DNA from: Candidatus Marinacidobacterium sp.
Lineage (GTDB): Bacteria > Acidobacteriota > Vicinamibacteria > Marinacidobacterales > Marinacidobacteraceae
NCBI GenBank assembly: GCA_965204755.1
Contig: OZ242011.1
Coordinates: 480,001-544,000, forward strand
DNA length: 64,000 nucleotides
Direction: 5' to 3'
Positions 1 through 64,000 of the stretch are shown here, piece by piece; positions within the stretch are counted from its first letter, which is position 1, and every line of letters begins with the position of its first letter. A program made the translations under genes and the position numbers. Below the pieces are notes generated by a model. The model worked only from the letters and a program-made list of their open reading frames with translations. It was not told the origin of the DNA and did not search any database.

Positions 1-33
1 ACCATCCTTCCCAGCGAAGAGATCGCGGTTCGG

Positions 34-262
34 GGCTTCCGGGCAGGTCTCCTGACTCACGGAACGGACGCCGGTCCGCGGCGTCCCCGCCCGATCCCCC
101 CTTCCCCCCGGCTGGCAGCCGGGAGTGGGCGCCGCGCCCGCCGAAGCGGGGCGGCCCGGGTCGGGCCTCTCCGATCACAGTGGCGTGGGCCGTCCGGGAT
201 TTCCACCCGGTTCCCTCTTCGTCCGACCGCCGGTTGCCCCGGCCGCCGGAAACCTGGAAGCC
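34..262 (-). promoter_or_regulatory. Cobalamin (AdoCbl) riboswitch upstream of a gene starting at about position 5 and running off the left edge
   Basis: The minus strand reads AGGT...AAGAGGGAAcCGGGTGgAAATCCCGGACGGCCCaCGCCACTGTGA...CCACT...GGGAAGG...GAGTCAGGAGACCTGCC (B12 box). It is closed by a P1 stem GGCTTCC/GGAAGCC (262-256 with 40-34). A -10-like TATCCT lies at 289-284, and GGAAGG-ATG lies at 11-3. Confidence 0.92.
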
Positions 263-357
263 AGACTTGTGTTGGAAGCGCGGAGGATAACGCCGCCCCC
301 GGAGGCCGCCGCCCGGCCGGCCTGCGCCGCCGGAGGCTTCGCGTATCGTTCGCCTCC

Positions 358-1614
358 GTGGAAATCCCGGAGGCGCTGCGGCTCTCCGACCTCGACCTCC
401 GCGGGAAGCGGTTGCTCCTCCGCTGCGACCTGAATGTCCCCCTCGAGTCCGGGCGGGTCGCGGACGACTTCCGGATCCGGGCGGCGCTTCCGGGGATCCG
501 GGCCGCGCTGGAAGCCGGGGCGGCGGTGGTCGCGGCGACCCACCTGGGGCGGCCGAAAGGCCGGTTCGACGCCGCGCTGAGCGTCCGCCCGGTGGCGGAG
601 CGCCTCGCCGGGTTGCTCCCGGCGCCGGTGCGGTTCCGCCCCGAGCCGGTCCGCCCCGGCGCCCGCCCCGCGGGCCGCCGGCCGGAGGAGCCCGCGCCGG
701 GGGAGGCGCTCGTTCTGGAGAACCTGAGGTTCCACCCCGGCGAGGAGGCGAACGACCCGGACTTCGCCGCCGCGCTCGCGGCGTTCGGCGACGAGTACGC
801 GAACGACGCCTTCGGCGCGGCGCACCGGCGGCACGCCTCGGTGGACGCCTGCGCCCGCCGGTTCCCCCGCGCGGCGGGCGGGCCGCTGCTGGAGCGCGAA
901 GTCGCGGAACTCGGCGGCCTCCTGGGCTCGCCCCGCCGCCCGTTCGTCGCCGTCCTCGGCGGCGCGAAGATCTCGGACAAGGCCGCCGTGGTCGAGTCCC
1001 TCCTCGCGCGGGCCGACCGGGTGCTCCTCGGCGGGGCGATGGCCTACACCTTCCTCGCCGCCCGCGGCGTCCCCACCGGCCGATCCCTGGTGGAGCCGGA
1101 CCGCATCGCCGACGCCGCCCGGCTGCTGGCCCGCTGCGCCGATCGGCTCGAACTGCCGCTCGACCACCGCGCCGCCCCGGTTGACGGGTCGGCCGCCGGG
1201 GAGGAGCCCGCACCCTCGGTGTTCCCCGAAGCCGGCCTTCCCGGCGGCTGGAGGGGACTCGACATCGGCCCGGAGACCGCGGAGCGCTATGCCGCCGAAA
1301 TCGGGCGCGCGGCTACGGTTCTCTGGAACGGGCCGCTGGGACTCGCCGAGGATCCCCGTTTCGCCGGGGGCACGAACCGGATCGCCGCGGCGGTGGCCGA
1401 GGCCGCCGACCGGGGCGCGGCGACCGTCGTCGGCGGCGGGGACTCGCTCGCCGCTGTCCGCCGGGCCGGGTTCGCCGACCGGATCGGCCACCTCTCCACC
1501 GGCGGCGGCGCGGCGCTGGCCTTCCTCGCCGGCGAACCGCTCCCGGGCCTCGACGCCCTCGCCGGGAGCGGGCGCCGAACACCTCCAACCCCGCCCGAAA
1601 CACCGCCCGAATGA
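358..1614 (+). CDS. pgk: Phosphoglycerate kinase
   Basis: Motifs DLNVP, THLGRPKG, LENLRF, NDAFGAAHR.HAS, LGGAKISDK, WNGPLG, GGGDS and HLSTGGGA are present. GTG start. Confidence 0.97.
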   Translation: MEIPEALRLSDLDLRGKRLLLRCDLNVPLESGRVADDFRIRAALPGIRAALEAGAAVVAATHLGRPKGRFDAALSVRPVAERLAGLLPAPVRFRPEPVRPGARPAGRRPEEPAPGEALVLENLRFHPGEEANDPDFAAALAAFGDEYANDAFGAAHRRHASVDACARRFPRAAGGPLLEREVAELGGLLGSPRRPFVAVLGGAKISDKAAVVESLLARADRVLLGGAMAYTFLAARGVPTGRSLVEPDRIADAARLLARCADRLELPLDHRAAPVDGSAAGEEPAPSVFPEAGLPGGWRGLDIGPETAERYAAEIGRAATVLWNGPLGLAEDPRFAGGTNRIAAAVAEAADRGAATVVGGGDSLAAVRRAGFADRIGHLSTGGGAALAFLAGEPLPGLDALAGSGRRTPPTPPETPPE

Positions 1615-2474
1615 CCGAACCCTCCTCCGACTCCCCATCCGAGTCCCCCGCCCCGGAGCGCGCGCCCTTCGTCGTCGGCAACTGGAAGATGAACCTGAAC
1701 CCCCCGGAGGCCGCGGCGCTCGCCCGGGTGGTCGCCGGCCGCCTCCGCCGCGAAGTCTTCCCGCCCGAGCCGGGCGAGGAGGGAGACAGCGCGCTCGAAG
1801 TGGGGCTCGCCCCGGCGTTCCCGGCGCTGGCCTCGGTCCGCGACGGGCTCTACGGCAGTCCGCTGCGGCTGGTCGCGCAGGATGTCTTCCCGGAGCCGGA
1901 CGGCGCCTTCACCGGCGCGGTCTCGGCGACGATGGCAGCCGCCTGCGGCTGCTCGATGGCGCTCGTCGGCCACTCGGAGCGCCGCCGGGTCTTCGGCGAA
2001 ACCGACGAAGTGGTGAAGCGGAAGGCGGAAGCGGCCCTCGCCGCCGGCCTCGACCCGATCCTCTGCGTGGGCGAAACCGAGGCCCAACGGGACGCCGGCG
2101 AGGCGGAGGCCGCCGTGGCGGCGCAACTCCGCGCGGTGCTGGAGGGGGCGCCGGAAGCGGCGCGTCCCCGCTTCACCTTGGCCTACGAGCCGGTCTGGGC
2201 CATCGGGACCGGCCGGACGGCGACCCCGGAGACCGCCGCCGGGATGCATCGGGCGATCCGCGCCGAGGCGGCCCGCCACCTCGGGGAGGCCGCGGCGCAG
2301 GCGATCCGGATTCTTTACGGGGGCTCGGTCAGCGGCGATAATGCCGCCGCTCTCTTGGAGAGCCCCGATGTGGACGGCCTGCTCGTCGGCGGCGCGAGCC
2401 TGACGGCCGATTCCTTCCTCGCCATCTGCGCCGCCGCCGCCGGCGAGCCGCAGCCGCCGGACTCCCCCCGATGA
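1611..2474 (+). CDS. tpiA: Triosephosphate isomerase
   Basis: Motifs GNWKMN, GAFTG, GHSERR, AYEPVWAIGTG, YGGSV and LVGGASL. ATGA overlap with pgk. Confidence 0.97.
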   Translation: MTEPSSDSPSESPAPERAPFVVGNWKMNLNPPEAAALARVVAGRLRREVFPPEPGEEGDSALEVGLAPAFPALASVRDGLYGSPLRLVAQDVFPEPDGAFTGAVSATMAAACGCSMALVGHSERRRVFGETDEVVKRKAEAALAAGLDPILCVGETEAQRDAGEAEAAVAAQLRAVLEGAPEAARPRFTLAYEPVWAIGTGRTATPETAAGMHRAIRAEAARHLGEAAAQAIRILYGGSVSGDNAAALLESPDVDGLLVGGASLTADSFLAICAAAAGEPQPPDSPR

Positions 2475-2884
2475 CCATCCTCCTGACCGCCTTCCATGTG
2501 CTGGTCTGCGTCTTCCTCATCCTGGTGGTGCTGACCCAGCAGGGCAAGGGACAGGACCTGGCGAGCGCGTTCGGCGGCGCCGGAACGCAGGCGGCCTTCG
2601 GCGCGCGCGGCACCGCGACGCTGCTCACCCGCGTCACCGCCGGCGCGGCGGCCATCTTCATGATCACCTCGCTGCTGCTCGGCTACATCAGTTCCGAGTC
2701 CGGCGAGCAGTCGGTGGTCGGCCCCGGCGGCGTAGCCGCGCCGGCCCCCGACCCGGCGGGCGAAACCCCGACGGACGCCGAGGCGGAGGACGACGCGGCC
2801 GCCCCGGAGGGCGAAACGGACGCCGAAGACGCCGGCGCGGGCGAAGAGCCCGAACCGCCCGATCCCGAGCCCGAGCCCCGATAG
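2471..2884 (+). CDS. secG: Preprotein translocase subunit SecG
   Basis: Two transmembrane helices with a QQGKGQDLASAFGG loop and an acidic tail. Canonical position after tpiA, with ATGA overlap. Confidence 0.93.
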   Translation: MTILLTAFHVLVCVFLILVVLTQQGKGQDLASAFGGAGTQAAFGARGTATLLTRVTAGAAAIFMITSLLLGYISSESGEQSVVGPGGVAAPAPDPAGETPTDAEAEDDAAAPEGETDAEDAGAGEEPEPPDPEPEPR

Positions 2885-2968
2885 AGATACCCCGCGTCCC
2901 CGGGAGTCGACCCGGGGGCGCGTCCGGGCGGGGCAAGTCGTCCCGCTCGGAGACCTTCGTCCGCTGGC

Positions 2969-3010
2969 GTGCTGTATGGCCATATGTTAGAGTGTGCTGT
3001 ATGGCCAGCA
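2969..3010 (+). promoter_or_regulatory. Putative promoter/operator of the toxin-antitoxin pair
   Basis: A 14-bp direct repeat GTGCTGTATGGCCA (2969-2982 and 2994-3007) flanks a TAGAGT -10-like hexamer. Palindrome TATGGCCATA is also present. Confidence 0.5.
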
Positions 3011-3324
3011 TCACCAAGAAGTACACCTACTCCTTCGACCTCGACACCGCCGGCCGGGTCGAGGAACTCGCCGCGCACTGGGAGGTGTCCCGCACCGAGG
3101 CGCTGCGCCGCGCCATCCACACGGTCTCGAGCGCCGAGATGCCCCGCAACCGCGCGGCGCTCGAGGCGCTCCGCAGCCTCGCCCGCCACCCGCCGAGCCG
3201 GACCGACGAAGAAAGGGACGCCTGGTGCCGTGAAATCCGCCTCGAACGCGAGGCCTCCACCCGGAGGATGTTGGAGAAGGTGGGGGCGGCGATGGCGGCG
3301 CCGGACGAACCGGAAACGCCGTGA
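3001..3324 (+). CDS. Antitoxin, ribbon-helix-helix (CopG-like)
   Basis: N-terminal beta strand KKYTYSFD followed by a helix pair (VEELAAHWEVSRTEALRRAI). GTGA overlap with the PIN toxin. Confidence 0.75.
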   Translation: MASITKKYTYSFDLDTAGRVEELAAHWEVSRTEALRRAIHTVSSAEMPRNRAALEALRSLARHPPSRTDEERDAWCREIRLEREASTRRMLEKVGAAMAAPDEPETP

Positions 3325-3728
3325 GGATCCACCTCGATACGAGTTTCCTGATCCAGGCATTGGAACCGGGTCATCGGAAGTACTCGCAACTCGAACACTG
3401 GCTTCTCGACGGTGTGGAAATCGAGGTCAGCGCCGTGGCTTGGGCCGAATTCTCGTGCGGACCCGTCACGGAAGCCGAGTGGCAGGCCGCCCGGCGCATC
3501 CTGCGACAACCCATCTCCATGACCGTCCGTGACGCCGAGGAAGCCGCCCGGCTCTTCAACCTCGCCGGCCGCCGCCGGGGATCGCTCGCCGACTGCATCA
3601 TCGCCGCCATGGCGATTCGGGCGGGCGCCCTCCTGGCCACCGTGGACATCGCCGACTTCCGCCGTTTCGAGGCCGCAGGACTCGAGATCGCCCCAAGCAG
3701 CGAGTCGCCCGCGGGGGCAGGCGAGTAA
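3321..3728 (+). CDS. vapC: PIN-domain (VapC-like) ribonuclease toxin
   Basis: 135 aa with the PIN acidic residues in IHLDTSFLI...WAEF...SLADCIIAAMA...LATVDIADF. Confidence 0.88.
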   Translation: MRIHLDTSFLIQALEPGHRKYSQLEHWLLDGVEIEVSAVAWAEFSCGPVTEAEWQAARRILRQPISMTVRDAEEAARLFNLAGRRRGSLADCIIAAMAIRAGALLATVDIADFRRFEAAGLEIAPSSESPAGAGE

Positions 3729-3969
3729 CGCCGGGAAGCCCCGGGAGGTCCGCTGCCGGAGGATCCCCGACCGACCCCGAGGGTGCCCGACCGCCCGAGA
3801 CGACCTCCGCCGGTGGGAGGTCAGATCGAGAAACCCGGTTCGACCGATCGCCGGGTTCTGTCCGCCCGTGGAGTCGGCGGGAGAGCGCCCCGCCGGGGAC
3901 CCGGCGGGGACTTCCTGCCTCCAGGTAGAACGGCGAAGCCGGGGCGTTCTTCGCGCGGGCCGCTGACGG

Positions 3970-4055
3970 TGGTGCCGAAGGGGGGACTCGAACCCCCACG
4001 GGAGTGATCCCATACGCCCCTCAAGCGCACGTGTCTTCCATTCCACCACTTCGGC
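3970..4055 (-). tRNA. tRNA-Leu(GAG)
   Basis: The minus strand reads GCCGAAG...TGGAATGGAAGACAC...TGCGC-TTGAGGG-GCGTA, then a long variable arm, GGTTCGAGTCCC, CTTCGGC-A-CCA. A TATAAT lies upstream at about 4104-4099. Confidence 0.95.
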
Positions 4056-4137
4056 AGCCGCGTTCCTCCGCGCGCCGGCGGCCCCGGACGGGCGCGGGAT
4101 TATAGGGCGCGGGCCGGTCGGGCCCGGCGGCGGCCGC

Positions 4138-4872
4138 CTACCGGCCCCGGCGGGCGGTGAGCAGGTGGTGCGGCGTCCCCTCGTCGTCCTCGACCCGTTC
4201 GACGGCGGAATCGGTGAACCCCAGACCCTCGAGCCACTCCAGGACCCGCGGGCTCCCGGCATGCACCGGATCCACGGTCTCCTCCTCGTGGTGGAAGCGG
4301 GTGTGGCGATGGTCCTCGGAGAACACCTCGTCCACCAGCAGCAGCCGGCCCCCCGGCGCGAGGACGCGCCGGACCTCCCGGAGCCCGGCCTCCGGGTCCG
4401 CCCAGTGGTGGAACGCGTTCACCGAGACGACCAGGTTCGCCCGTCCGTCCGGCGCCGGCAGGCGTTCCGCCGCGCCCCGGCGCGCCCGCACCCGGAGGCC
4501 CGACCGCAGCGCCCGCCACCGGGTGGTCAGCACGAACGGCCAGCCGGGATCCACCGCCAGCACCTCGACGCCCGGCGCCGCCGCGGCGAGCAGCGCCGCC
4601 GACTCCCCCGGGCCGCAGCCGATGTCCACGACGCGGTCGCCGGCCTCGACCCCGGCGCGGGCCACCGCCATCCGGTTCCACGCCCCGTGGTAGTGCCGGA
4701 CGGCGTAGCCGATCGCGGCGGTGGGGCGGAAGGACTTCCACCAGGGGCGGCGGCCGCCGCGGCGGCGGGCGTTCTTCGCGCGGTCTCGGGGTCCGGGCAC
4801 GGGCCGGAGAACAGTACGCGCAACCGCAGCCGGCCGGGGCGGCGGCGGGCCTGCGGGTATCGTTTCCACCAT
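4138..4872 (-). CDS. Class I SAM-dependent methyltransferase
   Basis: Motifs VVDIGCGPG, AVD, GAAERLP and FHHWADPEAGLREVRRVLAPGG. The start is uncertain; ATG 4872 was chosen because the longer ORF overlaps the HDAC gene. Confidence 0.8.
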   Translation of the reverse strand: MVETIPAGPPPPRPAAVARTVLRPVPGPRDRAKNARRRGGRRPWWKSFRPTAAIGYAVRHYHGAWNRMAVARAGVEAGDRVVDIGCGPGESAALLAAAAPGVEVLAVDPGWPFVLTTRWRALRSGLRVRARRGAAERLPAPDGRANLVVSVNAFHHWADPEAGLREVRRVLAPGGRLLLVDEVFSEDHRHTRFHHEEETVDPVHAGSPRVLEWLEGLGFTDSAVERVEDDEGTPHHLLTARRGR

Positions 4873-4876
4873 GCCC

Positions 4877-4920
4877 GAAACCCCTCGGAAACCCGCTTGG
4901 AAACCCCCCCGGAAACCCCC
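4877..4920. repeat. Four GAAACCC units at 11-12 bp period in a divergent intergenic gap
   Basis: GAAACCC occurs at 4877, 4888, 4900 and 4912. Confidence 0.6.
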
Positions 4921-4926
4921 GGCAGC

Positions 4927-5820
4927 GTGAGCACCGGACTGGTGTACCGCGAGGCGTTCCTGCGCCACCGCATCCGCCCGGGCCACCCGGAGTCCCCGGC
5001 GCGGCTGACCAGGATCCGGGAGGCGCTCGCCGCCGCCGGGCTCCTCGAGCAGTTGACGCCGGTGGAGAACTGGCCCGACCCGCTGGCGGCGATCCTCGGC
5101 CACCACCGGCGCGACCATGTGGACCGCATCCGGCGGATCCCGACCACCGGCGAGGTCGCGGAACTCGCGGTGGCCGGCGCCCTGGCCGCCGTCCGGGAAG
5201 TCTCCGCCGGAAGGCTGCGCAACGCCTTCTGCGCGATCCGTCCTCCCGGCCACCACGCGAACGACGCCGGCGAGGAGGAGGGGTTCTGCTTCTTCTCGAA
5301 CGCCGCGGTCGCGGCGAAGTACGCGCAGCGGGAATGCGGCCACGAACGCGTCCTGGTCGTGGACTGGGACTACCACCACGGGAACGGCACCCAGAACGCG
5401 TTCTACGACGACCCGAGCGTCCTGTTCTTCTCCACCCACAACCGGCACGACTATCCGGGCACCGGCGACCCGGCGATGACCGGCGCCGGCGAGGGCAGCG
5501 GAACGAACCTGAATGTCCACCTCGGCCCCGGCGCCACCGACCGCGACCTGCTGTCGTCCTGGGACCGCGCGCTGCTTCCCGCGGTCGAGCGGTTCCGCCC
5601 CGACTTCGTCCTGGTTTCCGCCGGTTTCGACAGCCGGCGCGACGACCTGCTGGGGACCTTCGAGGTGACCGACGACGCCTTCACCCGGATGACCCGGACG
5701 CTCATGGAAGTCGCCGACCACTACTGCGGCGGCCGGCTGGTCTCCCTGCTCGAAGGCGGCTACAACATCGACGGCCAGGCGCGCGCCGCCGCGGCGCATG
5801 TGGCCGCGCTGACCGACTGA
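4927..5820 (+). CDS. Histone deacetylase family (Zn-dependent deacylase)
   Basis: Motifs HPESPARL, RPPGHHA, GFCFFSN, VDWDYHHGNGTQ, SAGFD and LLEGGY. GTG start at 4927. Confidence 0.93.
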   Translation: MSTGLVYREAFLRHRIRPGHPESPARLTRIREALAAAGLLEQLTPVENWPDPLAAILGHHRRDHVDRIRRIPTTGEVAELAVAGALAAVREVSAGRLRNAFCAIRPPGHHANDAGEEEGFCFFSNAAVAAKYAQRECGHERVLVVDWDYHHGNGTQNAFYDDPSVLFFSTHNRHDYPGTGDPAMTGAGEGSGTNLNVHLGPGATDRDLLSSWDRALLPAVERFRPDFVLVSAGFDSRRDDLLGTFEVTDDAFTRMTRTLMEVADHYCGGRLVSLLEGGYNIDGQARAAAAHVAALTD

Positions 5821-5834
5821 AGGGGATTCCTCCG

Positions 5835-8800
5835 ATGCCGACGCTCCGCTCGCCGTCTTCTTCGCCGCCGGCCCTCGCCGCGGCGCTCCTCGTCCCGTTC
5901 GCCGCGGCGGCGGGTTTCGCGCAGGACCAAACGCCCGCGGTAACCGCCGAACTCCTTTCGGGGCTCGAGTGGCGCGGCATCGGCCCCGGCGCGCGGTCGG
6001 GCCGCGTCGCCGATGTGGCGGTGGACCCGACCGACCGCGCCACCTGGTACGCGGCGATCGCTTCCGGCGGCGCCTTCCGCACGAAGAACCGCGGCACCAC
6101 CTGGGAACCCATCTTCGAGGACTACCCGGTCTATTCCGTCGCGACCATCGTCATCGACCCGAAGAACCCGAATGTCCTGTGGCTCGGAACCGGCGAGAAC
6201 AACGGCCAGCGCTCCGTGGGTTACGGCAACGGCGTGTACCGGAGCCGCGACGCCGGCGACTCGTTCGAGCACCTGGGCCTTCCCGAGTCGGAACATATCG
6301 GCAAGATCGTCCTGGACCCGCGCGACAGCGAGACCGTCTATGTCGCGGCGCAGGGGCCGCTCTGGCGCGCCGGGGGCGACCGCGGCCTCTACAAGACCAC
6401 CGACGCCGGGAAAACCTGGGAACGCGTCCTCCACATCTCCGAGGACACCGGCATCAGCGATGCGGTGCTCGACCCCCGCGACCCGGACATCGTGTACGCC
6501 GCCTCCTGGCAGCGCCGCCGCCATACCGGGCTGCTCGTCGCCGGAGGCCCGGAAGGCGGGATCCACAAGTCCGAAGACGGCGGCGCCACCTGGCGGCGGC
6601 TGACGCGCGGCCTCCCCTCGCCGACCCGCCACGACATCGGCCGCATCGGGCTCGCCGTTTCACCGCACGACCCGGACATCCTCTACGCGCTCATCGCCGC
6701 CTCCGACGACGCGAGCGGCTTCTACCGCTCCACCGACCGGGGGGAGAGTTGGGAGAAGCGCAGCGACTACATCTGCGTGGACCCGCAGTACTACATGGAG
6801 ATCTTCCCCGACCCCCACCGGCCCGGGCGCGTCTATTCCATGGATGTGGTGACGCAGGTGACGGACGACGGGGGCAAGACCTTCCGCGGCGTCAACACCC
6901 GCTGGAAGCATGTGGACAACCACGACCTGGAGTTCGACCCCGACGACCCCGACTACCTGATGATGGCCTCCGACGGCGGCATCTACGAGAGTTGGGACCT
7001 CGGCGAACACTGGAAGTTCCACGCGAACCAGGACATCACCCAGTTCTACCGGGTGGGCATCGACAACGACTTCCCTTTCTACAATGTGTACGGCGGCACG
7101 CAGGACAACGCCACGCTGGGAGGGCCGTCGCGCACGGTGAATGTGCACGGCATCACGAACGCCGACTGGCTGGATGTGATCGGCGGGGACGGTTTCCAGG
7201 CGCGTGTGGATCCGGAGGATCCGAACATCGTCTATGCGCAGTTCCAGTACGCCGGGATCGCGCGGTTCGACCGGCGCACCGGCGAGCGCGTGGACATCCA
7301 GCCCCAGTCGGAGCCGGGGGATCCCCCGCTCAAGTGGAACTGGGATTCGCCGCTGCTGATTTCGCCGCACGACCCGGCGCGGCTCTACTTCGGGGCGAAC
7401 CGCCTCTACCGCAGCGACGACCGGGCGAACGGTTGGACGCCGATCAGCGGCGACCTCACCCGCGGGATCGCCCGTTCGGAACGGCCGGTCATGGGCCGGT
7501 CGTGGAGCGTGGACGCGGTCTGGCGCAATGTGTTCACTTCGACCTACGGCAACATGGTCGCTCTCGACGAATCGCCGCTGGTCGAAGGGCTCCTCTATAC
7601 CGGCATGGACGACGGGCTGATCCAGGTCAGCGGCGACGGCGGCCTCGAGTGGCGCGCGGTGGACCAAGTTCCCGGCGTGCCGCCGCTCACCTATGTGGCG
7701 GACCTCCATGCTTCGCGGCATCATGAAAACCGCGTCTACGGCGTCTTCAACAACCACAAGCAGGGCGACTTCCGCCCTTATGTGATGCGGAGCGACGACC
7801 GGGGCGTCACCTGGGAAGACATCACCGGCGACCTCCCCGAAGACCAACTCGCCTGGACGCTGGTCGAGGACCCGGGACAGGACGGCCTGTTGTTCCTGGG
7901 AACCGAGTTCGGGCTCTTCTTCACGAACGACGGCGGCGGGAAGTGGGTCCGGCTGAAGGGCGGCCTGCCGACGATCCCGGTGCGCGACCTGGAAATCCAG
8001 GCGCGGGAGAACGACCTGGTGGCGGCGACTTTCGGCCGCGGCTTCTACATCCTCGACGACTACACCCCGCTGCGCCACCTCTCGCCGGAGACACTCGCCG
8101 CGGAGGCCTTCGTCTTCCCGGTGAAGGATCCGTGGATGTATGTCGAGGCGAATCCGCTCGGCGGCGGCGAGAAGTCGCAGCGGGGCGACGCCTTCTTCAC
8201 CGCGCCCAATCCCCCGTTCGGCGCGGTCGTCACCTACTACCTGAAGAAACCGGTGCGCTCGCTGCGCGAAGAGCGGCGCGAGCGCGAACGCGCGAACGCG
8301 GCCGCCGGGGAACCCCTGCCCTATCCCGCCTGGGACGCGCTGCGGGCGGAAGACCGCGAGGAGGCCCCGGCGCTCTCCGTCGTGATCCGGGACGAGTCCG
8401 GCGGTTTCGTCCGGCGCATTCCCGCGCCGATGACCGCCGGCATCCACCGGGTGGCCTGGGACCTCCGGCACGCCGACCCGGCCGCTCCCGGCGCGGGCGG
8501 GCGCGGACGCCGGGGCGGCCCGCTGGCGATGCCGGGCCGTTACACCGCCGAACTGGCGCTTCGTTCCGGCGGAACTTCCCGGCGATTGACGGAGCCCGCG
8601 GGTTTCACGCCGAAACTCCTCGTCCGCGCCGGAGTCCCCGAGTCCGACGCCGCGGCGAGGGGCCGGTTCCAGGCCGAAGTCGCGGCTCTCTGGCGGCGCG
8701 TGCTGGGCGCGGCCGCGGCGCTCGGGGCGTCCGTCGAACGCGTGGAGGCGCTGCTCGCCGCCCTCGACCACTCCGGCGCGCCGGCGGAGATGCGCGAACG

Positions 8801-9107
8801 CGGCGCGGCGATCCGCAGCGGCCTGCTCGACCTGCGCGTCGAATTCTTCGGCGACGACAGCGTCCGTTCCCGCCGGGAAGCCGTCGCCCCCGGCATCCGC
8901 GACCGCCTCCAGCGCGTCGTCGGCGCCTTCTGGTCCACCGCCGACCCCACCCAAACCCACCGCCGCCAGGCGGAGATCGCCCGCGAACAATTCGAACCGG
9001 CGAACGCGGCGCTCATCCGACTGGTCGAAGAAGACTTGGCCGCCCTCGAAGCCGAAGCCGACGCCGCGGGCGTCCCCTGGACCCCGGGCCGCCGCCTGCC
9101 CCGGTAG
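5835..9107 (+). CDS. Secreted BNR/Asp-box (VPS10/sortilin-like beta-propeller) glycosyl-hydrolase-like protein, about 1090 aa
   Basis: Signal peptide (ALAAALLVPFAAAAGFA), WRGIGP..SGR, many S/TxDxGxTW Asp boxes, GGTQDN, WDSPLLISPHD and a helical C-terminus. Confidence 0.88.
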   Translation: MPTLRSPSSSPPALAAALLVPFAAAAGFAQDQTPAVTAELLSGLEWRGIGPGARSGRVADVAVDPTDRATWYAAIASGGAFRTKNRGTTWEPIFEDYPVYSVATIVIDPKNPNVLWLGTGENNGQRSVGYGNGVYRSRDAGDSFEHLGLPESEHIGKIVLDPRDSETVYVAAQGPLWRAGGDRGLYKTTDAGKTWERVLHISEDTGISDAVLDPRDPDIVYAASWQRRRHTGLLVAGGPEGGIHKSEDGGATWRRLTRGLPSPTRHDIGRIGLAVSPHDPDILYALIAASDDASGFYRSTDRGESWEKRSDYICVDPQYYMEIFPDPHRPGRVYSMDVVTQVTDDGGKTFRGVNTRWKHVDNHDLEFDPDDPDYLMMASDGGIYESWDLGEHWKFHANQDITQFYRVGIDNDFPFYNVYGGTQDNATLGGPSRTVNVHGITNADWLDVIGGDGFQARVDPEDPNIVYAQFQYAGIARFDRRTGERVDIQPQSEPGDPPLKWNWDSPLLISPHDPARLYFGANRLYRSDDRANGWTPISGDLTRGIARSERPVMGRSWSVDAVWRNVFTSTYGNMVALDESPLVEGLLYTGMDDGLIQVSGDGGLEWRAVDQVPGVPPLTYVADLHASRHHENRVYGVFNNHKQGDFRPYVMRSDDRGVTWEDITGDLPEDQLAWTLVEDPGQDGLLFLGTEFGLFFTNDGGGKWVRLKGGLPTIPVRDLEIQARENDLVAATFGRGFYILDDYTPLRHLSPETLAAEAFVFPVKDPWMYVEANPLGGGEKSQRGDAFFTAPNPPFGAVVTYYLKKPVRSLREERRERERANAAAGEPLPYPAWDALRAEDREEAPALSVVIRDESGGFVRRIPAPMTAGIHRVAWDLRHADPAAPGAGGRGRRGGPLAMPGRYTAELALRSGGTSRRLTEPAGFTPKLLVRAGVPESDAAARGRFQAEVAALWRRVLGAAAALGASVERVEALLAALDHSGAPAEMRERGAAIRSGLLDLRVEFFGDDSVRSRREAVAPGIRDRLQRVVGAFWSTADPTQTHRRQAEIAREQFEPANAALIRLVEEDLAALEAEADAAGVPWTPGRRLPR

Positions 9108-9128
9108 TCTCCGGGCGAGTCCGCCGCC

Positions 9129-10364
9129 ATGCTCCGTCGTTTCGCCGTCCGCGGCTTCAAGTCGCTCCGCGACATCGACATCGAGATGCCCCGGTTCTCG
9201 GTGTTCCTCGGTCCGAACGCCGCGGGAAAGAGCAACCTGCTCGACGCGATCCAGGCGTTCTCCCGCATCGGTTCTTCCCGCACGCTCGGCGAGGCGATGA
9301 ACGGCGACCTGCGCGGCTTCCCGATCGAGGCGTTCTCCTTCCCCGCCGGCGGCTTCGAGGAACTCCTCTCCTCACCGACGGCGCACTTCGACTTCGAGGC
9401 CGAGTTGACGACGGGAAAGCGCCGGGGTCAGCGATACCGCTACGGCGTCTCCGTCGAGATCAACTGCCGGTCAGGAGCCCTCAGCGCCCGGCGGGAGAGT
9501 CTCGTTCCGCTCACGGCCGGCGGCTCGCCGAAGCGCAGTCCTGTCATCGAGACGGCGGACGACGCAGTCGTTGTCCGCCAGCGCGGTCGCGGCCACCCGC
9601 GAAAGGAGCCCTTGGATCGTCCCTTCGCGGCGCTGTCCGACCCCCGCTTCACCGATCCCGACCACGAACCGGTGCGGAGCGTCCGGGACGAACTCGTCGG
9701 TTGGCGGACCTACCACCTCGACCCCCGGGTGCCGATGCGAAGCGGCTGGCCGCCCCTCGATGTCCGCGATATCGGCGTATACGGCCAACACCTGGCGCCG
9801 TACCTGTATCGCCTTCGCCACGAACACCCCAAGCGCTACGCCGCCGTACGGCGCGCCCTGCGAGTCCTGGTTCCCGACATCGAGGAGTTGGAGGTCCGCG
9901 TGAACCACGCTCACGGCAAACTCGAACTGTGGATCCGGCAAGATGGAATCAGTTTTTCTTCCCGCGTCGTCTCCGAGGGGACATTACGAGTCTTGGCCCT
10001 GGCGATCTTGGCCGTGGATCCGTGGGCAGGCTCCCTCGTGGCGTTCGAAGAGCCGGAGGTCGGCGCGCACCCGCGCCGCGTCGAGTTGATCGCCGACTTG
10101 TTGTATTCCCTCGCCCGCGAACGCAAACGCCAGGTCGTCGTCGCAACACATTCACCGCTGTTCTGTGACGCGGTCCTGAGGAAGGCGCGAGAAAACGACC
10201 GGAACATCGGCCTGTTCGCCGTGGGGCGTAAGGAGCGAGCCACCTGCATCCGACGGCTCGATCTCTCCGGCCCCCTCTTCAACGATCCGAGAATCCGGGA
10301 TGCCCTGAGCAGCGACGACGCCGTGTTCGAGTCGCTGTTCGCGCACGGCTTCCTCGACAACTGA
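9129..10364 (+). CDS. ABC-type AAA_21-like ATPase of the kind found in defence and toxin-antitoxin loci
   Basis: GFKSL, Walker A GPNAAGKSN, signature SEGTLR, Walker B FEEPEVGAHP and H-loop VVATHSP. Confidence 0.85.
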   Translation: MLRRFAVRGFKSLRDIDIEMPRFSVFLGPNAAGKSNLLDAIQAFSRIGSSRTLGEAMNGDLRGFPIEAFSFPAGGFEELLSSPTAHFDFEAELTTGKRRGQRYRYGVSVEINCRSGALSARRESLVPLTAGGSPKRSPVIETADDAVVVRQRGRGHPRKEPLDRPFAALSDPRFTDPDHEPVRSVRDELVGWRTYHLDPRVPMRSGWPPLDVRDIGVYGQHLAPYLYRLRHEHPKRYAAVRRALRVLVPDIEELEVRVNHAHGKLELWIRQDGISFSSRVVSEGTLRVLALAILAVDPWAGSLVAFEEPEVGAHPRRVELIADLLYSLARERKRQVVVATHSPLFCDAVLRKARENDRNIGLFAVGRKERATCIRRLDLSGPLFNDPRIRDALSSDDAVFESLFAHGFLDN

Positions 10365-10462
10365 GCCGTTGGCGCTCGATCCCGCCGCCGGCGCCCGAAC
10401 CCTCGACTTGCTCTCACGCGCCGCCCACCTCCCCGGGATTCCCGGCCGACCCCGGTAGTCGA

Positions 10463-11437
10463 ATGCCGAACGGTCCGGCCGCGCATCCGCCCGCCGACGG
10501 CGAAGCCCGAAGCGCGGGTCTTCCGGCCTCCCCCGGCGGCCGGCTCCCGTTCCGGGGCGAACCCCGGCCCCGCGCCGCCGCGCCCTTCCTCATCCTGAAC
10601 GCGAAGTCGCGGCCCGCGCTTCCGTCGCTCTCGAAGCCGCTGATGCTCTGCGGGGACGCCTACGAGGCGTTGGACCTCCTGCCGGCGGAGTCCGTCTCCA
10701 CCGTGGTCACTTCCCCGCCCTACTGGTCGCTCCGGGACTACGGGGTCGAAGAGCAGACCGGCGCCGTCGAGCCGCTCGACTCGTACATCCGGGCAGTGAC
10801 GCGCGTGTTCCGGAAACTCCGCCGCGTCCTCCGGGACGACGGTTCCGTCTGGCTGAATGTCGGCGATGTCTATACCTCCGGGAACCGTACGACCCGGGCG
10901 CCGGACCGGAAGAACCGGGTGCGCCGCATGAACTTCCGCCCGCGGACGCCTACCGGTCTGAAGCCCAAGGACCTGATCGGCATTCCATGGCGGCTGGCGT
11001 TCGCGCTCCAGGCCGACGGATGGTGGCTGCGGTCCGAAGTGATCTGGACGAAACCGAATGCGCACCCGGAGTCCGTTCGGGATCGTCCGACGAAGTCCCA
11101 CGAGACGGTTTTCCTGCTTACGAAGCAGCAGGACTACCACTACGACCTGGAGGCCGTGCGCGGCCCCAACGGCCGGCGTCTCCGCACCACTTGGGAAATC
11201 CCCACGGATCCCCAGCGCGCAAACGGCCCGGGCGCCGCGCACCCGGCCGTGATGCCGCTCGCCCTCGCCCGCCGCTGCATTGCCATCACCTGCCCCGCGG
11301 GCGGCGTCGTCCTCGACCCCTACGCCGGCTCGGGAACCACCCTGCTCGCGGCCCGGCAGTTGGGCCGCTGCTGGGTCGGCATCGAGTTGAACCCGGACTA
11401 TGTGCAGTTGATTTCCCGGCGTCTCTCCTCGTCGTGA
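10463..11437 (+). CDS. N4-cytosine DNA methyltransferase, beta class, M.SmaI/M.Cfr9I-like
   Basis: Catalytic TSPPY precedes the SAM motif DPYAGSGTT. The segments GD.YTSGNR..RAPD.KN..R.M..RP.TP.GLKPKDLIGIPWRLAFALQ.DGW and KPNA.PESV.DRPT.SHE match my recollection of the M.SmaI/Cfr9I family. The true start may lie downstream (ATG about 10642). Confidence 0.9.
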   Translation: MPNGPAAHPPADGEARSAGLPASPGGRLPFRGEPRPRAAAPFLILNAKSRPALPSLSKPLMLCGDAYEALDLLPAESVSTVVTSPPYWSLRDYGVEEQTGAVEPLDSYIRAVTRVFRKLRRVLRDDGSVWLNVGDVYTSGNRTTRAPDRKNRVRRMNFRPRTPTGLKPKDLIGIPWRLAFALQADGWWLRSEVIWTKPNAHPESVRDRPTKSHETVFLLTKQQDYHYDLEAVRGPNGRRLRTTWEIPTDPQRANGPGAAHPAVMPLALARRCIAITCPAGGVVLDPYAGSGTTLLAARQLGRCWVGIELNPDYVQLISRRLSSS

Positions 11438-12183
11438 CCCATCGCGAACTCAAGAACGCCATCGATCGGCTCTCGCCGACCGCCGTCCGCTTCGTCGCCC
11501 GAGTCGTCGACTCGCTGACCGACCCGCCGCGCGCCGATGTCTTCTCCGAGGGCACCTGGATCACCGGCTCCGCCGAGTGGATGGAGTACTTCACCCTGGC
11601 TCTCTCCGTCCATCACTCCGCCACGACCGAGCCGCTGGGCCTGCGGGGCTTCGAATCGGTGTTTCGCAGCGCGTGCGAACACGCCGGCTGGACCGTGGAC
11701 GAACCGGGCTCCCCGACGAGGCGCTTCCTCGACCTCGAGGTTCGACGCGGGAGCGAACTTCGCCGGCTCTCGCTCAAGACCACCGCCGCGCGGAAACTCT
11801 CGGAAACGACGCTCCACATCTCGAAGTTGACTGAAGCGGCGTGGATTCAGGACACGCGCAAGCCGCGAGACCGGAAAGATCGCATCCTCCGGTTGTTTCG
11901 GGAGTACGCCGACGGCGTGGACTCCATCGTCATGCTGCGCGCCTTTCGCCGGGAGCCGCAGGTGACGCCGCATCGTTACCAACTGGTCGAGGTCCCCACC
12001 GCGCTCTTCGACTCGATCCAGGACCTGCCGGTAGAGGCCTTCGAGAGCGACGCCCCCGTCCTGCCCTGTATGCGGGACGGCGAAGTCGCCGCCTCCATCG
12101 CCGTGGACCGCTCCGACGCCAAGATCACCGTGCGGAATGTCCGCGTGGCATCCTGCATTCGCCATGCGGAATGGTTCTCCTGA
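11434..12183 (+). CDS. Type II restriction endonuclease, SmaI-like (249 aa)
   Basis: GTGA overlap with the methyltransferase. The pattern HH..T.PL...FE..F, D, LKT.AA...S...HISK..E, YQLVE.P and C..H..W resembles R.SmaI (recalled from memory, not searched). Confidence 0.72.
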   Translation: MTHRELKNAIDRLSPTAVRFVARVVDSLTDPPRADVFSEGTWITGSAEWMEYFTLALSVHHSATTEPLGLRGFESVFRSACEHAGWTVDEPGSPTRRFLDLEVRRGSELRRLSLKTTAARKLSETTLHISKLTEAAWIQDTRKPRDRKDRILRLFREYADGVDSIVMLRAFRREPQVTPHRYQLVEVPTALFDSIQDLPVEAFESDAPVLPCMRDGEVAASIAVDRSDAKITVRNVRVASCIRHAEWFS

Positions 12184-12282
12184 ATCGCGGCGGCACCTGA
12201 GCGGAGGCCGGGACAGGCGGGCATAACCTTGAATGGCGGAAGACCATGTTCAAGGATCGTTCGCTATCATTGATCTGCGGCC

Positions 12283-13545
12283 ATGGCTCGGTTGGAAGAA
12301 CGGCGCTGGGAGGGGGATACCTCCGGTTCGACTCGGCGAGACCGGCGGCCCGGGCGCTACTCGGTCTATCTGCCGGACCCGCTGGTCGGGCGGAGGTTCG
12401 TACTCGACGGCGCGGTCGCAGCCGATGTCGCGCGGGCCGAGGTGGCCCTGGCGCGGTTCGAGGAGAGAGGAGCGGTCATCGCCGGGGGTGAAGGGATCGC
12501 GCGGCTCCTGCGCCGCGCCGAAGCGATGGCCTCGTCCCGGATCGAGGGGCTGGTCATCGGCGGACGGCGACTGCTGCGGATGGCCGCCGCGCGGCGACTC
12601 GGGGACTCGCCGTGGGATCCGACCGCGAACGAAGTGCTGGGAAACATCGAAGCGATGGAATGGGGGATCGCGGCCGTCACGCCGGGAGGAGAAATTCGCG
12701 GCGAAGCCGTGCTGGAAGCGCATCGCCGTCTGGTCGCCGGAACCGGGATCGAAGAGCATGGAGGCGCCCTCCGCCGGGTGCAGAACTGGATCGGCGGGAG
12801 TTTCCACAGCCCCTGCTTCGCCGACTTCGTCCCGCCCCCGCCGGAGGCCGTTCCGGCGCTGCTCGAGGACCTGTGGGCGTTCTGCAACGAGGACACGCTG
12901 CCGGCGCTCGCGCAGGCGGCGGTCGCGCACGCCCGGTTCGAGACGATCCATCCGTTCGTGGACGGGAACGGGAGAACGGGCCGGGTGCTGATCCACATGG
13001 TCCTGCGGCGGCGCGGATTCGGTCGGCGCGCGCTGGCGCCGGTGTCGGTGATCCTCGCGGCGCTCGTGGACGACTATGTGCGCGGGCTCGTCGGAACGCG
13101 CCAGGTCGGGGCGGCCGATTCCTCGGAGGCGCACGAGGGCTACGACTACTGGATCGAGTTCTTCGCCAACGCGTGCCTCCGCGCCGTCGAGGACGCCCAC
13201 CGTTTCGCGGAGCGCGTCCGGGCGCTGCAGTCGGAATGGAGGGCTCGCGTCGGCCCGGTCCGGCGCGACTCCGCCGCCGCGCGCCTCATCGAAGCGCTCC
13301 CGTCCGCACCCGTGTTGACCACGGCCACCGCCGCTACGCTCGTCGAGCGTTCGTTCCAAGCCACGACCCTGGCGATGAACCGCTTGGTGGACGCGGGCGT
13401 CCTCGTCCGGGTGAATGTGGGCCGCCGCAACCGCGCCTTCGAGGCGCCGGAGTTGATCGACGCCTTCAACGCGCTGGAGCGGCGCCTCGCCGCCCCCGTC
13501 GCGGACACGCGCCTCTCGGCGCCCACCGGCCGCGTTCCGGAATAG
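12283..13545 (+). CDS. Fic-domain protein (AMPylase), class II-like, with C-terminal winged helix
   Basis: Canonical HPFVDGNGRTGR motif, N-terminal inhibitory motif SSRIEG, and RRVQNWIGG. Confidence 0.92.
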   Translation: MARLEERRWEGDTSGSTRRDRRPGRYSVYLPDPLVGRRFVLDGAVAADVARAEVALARFEERGAVIAGGEGIARLLRRAEAMASSRIEGLVIGGRRLLRMAAARRLGDSPWDPTANEVLGNIEAMEWGIAAVTPGGEIRGEAVLEAHRRLVAGTGIEEHGGALRRVQNWIGGSFHSPCFADFVPPPPEAVPALLEDLWAFCNEDTLPALAQAAVAHARFETIHPFVDGNGRTGRVLIHMVLRRRGFGRRALAPVSVILAALVDDYVRGLVGTRQVGAADSSEAHEGYDYWIEFFANACLRAVEDAHRFAERVRALQSEWRARVGPVRRDSAAARLIEALPSAPVLTTATAATLVERSFQATTLAMNRLVDAGVLVRVNVGRRNRAFEAPELIDAFNALERRLAAPVADTRLSAPTGRVPE

Positions 13546-13587
13546 GCGGCGCCGGTCGCCGGGGGCGCGGGTGGCGCGGTCGACGCG

Positions 13588-15075
13588 TTACGGCTGCTTC
13601 TTCGCGCGCTGCGCGACCGGCAGTTCCACGGTGATGTCCCGCCCGAACCGAACACCGGCGACTTCGCAAGCCCAGCGGATCAGCTCCACCTTTCTGGGAC
13701 TTCCCATGTGCGTTCCGAGGAAGTAACCGCCCGGCAGTTCGCGGGCCGCCGACTTCGCCAGATGCGGGTGTCGCGGAAACAATTCCTCCCGACTGCGAGC
13801 GACATAGACGAGTTTCCTGCCTCTATGCCGCACTCCGAACTGCTCGCAGAACTTGGGGTCGTTCTTCGCAAAGACCGTGAAGATGGCCGCCAACAGGTCA
13901 GCGGAAGTCCGAAAGCGCTGCGTCTTCCCGCGCAGGGTGAAGGAGTAGGAACCCTCATGGACCGGACGCGCCTCGCGCCGAGGCGGAAGCGCGGGAGACG
14001 CGGGAGAAGAGCGGCGCTCCCGAAAACGGACGACGAGATCGCGACCGAACTCGAGTCCGGCGACTTGGCACGCTTTCTCGATGAGACGCCCCTTGTTCGG
14101 CATTCCCGCGTCGATCCACCAGCCGCCGGGCAGCCGAGCATGGGCCTTGCGCCGTCCGGGATCGAGGTCGTCGAGATTCCGCGACACTCGCTTCCCGCCG
14201 GACGGGGCGGCGGCGAACCGTTCCAGAAAGGCAGCGTCCCGCCGCGCGAGATCGGAGAAGACCGCGGCCAGCAACTCGGTATTCGTCCGGAAAGAACGAG
14301 TGGCCCCGTCGAGAGTAAAGGAAGCGCCCCCTTGCGGTGGAGTCGGAGTCGGGGCCGGACGAGGCGCGGGTACCGGTCGCGGTATCGGAGCCGGGGGGCG
14401 TTCCGTCCCGGTGTCTTGCAGGAACGAAACGACGGATTCGGCGGAAGGGGCGATGCCGCATTCGTCGCGGACGCGGGAGCGAACCAACTCGACGAGCGGC
14501 CCGTCGCGGTCTTCCGCGAGACGACTCCAGACGGAGGGGAGCGCTTCCTCGGCCTTTCGTTGGCGCCAGCGGGAATCGAGGTCGGCTTCGGCGCGCTTCC
14601 TGGCCTCGCCGTCCAGGACCGACTCGCGGGAGAGATAGCGGCGCAGGGCCGATGCGTTTCGTTCCGGATCGCCTTCCACCAGGTCCACCGCGGCGAAACG
14701 ACGATCCTCGAAACTCCCTTCGCCGGTGGTCAGGTAGAGCCGCCAACTTCGGCCGTCGGTGAGCGCGATGATCGGGGTCCCCTGGCGGAAGGCGTACGCG
14801 AACAACTGCTCCTCGCCGACCTCGATGTTCCCCACCCGCTTCACTTCCAGCAGCACCGACGGAGTGCGGAACTTGCCGATGAGCGCGTAGTCCACGCGGC
14901 GGCCCTGTATCGAGTACTCCCGGGTCACGACGGTGGTGTCGAAGACCGGCCAGTCGAGGTCGTTCAGCACGCGCATCACGATGCCCTGACTGACCTTCGC
15001 CTCGTCCGGGAACTCGCCCCGGCGGAGACGGTCGCGGATGTCCGCGATGGTCGCGGTCAGGGCTTCGGCGCTCAT
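13588..15075 (-). CDS. HsdR_N-type PD-(D/E)XK endonuclease fused to two tandem SeqA-C-like DNA-binding domains
   Basis: The N-terminus has DEAKV...LDW...REY....RVDYAL...LEVKR...QLFAYA...LTDGRSW. A Pro-rich linker is followed by two related ~105 aa domains (SFTL.G....F.T...LLA..F..;LPGG.;ACxVAG..FGRD). Confidence 0.75.
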   Translation of the reverse strand: MSAEALTATIADIRDRLRRGEFPDEAKVSQGIVMRVLNDLDWPVFDTTVVTREYSIQGRRVDYALIGKFRTPSVLLEVKRVGNIEVGEEQLFAYAFRQGTPIIALTDGRSWRLYLTTGEGSFEDRRFAAVDLVEGDPERNASALRRYLSRESVLDGEARKRAEADLDSRWRQRKAEEALPSVWSRLAEDRDGPLVELVRSRVRDECGIAPSAESVVSFLQDTGTERPPAPIPRPVPAPRPAPTPTPPQGGASFTLDGATRSFRTNTELLAAVFSDLARRDAAFLERFAAAPSGGKRVSRNLDDLDPGRRKAHARLPGGWWIDAGMPNKGRLIEKACQVAGLEFGRDLVVRFRERRSSPASPALPPRREARPVHEGSYSFTLRGKTQRFRTSADLLAAIFTVFAKNDPKFCEQFGVRHRGRKLVYVARSREELFPRHPHLAKSAARELPGGYFLGTHMGSPRKVELIRWACEVAGVRFGRDITVELPVAQRAKKQP

Positions 15076-15121
15076 CGGTAGGTTCCGGCGAAGGGATCGG
15101 GGACGGCTGGCCCGGCGACTA

Positions 15122-18100
15122 CTACTCCTCCTCCGCGACCACGACGGCGGGGACGCCGAGGGACGCTACGCGGGCGTTGAACGGCGCCAAGTGTTCGCCG
15201 AGGGCGGAGGCGAGGTCGGAGTGGATGGCGTCGAGTTCGGGTTTCAGGTCGTCGTATCGTTCGTAGGCGCCGGCGGTGGGTTGGTGGTCGCCCTGGACGA
15301 TGTAGCCGTAGAGGGTGACCAACTGGTTGTCGATCTGCGGCGGGAAGTTGATCGGGTCCTGGCTGGACTTGCTGTTGGTCTGGGTGATCGTTTCCTCGAT
15401 CTCGGTGAGGCGGTCGGTGAGGGCCTTGCTCAGGGTCCCGAGTTCCTCGTCGTCCTTCCCGGCCTTCTTCAGCCGGGCGACGATGTCGCCGGCCTGCGAC
15501 TTCACTTCGCGGACGCGGGTCAGCGCGGCGAAGAGTTTCTCGATCTCGCCGCCCACGGTTTCGCCGAGTTCCGCCTGCTTCGCCAAGTCGTCGGCGGTGG
15601 CGGAGACATTCGGGTGGATCGCCACCTCCAGCATCTCGGTGCGGGTTTCGTCGCCGACGGTCAGGCGGACCTCGTAGGTTCCCGGCAACACCGACCGGCC
15701 CGGAGTGCCGCCCCAGTGCACCACGCCCGCCGGACGCTCGATGCGCTCGCCGCGGAGGTTCCAGCGGAAGGTGTTCGCGCCCTTCGCCGCCGGCAGCCGG
15801 GCCGGGGCGCCGCCGCCGAAGAAGGCGGCGAACGGGGAAACCGGCCCGGACGCCGGCGCCGCGCCGGGCTGGCCGGTGACCTTGCGCACGGTTTCGCCGG
15901 ACGAGTCCACGATCTCCAGGGTGATCGCCGCCTCGGGCTCTTCCTTCAGGTGGTAGTGGATCTCCGCCGCGCCGCCGAAGCCGCCCCGGTAGGCCTTCCT
16001 CGGGGCGTAGAGCACCGACGCCGCCGCCACCGCTTCGTCGGTCAACTGGTGGAGCGGGGTGAGGTCGTCGAGGATCCAGAACGACCGGCCCTGGGTCGAG
16101 ACGACCAGGTCCTGCCGATGCACCTGCAGGTCGGTGACCGGGGTCACCGGGAGGTTGTTCTGGAACCGCTGCCAGTGCGCGCCGTCGTCGAAGGAGAGGT
16201 AGAGGCCGAACTCGGTTCCGGCGTAGAGGAGGCCCTTCCGGTCCGGGTCTTCGCGGATCGCCCGCGTGGGGTGCGTCGGCGGTATCCCGTTCGTCCCGTC
16301 GGTCAGCAACTCCCAGTCCGCGCCGGCGTTGTCGGTGCGGAAGATGTACGGACGGAAGTCGTTCTCCCGGTAGCGGTACACCGCGATGAGGGCGCGCGCC
16401 GGGTCGTGGGCGGAGAGTTCGATCGCGTTCACCGTTCCGCCTTCGGGCATGTCGGCGGGAGTGATCTCCGTCCAGGTCGCGCCCCGGTCGCGGGAGAGAT
16501 GCATCCGGCCGTCGTCGCTCCCGGCCCACAACTCGCCGGCGGTATGCGGCGATTCCTCGAACGAGAACACCGTGTTGTACACCTCGACCCCGGTGTTGTC
16601 GCGGGTGATCGGCCCCCCGGCGTAGTCCTGGTGTTCGGGGTCGTTCGTGGTGAGGTCGGGGCTGACCACCGTCCAACTCTGCCCCTGATCGCCGGACATA
16701 TGCACCACCTGCGAAGCGTGGTAGAGGATGTCCGGGTCGTGCGGCGAGAGGCGGATGGGGGCGTTCCACTGGAACCGGTACTTGAGGTCGCGCGCCGCCT
16801 GTCCGAGTTGCAGTTGGGGGTAGTGGAGGATCTGCCGGTATTCCCCGGTCTTGCGGTTCACCCGGCTGATGCTGCCGCCGTAGCAGCCGGCGTAGATGAT
16901 GTCCGGGTCGCGCGGATCCACCGCGATGTGACCGCTCTCGCAGCCGCCGACCGAATACCAGTCGGGCACTACGCCGAAACCGCCGCGGGACGGCACCGAG
17001 ATCGTGCTGTTGTCCTGCTGCGAGCCGTAGATGCGGTAGGGCCACTGGTCGTCCACGAAGACGCGGTAGATCTCCGCGGTCTCCTGGTTCCGCTGGCCGG
17101 TCCAACTCTTCCCGCCGTCGAAGGAGACATTCGCGCCGCCGTCGTTGGCGTTGATCATGTTCATCGGGTCGTCCGGGTTGATCCACAGGTCGTGGTTGTC
17201 GCCGTGCGGCACCCGGATGCGCTCCGGGAAAGTGCGGCCGCCGTCTATGGACTTGTGGAAGCCCACATTCAGGCCGTACACCGTGTTCTCGTCACGCGGG
17301 TCGGCGAAGATGTGGATGTAGTACCAGGGGCGCTGGCGGAGGTTCGCGTCGCCGTTGATCCGGCTCCAGGTGTCGCCGCCGTCGTCCGACCGGTAGAGCC
17401 CGCCTTCGTCGCCTTCCTTTTCGATGAGCGCCCAGATCCGGTTCGAGTTCGCCGGGGAGATGGCGATCGCGGTCTTGCCGATGAGTCCTTCGGTGGGCAG
17501 GCCGCCTTCGACCCGGCTCCAGTTGTCGCCGCCGTCGGCGCTGCGGTAGATGCCGCCGTCTTCGCTGCCGGAGATCATCGTCCAGGGCTTCCGCTCCGCC
17601 CGCCAGGCGCCGGCGTAGAGGATGCGCGGGTTGTTCGGGTCCATCTGGATGTCCACCACGCCGGTGCGGTCGGAGAGGAAGAACACCTTTTCCCAGGTGG
17701 CGCCGCCGTCCTTCGTGCGGAAGACGCCGCGCTCCTCGTTCGGCCCGAAGATGTGCCCGAGCGCCGCGGCGTACGCCACATCCGGGTCCTCCGGATGCAC
17801 CGCCAGCGAGCCGATCTGCCCGGCCTGGCGCAGGCCGATGTGCGTCCAGGTCTTGCCGGCGTCGGTGGAGCGGTAGATGCCGTCGCCCACCGAGATGTTG
17901 CCGCGGGGACACGCGGAACCGGTGCCCACATAGACCACATTCGGGTCGGAGGGCGCCACCGCGATCGAGCCGACGGCGCCGACTCCGAGGAATCCGTCGG
18001 TGACATTCGTCCAACTGTGGCCGGCGTCGGCGGTCTTGAAGACGCCGCCGCCGGTTCCGCCGAAGTAGTAGGTCAGCGGGTCGCCGGGAACGCCCACCGC

Positions 18101-18286
18101 CGCGGTGGACCTCCCGCCCCGGGTGAACCCGACGGCGCGGAACTCCATTCCCTCGTAGTACTCCGGAGGGACGGTGACATTCGCCTCGTCGAAGCGCTCG
18201 TCGTAGTCGCGGTGACTGCCCTGCGAAAACGCGAGCGGGGCGGCGCCGAGCGCCGCGAGCAGGAGCGGGAGGGTTCGAAAGTGCAT
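15122..18286 (-). CDS. Second secreted BNR/VPS10-like glycosyl-hydrolase-like protein, about 1054 aa
   Basis: Signal peptide, RGGR, multiple Asp boxes, GSQQDN, FQWNAPIRLSPHD and GTEFG. A GGAG RBS precedes ATG 18286. Confidence 0.88.
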   Translation of the reverse strand: MHFRTLPLLLAALGAAPLAFSQGSHRDYDERFDEANVTVPPEYYEGMEFRAVGFTRGGRSTAAVGVPGDPLTYYFGGTGGGVFKTADAGHSWTNVTDGFLGVGAVGSIAVAPSDPNVVYVGTGSACPRGNISVGDGIYRSTDAGKTWTHIGLRQAGQIGSLAVHPEDPDVAYAAALGHIFGPNEERGVFRTKDGGATWEKVFFLSDRTGVVDIQMDPNNPRILYAGAWRAERKPWTMISGSEDGGIYRSADGGDNWSRVEGGLPTEGLIGKTAIAISPANSNRIWALIEKEGDEGGLYRSDDGGDTWSRINGDANLRQRPWYYIHIFADPRDENTVYGLNVGFHKSIDGGRTFPERIRVPHGDNHDLWINPDDPMNMINANDGGANVSFDGGKSWTGQRNQETAEIYRVFVDDQWPYRIYGSQQDNSTISVPSRGGFGVVPDWYSVGGCESGHIAVDPRDPDIIYAGCYGGSISRVNRKTGEYRQILHYPQLQLGQAARDLKYRFQWNAPIRLSPHDPDILYHASQVVHMSGDQGQSWTVVSPDLTTNDPEHQDYAGGPITRDNTGVEVYNTVFSFEESPHTAGELWAGSDDGRMHLSRDRGATWTEITPADMPEGGTVNAIELSAHDPARALIAVYRYRENDFRPYIFRTDNAGADWELLTDGTNGIPPTHPTRAIREDPDRKGLLYAGTEFGLYLSFDDGAHWQRFQNNLPVTPVTDLQVHRQDLVVSTQGRSFWILDDLTPLHQLTDEAVAAASVLYAPRKAYRGGFGGAAEIHYHLKEEPEAAITLEIVDSSGETVRKVTGQPGAAPASGPVSPFAAFFGGGAPARLPAAKGANTFRWNLRGERIERPAGVVHWGGTPGRSVLPGTYEVRLTVGDETRTEMLEVAIHPNVSATADDLAKQAELGETVGGEIEKLFAALTRVREVKSQAGDIVARLKKAGKDDEELGTLSKALTDRLTEIEETITQTNSKSSQDPINFPPQIDNQLVTLYGYIVQGDHQPTAGAYERYDDLKPELDAIHSDLASALGEHLAPFNARVASLGVPAVVVAEEE

Positions 18287-18368
18287 CACGGACTCCATCG
18301 GTGGAAGGAGGAGGAAGAGAGTCGGGGGCGAAACATGATATCCGGCGCGCCGGGCGCCGTGGAACGGG

Positions 18369-19397
18369 TCAATCGTCCGCGTCTTCGGCGGCCGAATCCG
18401 GCTCCTGGAAGGCGACGACTTCGGCCAGCGTTCCGGCGCCGAGGGCCGCCATCACCACGCGGTCCACGCCGAGGGCCACGCCCGAGCAACGCGGCAGTCC
18501 GCCTTCCGAAAGCGCGGCGAGGAATGCAGGATCCGGCTGCCGTTCCGGAAGACCCGCGTTCCGCCGCGCCCGGTTTTCGGCGGCGAAGCGGCGGCGGTGT
18601 TCGTCGGGGGATTGCAACTCGTCGTAGCCGTTCGCCAGTTCCAGCCCGGCGAAGAACGCCTCGAACCGCTCGGCGGTGCGCCGGTCGTCGTCCGAGAGAC
18701 GCGCGAGGGCGGCGAGCGGCGCCGGGTAGCGGGTCACGAAGACCGGCGCATCGCGCGGCAGGCCGGGCTCGACCGAGCGGGCGAAGAGGTAGTCGAGCGC
18801 CCCCGCCCGATCGGAGTCGCCTCCGTCCGGACACCCCTCCGCGCGGGCGGCGCGCCGGAGGTCGTCGTCGGAAGCGGCGAGCGGGTCGAGCCCGACAGCC
18901 GCCTCGAACACCTCCCGGTAAGTCGTCGTCACCGCCGGCGGCGAGCCGAGCAGGTGGGAGAGAAGCAGGTCCATTTCCCGCAGGAGGCCCGCGAGCGGCC
19001 CCGGGCGGTACCACTCGGCGATGGTGAACTCGACGGCGTGGCGGCGGCCGCTCTCGCCTCCGCGAAATGCCTTGACGACCTGGTAGATGGGGCCGCTCCC
19101 GGCGGTCAGCAGCCGCTTCATCGGGAACTCCGGGGAGGTATGGAGGAAGCCGCCGCCGGCCGGCACGCTCTCGAGGTGCCGGTCGGGAACCGCGTGGCGG
19201 CCGAGGATCGGCGTTTCCACTTCCAGGTAACCGCGCGCTTCGAGGAAACCGCGCAGGCGGCGGACGATCTCCGCGCGGCGGCGAAGGTGTTCGAGCGGCG
19301 CGCTCGGCCGCCATTCGGAAGACGCGGGAACGGAGGCCGCGCCGACGGAGTCAGCCGCCGTCGGCCCGCCGCCTCGGGCGGCGGCAGGCGAGGTCAG
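18369..19397 (-). CDS. epmA: EF-P lysine-34 beta-lysyl ligase (EpmA/GenX/PoxA)
   Basis: Motifs [52 protein letters not shown] and GVALGVDR. It has no anticodon-binding domain and lies directly after efp. The start codon is uncertain. Confidence 0.9.
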
Positions 19398-19966
19398 GTC
19401 TTGACCCGCGCCACATACGCCCCGGTGCGCGTGTCGAGGCGCAGGACTTCGTCCACTTCGACGAACAGCGGGACGCGCACCACCGCGCCGGTTTCCAGCG
19501 TCGCGTTCTTGGAACCGCCGCTGGCGGTATCCCCCCGGATTCCCGGCTCGGTCTCCACCACCTTCAACTCGACGAACTGCGGCGGGTTCACCAGCAGCAC
19601 CGCGTCGTTGTAGAGGGTCACCGCGCACTGCATCCCCTGCCGGATCCACTTGGCGCCGTCGCCGAGCGCCGAAGCGCCCGCCGAGAACTGTTCGTAGGTC
19701 TTCGGGTCCATGAAGTGCCATTCCCCGCCGTCGCTGTACAGGAACTGCATCTCCGTGTCCATGACATCGGCGGCCGGCGCCTTTTCGCCCGACTTGAGCG
19801 TCTTGTCGAGCACGCGCCCGGTCTTCAGGTTGCGGTAGCGGATGCGCGTGAACGCCTGCCCCTTTCCCGGTTTCACGAACTCGCAGTCGAGCAGGACGCA
19901 GGGGTCGCCGTCGAGCAGCACCTTGAGCCCGGCGCGGAACTCGTTCGTCTGGTAGGTATCGGCCAA
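19394..19966 (-). CDS. efp: Elongation factor P
   Basis: Motifs FVKPGKGQAF, LYSDG, TEPGIRGDT, ATLETGAVVRVPLFV and DTRTGAY. TTG start with a GAGGAG RBS. Confidence 0.96.
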   Translation of the reverse strand: MADTYQTNEFRAGLKVLLDGDPCVLLDCEFVKPGKGQAFTRIRYRNLKTGRVLDKTLKSGEKAPAADVMDTEMQFLYSDGGEWHFMDPKTYEQFSAGASALGDGAKWIRQGMQCAVTLYNDAVLLVNPPQFVELKVVETEPGIRGDTASGGSKNATLETGAVVRVPLFVEVDEVLRLDTRTGAYVARVKT

Positions 19967-19992
19967 GAGACTCTCCTCGGGGCTTTTCCGGG

Positions 19993-21243
19993 TCACACCT
20001 CGGTCAGCAGGTGGCCCATGCGTTCCTTCTTGGTGCGCAGGTAGTCGCGGGAATGCTCGGTCGCCGGCACCTCGATCGGCACGCGGCCGGCGATCTCCAG
20101 CCCGTGCGCTTCGAGGGCGACGAACTTCCGCGGGTTGTTCGTGAGCAGCCGGATGCGGCCGACCCCGAGTGCGCGGAGGATCTGCGCGCCGACGCCGTAC
20201 TCCCGCTGGTCGGCGCGAAACCCCAAGTGGTGGTTCGCCTCCACGGTATCCATGCCGTCGTCCTGCGCGGCGTAGGCCCGCAGTTTGTTCACGAGGCCGA
20301 TCCCCCTCCCCTCCTGGTTCAGGTAGAGGAGCACGCCGGCCCCTTCCTCCCCGATCCGGGCGAGCGCCGCTTCGAGTTGCGGGCCGCAGTCGCAGCGCAG
20401 CGAACCGAACACTTCGCCGGTCAGACATTGGCTGTGCACCCGGACGAGCGCCGGTTCCTCGGGCCGCGCCTCGCCGAGTTGCAGCACCAGGTGTTTCGCG
20501 CCGTCGAGGGTGTTCTCGAAGGCCAGCGTGCGGAAAGTCCCGAACCGGGTGGGGAGCACCGTTTCCGCGAGCCTCCTCACCAGGGATTCGGTGCGCAGCC
20601 GGTGGCGGATCAGGTCGGCGACGCTCACGATGCCGATCCCGTGGCGGTCGGCGAACGCCTCGAGGTCCGGGAGCCGCGCCATCGAACCGTCCTCGTTCAT
20701 GACCTCGCAGATCACCGCCGCCGGCTCGAGACCGGCCAGGCGCGCCAGGTCCACGCCCGCCTCCGTCTGGCCGGCGCGCTGCAGCACGCCGCCGGGGCGG
20801 GAGCGCAGCGGGAACACATGACCGGGGCGCACCAGGTCGCCGGGCTCGGTGCCTCCGGCGATGGCCACCCGCACCGTACGCGCGCGGTCCGCAGCCGAGA
20901 TTCCGGTGGTTACGCCGTGTTTCGCCTCGACGGAAACGCAGAACGCGGTCTCGTGCACCGAGGTGTTGTCCCGCACCATGAGCGGGATTTCCAGGGCGTC
21001 CAGCCGCTCCGGCGTCATCGGCATGCAGATGAGGCCCCGCCCGTGGGTCGCCATGAAGTTGATCGCGTCGGGCGTGACTTTCGACGCGGCGATCGTCAGG
21101 TCCCCTTCGTTCTCCCGGTCCTCGTCGTCCACCACGATGACCATGCGGCCGGCGGCGATCGCCGCCACCGCCGCCTCCACCGACAGGAACGGGCCGGAGG
21201 AGCCCCTTCCGGCGTCGGGCGGTTCGGGTTCGGCGGGGCTCAT
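19993..21243 (-). CDS. ribBA: Bifunctional DHBP synthase / GTP cyclohydrolase II
   Basis: Motifs [57 protein letters not shown] and LLTNNPRK. Confidence 0.96.
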
Positions 21244-21330
21244 GTGCGGGGGGATCGCGGCGGCGCGGGAGCGCGGGCGCGAAACCGGCAATTCTACCGA
21301 CCCCGGGCGCGATCCCCCGACCGCGGGAAG

Positions 21331-21945
21331 TCAGTCCCGGGGGCGGGCGTACTTCGCCAGGATGTCGTATTCCAGGTTCACCCGGCCGCCGGGGCGGAGG
21401 CGCCCCAAGGTGGTTTCCCGGCGCGTGTGCGGGATCAACATCACTTCGAACTCGCGGGAGGCGGGGAGCGACTTCGCCACGGTGAGGCTCACGCCGTCGA
21501 GCGCCACCGAGCCCTTCTCGACGATCCACTCCGGCGCCGGGTGGCGGACGAGGAGCCGGTAGTCCCCGTCGGGGCCTCCCGCCGCCCGCACCTCGCCGAC
21601 CGTGTCCACATGCCCCTGGACGAAGTGGCCGCCCAGCCGGTCCGACGCCCGCAGCGGCAGTTCCAGGTTCACCGCCGCCCCCGCCGCCAGCGCGCCCAGG
21701 GTGGAGCGGGCGAGCGTCTCCACCGCGACCTCGAACGCCGCCTCCCCTCCGCCGTCGCTGCTGCTGCTGCCGCCGCCGCCGGGCCCGACCACGGTGAGGC
21801 AGACGCCGGCGACCGCCACGCTGTCGCCGACCGCCGACTCCGCGAGGAACCCCTCCGGCCCCCGCACCGCCAGCCGCGCCCCCCCGCCGGCGAGCGGCGC
21901 CCGCTCGACGACTTCCCCGACGGCGGCGACGAGTCCGGTGAACAC
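21331..21945 (-). CDS. ribE: Riboflavin synthase (alpha chain)
   Basis: GTG start giving MFTGLV, then GDSVAVAGVCLTV, VNLE...LGGHFVQGHVD, KGSVALDGVSLTV and VNLEYDILAKY. Confidence 0.94.
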   Translation of the reverse strand: MFTGLVAAVGEVVERAPLAGGGARLAVRGPEGFLAESAVGDSVAVAGVCLTVVGPGGGGSSSSDGGGEAAFEVAVETLARSTLGALAAGAAVNLELPLRASDRLGGHFVQGHVDTVGEVRAAGGPDGDYRLLVRHPAPEWIVEKGSVALDGVSLTVAKSLPASREFEVMLIPHTRRETTLGRLRPGGRVNLEYDILAKYARPRD

Positions 21946-22055
21946 GGGAGCGGGAGATTGCCGCCGCCGAAGGCGGAACGCAAGGCCCGCCGGGCCGCTC
22001 GAATACCCCGGCGTCCGGGCGGCGAACCGCGGCCCTTCCCCGTACGATCCCCCCG

Positions 22056-23282
22056 ATGGACGAACGGTTCCTCCGGCGGGCGCTGGAACTGGCCGCGCTC
22101 GGCCGCTACACCGCGCCGCCGAACCCGGCTGTCGGAGCGGTACTGGTACGCGACGGCCGCGTCCTCGCCGAAGCGTTCCACGCCCGCGCCGGGGGGCCGC
22201 ACGCCGAAGCGCAGGTCCTCCGCGTGGGCGCCGCCGCCCGGGGCGCGACCCTGTTCGTGAACCTCGAACCATGCTGCCATGTGGGCCGGACGCCCCCCTG
22301 CGCCGAGCGGATCATCGCCGCCGGCGTCTCCCGGGTGGTCGCCGCCCACGCCGACCCCGACCCCCGCGTCCAGGGCGGCGGCCTGGCGCTGCTGCGGCGG
22401 CACGGCGTCCCGGTGAGCGTCGGCCTGCTCGAAAGCGAGGCGAAGGAGTTGAACCGCCCGTTCTTCAAGTACCTGGAAACCGGCCTCCCCTGGGTGACGG
22501 TGAAGGCCGCCGTCTCGGTGGACGGGGTCATGGCCCCGCCGGGGACGAAGTGGATCACCCGGCCCGGGGCCCGTCGGCACGGCCGGGTGCTCCGTCGGGA
22601 GAACGAAGCCCTCCTCACCGGCATCGCCACGGTGCTGGCGGACGACCCGCAACTCACGCCCCGCCCCCGCCGCGGCGCCGGGCGCCTCCTCCGCATCGTC
22701 CTCGACCCGCTGGCCCGGACCCCGCCGGAGGCCCGCCTGTTCCGGGGAGCGGAGCGCGACCCGGTGCTGGTGCTGGTCGGCCCGGACGCCCCCGCCGGGG
22801 CGCGGCGGCGGCTCGAGGACCGCGGCGCCGAAGTGCTCCCGATCCCCCCGGCGAATCCCCCTTCCCGCCGCGCTCCCGCTCCCGGTCCCGGTCCCGGTTC
22901 CGGTCCCGATGGCGCGACCCGCGCTCCCGGCGCCCCCGGCCGGGCCCTCTCCCTCCGCGCCGCGCTCGCCGCGGTCGGCGGCCGGGGCGTCCGCACCCTG
23001 CTGGTGGAGGCCGGCCCGCGGCTCACCTCGTCCCTGCTGCGGGAAGGCCTGGCCGACCGGCTGCTCCTCTACCTGGCGCCGAAGTTCCTGGGCCGGGGCG
23101 AGGGCAGCGGCCTCTTCGACGGCGCCGCGCCGACGAACGCCGGCGGCCCCGCCCCCCCGCGCGCGCAGCCGACCCCGGCGAGCGCCCGCTACGCCCGGCT
23201 CGGCCCGGACCTCCTCGCGGACTTCCGCCTCACCGACGCCGCGCCGACCGACCCCCCGCGTCCGCCCGCCCCCCGGCCCTGA
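22056..23282 (+). CDS. ribD: Riboflavin biosynthesis deaminase/reductase RibD
   Basis: Motifs PNPAVGAV, HAE, NLEPCCH.GRTPPC, DPDPRV.G, TVLADDPQL and LLVEAG. Confidence 0.94.
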   Translation: MDERFLRRALELAALGRYTAPPNPAVGAVLVRDGRVLAEAFHARAGGPHAEAQVLRVGAAARGATLFVNLEPCCHVGRTPPCAERIIAAGVSRVVAAHADPDPRVQGGGLALLRRHGVPVSVGLLESEAKELNRPFFKYLETGLPWVTVKAAVSVDGVMAPPGTKWITRPGARRHGRVLRRENEALLTGIATVLADDPQLTPRPRRGAGRLLRIVLDPLARTPPEARLFRGAERDPVLVLVGPDAPAGARRRLEDRGAEVLPIPPANPPSRRAPAPGPGPGSGPDGATRAPGAPGRALSLRAALAAVGGRGVRTLLVEAGPRLTSSLLREGLADRLLLYLAPKFLGRGEGSGLFDGAAPTNAGGPAPPRAQPTPASARYARLGPDLLADFRLTDAAPTDPPRPPAPRP

Positions 23283-23341
23283 CCCCGACCCGGGGGCCGC
23301 CGCAGCGCGCTATCCGGGCGCCGGGATGACGCGGTGCCGCC

Positions 23342-23656
23342 TCAGGTGAACCTGAGCGCGGCGAACATGAGGCCGACGATGGCGAGGAAGGTCACCAGTT
23401 GCCGGTTCATCACCGAACTCATCTCCGAGCGCAACGCGGCGACCTCCGTGCGCAACTCGGCGATCTTGATGTCCATCCTCGCGGACAACTCGATCCGCAA
23501 GCCCTCGATGCCCTTCTCCACGCGTTCGATGTCCGCTTTCGTGGCCAAGCCGCTTCCCGCTTGGGAGACCAGCGTCACGACGGCTTGCGCCTGCGAAGCG
23601 CCGAAGCCTTCCTTCTCGAGTCGGCGGGTGGCTTCGAGGGCGTCAACGGGCGGCAT
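23342..23656 (-). CDS. DUF1640/CCDC90-like small coiled-coil membrane protein, copy 1
   Basis: VDAL...RRL...GF...QA.A...LATKADI, a heptad stalk and a C-terminal transmembrane segment. GAGGAGG RBS. Confidence 0.8.
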   Translation of the reverse strand: MPPVDALEATRRLEKEGFGASQAQAVVTLVSQAGSGLATKADIERVEKGIEGLRIELSARMDIKIAELRTEVAALRSEMSSVMNRQLVTFLAIVGLMFAALRFT

Positions 23657-23920
23657 GTCGGGAAACCTCCTCGACGAGGATCACGGCCTCGTCTTCGGCA
23701 GGATCCTAGCGCGATTCCCTCGCAGCCGGAGGAACGGCGACGGCCCCCTCCCCGTCCCGCCGGGCGCGGAGGCAGCCCCCCGGCGCCCGGCCGAAACGGA
23801 CCGGTTCGGGTCGGGTCGGATCTCCTCCGCCGCGCAGGGAAACACGGGCGGGCGCCGGACGCCCGGGCCGCGCGGCCGGCTCTTCGCCGTCCGCCCGGTC
23901 GGGCGGCGGTCCCGGACCGG

Positions 23921-25066
23921 CTATTCGCGGGCGGCGCCTTCGTCCGGCGGCGGCGCGTGCTCCAGGATGTAGTCCATCAGGCTCGGAATCCCCGGCTCCC
24001 AACTCGGTATCCCCCGCGTCTTCCAGACGAAACCCAGGTGTTCGAGGGCCGCCGCGGCCTCGAGTTCGGTAGCCCGGTCCCCGACAGCCGCCGCCCGCCG
24101 GATCGCCTTCCCGAACCCGGCATGCGGGAGCCGCTCCCGGTCGCGGAATGCCAGAGCCACTTCGCGCGCCGCCCCGAGCCATCCCTGCCGGTCCAACTCG
24201 TCGAACCGGTCGAGGTAGTAGCGGTTCCGCCGGATCTCGAACTCCCCGACCGCTTCCTCCACGACCGCCATCGTCACCGCGCCCCCTCCGCCGCCGGCCC
24301 CGCGCACCCGGTCCCACACCGCCCGGCCCCACAACTGGACGAAGAACGGATACCCGTGAGTCTCCCGGACGATGCGCGCCAGCGCCTCGTCCTCGACGCC
24401 GATCCCGTCGTCGGCCAAGGGCCGGCGGATCGCCTCCTCGGCGGCCCCCTCGTCCAACCGTCCGAGCGGGAGTTGCTCCGCCCGGTTCCAGAAAGACGCT
24501 TCCATCTCGGACAACCGAGCCCGCAGGTCGGGCGTCCCGGCGAGAACCAACAGGAAGGGCGCCCGGCGGCCGGCGATCTGCGCGGCGTTCAGCAGCCACT
24601 GCCCCACCTCCGGCTTCAGCGTATGCGCCTCGTCCAACAGGATCAGCAGCGGCTTCGCCTTCGCGCGGGCCTCGAGCGCGTCCTCGAGCGGGGGGTAGTC
24701 CTCGCCTTGGCGCAAGGAGACGCCGACGCCCCCGAAGGAGATGCTGTCCGCCGAGAGTCGGTCGAACAGCGAAGAGAGTCGGAGCCGCCGCACCAAAGCC
24801 TCCGGGGCCGGAACGCTCGATCCGGTGAGCCAGCGCGCTTCGAGCCCGTCATCGCTCTCGGCCTCCCGCTCCGCCCAAGCCAGCAGGGCCGTCTTCCCGT
24901 TGCCGCGCGGCCCGTAGAGGAGGATCGGGGCGGGGACCGACTGTCCGCGTCGAAGAGCATCGAAATGGCTGCGGAACAGCGACTGCTCCTCTTCCCTTCC
25001 GGCCAAGTACGGGGGCGGAGCCCCGGTACCGGGCTGGAACGGGCCGAGTCCGGTCGAAACGGCCAT
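23921..25066 (-). CDS. P-loop ATPase (AAA_16/STAND-like) with C-terminal winged helix, copy 1
   Basis: PFQPGTG.PPPYLAGRE, Walker A GPRGNGKT, Walker B LLDEAH, AGTP and GYPFFVQLWG. Confidence 0.85.
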   Translation of the reverse strand: MAVSTGLGPFQPGTGAPPPYLAGREEEQSLFRSHFDALRRGQSVPAPILLYGPRGNGKTALLAWAEREAESDDGLEARWLTGSSVPAPEALVRRLRLSSLFDRLSADSISFGGVGVSLRQGEDYPPLEDALEARAKAKPLLILLDEAHTLKPEVGQWLLNAAQIAGRRAPFLLVLAGTPDLRARLSEMEASFWNRAEQLPLGRLDEGAAEEAIRRPLADDGIGVEDEALARIVRETHGYPFFVQLWGRAVWDRVRGAGGGGGAVTMAVVEEAVGEFEIRRNRYYLDRFDELDRQGWLGAAREVALAFRDRERLPHAGFGKAIRRAAAVGDRATELEAAAALEHLGFVWKTRGIPSWEPGIPSLMDYILEHAPPPDEGAARE

Positions 25067-25111
25067 CGCCCGCCAAGTATAGAAACGGCGAACGCCGATC
25101 GCCGCGAGCGG

Positions 25112-26257
25112 CTACGCGCCGGCGGTTTCCTCGTCGTCCGGCGGCGGCGCGTTCTCCAGGATGCAGTCCATCAGGCTGGGAATCCCCGGCTCCCAACTCA
25201 GCGTCCCCTTCGCCTGCCAGACGAAACCGAGATGTTCGAGCGCTTTGGCCGCCTCGCCGATACCCGGCCCGCCCCCGCCGCTTCGCGCGATGGCCCGGTC
25301 GAGCGCGGCGTCGCTGAGACGGGCCTCGTCCTGAAACGCCGCCGCCACCGCCCGCGCCGCCGGAAGCAGGGCCCTCTCCTTCAATTCCCGGTAGCGGTCG
25401 GAGTAGTAGCGGTTCCGCCGGATCTCGAACTCCCCGGCGGCTTCCTCCGCGACGGCCATCGTCACCGAGCCCGCTCCGCCGCCGGCCCCGCGCACCCGGT
25501 CCCACACCGCCCGGCCCCACAACTGGACGAAGAACGGATACCCGTGACTCTCCCGGACGATGTGCGCCAGCGCCTCCTCCTCGACGCCGATCCCGTCGTC
25601 GGCCAGCGGCCGGAGGATTGCCTCCCCGGCCGCCCTCTCGTCCAACCGGCCGAGCGGGAGTTGCCTGGCCCGGTTCCAGAAAGACGCTTCCATTTCGGAG
25701 AGCCGAGCCCGCAGGTCGGGCGTCCCGGCGAGGACCAGCAGGAACGGCGCCTCGCTCCCCGCCGCCTGCGCGGCGTTCAGCAACCACTGCCCCACCTCCG
25801 GCTTCAGCGTATGCGCCTCGTCCAACAGGATCAGCAGGGGTTTGGCCCTCGCGCGCGCCTCGAGCGCCTCCGCGAGCAACAACGGCCGATCGTCGCCCCG
25901 GCGCAGCGAAACCCCCACCCCGGCCACCGAGACGCTCTCCGGCGCGATCTTCCGCAGCCACGAACCGAGCCCCAGCCGCGCCACGAAGTCGCCCGGCGAC
26001 GGGATCTCCGACCCGACCAACCAATGCGCGTCCAACGCGCCGTCCGCGGCGGCCTCCCGCTTCGCCCACCGGAGCAGCGCCGTCTTCCCGTTACCCCGCG
26101 GCCCGTAGAGGAGGATTTCGCCGGACGCCGACCGGCCGCGCCGAAGAGTGTCGAAGTACCTGCGGAACAGCGTCTGCTCCTCTTCCCTTCCGGCCAGGTA
26201 GGGAGGCGGCCTCCCGGTGCCGGGCTGGAACGGGCTGAGTCGGCTCGGAACGGGCAT
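25112..26257 (-). CDS. P-loop ATPase, copy 2 (paralogue of 23921-25066)
   Basis: Same motifs and the same 1146-nt length. Identical upstream sequence TATACTTGGCGGGCG-ATG. Confidence 0.85.
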   Translation of the reverse strand: MPVPSRLSPFQPGTGRPPPYLAGREEEQTLFRRYFDTLRRGRSASGEILLYGPRGNGKTALLRWAKREAAADGALDAHWLVGSEIPSPGDFVARLGLGSWLRKIAPESVSVAGVGVSLRRGDDRPLLLAEALEARARAKPLLILLDEAHTLKPEVGQWLLNAAQAAGSEAPFLLVLAGTPDLRARLSEMEASFWNRARQLPLGRLDERAAGEAILRPLADDGIGVEEEALAHIVRESHGYPFFVQLWGRAVWDRVRGAGGGAGSVTMAVAEEAAGEFEIRRNRYYSDRYRELKERALLPAARAVAAAFQDEARLSDAALDRAIARSGGGGPGIGEAAKALEHLGFVWQAKGTLSWEPGIPSLMDCILENAPPPDDEETAGA

Positions 26258-26303
26258 CGCCCGCCAAGTATAGGAACGCCGAACGCCGGTCCGCCCCGAG
26301 CCG

Positions 26304-26490
26304 CTATCCGCCGATGTCGTCGGCGTCGTCCGGCGGCGGCGCGTTCTCCAGAATGCAAGGGCCGCAGCGCTCGAACCGGCCCTCCTCCCGAAACGCCGCC
26401 GCCACCGCCCGGCCGCCGGGAGCAACTCCCTCTTCGCCAGTTTCCCCGGTAGCGGTCGAAGTAGCGGCGATCCCGCCGGATATCGAAAGT
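26304..26490 (-). pseudogene. Degenerate 3' remnant of a third ATPase copy
   Basis: Fragments FDIRRDRRYFDRY / LLPAA..AVAAAFREEGR / CILENAPPPDD match the C-terminus of the two intact copies, with frameshifts and an internal deletion. Confidence 0.7.
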
Positions 26491-26532
26491 ACGGATGCGA
26501 CCGCGCCCCCGACTGCTCCGGGGGCCGCCGCC

Positions 26533-26895
26533 TCAGGTGAACCGGAGCGCGACGAACAGGAGGCCGAGGGCGGCGATCATCACCATTCGTTGGTTGCTCG
26601 CCTGTTTGTTCATCATGGCGACCAACTCCGCCCGGAGCGCGGAGATGTCGGTGCGCACCTCGGCGATCTCCGAGCGCACCTCGGCGATCTTCGTGTCCAT
26701 CCTCGCGGTCAACTCGGTCCGCAGGCCCTGGATGTCCTTCTTCGTGGAGGCCTCCAGGCGTTCGATGTCCGCCTTCGTGGCCAGGCGGGTTCCCGCGTGG
26801 GCCACGATCGTGACGATGGCTTCCGCCTGCGGGGTGGCGAAGCCCGCCTTCTCGAGTTGGCGGGCGGCCTGGAGGGTGTCCACGAGGGGCGGCAT
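26533..26895 (-). CDS. DUF1640-like protein, copy 2
   Basis: VDTLQAARQLEKAGF...LATKADI, heptads and a C-terminal transmembrane segment ending LRFT. Confidence 0.8.
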   Translation of the reverse strand: MPPLVDTLQAARQLEKAGFATPQAEAIVTIVAHAGTRLATKADIERLEASTKKDIQGLRTELTARMDTKIAEVRSEIAEVRTDISALRAELVAMMNKQASNQRMVMIAALGLLFVALRFT

Positions 26896-26933
26896 ATACG
26901 ACCGCGCCTCCGACCGGGCCGGGGGCCGCCGCC

Positions 26934-27284
26934 TCAGGTGAACCGGAGCGCGACGAACAGGAGGCCGAGGGCGGCGACCATCACCATCCGATGGTTGCTC
27001 GCCTGTTTGTTCATCATGGCGACCAACTCCGCCCGCAGCCCGGAGATGTCGGTGCGCACCTCGGCGACCTCCGCGCGCACCTCGGCGATCTTCGTGTCCA
27101 TTCTCGCGGTCAACTCGGTCCGCAAGCCCTCGATGTCCTTGGTCACGCGTTCGATGTCCGCCTTCGTGGCCAGGCGGGTTCCCGCGTGGGCGACGATCGT
27201 GACGATGGCTTCCGCCTGCGGGGTGGCGAAGCCCGCCTTTTCGAGTTGGCGCGTGGCCTGGAGAGTGTCGACGAGGGGCGACAT
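26934..27284 (-). CDS. DUF1640-like protein, copy 3
   Basis: Near-identical to copy 2 apart from a 4-aa indel and a few substitutions. ATG 27284 with a GAGGAGG RBS. Confidence 0.8.
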   Translation of the reverse strand: MSPLVDTLQATRQLEKAGFATPQAEAIVTIVAHAGTRLATKADIERVTKDIEGLRTELTARMDTKIAEVRAEVAEVRTDISGLRAELVAMMNKQASNHRMVMVAALGLLFVALRFT

Positions 27285-27400
27285 GACGGGAACCTCCTCG
27301 ACGAGGAGCGCGGCCTCGTCTTCGGGAGGATCGTAGCGCGCCGGACTGCTCGCCGGCGGACGCCCGGGATGCGGCGACGCGCGACCGTCCACCGGGCGGA

Positions 27401-30400
27401 CTAGAACCGGAGGGTGCCGCGGAGGCCGAGGCGGAGGTAGGCCGGGGTGTCGCTGTACGAGGCGCGTTCGCCGGACAACTCCAGGTCGAACATCCGGCCC
27501 GGGCTCAGGGGGTCGCCGTAGCGGAGGCCGAAGCGCACCCGGTTCCGGCCGTCGCCGGCGCCGTAGTCGGTGAACGGGGTGAAGACGCCGGGGAGCGGGC
27601 CGGCGGGGAAGCCGTAGCCGAACCGGGCCTCGAAGGCGCCGCCTTCCGGACGCCGGGCGGCGGCGGCGCCGGCGCCGGTGAACAGGTTGGCGTCCGGGCG
27701 CCAGAGCGCGTCCTGCCCGCCCCGGCCGCCCCAGGTCGGGGCCAGCGAGAAGGACAACCCCGCGCCGTCCTGCCTCGGCTGGAGGAGCGCCGTCAGCCCG
27801 GCCCCCCGCTCCCGGAAGCCGTCCTCGCTGTGCGCCGCCAGCATCCGGCCCTGCGCCTCCAGGCGGAACCGCGTTCCCGCCGTGAGCCGCAGCCCGCCGG
27901 CCAACTCCAGGCCCCGGCCGGTCACTTCGGTGTCCCCGTCCGCCCGCGCCGACACCGTCGCGAACGGCTCCACCGCGCCGCCCCCGCCGAGACCCTGGCG
28001 GAACCGGGTCTCCACGCCCGCCCGCAGGCGGAAGGCCCGCGCTTCGAGGCCGCCGGAGACGCCCGCGCCGGACGCGGTGGCCAGCCGGCTCAGCCCGGCG
28101 TCCCCCCGGACCGCCAGTTCCAGGCCCTCGCCGGCGCCCGCCACCCGCAGCCGCAGCCCGACCAGGCCCATCCCCAGCGACAGGGACTGCGACTCCCGGC
28201 CCCGTTCGCCGCGGTCGGTTTCCAGGGTCCCGGAACCCGCGCCGCCGATCGCCCAGAACTCCGTCCGGTCGGTGGGCCGGACGCTGGCGTAGGGCAGGAC
28301 GCTGGTGATCCGCGCCGTGGTCTCGCCGGTCCCGGTGGTCTCCCCGGCGAACGAGTAGTCCGCCCGGCCGAAGGTCCGGGCGACCGCCAGCCCCGCGAGC
28401 CAGGAGTCCCCGGAGACATCCGCGCCCACATACGGCGTCCGCAGGTCGCCGGAGTAGGCGGCGCCCGCCGCCGGGGCGCCTTCGAAGGACACCAGGTCGC
28501 CGGCGCCCCACAGGCCCCAGCGGAGGCCGCCGTCGTCCGCGCCGCCCGTCCCGGAGCGGCCGCCCTCGTCGTCCTGCCCGAAAGTCAGGGCGAAACTGTC
28601 CCGCACCGGGTCGAAGCCTTCGAGCGACGCCGCGTTCTCCAGCGGGCGCTCGCCCCGGAACAGGGTCTGGACGCCGAGCGCGGCGTTCTCCAGCCCGCCG
28701 ACCGGCAGGCCGCCGTTCCCGCCGGAGAGCGCGGTCATCGTCAGCCGGCTGCTCCCGCCCCGCGCCTCCATCCGCCGCCCGATCACCTCGGAAGCGCTCG
28801 ACAGGAAGCCCCGGCCCATCCCGGTGAGGGTCTCGGCGACCACCGCCGCCTCCGCCGGGTCCGCCACCACGGTTACCGCGAAGGACTGCTCCGCGCTCCC
28901 GGCGCGGTTCGACGCCGTAACCGTCACCGAGGCCTCGCCTTCGGTCAGCGGCGACACCGAGACCACCGCCGCCCCGGTGAGCAGCGCCGACGCCACCCCC
29001 GGCGCGGACGACGAAGCCGCGTAGCGCTCCGCCCCGGAGAAGGCCGCCGCCACTTCCACCGGGTGCGGATCCGCGCCGGCGATCAGCGTCAGCGCCGGGA
29101 GCGTCCCCACCGCCCGCGGCGGCGAGATCCCCCGCACCGGGTGCTCCGGCTGGTCGGCGAGCGCCGGGTGCGACAGGTCCACCCGCTGGCCGGGAACCCC
29201 GGTAACCGCCGAAGGAACCGCATCCTGCGGGACGGAGACGCCGTTCTCGTCCCAGTCACCTTCGACCACCCGGTAGGCGAAGCGCAGCGCCGCCGTCCCC
29301 GCCCCCGACCGGTAGCCCGCCGGGCGAGCCGAGAGCCCCACCGTCAGCGGCAGCGACGGCGTCCCGGACACCCGCGCCGGCGAACTGAACTCCACCGCCA
29401 CCTCCACGGTCTGCCCCACCCGGTAGGCGACCCCGTCCGGCGGGGTGGAGGAGATCCGCACCTCCCGCACCGTCAGCGGGTCGATCCCCCGCACCCGGTG
29501 CTCCGCGCCGCCGGAGACCCCCCGGTGGCCGAGGGCCACCCGCTGGCCCGGCGCGCCGGAGACCGCCCCGGCGAGGGTGTTCGCGGTCACCTCCACCCCG
29601 TCCTCGTCCCAGTCCGGGATCTCCACCGGGTAGCCGAACCGCAACTTCGCCGTGCCCGAACCGGCCAGGTAGGCCGCCGTCCGGGGCGAGCCGCCCAGGG
29701 CCAACTTCAGGCTCGCCGCGCCGCCCACCCGGGCCGGGCCGCTGAACGCCACTTCCACGGTGATCGTCTCGCCGGCCCGGTAGAAGGCCCCGTCCGCCGG
29801 GCTGGAGACCAGCGAGACGCCGGTAACGGTGAGCGCGGCCTCCGGCGGGGGCGGGGGCGGCGGCGCGGTCCGGGCGTCCACCCGGTGCGCCGGGTCGTCG
29901 TCGAGGCCCCCGTGCGCCAGCGCCACCTCGTCGCCGCGCAGCGTGCGGATCTGCCCCGGGCGGAACGGGTTGGGCGGGACCGAGATCCCGTCCCGGTCCA
30001 GGTCGCCGGCGGCCACCCGGTAGCGGAACACCACCCGGGCGCTTCCCGCGCCTTCGCGGTACGCCGCCGTCCGCGCCTCGTCGCCCACCGTCAGCGCCAG
30101 CCGCTCCCGCCGGTTGACGGACACCGCCTCGCTGAAGGCCGCCAGGAAGACCACCGTTTCACCCTCCCGGTAGGCGTCGCCGTCCGCCGGCGCCGAGACG
30201 ATCGACAGGGAGACGACGCGCGGCTCGCCGGCGGCCGGGGCGCCGCCCCCGCCTCCGCCGCCGCCCCCGCCGCCGCCGGGGTCGCTCGCCGGGGTCGGGG
30301 GCGCCAGCGCGAACTGGCCGTCGTCGGCCACCGCGTGGACGCCCAGCGCCAGGTTCGCCGGGTTCGGGTTGGCTTCCTGGGCCGCCACCCCGTCGGTGAT

Positions 30401-33400
30401 CGACCCGCCGTTCAGGTCGAGCGCCCCCGAACCGATGCTGATCCCGTTCGGGTCCTCGTCGCCCGGCAGCACCCGGTACTCGAACAGCAGGCCCCGGAGG
30501 TCGTCGGTCTGCCCGGTGTAGCGCGCCGTAACCACCTCCATCCCCGGCGTTCCCCCCTGGCCCCGGCGCAGCACGCCGGAAGTCACGGCCCGCGCCGAGG
30601 TCCCGCCGCCCAGCGTCAGCCGCAGCAACGGCATCCCGCTCACCGCCACCGGCTCCGAGAACCGGACTTCCACCCCGATCGAGTCGCCCGGCGCGAAGGT
30701 TCCCCCGGCGCCGCTCCCCCGCCCGGAGAGAACCACCCCGACCACCGTCGGCTGCCGGTCGTCCGAGGCGCTCCCCGCCACCGGCAGGTCCGCGTCGTTC
30801 GCGAAGGCGTGGTCGCCGAGGCCGAGGGCGGCGGCCGTCCCCCCGCCGTCCACGATCGTCCCGCCGTTCAGCGCGAGCGCCGAGGCCGCGATGCCGAGAC
30901 CGTTCGCGTCGGCGTCCGCGGCGACCACGGAGTAGCGGAAGACCAGCGTGGAAGTCCCGCTGCCGGAGGCGTAGTCCGCTTGGCGGGTGGCCGAGCCGAT
31001 GGTGAGCGCCAACTGCGGCGTCCCGGTAACCGTCACCGGCTCGGAGAAGGAGACCCCCACCGCGACGACATCGCCGGCGATGTACGCGCCCCCCGCGCCG
31101 TTCCCCGGGTACGCGGAAGACACCGTTACATCGATCACCGTCGGCGCCACCACATCGGCGCCGTCGCCGTCCACCACGATCTCCGGGTCGGCGTCGAAGG
31201 CGTGGCCGCCGAGGCGCAGGTCGGCGTCCTTGCCGCCGCCCACCCGCTCGCGGATCCGGCCGCCGGAGGGGGTCAGCGCCGAGGAGCCGATCCCGACCCC
31301 GTCGGCGTCCTCGTCCGACCGCTGCACGGTGTAGCGGAACCGCTGGAGGCGGCGGTCGAGGCTCGAGGAATGCCAGCGCGCCGGACGCCGCGCGTTCCCG
31401 ACGGTCAGCGCCACCTGCGGCGTCCCGCTCACCGAGACCGGCTCCGAGAAGCGCACCTCCACCTGGATCACATCGCCGGCGATATAGACCCCGTTCGCCC
31501 CGTTCCCCGGCCAGGCCGCCGACACGGACAGCCCCACCACCGTCGGCGCCCGGGTGTCCGAGCCGCCGCCCGAAACGACCGCGTCCCCGTCGGTGATCGC
31601 GTGCCCGGCCAGCGACAGGTTCGCGTTGTTCGGGGTGGACGCCCGGTCGACGATCGCCCCGCCGTTCAGCGCGAGCGCGGCCGCCCCGATGCTGATCCCG
31701 TCGGCGTCGGAGTCCGCGAGCGCCACCCGGTAGCGGAACGACAGCGCCGGCGTCCCGCTGCCGGCGGCGTAGTCCGCCTGGCGCGTCCCCGCCCCGATGC
31801 CGAGCGCCAACTGCGGCGTCCCGGTGACCCGCACCGGCTCCGAGAACTCCACCACCACCTCGATCGTGTCGCCGGAGATGTACGCCCCGTCGAGGCCGTT
31901 CCCCGGGAAGGCCGCCGAAATCGAGACCCCGCGCACCGTCGGCGCGCGCACATCCGCCCCGTTCCCGTCCACCCGGATCGCGTTCGCGCCGACGACCGTC
32001 CGGCTCCCCGACTGGTCGGGGGCGTTCCCCCGGTCGTCCTCGATCGTCCCGCCCAGCGGCGAAACGCCGAGCGCCAGCCCGTCGGTGTCCGCGTCCGCGG
32101 ACTGCACCACATAGGCGAACGAGAGCGTGTCCGTCCCCGAACCCGCGCGGTAGGCCGCCGACCGGGAGGTCGTCCCGACGAAGAACGACAGCGAGGCCGC
32201 CCCGGTAACCGTCACCGGCTCGGAGAACTCCGCGGCAACCGAGATCACATTCCCGGCGATGAACGCGCCGCTCGCGCCTTCGCCGGTCCCGGAGAAGGTG
32301 AAGGTGTCCGCCGTCGGCGCCGGGTCGGTCCCGTCCCCGTCCACCTTCGACGCGCTCTCGTTCGCGATCTCGTAACCGGTGAGGTCGAGGTTCGCGGCCT
32401 GGTTCCGGTTGTCGCGGATGGTCCCGCCGTTCAACTGCAGGGCGTTCGCCGCGATGCCGAGCCCGTCCGCGTCCTCGTCGGCCGTCACCACCGTGTAACG
32501 GAACAACTGGCGGCTCGCGTCCGACCCGGCGGCGGCCCAGGCCGCCTGGCGGGTTCCGCTGGTCAGGCCGAGCGCCACCTGCGGCCGGCCGGACACCCTC
32601 ACCGGCTTGTGGAACCGCACTTCCACTTCGATCACATCGCCGGCGATGAAGGTATCGGGGCCGCCGCGCCTCCGCCCCGAAACCGACATCCCGGTTACGA
32701 ACGGCGCCCGCGCGTCCTCGCCGTCGCCGTCCACCGCGTACCGCTCCACCTCGGAGAAGTCCACGGCGCCGAGACCCAGCACCGCCGCGTTGCTCGCGCC
32801 GTCCGCGATCGTCCCGCCGTTCAGCCCGAGCGCCGAAGCGCCCACCCGGACGCCGGCCGGGGCGTCGTCCACCGCCTGCACGAGGTAGCGGAAGGACACC
32901 ACCTCGCCGCCCGCGCCGGCCACCGCGATCCGCTCGGCGTAGCGCGTCCGGACCCCCACCGTCAGCGCGAGGCGCGGCGTCCCGCCGGTGGTCGTAACCG
33001 TTACCGGCTCGTCGAAGTGCAGGTCCACCCGAATCGGGTCGCCTTCGATGAACGCCCCGCCGTCGCCGTTCCCGGAAGCCGCGAGCGCCGCCCGGACCAC
33101 CCGCGGGACGCGGACATCGGTCCCGCTGCCGGTTACCACCGCGTCGCCGTTGCTGATCACATGCGTCCCGAGGGCCAGCGCGGCGTCGTTCCCCGCCCGG
33201 TCCTCGATCGTCCCGCCGTTCAGCGCGAGCGCCGAAGCCCCGACGCTGACCCCGTTCGCGTCGGTGTCCGCGGTAACCACGGTGTAGCGGAACTCCAGCG
33301 CCGTCGTCCCGCTGCCGGAGGCGTAGGCGGCCTGGCGGGCGCTCGACCCGACGGTGATCTCCACCTGCGGCGCCCCGGTTACCACCACCGCTTCGTCGAA

Positions 33401-36400
33401 CTCCACGGTTACCACCAGGTCGTCGCCGGCGATGAAGACGCCGCTCGCGCCCTGCGCGCTGCCGGAAACCGTTACCCCGGCCACCGTCGGCGCCCGGACA
33501 TCGGCCCCGTCCCCGTCCACCACGACTTCGCCGTCGGAGATCTCATGCCCGGAGAGGCTCAGCCGGGCGTTGTTGTTCCCCCGGTCGCGGATCGTCCCGC
33601 CGTTCGTCCGGAGCGCGTTCGTCCCGATGCTCAGCCCGTTCGAGTCGTCGTCGCCGGTAACCACGGCATAGCGGAACTCGTGCTCCGTCCGGCGGCCGGC
33701 CGCGCTGACCCAGTCGGCGTAGCGCGTCCCGGTGGCCAGGGTGAGCGCCACCCGCGGCGACCCGGTTACCTCCACCGGCTCGGAGAAGGTGATCGTTACG
33801 CTGACTTCGTCGCCGGCGATCAGCGTCCCCGACTGGCCGCTCGGCGGCTGGCGCGGCGCGACCGTTACGCCGGCGACCGTCGGCGCCACCACATCGGCGC
33901 CGCTCCCGTCCACCTCGAAGGCGGCGTCGTCGGTTACGGCGTGCATCCCGAGCCCCAGCGCCGCGTTGTTGTTCGCGCCGTCCGTCATCGTCCCGCCGTT
34001 CAGGGCCAGCGCCCCGGCGGCGACGGAGATCCCGTTCGCGTCGGCGTCGCCGCTCGCCACGGTGTAGCGGAAAGTCAGCGAGGTCCTCCGGTTCCCCGAA
34101 ACGAAGTCCGCCTGCCGGGCCTGGTTCCCGATGGTGATCTCCACCTGCGGCGTCCCGGTAACCGTGATCGCTTCGTCGAAGTACACGGTTACCGTGAGGA
34201 CATCGTCGGCGATGAAGGTCCCGTTCGCGCCCTGCGCGGTCCCGGAGAGCAGGAGGCCGGTAACCCTCGGCGCGACCGCGTCCGCGGCGCTCCCGTTCAC
34301 CCGGAAGTCGCCGTCGTTGCTCACCGCGTGCGTTCCGAGGCCCAGCGCCGCGTCGTTGCCGGCGGCGTCGCGGATCGTCCCGCCGTTCGCGGCGAGCGCG
34401 GTCGTCCCGATGCTGAGCCCGTTGGCGTCGGTGTCCCCGCTCTGCACGGTGTAGCGGAAGACCAGCGTGTTCCCGCCGCCGGAGGAATAGACCGCCTGCC
34501 CGGCGCCGCTCCCGAGGGTGAGCGCCACCTGCGGCGAACCGGTAACCGTTACCGGCTCGCTGAACTCCACGGTTACCTCGATCCGGTCGCCGGCGATGAA
34601 GATGCCGTTCGCGCCCTGCGGCCGGCTGCCCGACAGCGCGAGGCCGGTTACCGTCGGCCGGACCGCGTCCGCCGCGGCGCCGTCCACCTCGAAGTTCGCG
34701 TCGTCGGTGATCGCGTGGTCGCCCAGGTCGAGCGCCGCGTCGTTGCTCGAGGCGTCGCGGATCCTCCCGCCGGCCCGGTCGAGGGCCGAGGTCCGGACGG
34801 AGATCCCGTTCCCGTCGGAGTCCGCGGCCACCACGGTGTAGCGGAAGACCAGCGCGGCCGTCCCGGCGCCGGAGGCGTAGGCCGCCGCGCGCGTCCTCGA
34901 CCCGACGGTGAGCCATACCCGCGGCGTCCCGGTAACCGTTACGACCTCGTCGAACTCCACGGTTACCGCGATTTCGTCGCCGGCGATGAAGACGCCGTTC
35001 GCGCCCTGCGCGCTGCCCGAAAGCGAGACGCCGGAGACCCGCGGCCCCCGGACATCGGCGCCGCTCCCGGCCACCCGGAAGTCGGAGGCGTCGGTTACGG
35101 CGTGGCTGCCGAGGCCGAGCGCCGCGTCGTTGTTCGCGGCGTCCCGGATCATCCCGGAGTTCAGGGTGAGCGCCGAGGCGCCGACGGAGAGGCCGTTCGC
35201 GTCGGCGTCCGCGGTTACCACGGTGTAGCGGAACACCAGCGACGCCGCGCCGCTGCCGGAGGCGTAGTCCGCCTGCTTGTCCACCGCCCCGAAGGTCAGC
35301 GCCAACTGCGGGGTCCCGGTAACGGTTACCGGCTCGCTGAAGCCGACGGTTACCTCGATCACATCGTCGGCGATGAAGGTCCCGTTCTCGCCCTGCCCGG
35401 TCCCCGCCAGCGAGACCCCGGTAACCGTCGGCGCGACCATGTCCGAGGCGGCGCCGTTCACCGTGAAGCCGCTCCGGTCGCCGAGCGCGTGGGCTCCCAG
35501 GTCGAGCGTGGCGGTGTTGCCCGCCGCGTCCTCGACGGTCCCGCCGTTCAGCGCGAGCGCCGAAGCGCCGACGCTGACCCCGTTGGAGTCCGTGTCCGCG
35601 GTAACCACGGTGTAGCGGAACAGCAGCGAAGCCGTCCCGCTGCCGGAGACATACCCCGCCTGCCGGGCGTTCGCGCCGACGGTGATCTCCACCTGCGGGG
35701 TCCCGGTAACCGTTACCGGCTCGCTGAACTCGACGGTGACTTCGATCTCGTCGTCGGCGATGAACAGGCTGGCCCCGCCCTGCGGGGCGCCGGAGAGCGT
35801 TACGCCGGTTACCGTCGGCGGGATGGCGTCGGCGGCGCTCCCGTCCACCACCGCGTCGCCGTCGGTGATCGCGTGGTCGCCGAGGCCGAGGTTCGCCGGG
35901 TTGTTCGACCCGTCGCGGATCGCGCCGCCGCCCGTCGCGAGCGCCGACGACCCGACGCCGATCCCGTTGGAATCGCGGTCCGCGCGGACCACGGTGTAGC
36001 GGAACACCAGCGAAGCCGTCCCGCTGCCGGAGGCGTAGTCCGCCCGCCGCAGGCTCGGCCCGACATCGAGCCATACCCGCGGCGTCCCGGTAACCGTTAC
36101 CGCTTCGTCGAACTCCACGGTTACCTCGAGGACATCGTCGGCGATGAAGACGCCGTTCTCGCCGCGGGCTTCCCCGGAGACGGTTACCCCGGTAACGCTC
36201 GGGCGCCGGACATCGGGGCCGCTCCCGTTCACCCGGAAGCCGGAGGCGTCGGTTACGGCGTGGCTGCCGAGGCCGAGCGACGCGTCGTTGCTCGCGCCGT
36301 CCCGGATCATCCCGGAGTTGAGCGCGAGCGCCGAGGCGCCGACGGAGAGGCCGTTCGCGTCGGCATCCGCCGTTACCACGGTGTAGCGGAACACCAGCGA

Positions 36401-39400
36401 AGCGGTCCCGCTGCCGGAGGCGTAGTCCGCCTGCTTCTCCACCGCCCCGAAGGTCAGCGCCAACTGCGGGGTCCCGGTAACGGTCACCGGTTCGCTGAAA
36501 GTCACGGTCGCTTCGATCACATCGTCGGCGATGAAGGTCCCGCTCGCGCCCTGGCCGCTCCCCGAGAGCGAGACCCCGGCCACCGTCGGGGCGACCATGT
36601 CCGTGGCCGCGCCGTTCACCGTGAAGCCGCTCTGGTCGCCGAGTGCGCGGGTTCCGAGGTCGAGCGTCGCGGCGTTGCCGACCAGGTCGCGGATGGTCCC
36701 GCCGTTCAGCCCGAGCGCCGAGGCCCCGACGGCGATGCCGTTCGAGTCGGTGTCCCCGGAGACGACGGTGTAGTGGAAGACCAACTCCGTCGTCCCGCTG
36801 CCGGAGGCGTAGTCCGCCTGCCGGATGTTCGCGCCGACGGTGAGCGCCAACTGCGGCGTCCCGACGACCGTTACCGGCTCGCTGAACTCCACGGTGGCGG
36901 CGATCTCGTCGCCGGCGATGAAGATCGCGCTCCCGCCCTGCGGGGCGCCGGAGAGGGTCACCCCGGTAACCGTCGGCGGGATGGCGTCGGAGGCGCTCCC
37001 GTCCACCGGCGCGCCGCTCTCGGTGAACGCGTGGTCGCCGATGCCCAGGTTCGCCGGGTTGTTCGACCCGTCGCGGATCGCCCCGCCGTTCAGGAAGAGC
37101 GCCGAGCCGGAGACGCCGATCCCGTTGGAGTCCCGGTCCCCGCTGACCACGGTGTAGCGGAACACCAGCGAAGCGGTCCCGCTGCCGGAGGCGTAGTCGG
37201 CCCGGCGGGTGTTCACGCCGACGGTGAGCCGCAGCGCCGGCGTCCCGGTAACCGTTACCTCCTCGTCGAACTCCACGGTCGCTTCGAGGACATCGCCGGC
37301 GATGAAGAGGCCGCTCGCGCCGCGCGCGGTCCCGCCGACCGTTACGCCGGCGACCTCCGGGCGGCGGACATCGGCGCCGCCCCCGTTCACCCGGAAGTCG
37401 GCGGCGTCGCCGAGGGCGTGGGTCCCGAGGCCGAGCGAGGCGGCGTTGTTCGCGGCGTCGCGGATCGTCCCGCCGTTCAGCCCGAGCGCCGAAGCGGCGA
37501 CGGCGACCCCGTCGGCGTCGGTGTCCCCGGCGACGACGGCGTAGCGGAAGACCAACTCCGTCGTCCCGCTGCCGGAGGCGTAGTCGGCCTGGCGGGGGGT
37601 GCTGCCGATGGTCAGTTCCACCTGCGGGGTCCCCATGACCGAAGCCGCCTCGTTGAAGGAGACGGTTACCGAGATCGCGTCGCCGGCGATGAACCTCCCG
37701 TCCTGGCCCTGCCCGACCCCGGAGAGCGAGACGCCGGTAACGAAGGGCCCGATCGCGTCGGCGGCGGCGCCGTTCACCGTGAACCCCGAGGCGTCGCTCA
37801 CCGCGTGGGTTCCCAGGCCGCGCGCGGCGTTGTTGCCGGCGGCGTCGCGGATCGTCCCGCCGTTCAGCGTCAGCGCCGAAGCGCCGACGGAGATTCCGTT
37901 CGCGTCGGTGTCCCCGGCGGCCACGGTGTAGCGGAACACCAGCGAGGAGGTCCCGCTGCCGGAGGCGTAGTCCGCCTGCTTCGGCGCCGCGCCGACGGTG
38001 AACTCCAACTGCGGCGTCCCGACGACGGTTACCGGCTCGCTGAACTCCACGGTCGCGGTGATCTCGTCGCCGGCGCGGAAGACGCCGAACGCGCCCTGCG
38101 CCCGGCCGGACAGCGTTACCCCGGTAACGGTCGGCGCGACCCCGTCCGCCGCCGACCCGTTCACCTCGAAGTCGGCGTCGTCGGTGATCGCGTGGTCGCC
38201 GAGGCCGAGCGCCGCGTTGTTGGCCGCGTCGTCGCGGATCGTCCCGCCGTTCAGGTCGAGCGAGGAGACGCCGATCCCGTTCGGGTCGCGGTCCCCCCGC
38301 GCCACGGCGTAGCGGAAGACCAGGGAGGCCGTCCCGCTGCCGGACACATAGGACGCGTAGCGGGTCGCCGAGCCGATCCGCAGCGCCGCCCGCGGCGTTT
38401 CGGTAACCGTAACCACCTCGTCGAACTCGACCGTTACCTCGATCTCGTCGCCGGCGATGAAGACGCCGCTCGCGCCCTGGGCGCTGCCGGAGAGTGACAC
38501 CCCGGCGACCGCCGGCGCGCGGCCGTCCCCGGCGGCGCCGTCCACCGTGAAGTCGGCGGCGTCAGTGATCGCGTGCGTCCCGAGGCCGAGCGCGGCGTCG
38601 TTGTTCGCCGCGTCCTTGATCGTCCCGGAGTTCAGCGTCAGCGCCGCAGCGCCGACCGAGATCCCGTTCGCGTCGGCGTCCGCCGCAACGACGGTGTAGC
38701 GGAACAGCAGCGAAGCCGTCCCGCTGCCGGAGACATACGCCGCCGGCTTCGTCGGCGGCGTCCCGATGGTCAGGGCGACCTGCGGGGCGCCGGTAACGGT
38801 TACCGGCTCGTCGAACTCCACGGTTACTTCGAGGACATCGTCGACGATGAAGGTCCCGCCCGCGCCCTGCGCGCTCCCGGAGAGCGTTACCCCGGCGACC
38901 GCCGGCGACCGGCCGTCCGCGGCGCCGCCGTTCACCGTGAAGTCGGCGGCGTCGCTGATCGCGTGGGTCCCGAGGCCGAGCGAGGCGGCGTTGCCGGCGT
39001 CGTCGTCGATCCCCCCGCCGTTCAGCGCGAGCGCCGAGGCGCCGACGGCGATCCCGTTCGAGTCGGCGTCCGCGGCCACCACGGTGTAGCGGAACACCAG
39101 CGAGGCCGTCCCGCTGCCGGAGACATACCCCGCCTGCTTCGGCCCCGTCCCGACGGTCAGGGCGACCTGCGGGGTTCCGGTAACCCGCACCGGCTCGCTG
39201 AAGTCCACGGTTACCGAAATGGCGTCCCCGGCGATGAAGACGCCGCTCGCGCCCTGCGCGCTGCCCGAGAGCGTTACCCCGACAACCGTCGGCGCGACCG
39301 CGTCCGCCGCCGACCCGTTCACCTCGAACGCGGCGGCGTCGGTGATCACATGGTCACCGAGGCCGAGCGCCGCCGCATTGGTCGCGGCGTCCGCGATCCC

Positions 39401-42400
39401 CCCGCCGTTCAGGTCGAGCGCCGAGGCGCCGACGGAGATCCCGTTGGAGTCGCGGTCCCCGGCGGCCACGGCGTAGCGGAACGAAAGCGAGGTCGTCCCG
39501 CTGCCGGAGACATAGCCCGCGTACCGGACGGCGTTCCCGATCGTCAGCGCCGCGCGCGGCGTCCCGCTGACGGTTACCTCTTCGTCGAACTCCACGGTTA
39601 GCGTGATGGCGTCGCCGGCGATGAAGACGCCGTTCGCGCCCTGCCCGCTCCCGGAGAGCGACGCCCCGGCAACCCTCGGCGCGACCCGGTCCGGCGCCGA
39701 CCCGTTCACCGCGAACCCGGCGGCGTTGACCACCGCCGTCCCCAGGGAGAGCGCCGCGTTGTTCGTGCCGTCCGTGATCGCCCCGCCGTTCAGCCCCAGC
39801 GCCGAGGCGCCGATGCTGATCCCGTCGGCGTCGGCGTCGGCGCTCACCACGGCGTAGCGGAAGACCAGCGAAGTCGTCCCGCTGCCGGAGACATAGTCCG
39901 CGAGCCGGTTGTTCGCGCCGATGTAGAGGGTCACCTGCGGCATCCCGGTAACCGTCACTTCCTCGTCGAAGTCCACGGTTACCTTGATCTCGTCGCCGGC
40001 GATGAAGACGCCGCCCGCGCCCTGCGCCGAGCCGGAGAGCGCCTTCCCGGTTACCGCCGGGGCGCGGCCGTCGGCGGCCGACCCGTTCACCGTGAAGGCG
40101 CTGTCGTCGGCGAGGGCGTGGGTCCCGAGGCCGAGCGCCGCGTCGTTGGAGGCGGCGTCGCGGATCGTCCCGTTGTTCAGCCCGAGCGCCGAAGCGGCGA
40201 CGGCGATCCCGTTCGCGTCCGTGTCCGCGGCCGCCACGGTGTAGCGGAACACCAGCGAGGTCGTCCCGCTGCCGGAGACATACCCCGCCTGCCGGGCGTT
40301 CGCGCCGATGGTCAACTCCACCTGCGGCATCCCGGTAACCGTTACGGTCTCGCTGAAGTCCACCGTAACGGTGATCTCGTCGCCGGCGATGAAGACGCCG
40401 CCCGCGCCCTGCGCGCTGCCCGAGAGCGCCGCCCCGGTTACGGTCGGCGCGATGGCGTCCGTCGCGCTCCCGTCCACCACCGCATCGCCGTCGGTGACGG
40501 CGTGGTCGCCGAGGCCGAGCGCCGCGTCGTTGCCCCGGGCGTCGCGGATGGTCCCGCCGTTCAGCGAGAGCGCCGAAGGCCCGACGCTCAGCCCGTCGGA
40601 GTCGGAGTCCGCCGCGACGACGGTGTAGCGGAAGACCAGCGAGGTGGTCCCGCTGCCGGAGGCGTAGTCCGCGTACCGGACCGCGCTCCCGATGGTGAGC
40701 GCCACCCGCGGCGTCCCGCCGACCGTCGCCGCGTCGTCGAACTCGAGGGTTACCACGATCGTGTCGCCGGCGATGAAGGTTCCCATGGCGCCGCGCGCTT
40801 CCCCCGAGACCGTTACCCCGGAGACCCGCGGGCCGGTGACATCGGATCCGCTCCCGGCCACCGCGAAGCCGGCGGCGTCGCTGACCACATGGCTGCCGAG
40901 GCTGAGCGCCGCGTTGTTGTTCCCGGCGTCCCGGATCGTCCCGGAGTTCAGCCCCAGGGCCGACGGCCCGATGCTCAGCCCGTTCGGGTCGGCGTCCCCG
41001 GAGACCACCGTGTAGCGGAAGAGGAGCGAAGCCGTCCCGCTGCCGGAGACATACTCCGCATGTTTCGTCGCCGTCCCGATGGTCAGCGCGACCCGCGGCG
41101 CCCCGGCAACCGTTACCGGCTCGCTGAAGGCGACGGTTACCTCGATGGCGTCGCCGGCGATGAAGGCCCCGTCCGCGCCCTGCGCGCCCGGCGCCGGGGC
41201 GGAGAGGGTGAGCCCGGTAACCGTCGGGACGACCGCATCCGCCCGCGCCGGCTGCACGAACCAGGAGCCGGAGGCGACCGCGTGGGTCCCGAGGCCGAGC
41301 GCGGCGTTGTTGCCCGCGCCGTCCGCGATCGTCCCGCCGTTCAGCGCGAGCGCCGAAGCGCCGATGACCAGACTCCCGTTCGGGTCCGCGGCGACCACGG
41401 TATAGCGGAACTCCAGCGAAGTCCCGCCGCTGCCCGAGACATACCCGGCCTGCCGGGTCATGGTCCCGATGGTGAGCGCCACCTGCGGGGTCCCGCCCGT
41501 CGTCGTAACCGTTACCGGCTCGCTGAACGCGACGGTAACGATGATCTCGTCGCCGGCGATGAAGGTGGGCGTCCCGGCGAAGACGCCCTGCGCGACCTCC
41601 GCGATGGCGAGGCCGGTAACCGTCGGCGAGGCCGTGTCCGACGCCGACCCGGCCACCGTGAAGGCGCCGTCGTCGCTGACGGCGTGGCTTCCCAGGCCGA
41701 GCGCCGCGGCGTTCCCCGCGGCGTCCCGGATCGCCGCCCCTCCGGTCAGCGTCAGCGCCGAGGCGCCGACGGCCACCCCGTTCGGGTCGGCGTCCCCGGT
41801 TACCACGGCGTAGCGGAAGAGCAGCGTGGTCGTCTCGCTGCCGGAGACATACCCCGCCTGCCGGAGGTTCGGGCCGACGGTGAGCGCCAGCCGCGGCGTC
41901 CCGGTAACGGTTACCGGTTCGCTGAACTCGACCGCCGCGGTGATTTCGTCCCCGGCGATGTAGGCGCCGGCGGTCCCCTGCGGCGAGCCGGCGACCAGCC
42001 GGACGCCGGCGACCCTCGGCGCGACCACATCCGAGCCGCCCCCGGCCACCCGGAAGCCGGAGGCGTCGGTGATGGCGTGGGTTCCGAGGTCCAGCGCCGC
42101 ATTGTTGTTCGCGGCGTCCTCGATCGTCCCGGAGTTCAGCGTGAGCGCCCCGGCGCCGACGGAGATCCCGTTCCCGTCGGTGTCCCCGGAGACGACGGTG
42201 TAGCGGAATACCAGCGAAGTCGTCCCGCTGCCGGAGACATACCCCGCCTGGCGGGTGTCCGCGCCGATGGTCAGCGCCACCTGCGGCTCGCCGGTAACCG
42301 TCGCCGCCTCGCCGAACTCGACGGTAACCGTGATCTCGTCGCCGGCGATGAAGACGCCGCCGGCGCCCTGCCCGGTCCCCGAGAGCGAAACCCCGGTGAC

Positions 42401-45400
42401 CGACGGCCCGACCCCGTCCGTCGCCGCCCCGTTCACCGTGAAGCCGCTCTGGTTCCCCAGGACATGGGTCCCGAGGCCCAGCATCGCGGCGTTGCCGTTG
42501 GTATCCGCGATCGTCCCGGAGTTCAGGGTCAGCGCCCCGGCGGCGACGGAGACCCCGTTCGCGTCGGTGTCCGCGGCCACCACGGTGTAGCGGAACGCCA
42601 GCGAAGTCGTCCCGCTGCCGGAGGCGTACGCCGCCTGCCGGATGTTCGCGCCCACGGTGAGCGCCAACTGCGGCGCCCCGGTAACCGTTACCGACTCGCT
42701 GAAGGTGACCGTCGCCTCGATCACATCCCCGGCGATATAGACGCCGCTCGCGCCCTGCGGCCCCGGCGGCGGGCCGGCCAGCGCGAGGCCGGTCACCGTC
42801 GGCGGGATGGCGTCGGCGGCGGTCCCGTCCACCACCGCCTCCCCGTCGGTGATCGCGTGGACGCCGAGGCCCAGCGAGGCGTCGTTGGCGGCGGCGTCGC
42901 GGATCGTCCCGCCGTTCAGCGAGAGCGCCGACGGGCCCACGCTCACCCCGTCGGCGTCGGCGTCCGCCGCGACCACCGGGTAGCGGAACACCGGCGAAGC
43001 CGTCCCGCTGCCGGAGGCGTACGCGGCGTACCGGGTGGTCGTCCCGACGACGAGCGCCACCCGCGGCGCCCCGGTAACCGTTACCGCCTCGTTGAAGGCC
43101 ACCGTTACCTCGATCGTGTCCCCGGCGATGAAGACGCCGCCCTGGCCGCGCGCTTCGCCGCCGACGCTCAGGCCGGTAACCGTCGGGCCGACCGCGTCGG
43201 CGGCGGCGCCGTTCACCCGGAAGCCGGGAGCGGCGGCGAGGGCGTGGGGCCCGAGGCCGAGCGGCGCGTCGTTGCTCGAAGCGTCCCGGATCGTCCCGCC
43301 GTTCAGCGAAAGCGCCGAGGCGCCGATCCCGATCCCGTCGGCGTCGGCGTCGGCGGCGGCGACGGCGTAGCGGAACACCAGCGAGGTCGTCCCGCTGCCG
43401 GAGACATACCCCGCCTGCCGGATCGCCGAGCCGACGGCGAGGGCCACCTGCGGGGTCCCGGTAACCGTCGCCGCCTCGTGGAACTCCAGGGTTACCGAGA
43501 TCCGGTCCCCGGCGGTGAAGATCCCTCTCGCGCCCTGCGGCGTCCCGGAGAGCGAGAGGCCGGTAACCGTCGGGCCGACCGCGTCGGGGCCGCTCCCGGC
43601 GACCACGAAGTCGCCGTCGTTGCTGAAGGCGTGGGCGCCGAGGCCGAGCGCCGCGGCGTTCCCCGCCCGGTCCGCGATCGCCGCGCCGTGCAGGCCGAGC
43701 GCCGAGGCCCCGACGCTGATCCCGTTCGAGTCGGCCTGCGCCGACTGCACCTCGTAGCGGAACACCAGGTCGGCGCCGCTCGATTCCGAGGCGGAATACG
43801 AGGCGAAAGTGGAGCCGCTCGCGAGGGTGATCGCGAGGGCCGGCCCCCCGGGAACGGAGGTAACGGTTACGGACTCCGAGAAACGGACCCGGATCCGGAT
43901 CACATCCGCGGCGATGAAGGCGCCGCTCGCGCCCTGCCCGATTCCCGACGCCGACACCCCGACGACCGTCGGCGCCACGGTGTCCGCGGCGCTGCCGTTC
44001 ACCACCGCTTCGCCGTCGGTGATCGCGTGGGAACCGAGGCCGAGCGAAGCGGCGTTCCCCGCCTCGTCGCGGATCGTCCCGTCGTTCAGCGCCAGCGCCG
44101 TCGCGCCGATGCTCAGCCCGTTCGAGTCGGTGTCGGCGGAGACCACGGCGTAGCGGAAGACCAGCGAAGCGGTCCCGCTGCCGGAGGCGTAGTCCGCCTG
44201 CCGGGTGGAGCCGCCGATGGTCAGCGCCACCCGGGGCGTCCCGGTTACCCGCACCGGCTCGTTGAAGTCCACGGTTACTTCGAGGACATCGTCGGCGATG
44301 AAGACCCCGTTCGGGCCGCGCGCCTCCCCGGAGACGGCTACCCCGGTTACCGTCGGGACGCCGGTGTCGGCGGCGCTCCCGTTCACGATGAAGCCGGCGG
44401 CGTCGGCGAGGGCGTGGTCGCCGAGGCCCAGCGAGGCGGCGTTCATGGCGGCGTCGACGATCGTCCCGCCGTTCAGCGCGAGCGCCGAGGCGCCGACGGC
44501 GACCCCGTCGGCGTCCGTATCGGCCCAGACCACGGTGTAGCGGAACACCAGGGAAGCCGTCCCGCTGCCGGAGACATACCCGGCTTGCCGGGCGGTCGTC
44601 CCGACGGTGAGGGCCACCTGCGGCGTCCCGGTAACCGTCGCCGCCTCGTGGAAGTCCACGGTTACCGAGATCCGGTCGCCGGCGGTGAAGACCCCGTTCG
44701 CGCCCATCCCGCTGCCGGAGAGCCTCACCCCGGTAACCGTCGGGCCGACGCCGTCCGAAGCGCCGCCGTTCACCGCGAAGCCGGCGGCGTTCGCCACCGC
44801 GTGGGCCCCGAGGCCCGGCGAGGCGGCGTTGTTCCCGCCGTCCACGATCGTCCCGTTGTTCAGGTCCAGCGCCGAAGCGCCGATGCCGATCCCGTCGTTG
44901 TCGAGGTCGGCGACCCGCACCGTGTAGCGGAACACCAGGTCGGCGCCGCTCGAGTCCGCCGCGGAATAACCGGCGCTGCCGCTCCCGCTCCCGACGGCGA
45001 GGACGAGGAGCGGGGTCCCGGTAACGGTTACCGGCTCCGAGAAGCGGACCCGGATCCGGATGACATCGCCGACGCGGAAGACGCCGCCCGCGCCGTTGGC
45101 GATTCCCGAGAGCGATACCCCGGTTACCGTCGGCGGGAGGGCGTCCGCGGCGCTCCCGTTGACCGCGAAGCCGGCGGCGTCGGTTACCGCGTGGGCGCCC
45201 AGGCCGAGCGCCGCGGCGTTGCCGGCGGCGTCGGCGATCCCCCCGCCGTTCAGTCCGAGCGCCGAGGCGCCGACGCTGATCCCGTCGTCGTCGCGGTCGG
45301 CGGCCCGCGCGGTGTAGCGGAACACCAGGTCCGCGCCGCTCGAGTCCGCCGCGGAGTAGCCGGCGGCGGCGCCGCCGCTGGCAAGGGTGAGCGAGAGGAG

Positions 45401-48400
45401 CGGGGTCCCGGTAACGGTTACCGGCTCGGAGAAGCGGACGCGGATCCGGATCACATCCCCGGCGCGGAAGACGCCGTTCGCGCCCTGCCCGGTCCCCGAG
45501 AGCGTTACCCCGGCCACCGTCGGGACGGTTACATCGGTCCCGCTCCCGGTAACGATGAAGTCGCTGTCGTTGGTAACCGCGGTTCCCAGGGAGAGCGCCG
45601 CGGCGTTGCCCGCGGCGTCCCGGATCTGCCCGCCGGCCAGCATGAGCGCTGAGGCGGCGACGCTGACCCCGTCCGCGTCGGCGTCCCCGGTTACCACGGC
45701 GTAGCGGAACACCAGCGAGGCCGTTCCGCTGCCGGAGGCGTAGGCCGCCGGGCGGTTGTTCGCGCCGATGCCGATCGTTACCTGCGGCGTCCCGATAACG
45801 GTTACCGGTTCGCTGAACTCCACGGTTACCGCGATCTCGTTCCCGGCGATGAAGACGCCGCTCGCGCCCTGCCCGGTCCCCGAGAGCGAGTAGCCGGTTA
45901 CGGTCGGGGCGAGGACATCCGAGGCGCTCCCGTTCACGATGAAGCCGCCCTGGTCGCCGAGGGCGTGGGTTCCGAGGCCGAGCAGGGCGTCGTTTTCCGC
46001 GGCGTCCTCGATCGTCCCGCCGTTCAGCGTGAGCGCGGTGGCGCCGACGCTGACCCCGTTCGCGTCGGCGTCCGCGCTCACCACGGCGTAGCGGAAGACC
46101 AGCGCGGTCGTCCCGCTGCCGGAGACATAGTCCGCCCGGCGGGCGTTCGCGCCGATGGTCAACTCCAACTGCGGGGTCCCGGTAACCGTGGCCGCTTCGT
46201 CGAACTCCACGGTCGCCTCGATCTCGTTCCCGGCGACGAAGACCCCGCTCGCGCCGTGCCCGGTCCCGGAGAGGGTCACCCCGGCCACCGCCGGCCCGAG
46301 GGCGTCGGCGGCCGCCCCGTTGACCACCGGGCCACGGACATTGGCGTGACTCAACAGGAGGATTTCAGCAGCGTTGCCGGCGGTGTCCGCCATCGTCGCG
46401 CCGTTCAGGATCAGGCCGTAGGGATAGATTCCGTCCGCGTCGGCGTCCCCGGAGACGACGGCGTAACGGAAGACCAGCGAAGTCGTCCCGCTGCCGGAGA
46501 CATACCCCGCCCGGCGGATCGTCGCGTCGACGGCGATCTGGAACTGCGGGGTCCCGGAAACCGTTACCGGCTCGTGGTACTCGACGGTTACCTCGATGTC
46601 GTCGCCGGCGATGAACGCGCCGCCCGCGCCCTGCCCCCTTCCCGACCACGAGACGCCGGTGATGCCGGGGGAGCGGACATCGGTTCCCCCCCCGTTCACT
46701 CCCCGCCCCCGAGTGGTCCGCGGGCTGGCGGTCGAGGCATCGTTGCCGCCGGCGTCCCGGATCGACGCCCCCGTCGGGTACGAGAAGGCGGGGGTGTAGA
46801 TGGTGAGGTTGGCGGCCGAGTCCGTCGCCTGCACCGTGTAACGGAAGACGAGCGTGGTCGTGCCCGAACCCGAGTGGTAGTCCATGTTGGCGAGGTTGGT
46901 GCGGAGTTGCGGCGTCCCGACGACCGTCACCGACTCGTTGAAGGTGGCCTCGAAGACGACCACCTCCCCGGCGATGAAGGACAAGTTCGCCCCCTCGCCG
47001 AAATTCCTGACGATCGCCCGGGTCATGTGCGGGCCGACCACATCCGACCCGCTCCCGTTCACCACATAGTCGCGGTGGTCGGTGATGGTGTGTTCCGCGG
47101 GGATCCGCAGGTCGGCCGCCTGGCGGGCGCTCCCCTGGATGGAGCCGCCGTTCAGGTTCAGGGCGGATGCCCCGATGCTGACTCCGTTCGAGTCGGCGTC
47201 CGCCGACTGCACCGTGTAGGAGAAAATCAGGTAGGCGACCCCCGACGCCGAACTGTCGTAGGCGGCCTGCCTCGTATCGGCGCCGATGGTGAGCGCCAAC
47301 TGCGGCGCGCCCAAGACATGGATCGCCGAGTCGAATCCCACTTCCACCCGGATCACATCGCCGGCGATGAAGGAGGGGCCCGCCCCCTGGGCGGCCCCTC
47401 GCCCGGTCAGCTGTACATCGTTTACCACCGGGGCCGCCGGGGCGGCGCCGTTCACGACGAAGTCGGCGGCGTCGGCGACGGCGTGGGTCCCGAGGGCCAG
47501 CGCGGCGGCGTTGCCCGCGCCGTCGGCCATCGTCCCGCCGTTCAGGGTGAGCGCGGAGGCGCCGACGGCGATGCCGTTCGCGTCCCGGTCGGCGCTCACC
47601 ACCGGGTAGCGGAACGCCAGCGAGGTCGTCCCGCTGCCGGAGGCGTAGTCCGCCTGGCGGGTGTTCGCGCCGACGGTGAGCGCCACCTGCGGGGTCCCGG
47701 TAACCGTTACCCGCTCGTTGAACTCGATCGTCACCGTTACCGCGTCCCCGGCGCGGAAGATCCCGTTGCCGCCGGAACCCCTCCCCGAAAGCGTTACCCC
47801 GGTAACCCTCGGGTTGGAGGTGTCCGTCAGGGATCCGTCCACGATGATGTCGGGGTCGTCGGTTACGGCGTGGTCGGCCAGCGCGTTCTCCAGGGTGACG
47901 GAGGTGTGCCGCCGGTTCCCGGCGTCGGCGATCGTCCCGCCGTTCAGCGAGAGCGCCGAGGCGCCCACGCCGATCCCGTTCACATCGGAGTCGGAGGCGA
48001 CCACGGTGTAGCGGAACACCAGCGAGGTCGTCCCGCTGCCGGAGGAGTAGTTCGCCTGCCGGGTGGTCGCCCCGATCACCAGCGCCAACTGCGGCGTCCC
48101 GGTAACCGTCGCCGCCTCGTGGAACTCGAGGGTGGCCACGATCTCGTCGTCGGGGATGAACACCCCGCCCGGGCCTTGCGCGTCCCCGGAGAGGGTGAGC
48201 CCGGTAACCGCCGGGGGCCGCCGGTCGCTCCGGGCGCCGAAGCTGATTAAGAAACCGCGGTATTGCGACCGCACATGCGTTCCCAAACCCAGCGCAGCGT
48301 CGTTCTCCGCGTCGTCCTCGATCGTCCCGCCGTTCAGGGTCAGCGCCGAAGGGCCGATGCCGATCCCGTTCTGGTCCAAGTCCGAGGAGCCCACGGTGTA

Positions 48401-51400
48401 ACGGAACTCCAAGGTCGTCGTCCCGCTGCCGGAGGAATAGGCCGCCTGCCTGGTCCCGTTCTGGAGGGTGAGCGCCACCTGCGGCGTTCCGGTAACGGTT
48501 ACCGGTTCGTCGAACTCGACCTCGACGACGATCACATCCCCCTGGGTGAAGGTGCCGCCTTCCTCGCTTGCCTCCCCGATTCCCGAGACCGTTACCCCGA
48601 CCACCGTCGGCGCCCGGGCGTCGGTCCCGTCCCCGTCCACCACGATCTCCCCGTCGGTGATCGCGTGGACGCCCAGCCCCAGGGCGGCGGCGTGGTTCCC
48701 CCGGTCGCGGATCGTCCCCCCGTTCAGGGAGAGCGCCCCGGTCCCGACGCTCACCCCGTTCGCGTCGTCGTCCCCGGAGGCCACCGTATAGACGAACTGG
48801 TGGGTCCGGCGGCGGCCGGTGGCGCTGACCCAGGCGGCGTACCGGGTGGCGGTCCCCACGGTGAGCGCCAACCGGGGCGACCCGGTTACCGCCACCGCTT
48901 CCGAGAAGGTTACGGTCGCCCGGATGCGGTCGCCGGCGATGAGCGCCCCGGCGGCGCCGTTCCCCGGCCCGTCGGACGCCAGCGTCAGCCCGGTTACCGC
49001 CGCCGCCCGGGCGTCGGCGCCGTCGCCGTCCACCACCTTCGGGCCGACGGGCGTATACCCGCCGGGGTCCCGCAGGTTGTTCACGCCCCGGTCGACGAGC
49101 CGCCCGCCGTGCAGCGCGAACTTCGGGCTGCCCAGCGACAGGGAGGTCGTCGCGTCCGCGGTCTGCACCTCGTAGCGGAACCGGAGCGCGGTGGTCTCGT
49201 CGCCGGAGGCATAGTCGGCATAGCGGACGCCGCCGAGGTCGAGCACGAGTTGCGGGTCGCGCTCGAGCCGATCGACGAAGATCGGCTGCGAAGTCCGCAC
49301 GACGAACTCGATCACATCCCCGGCGATGAAGGCGCCCCTCGCCCCGTTGGCCCGGCCGCCCCAGGTGATGCCGACGATGTCCGGCGGGAACGCGTCCCCC
49401 GCGTCGCCGTCCAACACGAAACGGGAGTCGTCGGTAACCGCGTGGCGCCCCAGGTCGAGCGTGCCGGCGTTGCCGGCGCGGTCGGCGATCGTCGCGCCCA
49501 CGAGGTCGTGCCCCGTGGCCGTGACGCTGATCCCGTTCGCGTCCTCGCTGCGGTAGTAACCCACATTGAAATGAAAGACCAGCGCCCTCGTCCCGCTGCC
49601 CGAGTTGTACACCGCCCAAGCGGTACTCGTGCCGACCCCGACATTGAGCCGCGGCCGTCCGGTTACCACCGCCTCTTCGTTGAACTCGACGGTGATCCGG
49701 ATCCGGTCCCGATCGACATAGACCCCGTTCGCGCCCTGCGGCGCCGGCGGGACCGGCGCCAGCGACACGCCGACCACCTGCGGGCCGGCGGCGTCCGCCC
49801 CCCGGCCGTTCACCGCGAAGTCCGCGTCGTTCGTTACCGCGTGGGCCCCGAGGCCGAGCGCCGCGTCGTTGTCCGCGGCGTCCTTCATCGTCCCGCCGTT
49901 CAGCCCGAGCGCCGAAGCGCCGACGCTGATCCCGTCCGCGTCGGCGTCCGCCCAGGCCACCCGGTAGCGGAACGACAGGGAAGTCGTCCCGCTGCCGGAG
50001 ACATAGTTCGCGTAGCGGGTCCTCGTCCCCACCGCGAGCGCCGCCCGCGGCGTCCCGGTAACGGTTACCGGCTCGCGGAAGGCGACGGTTACCGTGAGGT
50101 CGTCGCCGGCGATGAACACGCCGTCCGCGCCGTTCCCGGTCCCGGAGAGCGTTACCCCGGTAACCGTCGGCCCGCCGGTGTCCGTCCCGCTCCCGGTTAC
50201 CACGAAGTCCGCGTCGTCGGTAACGGTATGCGTCCCGAAAGTGAGCGTGGCGGCGTTGCCCGCGGCGTCGGCGATCGTCCCGCCGGCCAGCGCCAGCCCG
50301 GCGGTGTCCACGGTTACCCCGTTCGCGTCCGCGTCCGTCGAGACCACCGCGTACTCGAACACCGGGGTCGTCGTCCCGCTGCCGGAGGCGTAGCCCGCGT
50401 CCCGGCTCGCGATGCCGATGGTGAGCCTCGCGATGGGCGTCCCGGTAACGGTTACCGGTTCGTCGTACTCGACCACCACCCCGAGCCGGTCGCCGGCGAT
50501 GAACGCGCCGCTCGCGCCGGTCCCGGTCCCGGAGAGCCGGAGGCCGGTTACCCTCGGGGCGCGGCCGTCGGAGGCGTCCCCGTCCACCCGGAAGAGGTTG
50601 TCGTTGGTCACCGCCCGCGTCCCGAGGCCGAGCGCCGCGGCGTTGCCGGCGCGGTCGGCGATCGTCCCGCCGTTCAGCGTGAGCGCCGAGGCCCCGACGC
50701 TGACCCCGTCGGTGTCCTCGTCCGCCGCGGCAACGGTGTAGCGGAACACCGTCGAGTTCGCCCCGCGCGAGACATAGGCCGCCTGGCGGGTCGCGGCCCC
50801 GATGGTGAGGGCGACCTGCGGCGTCCCGGTTACGAGGACCGTCTCGTTGAATTCCACCCTTACTTCGATCCGGTCCCCGGCGATGAAGGCGCCGTCGGCC
50901 TTGTTCCCGCGTCCGGACAGCGTTACCGCCTGCACCGTCGGGCCGGCGGTGTCCGCCGCCGCGTTCCCGCTCACCGTGAAGTCGGCGTCGTCGGTTACGG
51001 CGTGGGTTCCGAGGCCGAGCGCCGCGTTGTTGCCGGCGGCGTCGCGGATCGTCCCGCCGTTCAGCGCGAGCGCCGAGGCCCCGACGCTGATGCCGTCGGG
51101 GTCGGCGTCCGTGGAGACCGGGGTGTAGCGGAAGACCAGCGAGGCGCTGCCGCTGCCCGAGGCGTAGGCGGCCTGGCGGGGCGTCGTCCCGATGGTGAGG
51201 GCCACCTGCGGCGTCCCGACGACGGTTACCGTCTCGCTGAACGCGACGGTGGCCTCGATGGCGTCCCCGGCGATGAAGACGCCGTTCGCGCCCCGGGGCG
51301 TCCCGGACAGCGTGAGGCCGGCGACCGTCGGGGCGATGACTTCCGTCCCGTCGCCGTCCACCGTGAAGTCGGAGTCGTCGGCGATGGCGTGGGTTCCCAG

Positions 51401-54400
51401 GGCGAGCGCGGCGTTGTTGCCGGCGGCGTCGGCGATCGTCCCGCCGTTCAGCGCGAGCGCGGAGGCGCCGACGGCGACCCCGTTCGCGTCGTGGTCCGCG
51501 GTAACCACCAGGTAGCGGAACGAGAGCGAGGCGGCGCCGTGGCCGAAGGCGTAGGCGGCCTGCTTCGTCCCGGCGCCGACGGTGAGGGCGACCTGCGGCA
51601 TCCCGGTGATCCGGACCGTTTCGCTGAAGGCGACGGTTACGGTGAGGGCGTCGCCGGCGATGAAAGCGCCGCTCGCGCCGCTCCCGGCGCCGGAGAGGGT
51701 GACCCCGGTAACCGTCGGCGCCACGGCGTCGGCGGCGGGGCCGTCCACGATGAAGGCCGCGTCGCGGGCGATCGCGTGGGTCCCCAGGGCGAGCGCGGCG
51801 TTGTTGCCGGCGGCGTCGGCGATCGAGCCGCCGTTCAGCGCGAGCGCGGAAGCGCCGACGCCGATCCCGTCCGGGTCGGTGTCCCCGTCGGCCACGAGGT
51901 AGCGGAAAGTCGGCGAAGCGGTCCCGCTGCCGGAGGCGTAGTCCGCCTGCTTCGTCGCGCCGCCGATGGTGAGGGCCACCTGCGGGGTCCCGGCGACCGT
52001 TACCGGCTCGTCGAAGGAGACGGTTACGGAGATGGCGTCCCCGGCGATGAAGACGCCGTTCGCGCCGATCCCGGTCCCAGAGAGCGCCAGGCCGGTTACC
52101 CGGGGGCCGACGGCGTCGGTCCCGCCCCCGGTAACCCTGAAGTTCGCGTCGTCGGCGAGCGCGTGGGTTCCGAGGCCGAGGGCGGCGTCGTTGTTCGCGC
52201 CGTCCTTGATCGTCCCGTTGTTCAGCGTGAGCGCGGAAGCGCCGACGGCGACCCCGTTCGCGTCGGTGTCCCCGGAGGCCACGGTGTAGCGGAAGACCAG
52301 CGAGATCGTGCCGCTGCCGGAGGCGTAGGCGGCCTGGCGGGGGTTCGCGCCGACGGTGAGCGCGACCTGCGGGGCGCCGGTAACGGTTACCGACTCGCTG
52401 AAGTCAACGGTTACCGCGATCACATCGCCGGCGATGAAGGCGCCGCTCGCGCCCTGCCCGGTCCCGGAGAGGGTTACGCCGGCGACGGTCGGCGCTACGG
52501 TGTCCGAGGCGCTCCCGTCCACCACCGCGTCGCCGTCGGTGACGGCGTGGGAGCCGAGGCCGAGCGCCGCGTCGTTGTCCGCGGCGTCCTCTATCGTCCC
52601 GCCGTTCAGGGCGAGGGCCGTAGCGCCGATGCTCAGGCCGTTTGCGTCGGTGTCCGCCGCGGCCACGGTGTAGCGGAACACCAGCGAAGTCGTCCCGCTG
52701 CCGGAGGCGTAGTCGGCCTGGCGGGTGGCCGCGCCGATCGTGAGCGCGAGGCGGGGCGTCCCGGTGACGATCGCGGGTTCGCTGAACTCGACGGTTACCT
52801 CGATCGTGTCGCCGGCGATGAAGACGCCGTTCGCGCCGTGGGCTTCGCCGCCGACGGTTACGCCGGTTACCGCCGGCCCGGAGGAGTCCACCCCGCCGCC
52901 GTCCACCTTGAAGTCGGCGGCGCTGCTGACGGCGTGGCTGCCGAGGCCGAGCGACGCGTTGCGGTTCGAGCCGTCGCGGATCGTCCCGCCGTTCAGGGTG
53001 AGCGCCGAGGCGCCGATGTCGATCCCGTCGGTATCGGCGTCGGTGGCCACCACGGTGTAGCGGAACCGCAGCGAAGCGGTCCCGCTGCCGGAGACATACG
53101 CGGCCTGGCGGGTCGCGGTCCCGACCATGAAGGCCAGTTGCGGGGCGCCGACGACCGTTACCGTTTCGTGGAACTCGACGGCCGCCTCGATGGCGTCCCC
53201 GCCGATGAAGACGCCTTCCGCGCCCATCCCGCTCCCGGAGAGCGAGAGGCCGATCACCTTCGGGCCGACGATGTCGGAGTTGCCGCCGCTGACCCGCCAG
53301 TCGCTCTGGCTGACCGCGTGCGATCCCAGGTCGAGGATCGCGTTGTTGTTCGCGGCGTCCCGGATGGTCCCGCCGTTCAGGGTCAGCGCCGAGGCCCCGA
53401 CATCGTACCCGAAGGGTTCGGAGTCCGAGGACTGCACGGTGTAGGTGAAACGCAGCGAGGCCGTCCCGCTGCCGGAGACATAGTCGGCCTGACGGGTCCC
53501 CGACTGGATGCCGAGCGCCAGTTGCGGGGTCCCGACAACGGTTACCGGTTCGCTGAAGGTGACCGTCGCCACGATCAGGTCGCCGGCGATGAAGATGACC
53601 GCGCCGCCGTTCGGGACTCCGCCGAGCGTGAGGCCGGTTACCGTCGGGCGGACCGCTTCCGAGGCGGCGCCGTTCACCGCTTGGTCCCCGTCGGTGATGA
53701 CATGGGCGGCGAGGCCGAGCGTCGCGTCGTTGTTCGCGGCGTCCTCGATCTCCCCGGAGTTCAGGGTGAGCGCCGAAGCGCCGATGCTGATCCCGTTCGC
53801 GTCCACATCGGCGGCGACCACGGTGTAGCGGAAGACCAGCGAAGCGGTCCCGCTGCCGGAGGCGTAGTCGGCCTGCCTGTCGGTCGCCCCGATGGTGAGG
53901 GCGACCTGCGGCGTTCCGGTAACCGTTACCGGCTCGCTGAAGGCGACGGTTACTTCGAGGACATCGTCGGCGATGAAGACGCCGCCCGAGCCGCGCCCGG
54001 TCCCGGAGACGGTTACCCCGGTTACCGTCGGCGCGGTGGCGTCGGCGGCGCTCCCGTTCACCTCGAAGTCGGCGTCGTCGCCGAGGGCGTGGGTCCCGAG
54101 GCCGAGGGTGGCGTTGTTGTTCGCGCTGTCCCGGATCGTCCCGCCGTTCAGGGTGAGCGCCGTAGCGCCGACGGAGACGCCGTTCGCGTCGGTGTCGGCG
54201 GCGACGACCGTGTAGCGGAAGACCAGGGAGGTCGTCCCGCTGCCGGAGGCGTAGTCGGCCTGCTTGTCGGTCGTCCCGATGGTGAGCGCCAACTGCGGCG
54301 TCCCGTTTACCGTCGCGGCCTCGTTGAAGGTAACGGTCGCCTCGATCTCGTCCCCGGCGACGAAGACGCCGCCCGCGCCCTGCCCGGTCCCCGAGAGCGA

Positions 54401-57400
54401 GACCCCGGTAACCACCGGCCCGGTGGCGTCCGCGCCGCCGCCGGCGACCGTGAAGTCGCTGTCGTCGCCGAGGGCGTGGGTTCCGAGGTCGAGCGCGGCG
54501 GGGTTGTTCGCGGCGTCGCGGATCGTCCCGGAGTTCAGGGTGAGCGCCGAGGCGGCGACGGAGACGCCGTTCGCGTCGGTATCGCCGCTGACCACGGTGT
54601 AGCGGAAGACCAGCGACTTCGTGCCGCTGCCGGAGGCGTAGGCGGCCTGGCGGGTGTTCGCGCCGACGGTGAGGGCCACCTGCGGCGTCCCGACGACCGT
54701 CGCCGCCTCGTGGAACTCGACGGTTACCGCGAGGATGTCCCCGGCGATGAAGACGCCGCTCGCGCCCATGCCGGTCCCCGACAGCGAGACCCCGGTTACG
54801 GCAGGGCCGCGATTGTCGGCGGCGTTCCCGTCCACCCGGAAGTCGGCGGCGTCGGTTACGGCGCGCGTCCCGAGGTCGAGCGCGGCGTTGTTGTTCGCGG
54901 CGTCGCGGATCATCCCGCCGTTCAGGGTGAGCGCGTCGGCGGCGACGGAGAGCCCGTTCGGGTCGGTGTCGCCGGCGGCCACGGTGTAGCGGAAGACCAG
55001 GGAGGTCGTCCCGCTGCCGGAGACATAACCGGCCTGCCGGGTCGCCGCGCCGATGGTGAGCGCCAGGCGCGGCGCCCCGGTAACCGTCGCCGGCTCGTTG
55101 AACTCCACCGTCGCCGTGATGACATCCCCGGCGATGAAGATGCCGCCGGCCCGGTTCCCGATTCCCGACAGGGAGACGCCGGACACCCGGGGGCCGGTGG
55201 TGTCGGTCCCGGCGCCGTCCACCTTCAGGTTCCCGTCGTTGGTGAAGGCGTACCTGATGAGGTTGAGCGTCGCGGCGCCGTCGGTGTCGCCGATCGTCCC
55301 GTTGTTCAACCCCAGAGCGTTGCCCGCGATGCTGATCCCGTCGTTGTCGGTGTCGGCCGCGACCACGGTGTAGCGGAAGACCAGGACGGTGGTCCCGCTG
55401 CCGGAGACATAGGAGGCGTACCGGGGGGTCGTCCCGACGGTCATCGCCACCCGCGGCGTCCCGGTAACCGTCGCCGGCTGGGTGAAGGTGAGCCGGACTT
55501 CGATCGCGTCGCCCGCGATGAAGGCGCCGCCCGCGCCCCGGCCGGTCGCCGGGACTTCCATCCCGAAGACCCACGGGGCGCCGGCGTCCCCGTCCACCAC
55601 ATGGTCCCCGTCGGTAACCGTGTACCCGGTGAGGTCGAGGTTCACCCCGAGGCCGCCCGCGGTGATCGTCCCGCCGTTCAACTCGAGCGCCGACGCCCCG
55701 ATGCTGAGGCCGTTCGCGTCCTCGTCCGCCACTTGCACGGTGTAGGTGAACCAGACGAAGCCGCCGTGGCTGGAGTAGGTGGCGTAGCGGGTCTCGGTCC
55801 CGATGGTGAGCGCCAGCCGCGGCGTCCCGGTTACCGCGTACGGCGTACGATTGAATGTGAGGAGGACCCGGAGTTCGTCGCCGGAGGTCAGGACGCCGCC
55901 CGGGCCGCTGGCGCCCGAGGAAAAGTTCAGCGAGGCAACCGTCGGCGCGGCCGCCGACGCCGCGGCGCTCCCGTTCACCGTGAAGTCGGAGTCGTCGGTT
56001 ACGGCGTGGGTCCCGAGGTCGAGCGCCGCGTCGTTGGCGCTGTCGCGGATCGTCCCGCCGTTCAGGGTGAGCGCGGAGGCGGCGACGCTGATGCCGTTCG
56101 CGTCGGTGTCGCCGCTGGCCACCGCGTAGCGGAAGACCAGGGCCGCCGTCCCGCTGCCGGAGGCGTAGGCGGCCTGGCGGGCGGCGCTGCCGACGGTGAG
56201 TTCGACCTGCGGCGTCCCGGTAACCGTTACCGCTTCGTGGAAGGTGACCGTCGCGGTGATGGGGTCGCCGGCGCGGAAGACGCCGCTCGCGGCCGTCCCG
56301 GTTCCTCCCAGCGAGAAGCCGGTGACCCTCGGGGCGACGATGTCGGCGGCGCTCCCGTTCACCGTGAAGGCGGAGTCGTCGCCGAGGGCGTGGGTTCCGA
56401 GGGCGAGCGTCGCGGTGTTGTTCGCGGCGTCCGCGATCGACCCGCCGTTCAGGGTGAGCGCGGAGGCGCCGACGCTGACGCCGTTCGCGTCCGTGTCGCC
56501 GGAGACCACCGCGTAGCGGAAGACCAGGGCCGTCGTGCCGCTGCCGGAGGCGTAGTCGGCTTGGCGGTCGTTCTCGCCGACGGTGATCGCCAACTGCGGC
56601 GTCCCGCCGACCGTGGCCGCTTCGTTGAAGGTTACGGTCGCCGAGATCTCGTCCCCGGCGACGAAGACGCCGCTCGCGCCCTGCCCGGTCCCGGAGAGGG
56701 TTACCCCGGTTACGACCGGCCCGGTCGCGTCCGTTCCGCCGCCGGTAACCGTGAAGTCGCCGTCGTTGGTCACGGCGTGGGTTCCCAGCGCGAGCGCGGC
56801 GTTGTTGTTCGCGCCGTCGACGATCGTCCCGGTGTTCAGGGCCAGCGCGCCGGCGGCGATGCTGATCCCGTCGGCGTCGGAGTCGGCGGACTGCACGGTG
56901 TAGCGGAAGACCAGCGAGGTCGTCCCGCTGCCGGAGGCGTAGTCGGCCTGCTGCGTCGCCGAGCCGATGGAGAGGGCCACCTGCGGGGTCCCGGTAACCG
57001 TCGCGGCTTCGTGGAACTCGATGGTTACGGTGATGACATCCCCGGCGATGAAGGCGCCGCTCGAGCCCATCCCGCTCCCGGTGAGCGAGACCCCGGTAAC
57101 CGTCGGGCCCACATTGTCCGCGGCGTTCCCGTCCACCTGGAAGAGGGTGTTGTCGGTGATGAGGTGCGTCCCGAGGCCGAGGGTCGCGTTGTTGCTCGCG
57201 GCGTCCGCGATCGTCCCGGTGTTCAGGGCGAGCGCGTCGGCGGCGATGCTGATCCCGTTGGAGTCGGAGTCGCCGGACTGCACGGCGTAGCGGAAGACCA
57301 GGGAAGCCGTCCCGCTGCCGGAGGCGTAGTCGGCCTGCTGCGTCGCCGAGCCGACCGTGAGCGCCACCCGCGGCGTCCCGGTAACGGTTACCGGCTCGCT

Positions 57401-59206
57401 GAACTCGACGGTTACCGAGATCACATCCCCGGCGATGTAGATGCCGCCCTGCCGGTTGCCGAATCCGTCCAGCGTTACGCCGGTTACCGTCGGCGCGACG
57501 GTGTCCCGCCCGTCCACCGTGAAGTCCGAGTCGTCGGTAACGGTGTAACTTCCGAGGTCGAGCGTCGCGTCGTTGGCGGTGTCCCGGATCGTCCCGCCGT
57601 TGAGCGCGAGCGCGGAGGCGGCGACGCTGATCCCGTCGGAGTCCCGGTCCGCGGTTACCACGGTGTAGGAGAACACCAGGGAGGCGGTCCCGCTGCCGGA
57701 GGCGTAATCGGCCTGCTTCGGCGTCGAGCCGATGGTCAGCGCGACCTGCGGCATCCCGGTTACGGTTACCGCTTCGCTGAAGGTAACGGTTACCGAGATC
57801 GCGTCGCCGGCGGTGAAGGAGCCGCTCGGGCCGGTCCCGGTTCCCGAGAGCGAGAGGCCGGTAACCGTCGGGGCTACCGCGTCCGCGGCGTTCCCGTTCA
57901 CCGCCGGGCCGGTGTCCGTGATCGCGGTCAGGGTCAGGGTCGCGTCGTTGGCGCTGTCCCGGATCGTCCCGCCGTTCAGCGTGAGCGCCGAGGTCCCCAC
58001 GCTCAGCCCGCCGGTGTCGGAATCCGCGGACGCGACGGTGTAGCGGAACACCAGGGAAGCCGTGCCGCTGCCGGAGGCGTAGTTCGCCTGCTTCGTCGCC
58101 GAGCCGATGGTCAGCGCCAACTGCGGCGTCCCGGTAACGGTTACCGTCTCGCTGAAGGCAACGGTCGCCGCGATCACATCCCCGGCGCGGAAGACCCCGC
58201 CCGCGGCCGTCGCCGTCCCGGAGAAAGTCACCCCGGTAACCGTCGGCGCAACGGCATCCGCCCCGTTCCCGTTGACGATGAAGTTCGCGTCGTTGGTTCT
58301 CGCGTGGGTACCGAGGCCGAGCGCCGCGTCGGTGGCGCCCTGCTTGATGGATCCGCCGTTCAACGACAATTTCGTGACGCTGATCCCGTTGGTGTCCTCG
58401 TCGTTGCCTCCGACGGTGTAACCGAAGACCAGCGAAGTCGAGCCGCTGCCGGAGAGGTAGGACATCTCCCGGTCCGTGGCCTCGCCGACGATGAGTTCCA
58501 GGACCGGCGTTCCGGTAACGGTAACGGCCAGGCTGAAGGTTACGGTCGCGCGGATCTCATCCCCCTGGATGAAGGCGCCGCTCGCGCCCTGCGCGGAACC
58601 GGAGAGGGACAACCCGGCGACCTTGGGTTGGTTGAGGTCCCCGTCCACCACCTTGTCCCCGTTGGTGATCGCGTGGCCGGAGAGACTCAGGTTCGCGTTG
58701 ACGGAGTTGGCGGTGATCGAGCCGCCGTTCAACTCGAGCGCCGACGCGCCGACGCTGACGCCGTCGGAGTCTTCGTCCAGCAACCGCACGTTGTAGGTGA
58801 AGTAGAGGACGCCGCCGCTGACCCGCGAGTAGACGGCGTAGCCCGTCGCGGTCCCGATGCCCAGCGCCACCCGCGGCAAGCCGGTAACGGCGATGAGGGT
58901 GTTGTTGAAGTGGACCTCGACGCCGATGGAGTCGCCGGCGACGAAGACACCGCCGGCGCCGCTGCCGGTCCCGGTCAGCCGCACCTGGTTCACGGTGGGC
59001 GCGATCAGTTGCCCCGCCCCCGCGGGCGCGGCGCCGGGGCCGCCGAGAGAGAGGGCGAGGGCGAACAGCAGCGAACCGCCGACAGCCAAACCCCGGAGAC
59101 CGCGGAGTCCGGGGAAACCCCGGAAGCCGGGGATACCCCGGAAGCCGGGGATACCGGGGAAACCCCGGAAGCCGCGGCCCCGGCGGCGCCGGCCCGCCCG
59201 CGGCAT
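27401..59206 (-). CDS. Giant repetitive surface adhesin / autotransporter-like protein (at least 10,601 aa)
   Basis: An uninterrupted 31.8 kb ORF. An Arg-rich n-region and hydrophobic signal (LLFALALSL...AGA) precede tandem ~129 aa beta-rich repeats, a Gly linker, three shorter repeats, one further Ig-like domain and a helix. The amphipathic beta-strand C-terminus ends in RGTLRF. The true start may be ATG 59526 (see findings). Confidence 0.92.
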   Translation of the reverse strand: MPRAGRRRRGRGFRGFPGIPGFRGIPGFRGFPGLRGLRGLAVGGSLLFALALSLGGPGAAPAGAGQLIAPTVNQVRLTGTGSGAGGVFVAGDSIGVEVHFNNTLIAVTGLPRVALGIGTATGYAVYSRVSGGVLYFTYNVRLLDEDSDGVSVGASALELNGGSITANSVNANLSLSGHAITNGDKVVDGDLNQPKVAGLSLSGSAQGASGAFIQGDEIRATVTFSLAVTVTGTPVLELIVGEATDREMSYLSGSGSTSLVFGYTVGGNDEDTNGISVTKLSLNGGSIKQGATDAALGLGTHARTNDANFIVNGNGADAVAPTVTGVTFSGTATAAGGVFRAGDVIAATVAFSETVTVTGTPQLALTIGSATKQANYASGSGTASLVFRYTVASADSDTGGLSVGTSALTLNGGTIRDSANDATLTLTAITDTGPAVNGNAADAVAPTVTGLSLSGTGTGPSGSFTAGDAISVTVTFSEAVTVTGMPQVALTIGSTPKQADYASGSGTASLVFSYTVVTADRDSDGISVAASALALNGGTIRDTANDATLDLGSYTVTDDSDFTVDGRDTVAPTVTGVTLDGFGNRQGGIYIAGDVISVTVEFSEPVTVTGTPRVALTVGSATQQADYASGSGTASLVFRYAVQSGDSDSNGISIAADALALNTGTIADAASNNATLGLGTHLITDNTLFQVDGNAADNVGPTVTGVSLTGSGMGSSGAFIAGDVITVTIEFHEAATVTGTPQVALSIGSATQQADYASGSGTTSLVFRYTVQSADSDADGISIAAGALALNTGTIVDGANNNAALALGTHAVTNDGDFTVTGGGTDATGPVVTGVTLSGTGQGASGVFVAGDEISATVTFNEAATVGGTPQLAITVGENDRQADYASGSGTTALVFRYAVVSGDTDANGVSVGASALTLNGGSIADAANNTATLALGTHALGDDSAFTVNGSAADIVAPRVTGFSLGGTGTAASGVFRAGDPITATVTFHEAVTVTGTPQVELTVGSAARQAAYASGSGTAALVFRYAVASGDTDANGISVAASALTLNGGTIRDSANDAALDLGTHAVTDDSDFTVNGSAAASAAAPTVASLNFSSGASGPGGVLTSGDELRVLLTFNRTPYAVTGTPRLALTIGTETRYATYSSHGGFVWFTYTVQVADEDANGLSIGASALELNGGTITAGGLGVNLDLTGYTVTDGDHVVDGDAGAPWVFGMEVPATGRGAGGAFIAGDAIEVRLTFTQPATVTGTPRVAMTVGTTPRYASYVSGSGTTVLVFRYTVVAADTDNDGISIAGNALGLNNGTIGDTDGAATLNLIRYAFTNDGNLKVDGAGTDTTGPRVSGVSLSGIGNRAGGIFIAGDVITATVEFNEPATVTGAPRLALTIGAATRQAGYVSGSGTTSLVFRYTVAAGDTDPNGLSVAADALTLNGGMIRDAANNNAALDLGTRAVTDAADFRVDGNAADNRGPAVTGVSLSGTGMGASGVFIAGDILAVTVEFHEAATVVGTPQVALTVGANTRQAAYASGSGTKSLVFRYTVVSGDTDANGVSVAASALTLNSGTIRDAANNPAALDLGTHALGDDSDFTVAGGGADATGPVVTGVSLSGTGQGAGGVFVAGDEIEATVTFNEAATVNGTPQLALTIGTTDKQADYASGSGTTSLVFRYTVVAADTDANGVSVGATALTLNGGTIRDSANNNATLGLGTHALGDDADFEVNGSAADATAPTVTGVTVSGTGRGSGGVFIADDVLEVTVAFSEPVTVTGTPQVALTIGATDRQADYASGSGTASLVFRYTVVAADVDANGISIGASALTLNSGEIEDAANNDATLGLAAHVITDGDQAVNGAASEAVRPTVTGLTLGGVPNGGAVIFIAGDLIVATVTFSEPVTVVGTPQLALGIQSGTRQADYVSGSGTASLRFTYTVQSSDSEPFGYDVGASALTLNGGTIRDAANNNAILDLGSHAVSQSDWRVSGGNSDIVGPKVIGLSLSGSGMGAEGVFIGGDAIEAAVEFHETVTVVGAPQLAFMVGTATRQAAYVSGSGTASLRFRYTVVATDADTDGIDIGASALTLNGGTIRDGSNRNASLGLGSHAVSSAADFKVDGGGVDSSGPAVTGVTVGGEAHGANGVFIAGDTIEVTVEFSEPAIVTGTPRLALTIGAATRQADYASGSGTTSLVFRYTVAAADTDANGLSIGATALALNGGTIEDAADNDAALGLGSHAVTDGDAVVDGSASDTVAPTVAGVTLSGTGQGASGAFIAGDVIAVTVDFSESVTVTGAPQVALTVGANPRQAAYASGSGTISLVFRYTVASGDTDANGVAVGASALTLNNGTIKDGANNDAALGLGTHALADDANFRVTGGGTDAVGPRVTGLALSGTGIGANGVFIAGDAISVTVSFDEPVTVAGTPQVALTIGGATKQADYASGSGTASPTFRYLVADGDTDPDGIGVGASALALNGGSIADAAGNNAALALGTHAIARDAAFIVDGPAADAVAPTVTGVTLSGAGSGASGAFIAGDALTVTVAFSETVRITGMPQVALTVGAGTKQAAYAFGHGAASLSFRYLVVTADHDANGVAVGASALALNGGTIADAAGNNAALALGTHAIADDSDFTVDGDGTEVIAPTVAGLTLSGTPRGANGVFIAGDAIEATVAFSETVTVVGTPQVALTIGTTPRQAAYASGSGSASLVFRYTPVSTDADPDGISVGASALALNGGTIRDAAGNNAALGLGTHAVTDDADFTVSGNAAADTAGPTVQAVTLSGRGNKADGAFIAGDRIEVRVEFNETVLVTGTPQVALTIGAATRQAAYVSRGANSTVFRYTVAAADEDTDGVSVGASALTLNGGTIADRAGNAAALGLGTRAVTNDNLFRVDGDASDGRAPRVTGLRLSGTGTGASGAFIAGDRLGVVVEYDEPVTVTGTPIARLTIGIASRDAGYASGSGTTTPVFEYAVVSTDADANGVTVDTAGLALAGGTIADAAGNAATLTFGTHTVTDDADFVVTGSGTDTGGPTVTGVTLSGTGNGADGVFIAGDDLTVTVAFREPVTVTGTPRAALAVGTRTRYANYVSGSGTTSLSFRYRVAWADADADGISVGASALGLNGGTMKDAADNDAALGLGAHAVTNDADFAVNGRGADAAGPQVVGVSLAPVPPAPQGANGVYVDRDRIRITVEFNEEAVVTGRPRLNVGVGTSTAWAVYNSGSGTRALVFHFNVGYYRSEDANGISVTATGHDLVGATIADRAGNAGTLDLGRHAVTDDSRFVLDGDAGDAFPPDIVGITWGGRANGARGAFIAGDVIEFVVRTSQPIFVDRLERDPQLVLDLGGVRYADYASGDETTALRFRYEVQTADATTSLSLGSPKFALHGGRLVDRGVNNLRDPGGYTPVGPKVVDGDGADARAAAVTGLTLASDGPGNGAAGALIAGDRIRATVTFSEAVAVTGSPRLALTVGTATRYAAWVSATGRRRTHQFVYTVASGDDDANGVSVGTGALSLNGGTIRDRGNHAAALGLGVHAITDGEIVVDGDGTDARAPTVVGVTVSGIGEASEEGGTFTQGDVIVVEVEFDEPVTVTGTPQVALTLQNGTRQAAYSSGSGTTTLEFRYTVGSSDLDQNGIGIGPSALTLNGGTIEDDAENDAALGLGTHVRSQYRGFLISFGARSDRRPPAVTGLTLSGDAQGPGGVFIPDDEIVATLEFHEAATVTGTPQLALVIGATTRQANYSSGSGTTSLVFRYTVVASDSDVNGIGVGASALSLNGGTIADAGNRRHTSVTLENALADHAVTDDPDIIVDGSLTDTSNPRVTGVTLSGRGSGGNGIFRAGDAVTVTIEFNERVTVTGTPQVALTVGANTRQADYASGSGTTSLAFRYPVVSADRDANGIAVGASALTLNGGTMADGAGNAAALALGTHAVADAADFVVNGAAPAAPVVNDVQLTGRGAAQGAGPSFIAGDVIRVEVGFDSAIHVLGAPQLALTIGADTRQAAYDSSASGVAYLIFSYTVQSADADSNGVSIGASALNLNGGSIQGSARQAADLRIPAEHTITDHRDYVVNGSGSDVVGPHMTRAIVRNFGEGANLSFIAGEVVVFEATFNESVTVVGTPQLRTNLANMDYHSGSGTTTLVFRYTVQATDSAANLTIYTPAFSYPTGASIRDAGGNDASTASPRTTRGRGVNGGGTDVRSPGITGVSWSGRGQGAGGAFIAGDDIEVTVEYHEPVTVSGTPQFQIAVDATIRRAGYVSGSGTTSLVFRYAVVSGDADADGIYPYGLILNGATMADTAGNAAEILLLSHANVRGPVVNGAAADALGPAVAGVTLSGTGHGASGVFVAGNEIEATVEFDEAATVTGTPQLELTIGANARRADYVSGSGTTALVFRYAVVSADADANGVSVGATALTLNGGTIEDAAENDALLGLGTHALGDQGGFIVNGSASDVLAPTVTGYSLSGTGQGASGVFIAGNEIAVTVEFSEPVTVIGTPQVTIGIGANNRPAAYASGSGTASLVFRYAVVTGDADADGVSVAASALMLAGGQIRDAAGNAAALSLGTAVTNDSDFIVTGSGTDVTVPTVAGVTLSGTGQGANGVFRAGDVIRIRVRFSEPVTVTGTPLLSLTLASGGAAAGYSAADSSGADLVFRYTARAADRDDDGISVGASALGLNGGGIADAAGNAAALGLGAHAVTDAAGFAVNGSAADALPPTVTGVSLSGIANGAGGVFRVGDVIRIRVRFSEPVTVTGTPLLVLAVGSGSGSAGYSAADSSGADLVFRYTVRVADLDNDGIGIGASALDLNNGTIVDGGNNAASPGLGAHAVANAAGFAVNGGASDGVGPTVTGVRLSGSGMGANGVFTAGDRISVTVDFHEAATVTGTPQVALTVGTTARQAGYVSGSGTASLVFRYTVVWADTDADGVAVGASALALNGGTIVDAAMNAASLGLGDHALADAAGFIVNGSAADTGVPTVTGVAVSGEARGPNGVFIADDVLEVTVDFNEPVRVTGTPRVALTIGGSTRQADYASGSGTASLVFRYAVVSADTDSNGLSIGATALALNDGTIRDEAGNAASLGLGSHAITDGEAVVNGSAADTVAPTVVGVSASGIGQGASGAFIAADVIRIRVRFSESVTVTSVPGGPALAITLASGSTFASYSASESSGADLVFRYEVQSAQADSNGISVGASALGLHGAAIADRAGNAAALGLGAHAFSNDGDFVVAGSGPDAVGPTVTGLSLSGTPQGARGIFTAGDRISVTLEFHEAATVTGTPQVALAVGSAIRQAGYVSGSGTTSLVFRYAVAAADADADGIGIGASALSLNGGTIRDASSNDAPLGLGPHALAAAPGFRVNGAAADAVGPTVTGLSVGGEARGQGGVFIAGDTIEVTVAFNEAVTVTGAPRVALVVGTTTRYAAYASGSGTASPVFRYPVVAADADADGVSVGPSALSLNGGTIRDAAANDASLGLGVHAITDGEAVVDGTAADAIPPTVTGLALAGPPPGPQGASGVYIAGDVIEATVTFSESVTVTGAPQLALTVGANIRQAAYASGSGTTSLAFRYTVVAADTDANGVSVAAGALTLNSGTIADTNGNAAMLGLGTHVLGNQSGFTVNGAATDGVGPSVTGVSLSGTGQGAGGVFIAGDEITVTVEFGEAATVTGEPQVALTIGADTRQAGYVSGSGTTSLVFRYTVVSGDTDGNGISVGAGALTLNSGTIEDAANNNAALDLGTHAITDASGFRVAGGGSDVVAPRVAGVRLVAGSPQGTAGAYIAGDEITAAVEFSEPVTVTGTPRLALTVGPNLRQAGYVSGSETTTLLFRYAVVTGDADPNGVAVGASALTLTGGAAIRDAAGNAAALGLGSHAVSDDGAFTVAGSASDTASPTVTGLAIAEVAQGVFAGTPTFIAGDEIIVTVAFSEPVTVTTTGGTPQVALTIGTMTRQAGYVSGSGGTSLEFRYTVVAADPNGSLVIGASALALNGGTIADGAGNNAALGLGTHAVASGSWFVQPARADAVVPTVTGLTLSAPAPGAQGADGAFIAGDAIEVTVAFSEPVTVAGAPRVALTIGTATKHAEYVSGSGTASLLFRYTVVSGDADPNGLSIGPSALGLNSGTIRDAGNNNAALSLGSHVVSDAAGFAVAGSGSDVTGPRVSGVTVSGEARGAMGTFIAGDTIVVTLEFDDAATVGGTPRVALTIGSAVRYADYASGSGTTSLVFRYTVVAADSDSDGLSVGPSALSLNGGTIRDARGNDAALGLGDHAVTDGDAVVDGSATDAIAPTVTGAALSGSAQGAGGVFIAGDEITVTVDFSETVTVTGMPQVELTIGANARQAGYVSGSGTTSLVFRYTVAAADTDANGIAVAASALGLNNGTIRDAASNDAALGLGTHALADDSAFTVNGSAADGRAPAVTGKALSGSAQGAGGVFIAGDEIKVTVDFDEEVTVTGMPQVTLYIGANNRLADYVSGSGTTSLVFRYAVVSADADADGISIGASALGLNGGAITDGTNNAALSLGTAVVNAAGFAVNGSAPDRVAPRVAGASLSGSGQGANGVFIAGDAITLTVEFDEEVTVSGTPRAALTIGNAVRYAGYVSGSGTTSLSFRYAVAAGDRDSNGISVGASALDLNGGGIADAATNAAALGLGDHVITDAAAFEVNGSAADAVAPTVVGVTLSGSAQGASGVFIAGDAISVTVDFSEPVRVTGTPQVALTVGTGPKQAGYVSGSGTASLVFRYTVVAADADSNGIAVGASALALNGGGIDDDAGNAASLGLGTHAISDAADFTVNGGAADGRSPAVAGVTLSGSAQGAGGTFIVDDVLEVTVEFDEPVTVTGAPQVALTIGTPPTKPAAYVSGSGTASLLFRYTVVAADADANGISVGAAALTLNSGTIKDAANNDAALGLGTHAITDAADFTVDGAAGDGRAPAVAGVSLSGSAQGASGVFIAGDEIEVTVEFDEVVTVTETPRAALRIGSATRYASYVSGSGTASLVFRYAVARGDRDPNGIGVSSLDLNGGTIRDDAANNAALGLGDHAITDDADFEVNGSAADGVAPTVTGVTLSGRAQGAFGVFRAGDEITATVEFSEPVTVVGTPQLEFTVGAAPKQADYASGSGTSSLVFRYTVAAGDTDANGISVGASALTLNGGTIRDAAGNNAARGLGTHAVSDASGFTVNGAAADAIGPFVTGVSLSGVGQGQDGRFIAGDAISVTVSFNEAASVMGTPQVELTIGSTPRQADYASGSGTTELVFRYAVVAGDTDADGVAVAASALGLNGGTIRDAANNAASLGLGTHALGDAADFRVNGGGADVRRPEVAGVTVGGTARGASGLFIAGDVLEATVEFDEEVTVTGTPALRLTVGVNTRRADYASGSGTASLVFRYTVVSGDRDSNGIGVSGSALFLNGGAIRDGSNNPANLGIGDHAFTESGAPVDGSASDAIPPTVTGVTLSGAPQGGSAIFIAGDEIAATVEFSEPVTVVGTPQLALTVGANIRQADYASGSGTTELVFHYTVVSGDTDSNGIAVGASALGLNGGTIRDLVGNAATLDLGTRALGDQSGFTVNGAATDMVAPTVAGVSLSGSGQGASGTFIADDVIEATVTFSEPVTVTGTPQLALTFGAVEKQADYASGSGTASLVFRYTVVTADADANGLSVGASALALNSGMIRDGASNDASLGLGSHAVTDASGFRVNGSGPDVRRPSVTGVTVSGEARGENGVFIADDVLEVTVEFDEAVTVTGTPRVWLDVGPSLRRADYASGSGTASLVFRYTVVRADRDSNGIGVGSSALATGGGAIRDGSNNPANLGLGDHAITDGDAVVDGSAADAIPPTVTGVTLSGAPQGGASLFIADDEIEVTVEFSEPVTVTGTPQVEITVGANARQAGYVSGSGTASLLFRYTVVTADTDSNGVSVGASALALNGGTVEDAAGNTATLDLGAHALGDRSGFTVNGAASDMVAPTVTGVSLAGTGQGENGTFIADDVIEVTVGFSEPVTVTGTPQLALTFGAVDKQADYASGSGAASLVFRYTVVTADADANGLSVGASALTLNSGMIRDAANNDAALGLGSHAVTDASDFRVAGSGADVRGPRVSGVSLSGSAQGANGVFIAGDEIAVTVEFDEVVTVTGTPRVWLTVGSRTRAAAYASGAGTAALVFRYTVVAADSDGNGISVRTSALDRAGGRIRDASSNDAALDLGDHAITDDANFEVDGAAADAVRPTVTGLALSGSRPQGANGIFIAGDRIEVTVEFSEPVTVTGSPQVALTLGSGAGQAVYSSGGGNTLVFRYTVQSGDTDANGLSIGTTALAANGGTIRDAAGNDAALGLGTHAVSNDGDFRVNGSAADAVAPRVTGLLLSGTAQGANGTFIADDVLTVTVYFDEAITVTGTPQVEITIGNQARQADFVSGNRRTSLTFRYTVASGDADANGISVAAGALALNGGTMTDGANNNAALGLGMHAVTDDAAFEVDGSGADVVAPTVAGVTVAPRQPPSGQSGTLIAGDEVSVTITFSEPVEVTGSPRVALTLATGTRYADWVSAAGRRTEHEFRYAVVTGDDDSNGLSIGTNALRTNGGTIRDRGNNNARLSLSGHEISDGEVVVDGDGADVRAPTVAGVTVSGSAQGASGVFIAGDDLVVTVEFDEAVVVTGAPQVEITVGSSARQAAYASGSGTTALEFRYTVVTADTDANGVSVGASALALNGGTIEDRAGNDAALALGTHVISNGDAVVTGSGTDVRVPRVVRAALAASGNGDGGAFIEGDPIRVDLHFDEPVTVTTTGGTPRLALTVGVRTRYAERIAVAGAGGEVVSFRYLVQAVDDAPAGVRVGASALGLNGGTIADGASNAAVLGLGAVDFSEVERYAVDGDGEDARAPFVTGMSVSGRRRGGPDTFIAGDVIEVEVRFHKPVRVSGRPQVALGLTSGTRQAAWAAAGSDASRQLFRYTVVTADEDADGLGIAANALQLNGGTIRDNRNQAANLDLTGYEIANESASKVDGDGTDPAPTADTFTFSGTGEGASGAFIAGNVISVAAEFSEPVTVTGAASLSFFVGTTSRSAAYRAGSGTDTLSFAYVVQSADADTDGLALGVSPLGGTIEDDRGNAPDQSGSRTVVGANAIRVDGNGADVRAPTVRGVSISAAFPGNGLDGAYISGDTIEVVVEFSEPVRVTGTPQLALGIGAGTRQADYAAGSGTPALSFRYRVALADSDADGISIGAAALALNGGAIVDRASTPNNANLSLAGHAITDGDAVVSGGGSDTRAPTVVGLSVSAAWPGNGANGVYIAGDVIQVEVRFSEPVSVSGTPQVALTVGNARRPARWHSSSLDRRLQRFRYTVQRSDEDADGVGIGSSALTPSGGRIRERVGGGKDADLRLGGHAFDADPEIVVDGDGADVVAPTVIDVTVSSAYPGNGAGGAYIAGDVVAVGVSFSEPVTVTGTPQLALTIGSATRQADYASGSGTSTLVFRYSVVAADADANGLGIAASALALNGGTIVDGGGTAAALGLGDHAFANDADLPVAGSASDDRQPTVVGVVLSGRGSGAGGTFAPGDSIGVEVRFSEPVAVSGMPLLRLTLGGGTSARAVTSGVLRRGQGGTPGMEVVTARYTGQTDDLRGLLFEYRVLPGDEDPNGISIGSGALDLNGGSITDGVAAQEANPNPANLALGVHAVADDGQFALAPPTPASDPGGGGGGGGGGGGAPAAGEPRVVSLSIVSAPADGDAYREGETVVFLAAFSEAVSVNRRERLALTVGDEARTAAYREGAGSARVVFRYRVAAGDLDRDGISVPPNPFRPGQIRTLRGDEVALAHGGLDDDPAHRVDARTAPPPPPPPEAALTVTGVSLVSSPADGAFYRAGETITVEVAFSGPARVGGAASLKLALGGSPRTAAYLAGSGTAKLRFGYPVEIPDWDEDGVEVTANTLAGAVSGAPGQRVALGHRGVSGGAEHRVRGIDPLTVREVRISSTPPDGVAYRVGQTVEVAVEFSSPARVSGTPSLPLTVGLSARPAGYRSGAGTAALRFAYRVVEGDWDENGVSVPQDAVPSAVTGVPGQRVDLSHPALADQPEHPVRGISPPRAVGTLPALTLIAGADPHPVEVAAAFSGAERYAASSSAPGVASALLTGAAVVSVSPLTEGEASVTVTASNRAGSAEQSFAVTVVADPAEAAVVAETLTGMGRGFLSSASEVIGRRMEARGGSSRLTMTALSGGNGGLPVGGLENAALGVQTLFRGERPLENAASLEGFDPVRDSFALTFGQDDEGGRSGTGGADDGGLRWGLWGAGDLVSFEGAPAAGAAYSGDLRTPYVGADVSGDSWLAGLAVARTFGRADYSFAGETTGTGETTARITSVLPYASVRPTDRTEFWAIGGAGSGTLETDRGERGRESQSLSLGMGLVGLRLRVAGAGEGLELAVRGDAGLSRLATASGAGVSGGLEARAFRLRAGVETRFRQGLGGGGAVEPFATVSARADGDTEVTGRGLELAGGLRLTAGTRFRLEAQGRMLAAHSEDGFRERGAGLTALLQPRQDGAGLSFSLAPTWGGRGGQDALWRPDANLFTGAGAAAARRPEGGAFEARFGYGFPAGPLPGVFTPFTDYGAGDGRNRVRFGLRYGDPLSPGRMFDLELSGERASYSDTPAYLRLGLRGTLRF
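29110..59000 (-). repeat. About 75-80 tandem ~387-bp intragenic repeats (Ig-like domains with a DxDxNG loop)
   Basis: Consensus APTVTGVTLSG...FIAGD.I.VTVEFSEPVTVTGTPQ.ALT.G...RQA.Y.SGSGT.SLVFRYTV...D.DANG.SVGASAL.LNGGTI.D.A.N.A.L.LG.HA. The count is estimated from span divided by period. Confidence 0.93.
59090..59175 (-). repeat. 9/18-bp microsatellite encoding GFRGIP-like repeats in the signal n-region
   Basis: CCCCGGAAGCCGGGGATA-type units translate as GFRGFPGIPGFRGIPGFRGFPGLRGLRGL. Confidence 0.75.
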
Positions 59207-59241
59207 CAGCCCCGGCGCGGCCCCGCCGCCCCGCCGCGAAT

Positions 59242-59280
<39 letters not shown>

Positions 59281-59457
59281 CCTTCGTCTCATCGCTGCGA
59301 AGCGGGGTCGCGCGGCGGGCGGTTAGCCGGCGGGCGGTCGTCCGGCGGTTGCGGGCGGCGGTCTCCGCCGGCCGCGCCGCTTCCTCCGAGCCTCCCGGCG
59401 AGCGGCGCCCGCGGCGCCCGCCCCCCGGAGGGAAACCCCGGCTACGCCGGGAATTCC

Positions 59458-59480
59458 GGGGGGGGGGGGGGGGGGGGGGG
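59458..59480 (-). repeat. Homopolymer tract C23 on the coding strand (G23 on +), distal
   Basis: Read directly from the sequence. Its flanks are homologous to those of the proximal tract. Confidence 0.9.
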
Positions 59481-59613
59481 TAGCCGTCGTCTCATCGCGG
59501 AGCGGGGCCGCGCGGCGCGAGGTCATTGCTGGTGGCTTCCGGGAGCGGTGCTCCGGTCGCCGCCGCCGGGCCGCTCCGGCGAGCGGCTTCGGGGCGGCGA
59601 CAGCCGGGCTGCG

Positions 59614-59655
59614 AGGATACCGGAATCGGCGACCGGATCGCATCCGCGATTCCGG
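59614..59655 (-). promoter_or_regulatory. Putative promoter of the giant gene with an adjacent inverted repeat
   Basis: A -10-like TATCCT at 59619-59614 is the same hexamer found upstream of the B12 riboswitch. A 9-bp inverted repeat CCGGAATCG/CGATTCCGG lies at 59620-59628 and 59647-59655. Confidence 0.45.
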
Positions 59656-59685
59656 ACGGCGGTCGGAGGCGGCGGCGCGGCGGCC

Positions 59686-59757
59686 GGCGGCGTTCCCGGC
59701 GCCGCGGTCGGAGGAGTTTCCGGCGCGGTGGTCCGGGGAGTTTCCGGCGCGGCAGCG
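59686..59757. repeat. Three imperfect 24-bp tandem repeats
   Basis: GGCGGCGTTCCCGGCGCCGCGGTC / GGAGGAGTTTCCGGCGCGGTGGTC / CGGGGAGTTTCCGGCGCGGCAGCG. Confidence 0.65.
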
Positions 59758-59764
59758 CCGGGGG

Positions 59765-61429
59765 CTACATCCCCCAAACGAGGATGGGGAGACTCTCCGG
59801 CGAGCCGCCGGCGGGGGCGTCGGCGCCGTCTCCGGGCGCGGCTTCCGCGGCCTCCGCTGCTTCCCAGCCGAGTTCCGAGCCCGGGGCGGATACCCGCCGC
59901 GCGGCGAGTGAGCGCCGGAAGATCTTCTCCTCCCAGGTCTTCCCCTCGTCCTGGTCCATCACCACCAGGTGCCCCTCCTCCGCGCCGCACCGATCCAGGT
60001 ACGCCGCCGTCTGCGCCACCCCCTCCCGGACTACCGTTTGGAGGCCGTCCCGTTCCCGCCGAACCTTGCATTCCACGACGAAGCGCTGCGTCCCGCCGTC
60101 GTCCCGCCGCCATTCGATCAACAAGTCGGTGCGCCCCCGCCCGAGCCCGTACTCCCGGACGATCCGCCCCCCGGCGTTCACCACCCGCTGCAGGAACGCC
60201 TGCAGCAACACCTGCACCGCCGCCTCCCGAACGGTGAAACCCTGCGACCACGCCTCCGAGTGCTCCCGGAAGAACTGCTGGAACGCCGTGAGCAGGTGCG
60301 CGACATCCAGACTCCCGTCCGCCCGCCGGAAACTCGCGGTATCGCCCCTCATTTTCATTTCCGCCCGCGCGGACAGGAAGCGGGGAATCACCTCCCGATA
60401 GATCGGATTCGCGATCTCCAGCGGATCGTCCGCCTTGGTCAACCCCAAGTCCGCCACATAGGAGAGGTCGTCGTCTTCCTCGTCCTCAAGGAACTCCACG
60501 CGGCCGGCGAGGATCGGCTCGATCACCCGCCGAACCCGCTCTTCGTTCAACTTGTCCCCGATCTGCCGGAAGTGGGTCGGGCGCGCCAAGATCAGCCGAT
60601 CCCGCGCCGCCTCCACCGCCTCGGGGCCGATCTCCCGGGTTCGGTCGCGGCCGGCCTCGTCCTCGAAACAGGTCTCGTCGCCCAACGCGTTCACCAGCCA
60701 AGGTTGGCCGGCGGTCGCGTTCCAGATCTCCTCCACCGCTTCCGGAGCGAAACGCTGACCCGTCTCCTCGGTGTGTTGACCCAGCAGTTCCTCCACTTCC
60801 GCCCGCGAGAAGTCTCCCAGTCGCAGGGAGTGCTTCACGATGTTGAACGGGCTCCCCGTCTCGAGCGGGTAGTCCTGCACATCGCGGAGTCCGCAGAACA
60901 CGATGCTCCGCGGGAAGCGCTCCGGGCGGTCCCGGTAACCCGAACGCAGTTGGGTCAACAACGCAAGGAGAATCCGTTCCCTCAGTCCGTCCGCCTCGTC
61001 CAGCAGGAGCACCAGGCGCTCGTCGCCGGACTTCTCCGACCAGAACATCAGGGCCTCCCGCAGGCCGCCGGCAGGGCCGATGTCGGCCAAGGCTCGCGGC
61101 CAGATCTCCCGCAGGGATTCGTCGCCGAGCGCCGTCGCGGCGCCGGTGGCGATCGCGCCCAGAATGCCGCGAACGGCGACATCCAGGTCGTCGCCGGCCG
61201 CCCTCGCATCTTCGCAATTCGCATAGACGCACCGCCAGCCGCGGCCGTTCAGGTGCTCCTGGAGCGCGCCCAGCACCGAGGTCTTCCCCGTCTGGCGGGG
61301 GGCATGGAGGACGAAGTAAGCCCGCTTTTCCACCAGCCGGACGATCCGCGCCAAGTCCAACCGGCTCAGCGGCGGGATCGTGTAGTGGACTTCCGGATCC
61401 ACCGGCCCGGCCACATTGAAGTCGCGCAC
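59765..61429 (-). CDS. AAA-like ATPase with C-terminal PD-(D/E)XK nuclease domain, copy 1
   Basis: FNVAGP, Walker A HAPRQTGKTS, Walker B LLLDEAD, SPFNI, GQPWLVN, IANPIYRE and nuclease motif REYGLGRGRTDLLI...VECK. Confidence 0.88.
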   Translation of the reverse strand: MRDFNVAGPVDPEVHYTIPPLSRLDLARIVRLVEKRAYFVLHAPRQTGKTSVLGALQEHLNGRGWRCVYANCEDARAAGDDLDVAVRGILGAIATGAATALGDESLREIWPRALADIGPAGGLREALMFWSEKSGDERLVLLLDEADGLRERILLALLTQLRSGYRDRPERFPRSIVFCGLRDVQDYPLETGSPFNIVKHSLRLGDFSRAEVEELLGQHTEETGQRFAPEAVEEIWNATAGQPWLVNALGDETCFEDEAGRDRTREIGPEAVEAARDRLILARPTHFRQIGDKLNEERVRRVIEPILAGRVEFLEDEEDDDLSYVADLGLTKADDPLEIANPIYREVIPRFLSARAEMKMRGDTASFRRADGSLDVAHLLTAFQQFFREHSEAWSQGFTVREAAVQVLLQAFLQRVVNAGGRIVREYGLGRGRTDLLIEWRRDDGGTQRFVVECKVRRERDGLQTVVREGVAQTAAYLDRCGAEEGHLVVMDQDEGKTWEEKIFRRSLAARRVSAPGSELGWEAAEAAEAAPGDGADAPAGGSPESLPILVWGM

Positions 61430-61496
61430 GGATTCAGTATGGCAGAACCGGGGGACTGCGCGCGAGGAGGCCGGGCGGCGAGAGCGCCCGGAAGGC

Positions 61497-63146
61497 CTAC
61501 ATCCCCCAGACGAGGATCGGGCGGGTCTCGGGAGCGGAGGCGTCGGGGCGGGGTTCGTCTTCGGGCGCGGCTTCCGCTGCTTCCCAGCCGAGTTCCGAGT
61601 CCGGGGCGGATACCCGCCGCGCGGCGAGCGCCCGCCGGAAGATCTTCTCCTCCCAAGTCTTGCCGTCGTCCTGGTCCATCACCACCAGGTGCCCCTCCTC
61701 CGCGCCGCAGCGATCCAGGTACGCCGCCGTCTGCGCCACCCCCTCCCGGATCACCGTCTCCAAACCGTCCCGCTCCCGGCGAACCTTGCATTCCACCACG
61801 AAGCGCTGCGTCCCGCCGTCGTCCCGCCGCCACTCGATCAACAGGTCGGTGCGGCCCCGCCCCAGCCCGTACTCCCGCACGATCCGCCCCCCGGCGTTCA
61901 CCACCCGCTGCAGGAACGCCTGCAGCAACACCTGCACCGCCGCCTCCCGAACGGTGAACCCCTGCGACCACGCCTCCGAGTGCTCCCGGAAGAACTGCTG
62001 GAACGCGGTCAGCAGTTGCGCGACATCCAGACTCCCGTCCGCCCGCCGGAAACTCCTCGCGGCGTCGCGCTTCACTTCCGTCTCGGCGGGGACGGACAGG
62101 AGGCGCGGTATCACTTCCCGATAGATCGGGTTCGCGATCTCGGCTTCCCCGTCCGCCTTGGTCAACCCCAGGTCCCTCACATAGGCGAGGTCTTTCCTCT
62201 TGAGATCGAGCCATCCGCGACCGGCCAGGACCCGCTCGATCACCTGCCGAACCCGCTTCTCGTCCAACTTGTCCCCGATCTGCCGGAAGTGGGTCGGGTG
62301 CGCCAGGATCAGCCGCTCCCGCGCCGCCTCCACCGCCTCCGAGGCGATTTCCCGGGTCCGGTCGAGGCCGGCCTCGTCCCGGAAACAGACCTCGTTCGCC
62401 AAGGCGTTGACCAACCACGGCTGCCCCGCCGTCGACTCCCAGATCCCTTCGATCGCGGCGGCGGCGAAACCCTGCCCGGTCTCCTCGGTGTGCTGGCCCA
62501 GCAGTTCCTCCACCTCCGTCCGCGAGAAGTCTCCGAGACGCAACGACTCCTCCACGATGTTGAACGGGCTCCCCGACTCCAGCGGATAGTCCTGCACATC
62601 GCGGAGTCCGCAGAACACGATGCTCCGGGGGAAGCGCCGCGGACGGCCCCGGAAGCCCGAGCGCAGTTGACTCAGCAACGCGACGAGAATCCGTTCCTCC
62701 AGTCCGTCCGCCTCGTCCAAAAGCAGCACCAGGCGCTCGTCTCCCGCTTTTTCCGACCAGCGCCGGAGCGACTCCCTGAATCCGCCCAAGGCGCCGACCT
62801 CGCTCAGCAGCGGCGGCCAGATCTCGCTCAGGGACTCATCTCCCAGCACCGTCGCCGCGTCGGAGGCGATCGCCAGCAGCACCGCCCGGACCGCCGCGTC
62901 CAAATCGTCGCCGGCCGCCCTCGCATCTTCGCAACTCGCATAGACGCAGCGCCAGCCGCGACCGTTCAGGTGCTCCTGCAGCGCGCCCAGCACCGAAGTC
63001 TTCCCGGTCTGGCGGGGGGCATGGAAGACGAAGTAGGCCCGCTTTTCCACCAACCGGGCGATCCGGGCCAAGTCCAGCCGGCTCAGCGGCGGGATCGTGT
63101 AGTGGACTTCCGGGTCCACCGGCCCGATCACATTGAAGTCGCGCAC
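61497..63146 (-). CDS. AAA-like ATPase / PD-(D/E)XK nuclease, copy 2
   Basis: Paralogue with the same motifs. GTG start at 63146 follows the same TGCCATACTGAA element. Confidence 0.88.
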   Translation of the reverse strand: MRDFNVIGPVDPEVHYTIPPLSRLDLARIARLVEKRAYFVFHAPRQTGKTSVLGALQEHLNGRGWRCVYASCEDARAAGDDLDAAVRAVLLAIASDAATVLGDESLSEIWPPLLSEVGALGGFRESLRRWSEKAGDERLVLLLDEADGLEERILVALLSQLRSGFRGRPRRFPRSIVFCGLRDVQDYPLESGSPFNIVEESLRLGDFSRTEVEELLGQHTEETGQGFAAAAIEGIWESTAGQPWLVNALANEVCFRDEAGLDRTREIASEAVEAARERLILAHPTHFRQIGDKLDEKRVRQVIERVLAGRGWLDLKRKDLAYVRDLGLTKADGEAEIANPIYREVIPRLLSVPAETEVKRDAARSFRRADGSLDVAQLLTAFQQFFREHSEAWSQGFTVREAAVQVLLQAFLQRVVNAGGRIVREYGLGRGRTDLLIEWRRDDGGTQRFVVECKVRRERDGLETVIREGVAQTAAYLDRCGAEEGHLVVMDQDDGKTWEEKIFRRALAARRVSAPDSELGWEAAEAAPEDEPRPDASAPETRPILVWGM

Positions 63147-63217
63147 GAGTTCAGTATGGCAGAACCGGGGGGCGGCCCGCGCTCGATGACGCCGGGCGGC
63201 GAGAGCGCCCGGAGGAC

Positions 63218-64000
63218 CTACATCCCCCAGACGAGGATCGGGCGGGTCTCGGGAGCGGAGGCGTCGGGTCGGGGTTCGTCGTCGGGCGCGGCTTCCGCTG
63301 CTTCCCAACCGAGTTCCGAGTCGAGTTCCGAGTCCGGGGCGGACACCCGCCGCGCGGCGAGTGAGCGCCGGAAGATCTTCTCCTCCCAAGTCTTGCCGTC
63401 GTCCTGGTCCATCACCACCAGGTGTCCCTCCTCCGCGCCGCAGCGATCCAGGTACGCCGCCGTCTGCGCCACCCCCTCCCGGACTACCGTTTCGAGGCCG
63501 TCCCGCTCCCGCCGAACCTTGCACTCCACGACGAAGCGCTGCGTCCCGCCGTCGTCCCGCCGCCACTCGATCAACAGGTCGGTCCGCCCCCGCCCGAGCC
63601 CGTACTCCCGGACGATCCGCCCCCCGGCGTTCACCACCCGCTGCAGGAACGCCTGCAGCAACACCTGCACGGCCGCCTCCCGCACGGTGAACCCCTGCGA
63701 CCACCACTCCGAGTGCTCCCGGTAGAACTGCTGGAAGGCGGTCAACAGTTGCGCGACATCGAGACTCCCGTCGTCCCGCCGGAAACTCGGGCCCCCGCCG
63801 TCGAACCGATCGTCCCCCGGAGCGGACAGCAGGCGCGGAATCACCTCCCGATAGATCGGGTTCGCGATCTTCAACGGCCCGGTCGCCTCGACCAGCCCCA
63901 AGTCCCTCACATAGGAGGAATCGTCTCCGTCTTGCGGAAGGTACTCCCCGCGGCCGGCGAGGATCGGCTCGATCACCCGCCGCACCCGCTCTTCCTTCAA
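63218..64000 (-). CDS. AAA-like ATPase / PD-(D/E)XK nuclease, copy 3 (5' part lies beyond the window)
   Basis: The C-terminal ~260 aa are homologous to copies 1 and 2 and end ILVWGM. Confidence 0.85.
   Translation of the reverse strand: MKEERVRRVIEPILAGRGEYLPQDGDDSSYVRDLGLVEATGPLKIANPIYREVIPRLLSAPGDDRFDGGGPSFRRDDGSLDVAQLLTAFQQFYREHSEWWSQGFTVREAAVQVLLQAFLQRVVNAGGRIVREYGLGRGRTDLLIEWRRDDGGTQRFVVECKVRRERDGLETVVREGVAQTAAYLDRCGAEEGHLVVMDQDDGKTWEEKIFRRSLAARRVSAPDSELDSELGWEAAEAAPDDEPRPDASAPETRPILVWGM

Follow-up and report, generated by a model that had tools for sequence, protein, structure and literature searches.

The window, a stretch of 64,000 nucleotides of DNA from Candidatus Marinacidobacterium sp., a sponge-associated bacterium, contains a giant open reading frame running from 59206 to 27401 and encoding a protein of 10,601 amino acids (1.04 MDa), with Ig repeats and an autotransporter-like end. 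Ahead of this gene lies a start cassette that is present twice, each copy bearing a long poly-C tract (Table 1). The two tracts and the duplication, first described in a sequence-only reading of the locus, are borne out: with the tract included, the copies share 76-79% identity over 58-66 nt at a spacing of 200-205 nt, along with a further 19-nt match at a spacing of 211 nt. Each tract is preceded by its own ATG, located 15 nt upstream, and the distal copy features ATG 59495 in addition to ATG 59526.

Table 1. Poly-C tracts preceding the giant gene.
Feature	Position in window	Strand	Composition
Distal tract, C23	59458-59480	G23 as listed, C on coding strand	pure run
Proximal tract, C32	59246-59277	G32 as listed, C on coding strand	pure run

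The reading frames across this region are in full agreement with their earlier description. The main frame, that of the giant gene, is open backwards across both tracts. With C23, translation from ATG 59526 covers 67 codons before TAA 59325-59323, and with C21 or C24 in combination with C32 it reads through, while the remaining frame ends at TAG 59444-59442. At C32, ATG 59292 opens a frame of 28 codons with a terminal TGA that overlaps ATG 59206; a proximal tract of a multiple of three (30, 33) places this start in frame with the full-length protein at any distal length. Re-initiation at 59206 through the TGATG overlap, as had been suggested, is possible, but this arrangement is not conserved in the second paralog, where the stop lies 38 nt upstream of the corresponding ATG.

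These runs are not the product of chance, since the genome holds 37 C/G runs with lengths from 14 to 34 nt but lacks any in the 10-13 nt range. Only two pairs among the 37 long tracts lie less than 1 kb apart, namely those of the two double-cassette paralogs. Both tracts are present in three of the four sequencing runs examined, and one contig is shorter by 2 bases over the distal tract. Single bases are lost from runs in the assembly, and the exact lengths of 23 and 32 are therefore uncertain.

A comparison of the 5' ends of paralogous giant genes, proposed earlier as a check, reveals the same double cassette in a second paralog of about 37,000 codons. A tract-less paralog instead bears a strong ribosome-binding (Shine-Dalgarno) site before the same ATG as ATG 59292, and for this reason ATG 59292 is probably the ancestral start. 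It also fits the family pattern of an ATG, a few codons and poly-C.

How the two tracts would act together depends on this start. The best reading, to which about even probability is given, is a two-tract, multi-start switch of several levels operated by slipped-strand mispairing. The strict AND gate proposed earlier, in which both tracts must be in phase, has partial support but is unlikely: the distal starts, here 59526 and 59495, obey this rule exactly in both paralogs, but it holds only for these and would require a silent ATG 59292, the very start that matches the tract-less paralog and bypasses the distal tract in three of nine length classes. Were all three tract-led starts used, full-length protein would be made in five of nine length classes, compared to three of nine for a single tract, and the suggestion that the gene is OFF in most cells would then not follow. 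The alternative offered alongside it, several expression levels, fits best.

Slipped-strand control of the giant surface protein is well supported by these sequence features. Two error-prone C runs in series would most likely set both the on/off state and the level of the protein at random. In comparison to the well-known mutational switch of the slipped-strand type, the putative version here has two parts, and two tracts in tandem would represent an unusual form of it.

The genome holding the window (G000) is a single contig of 3.98 Mb with 71.7% GC, and the giant minus-strand gene of the window is preceded by a start cassette that occurs twice, each copy bearing a poly-C tract of length n1 (distal) or n2 (proximal). 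A check of sequence and frames found the two runs, their flanks and all of the frame statements of the sequence-only reading to be correct. An ATG stands 15-16 nt ahead of the tract in four of four cassette tracts and occupies the same place in a paralog that has no tract; with an ATG 15 nt before each tract, tract length sets the reading frame and the outcome differs by n mod 3.

Features of the giant gene and its start region, in window coordinates (n1 and n2, lengths of the distal and proximal poly-C tracts)
Feature	Position	Strand	Remark
Putative -10 hexamer TATCCT	59614..59619	-	inferred; sole promoter-like site seen
ATG1 (MTSRRAAPLRDETTAT-Pn)	59524..59526	-	full length requires n1=0 and n2=2 mod 3
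ATG2 (MRRRL-Pn), cassette start of the distal copy	59493..59495	-	full length requires n1=1 and n2=2 mod 3
Distal poly-C tract	59458..59480	-	n1=23 in the assembly
Spacer, 180 nt	59278..59457	-	three frames: one open, two closed
ATG3 (MRRRL-Pn-GNSRR), cassette start of the proximal copy	59290..59292	-	full length at n2=0 mod 3, any n1
Proximal poly-C tract	59246..59277	-	n2=32 as assembled; 33 would put ATG3 in the ON frame
TGATG, where the off-frame ATG3 leader stops across ATG4 (59206)	59204..59208	-	ATG4 in frame, tract-independent
Arg-rich n-region, hydrophobic h-region and probable signal-peptidase site	59012..59206	-	read from the translation
~75 tandem Ig-like beta-sandwich repeats, ~129 aa each	28877..59011	-	translation and structure model
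C-terminal helix and outer-membrane beta-barrel, autotransporter-like, with stop codon	27401..28879	-	model of the last 492 aa

The putative -10 hexamer and its upstream flank are kept in a second paralog, with 87 nt to ATG1 in both; a sigma-70 consensus scan of the window start region returned no full promoter, a terminator consensus scan returned none, and an Rfam search of 58900-60000 gave no match. ATG1, in the form ATG ACC, is shared by the tract-less paralog and the two distal cassettes and is gone from both proximal copies. Its SD is weak (-3.5 kcal/mol), ATG2 is without a usable SD (-1.7) and ATG3 is without any (0), so that none of the three tract-led starts of the window has a good SD, a feature that would argue against the use of several starts, as would the ~160-170-aa signal peptide with two poly-Pro runs predicted from the distal starts; about half of the roughly predicted starts in G000 also score weaker than -4 in SD. 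RNA folding predicts ATG4 to be the least accessible of the four ATGs (0.22 unpaired), and a length-dependent hiding of this codon by poly-C pairing was rejected, as its predicted accessibility is hardly altered by tract length. Two base differences separate the window copies in the 15 nt ahead of the tracts, and these are silent in the MRRRL frame and residue-changing in the ATG1 frame, which would make for an argument in favour of the MRRRL frame that turns on two bases.

Frame outcomes were computed for n1 and n2 mod 3 in the window and in the second paralog. One of the two closed frames of the spacer is shut immediately by TAG 59444-59442 and the other by TAA 59325-59323, 33 nt before ATG3, while the open frame outscores both of them on codons, yet falls below true coding DNA (-0.19). 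From the distal starts, full length is reached at (n1,n2)=(0,2) for ATG1 and (1,2) for ATG2, and ATG3 reaches it at n2=0 for all n1; at n2=2 the ATG3 leader stops on ATG4, and at n2=1 it is the distal read-through that stops there. The AND gate proposed from the sequence alone is exact for the distal starts in both paralogs, where slips cannot compensate, but the proximal start bypasses the first tract; the companion claim that both tracts must be in phase appears too strict, in that candidate bypass ATGs are present at 59292 (in frame at n2=30 or 33) and at 59206. At equal class frequencies, the direct ON classes would number five of nine if all three tract-led starts are used, three of nine with ATG3 alone, and one or two of nine under a strict AND.

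The 5' ends of paralogous genes, whose comparison had been put forward as a check in that reading, proved informative, with a second paralog bearing the double cassette and a third bearing no tract. The second paralog (G000:C1:847143-959365, minus strand) spans 112 kb and ~37,400 codons, and carries the same double cassette with tracts of C22 and C24. It is interrupted by five one-base deletions, all in one direction, and the joined path is without a stop; if these deletions are assembly errors, it ranks among the very large bacterial ORFs, for which a preprint gives a record of 85,804 aa (bioRxiv 10.1101/2023.11.21.568195). Its distal starts have classes identical to those of the window, with full length only at n1=0 or 1 and n2=2, and its proximal ATG lies in the same frame as its distal starts, so that n2=2 is needed throughout; its proximal copy also bears a TAA in the ATG1-type frame. 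Only two tract pairs less than 1 kb apart occur among the 37 tracts of the genome, with gaps of 180 and 155 nt, and these lie on its two largest repeat genes. Common to both loci are the putative -10 box, the 87 nt to ATG1, ATG1 itself and the ATG 15-16 nt before each tract. The spacers of the two loci have diverged, and downstream of each tract the sequence is closer to its same-locus partner than to the other paralog, which indicates that the duplications were independent or were later homogenised, the data fitting either. The region ahead of the distal tract is better kept between the paralogs than that ahead of the proximal tract, a difference that favours the distal starts and thus a strict AND. 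Elsewhere in the genome, a 6,600-codon surface-protein ORF (G000:C1:202982-222868, plus strand) has a signal-like start and no in-frame ATG in its first 270 codons, with an out-of-frame TTG and short C5/G5 runs upstream.

In the third paralog (2,215 aa; G000:C1:3836804-3843451, minus strand), a strong SD (-10.3 kcal/mol) precedes the ATG equivalent to the cassette ATG, corresponding in the window to ATG3. A one-base break in a CCC run within its signal sequence is either an assembly error or a real inactivation, and with X at the break it reads MGRRPPPRR... followed by a window-like signal peptide, with no Met at the position of ATG4. Since the matching ATG is SD-led and the Met of ATG4 is lacking, translation of the ancestral gene probably began at the cassette ATG, and the tract probably expanded from proline codons, as judged from sequence comparison. 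A reading of this gene as locked in translational coupling, with a stop overlapping a TTG, was dropped because its leader frame aligns with the main frame of the window up to the CCC-run break, which resembles the five deletions of the larger paralog.

Homopolymer tracts are a feature of the genome and of its family. In G000, 37 C/G runs measure 14-34 nt and runs of 10-13 nt are absent, and the presence of MutS and MutL fits this gap in run length between 9 and 14. Many of the runs lie a few codons after the starts of exported-protein genes, others in promoter spacers, in leaders or within genes. Of 24 other genomes of the family, 22 contain runs of at least 13 C/G, vs 3 of 16 in sister families, counts that are inflated by junk in fragmented assemblies, and among 13 family assemblies of one to three contigs, 12 carry 1-50 runs. 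The relative G006 has a 650-nt G run (L033) that looks like a gap-filling artefact. In G010, another relative, 29 of 42 examined tracts lie 10-22 nt after the ATG of lipoprotein genes, and 11 of these 29 ATG-led tracts are in frame, near the one in three of random phase. Across 162 tract contexts of G000 and relatives, taken in C orientation and including paralogs that are not independent, the flanks are biased to T at -2 (109/162), G at +1 (110/162) and A at +2 (98/162). G000 also encodes Rho and EF-P, and the presence of EF-P suits a poly-Pro leader product. The closest matches of this EF-P (78-90% identity) are labelled Acidobacteriota, some of them Vicinamibacteria or Ca. Marinacidobacterium. 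The only efp match of the genome lies within the window itself (19403-19954, minus strand), ~7.5 kb beyond the end of the giant gene, which may be chance, and a second Rho-like gene below the curated cut-off (G000:C1:1134075-1135184) accompanies the first at 717383.

A class-wide search for two runs of C12 or longer, 60-400 nt apart, found 14 of 301 genomes, G000 among them; 25 loci were fetched, two of them from G000 and most of the others with N gaps, many runs or contig ends, and none of five loci read by eye had a start-plus-tract pair at a surface gene. The distal start motif gave 62 matches in a metagenome scan, none of them followed within 60 nt by more than five C in a row and all attributable to chance, and a protein scan of genome contigs with the first 200 aa confirmed no relative. 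Duplicated tract-bearing units with no clear joint role occur ~870 nt apart in G005 (L004) and 425 nt apart in G001 (L031). Poly-C also precedes a UDP-glucose-dehydrogenase-like gene and a neighbouring membrane-protein gene in G001 (L137/L046, G001:C1:3281297) and in G000 (G000:C1:3690851 and 3694402), where the main frame is closed and frame fusion is therefore impossible; in G001 an ATG-led leader at n=24 stops overlapping the ATG of the gene, making this tract a candidate switch of translational coupling, and G000 is without a near ATG. Poly-G lies between TTGAC(A/T) and TA..(G/A)T-like boxes in 20-25-nt spacers at three loci of G001 (L034, L042, L043) and at G000:C1:2818746, which are candidate promoter-spacer switches.

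The giant ORF encodes 10,601 aa (1.04 MDa) and begins with the features of a Sec signal peptide seen by eye, namely an Arg-rich n-region, a hydrophobic core and an Ala-rich site. A single repeat is modelled as a beta-sandwich with pLDDT 97.9 and matches Ig-like domains (top Z 9.0, then 7.2 and below), with domains of invasin, FdeC, InvE and S-layer proteins at Z 5.6-6.6, a range that indicates fold only. The C-terminal model (pLDDT 65) has ~19 strands vs the usual 12 of autotransporters, its C-terminal strands being of low confidence, and its top Foldseek matches are Hbp, EspP, BrkA, EstA and NalP (E 2.5e-6 to 5.2e-5; TM-score to query 0.33-0.38). PF03797 is present in 2 of 10 homologs, and Pfam and NCBIfam gave no barrel match on the window protein. 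No tip ligand-binding domain was identified, Pfam having covered the first and last 2,000 aa; Pfam matches of PepX_C and RabGGT on the repeats were dismissed as noise, with no significant single stretch. From this anatomy the protein would be an adhesin. Two AAA-ATPase genes lie on each side of the giant gene (window 59765-63707 and 23921-26425), and the upstream one has many look-alikes in metagenome runs.

Sponge and marine metagenomes are among the runs that contain the window stretch. Contigs of three of these runs, from three studies (X1, X2 and X7, of which X1 may be the source of the assembly), carry both tracts, with 0-1 other letters in the spacer and no listed indel over 59289-59445; if colinear, these contigs extend 20-25 letters beyond the flanks into both tracts. 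Those of X1 and X7 break in both tracts, and that of a further run, X11, does not reach them. The distal tract is spanned by one X2 contig at depth 5, which has 239 letters vs 241 in the reference, the place of the gap being hidden, and as the masked repeat zone is flanked by no listed deletion, n1 is probably 21 in this single contig of another strain, which is not proof of switching. A 22-long distal allele suggested by contig ends in X1 was discounted, as read failure in G runs could also have ended the contigs there. The signal n-region contains a 9-nt tandem repeat (59090-59177) whose length changes in frame between strains, by +9 in X2 and -9 in X7. The five same-direction deletions of the 112-kb paralog imply that C32 could be C33, ON from ATG3, and the assembled tract state should not be taken as that of the cell.

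The reading that we favour, with roughly even confidence, is that of a contingency locus, phase-variable by slipped-strand changes at two tracts, that has several starts, a multi-level output and the proximal tract as master, and it draws on the sequence, the frames, the paralogs, the family pattern and the other samples. The ancestral gene, to judge from the tract-less paralog, would have had a cassette ATG and a short run of prolines, out of which a pure poly-C tract developed, and a tandem duplication of ~205 nt of its 5' end would have added a second start-plus-tract unit upstream under one promoter. This distal unit does not appear to be debris, because both paralogs have retained ATG1, ATG2 and the 87-nt promoter spacing, and both tracts are pure. 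Replication slippage in vivo would alter each tract independently. At n2=0 mod 3, full-length protein would come from ATG3; at n2=2 the distal starts would supply it if n1 is right, forming the AND branch, and re-initiation at ATG4 may leak; at n2=1 none of the tract-led starts would lead straight into the gene. Ribosomes from the distal starts that terminate early, or 33 nt short of ATG3, would probably tune the use of the proximal start, and cells of the population would make a 1-MDa surface fibre at several levels instead of being ON in a single rare state.

Under a strict AND, only ATG1 and ATG2 would be used, or ATG3 would need ribosomes from upstream, leaving the one or two ON classes of nine. 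The identical distal-start truth table of the paralogs, a distal start region and promoter spacing that are the best-conserved part, the lack of an SD at ATG3 and the placing of double cassettes on the two costliest repeat genes all speak for it, as does the finding that in both paralogs one off-frame terminates on the proximal ATG or shortly ahead of it (33 nt in one, a TGATG overlap in the other). Set against these, both paralogs retain the proximal ATG, which corresponds to the SD-led ancestral start, the gain over a single tract is at most three-fold, and the open frame and the late stop each arise in 19-24% of spacer shuffles, a test picked after the pattern was seen; the strict form is unlikely. 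A version in which, at the repeat genes of 10,601 aa and ~37,000 codons, the largest two of the cell, the proximal start works only with ribosomes of the distal unit, as a serial two-key gate, is doubtful. If it were true, two hypermutable runs would jointly set the rarity of a megadalton fibre, and off-phase poly-C could end transcription early via Rho.

It is rather improbable that ATG3 and the proximal tract alone matter and that the distal cassette is a neutral leftover of duplication. Such a single-tract switch fits the family pattern exactly, the relatives have duplicated tract-bearing units of no clear joint role (425 nt apart in G001, ~870 nt in G005) and the spacer scores under true coding DNA, but the layout stands at two paralogs whose spacers have diverged while distal ATGs and promoter distance are conserved, the distal tracts are pure and long, and the layout is kept in other samples.

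Control at the level of the transcript, with protein made from ATG4 and the poly-C of a ~400-nt leader serving as Rho-loading sites or RNA structure gated by leader translation, is likewise rather improbable. Poly-C is a strong Rho substrate, Rho is present, and the tracts are predicted to be largely unpaired (0.6 and 0.74). Some tracts of G000 and G001 also lie where frame fusion is impossible, at UDP-glucose-dehydrogenase-like and TetR-like genes and in promoter spacers, and the HMW1A adhesin of H. influenzae is reported to be controlled by a repeat-containing 5'-UTR (PMC12721329). These points are countered by the ATG conserved before each tract and by ATG4 itself, which has no Met counterpart in the tract-less paralog and is predicted to be the least accessible of the four. 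A sequencing or assembly artefact, to which the five deletions of the 112-kb paralog, the poly-C/G junk of fragmented relatives and the differences possible between annotated and true G-tract lengths (PMC9187656) could point, is highly improbable and as to the presence of the tracts already largely refuted, as contigs of three studies enter both tracts and one bridges the distal tract, the tracts sit non-randomly at gene starts and promoter spacers, and artefacts could shift lengths but could not create the layout.

The start codons of H. influenzae licA lie in different frames and give graded output. The favoured multi-start switch resembles that gene in having several start codons upstream of a slipping repeat, and licA has three start codons ahead of one repeat (PMC2992063); licA is a small enzyme gene with one tetranucleotide tract, whereas here two serial mononucleotide tracts have their own starts through duplication of the 5' end. 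The H. pylori sabA adhesin of the outer membrane is likewise under two repeat tracts with on/off control plus tuning, one in the promoter region and one coding (PMC2715451; see also PMC4081817), in contrast to the present tracts, both of which are downstream of the putative promoter and can set the frame. In B. breve, a host-associated non-pathogen, sortase-pilus genes switch at single G-tracts, with a homopolymer between the signal and the mature part of a surface structure and slippage joining the frames (PMC9187656); that system has a single tract per gene and a sortase-anchored pilus, compared with an autotransporter-like fibre here. The giant protein itself shares an N-terminal signal and, to judge from its model, perhaps a C-terminal helix and barrel with type Va autotransporters (EspP, Hbp, BrkA, NalP) and an Ig-like stalk with invasin, FdeC and InvE, and differs from these in its ~75 Ig-like repeats and 10,601 aa, with no beta-helix passenger seen and a ~19-strand barrel model that is not clearly one of 12. 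A titles-level literature search of partial coverage found neither two serial coding homopolymers derived from a gene-start duplication nor such tracts in sponge symbionts.

The layout is real, conserved and unusual, and the proposed mechanism is a known one. Most descriptions of slipped-strand switching come from pathogens and gut commensals and involve a single tract for each gene, and annotation of genes such as these is prone to wrong start codons or pseudogene calls. With a serial start-plus-tract unit, a duplication of 200 nt could alter what share of cells is ON for a very costly protein, or how many expression levels it has, and a large repertoire of contingency loci is suggested in uncultured, sponge-associated Acidobacteriota.
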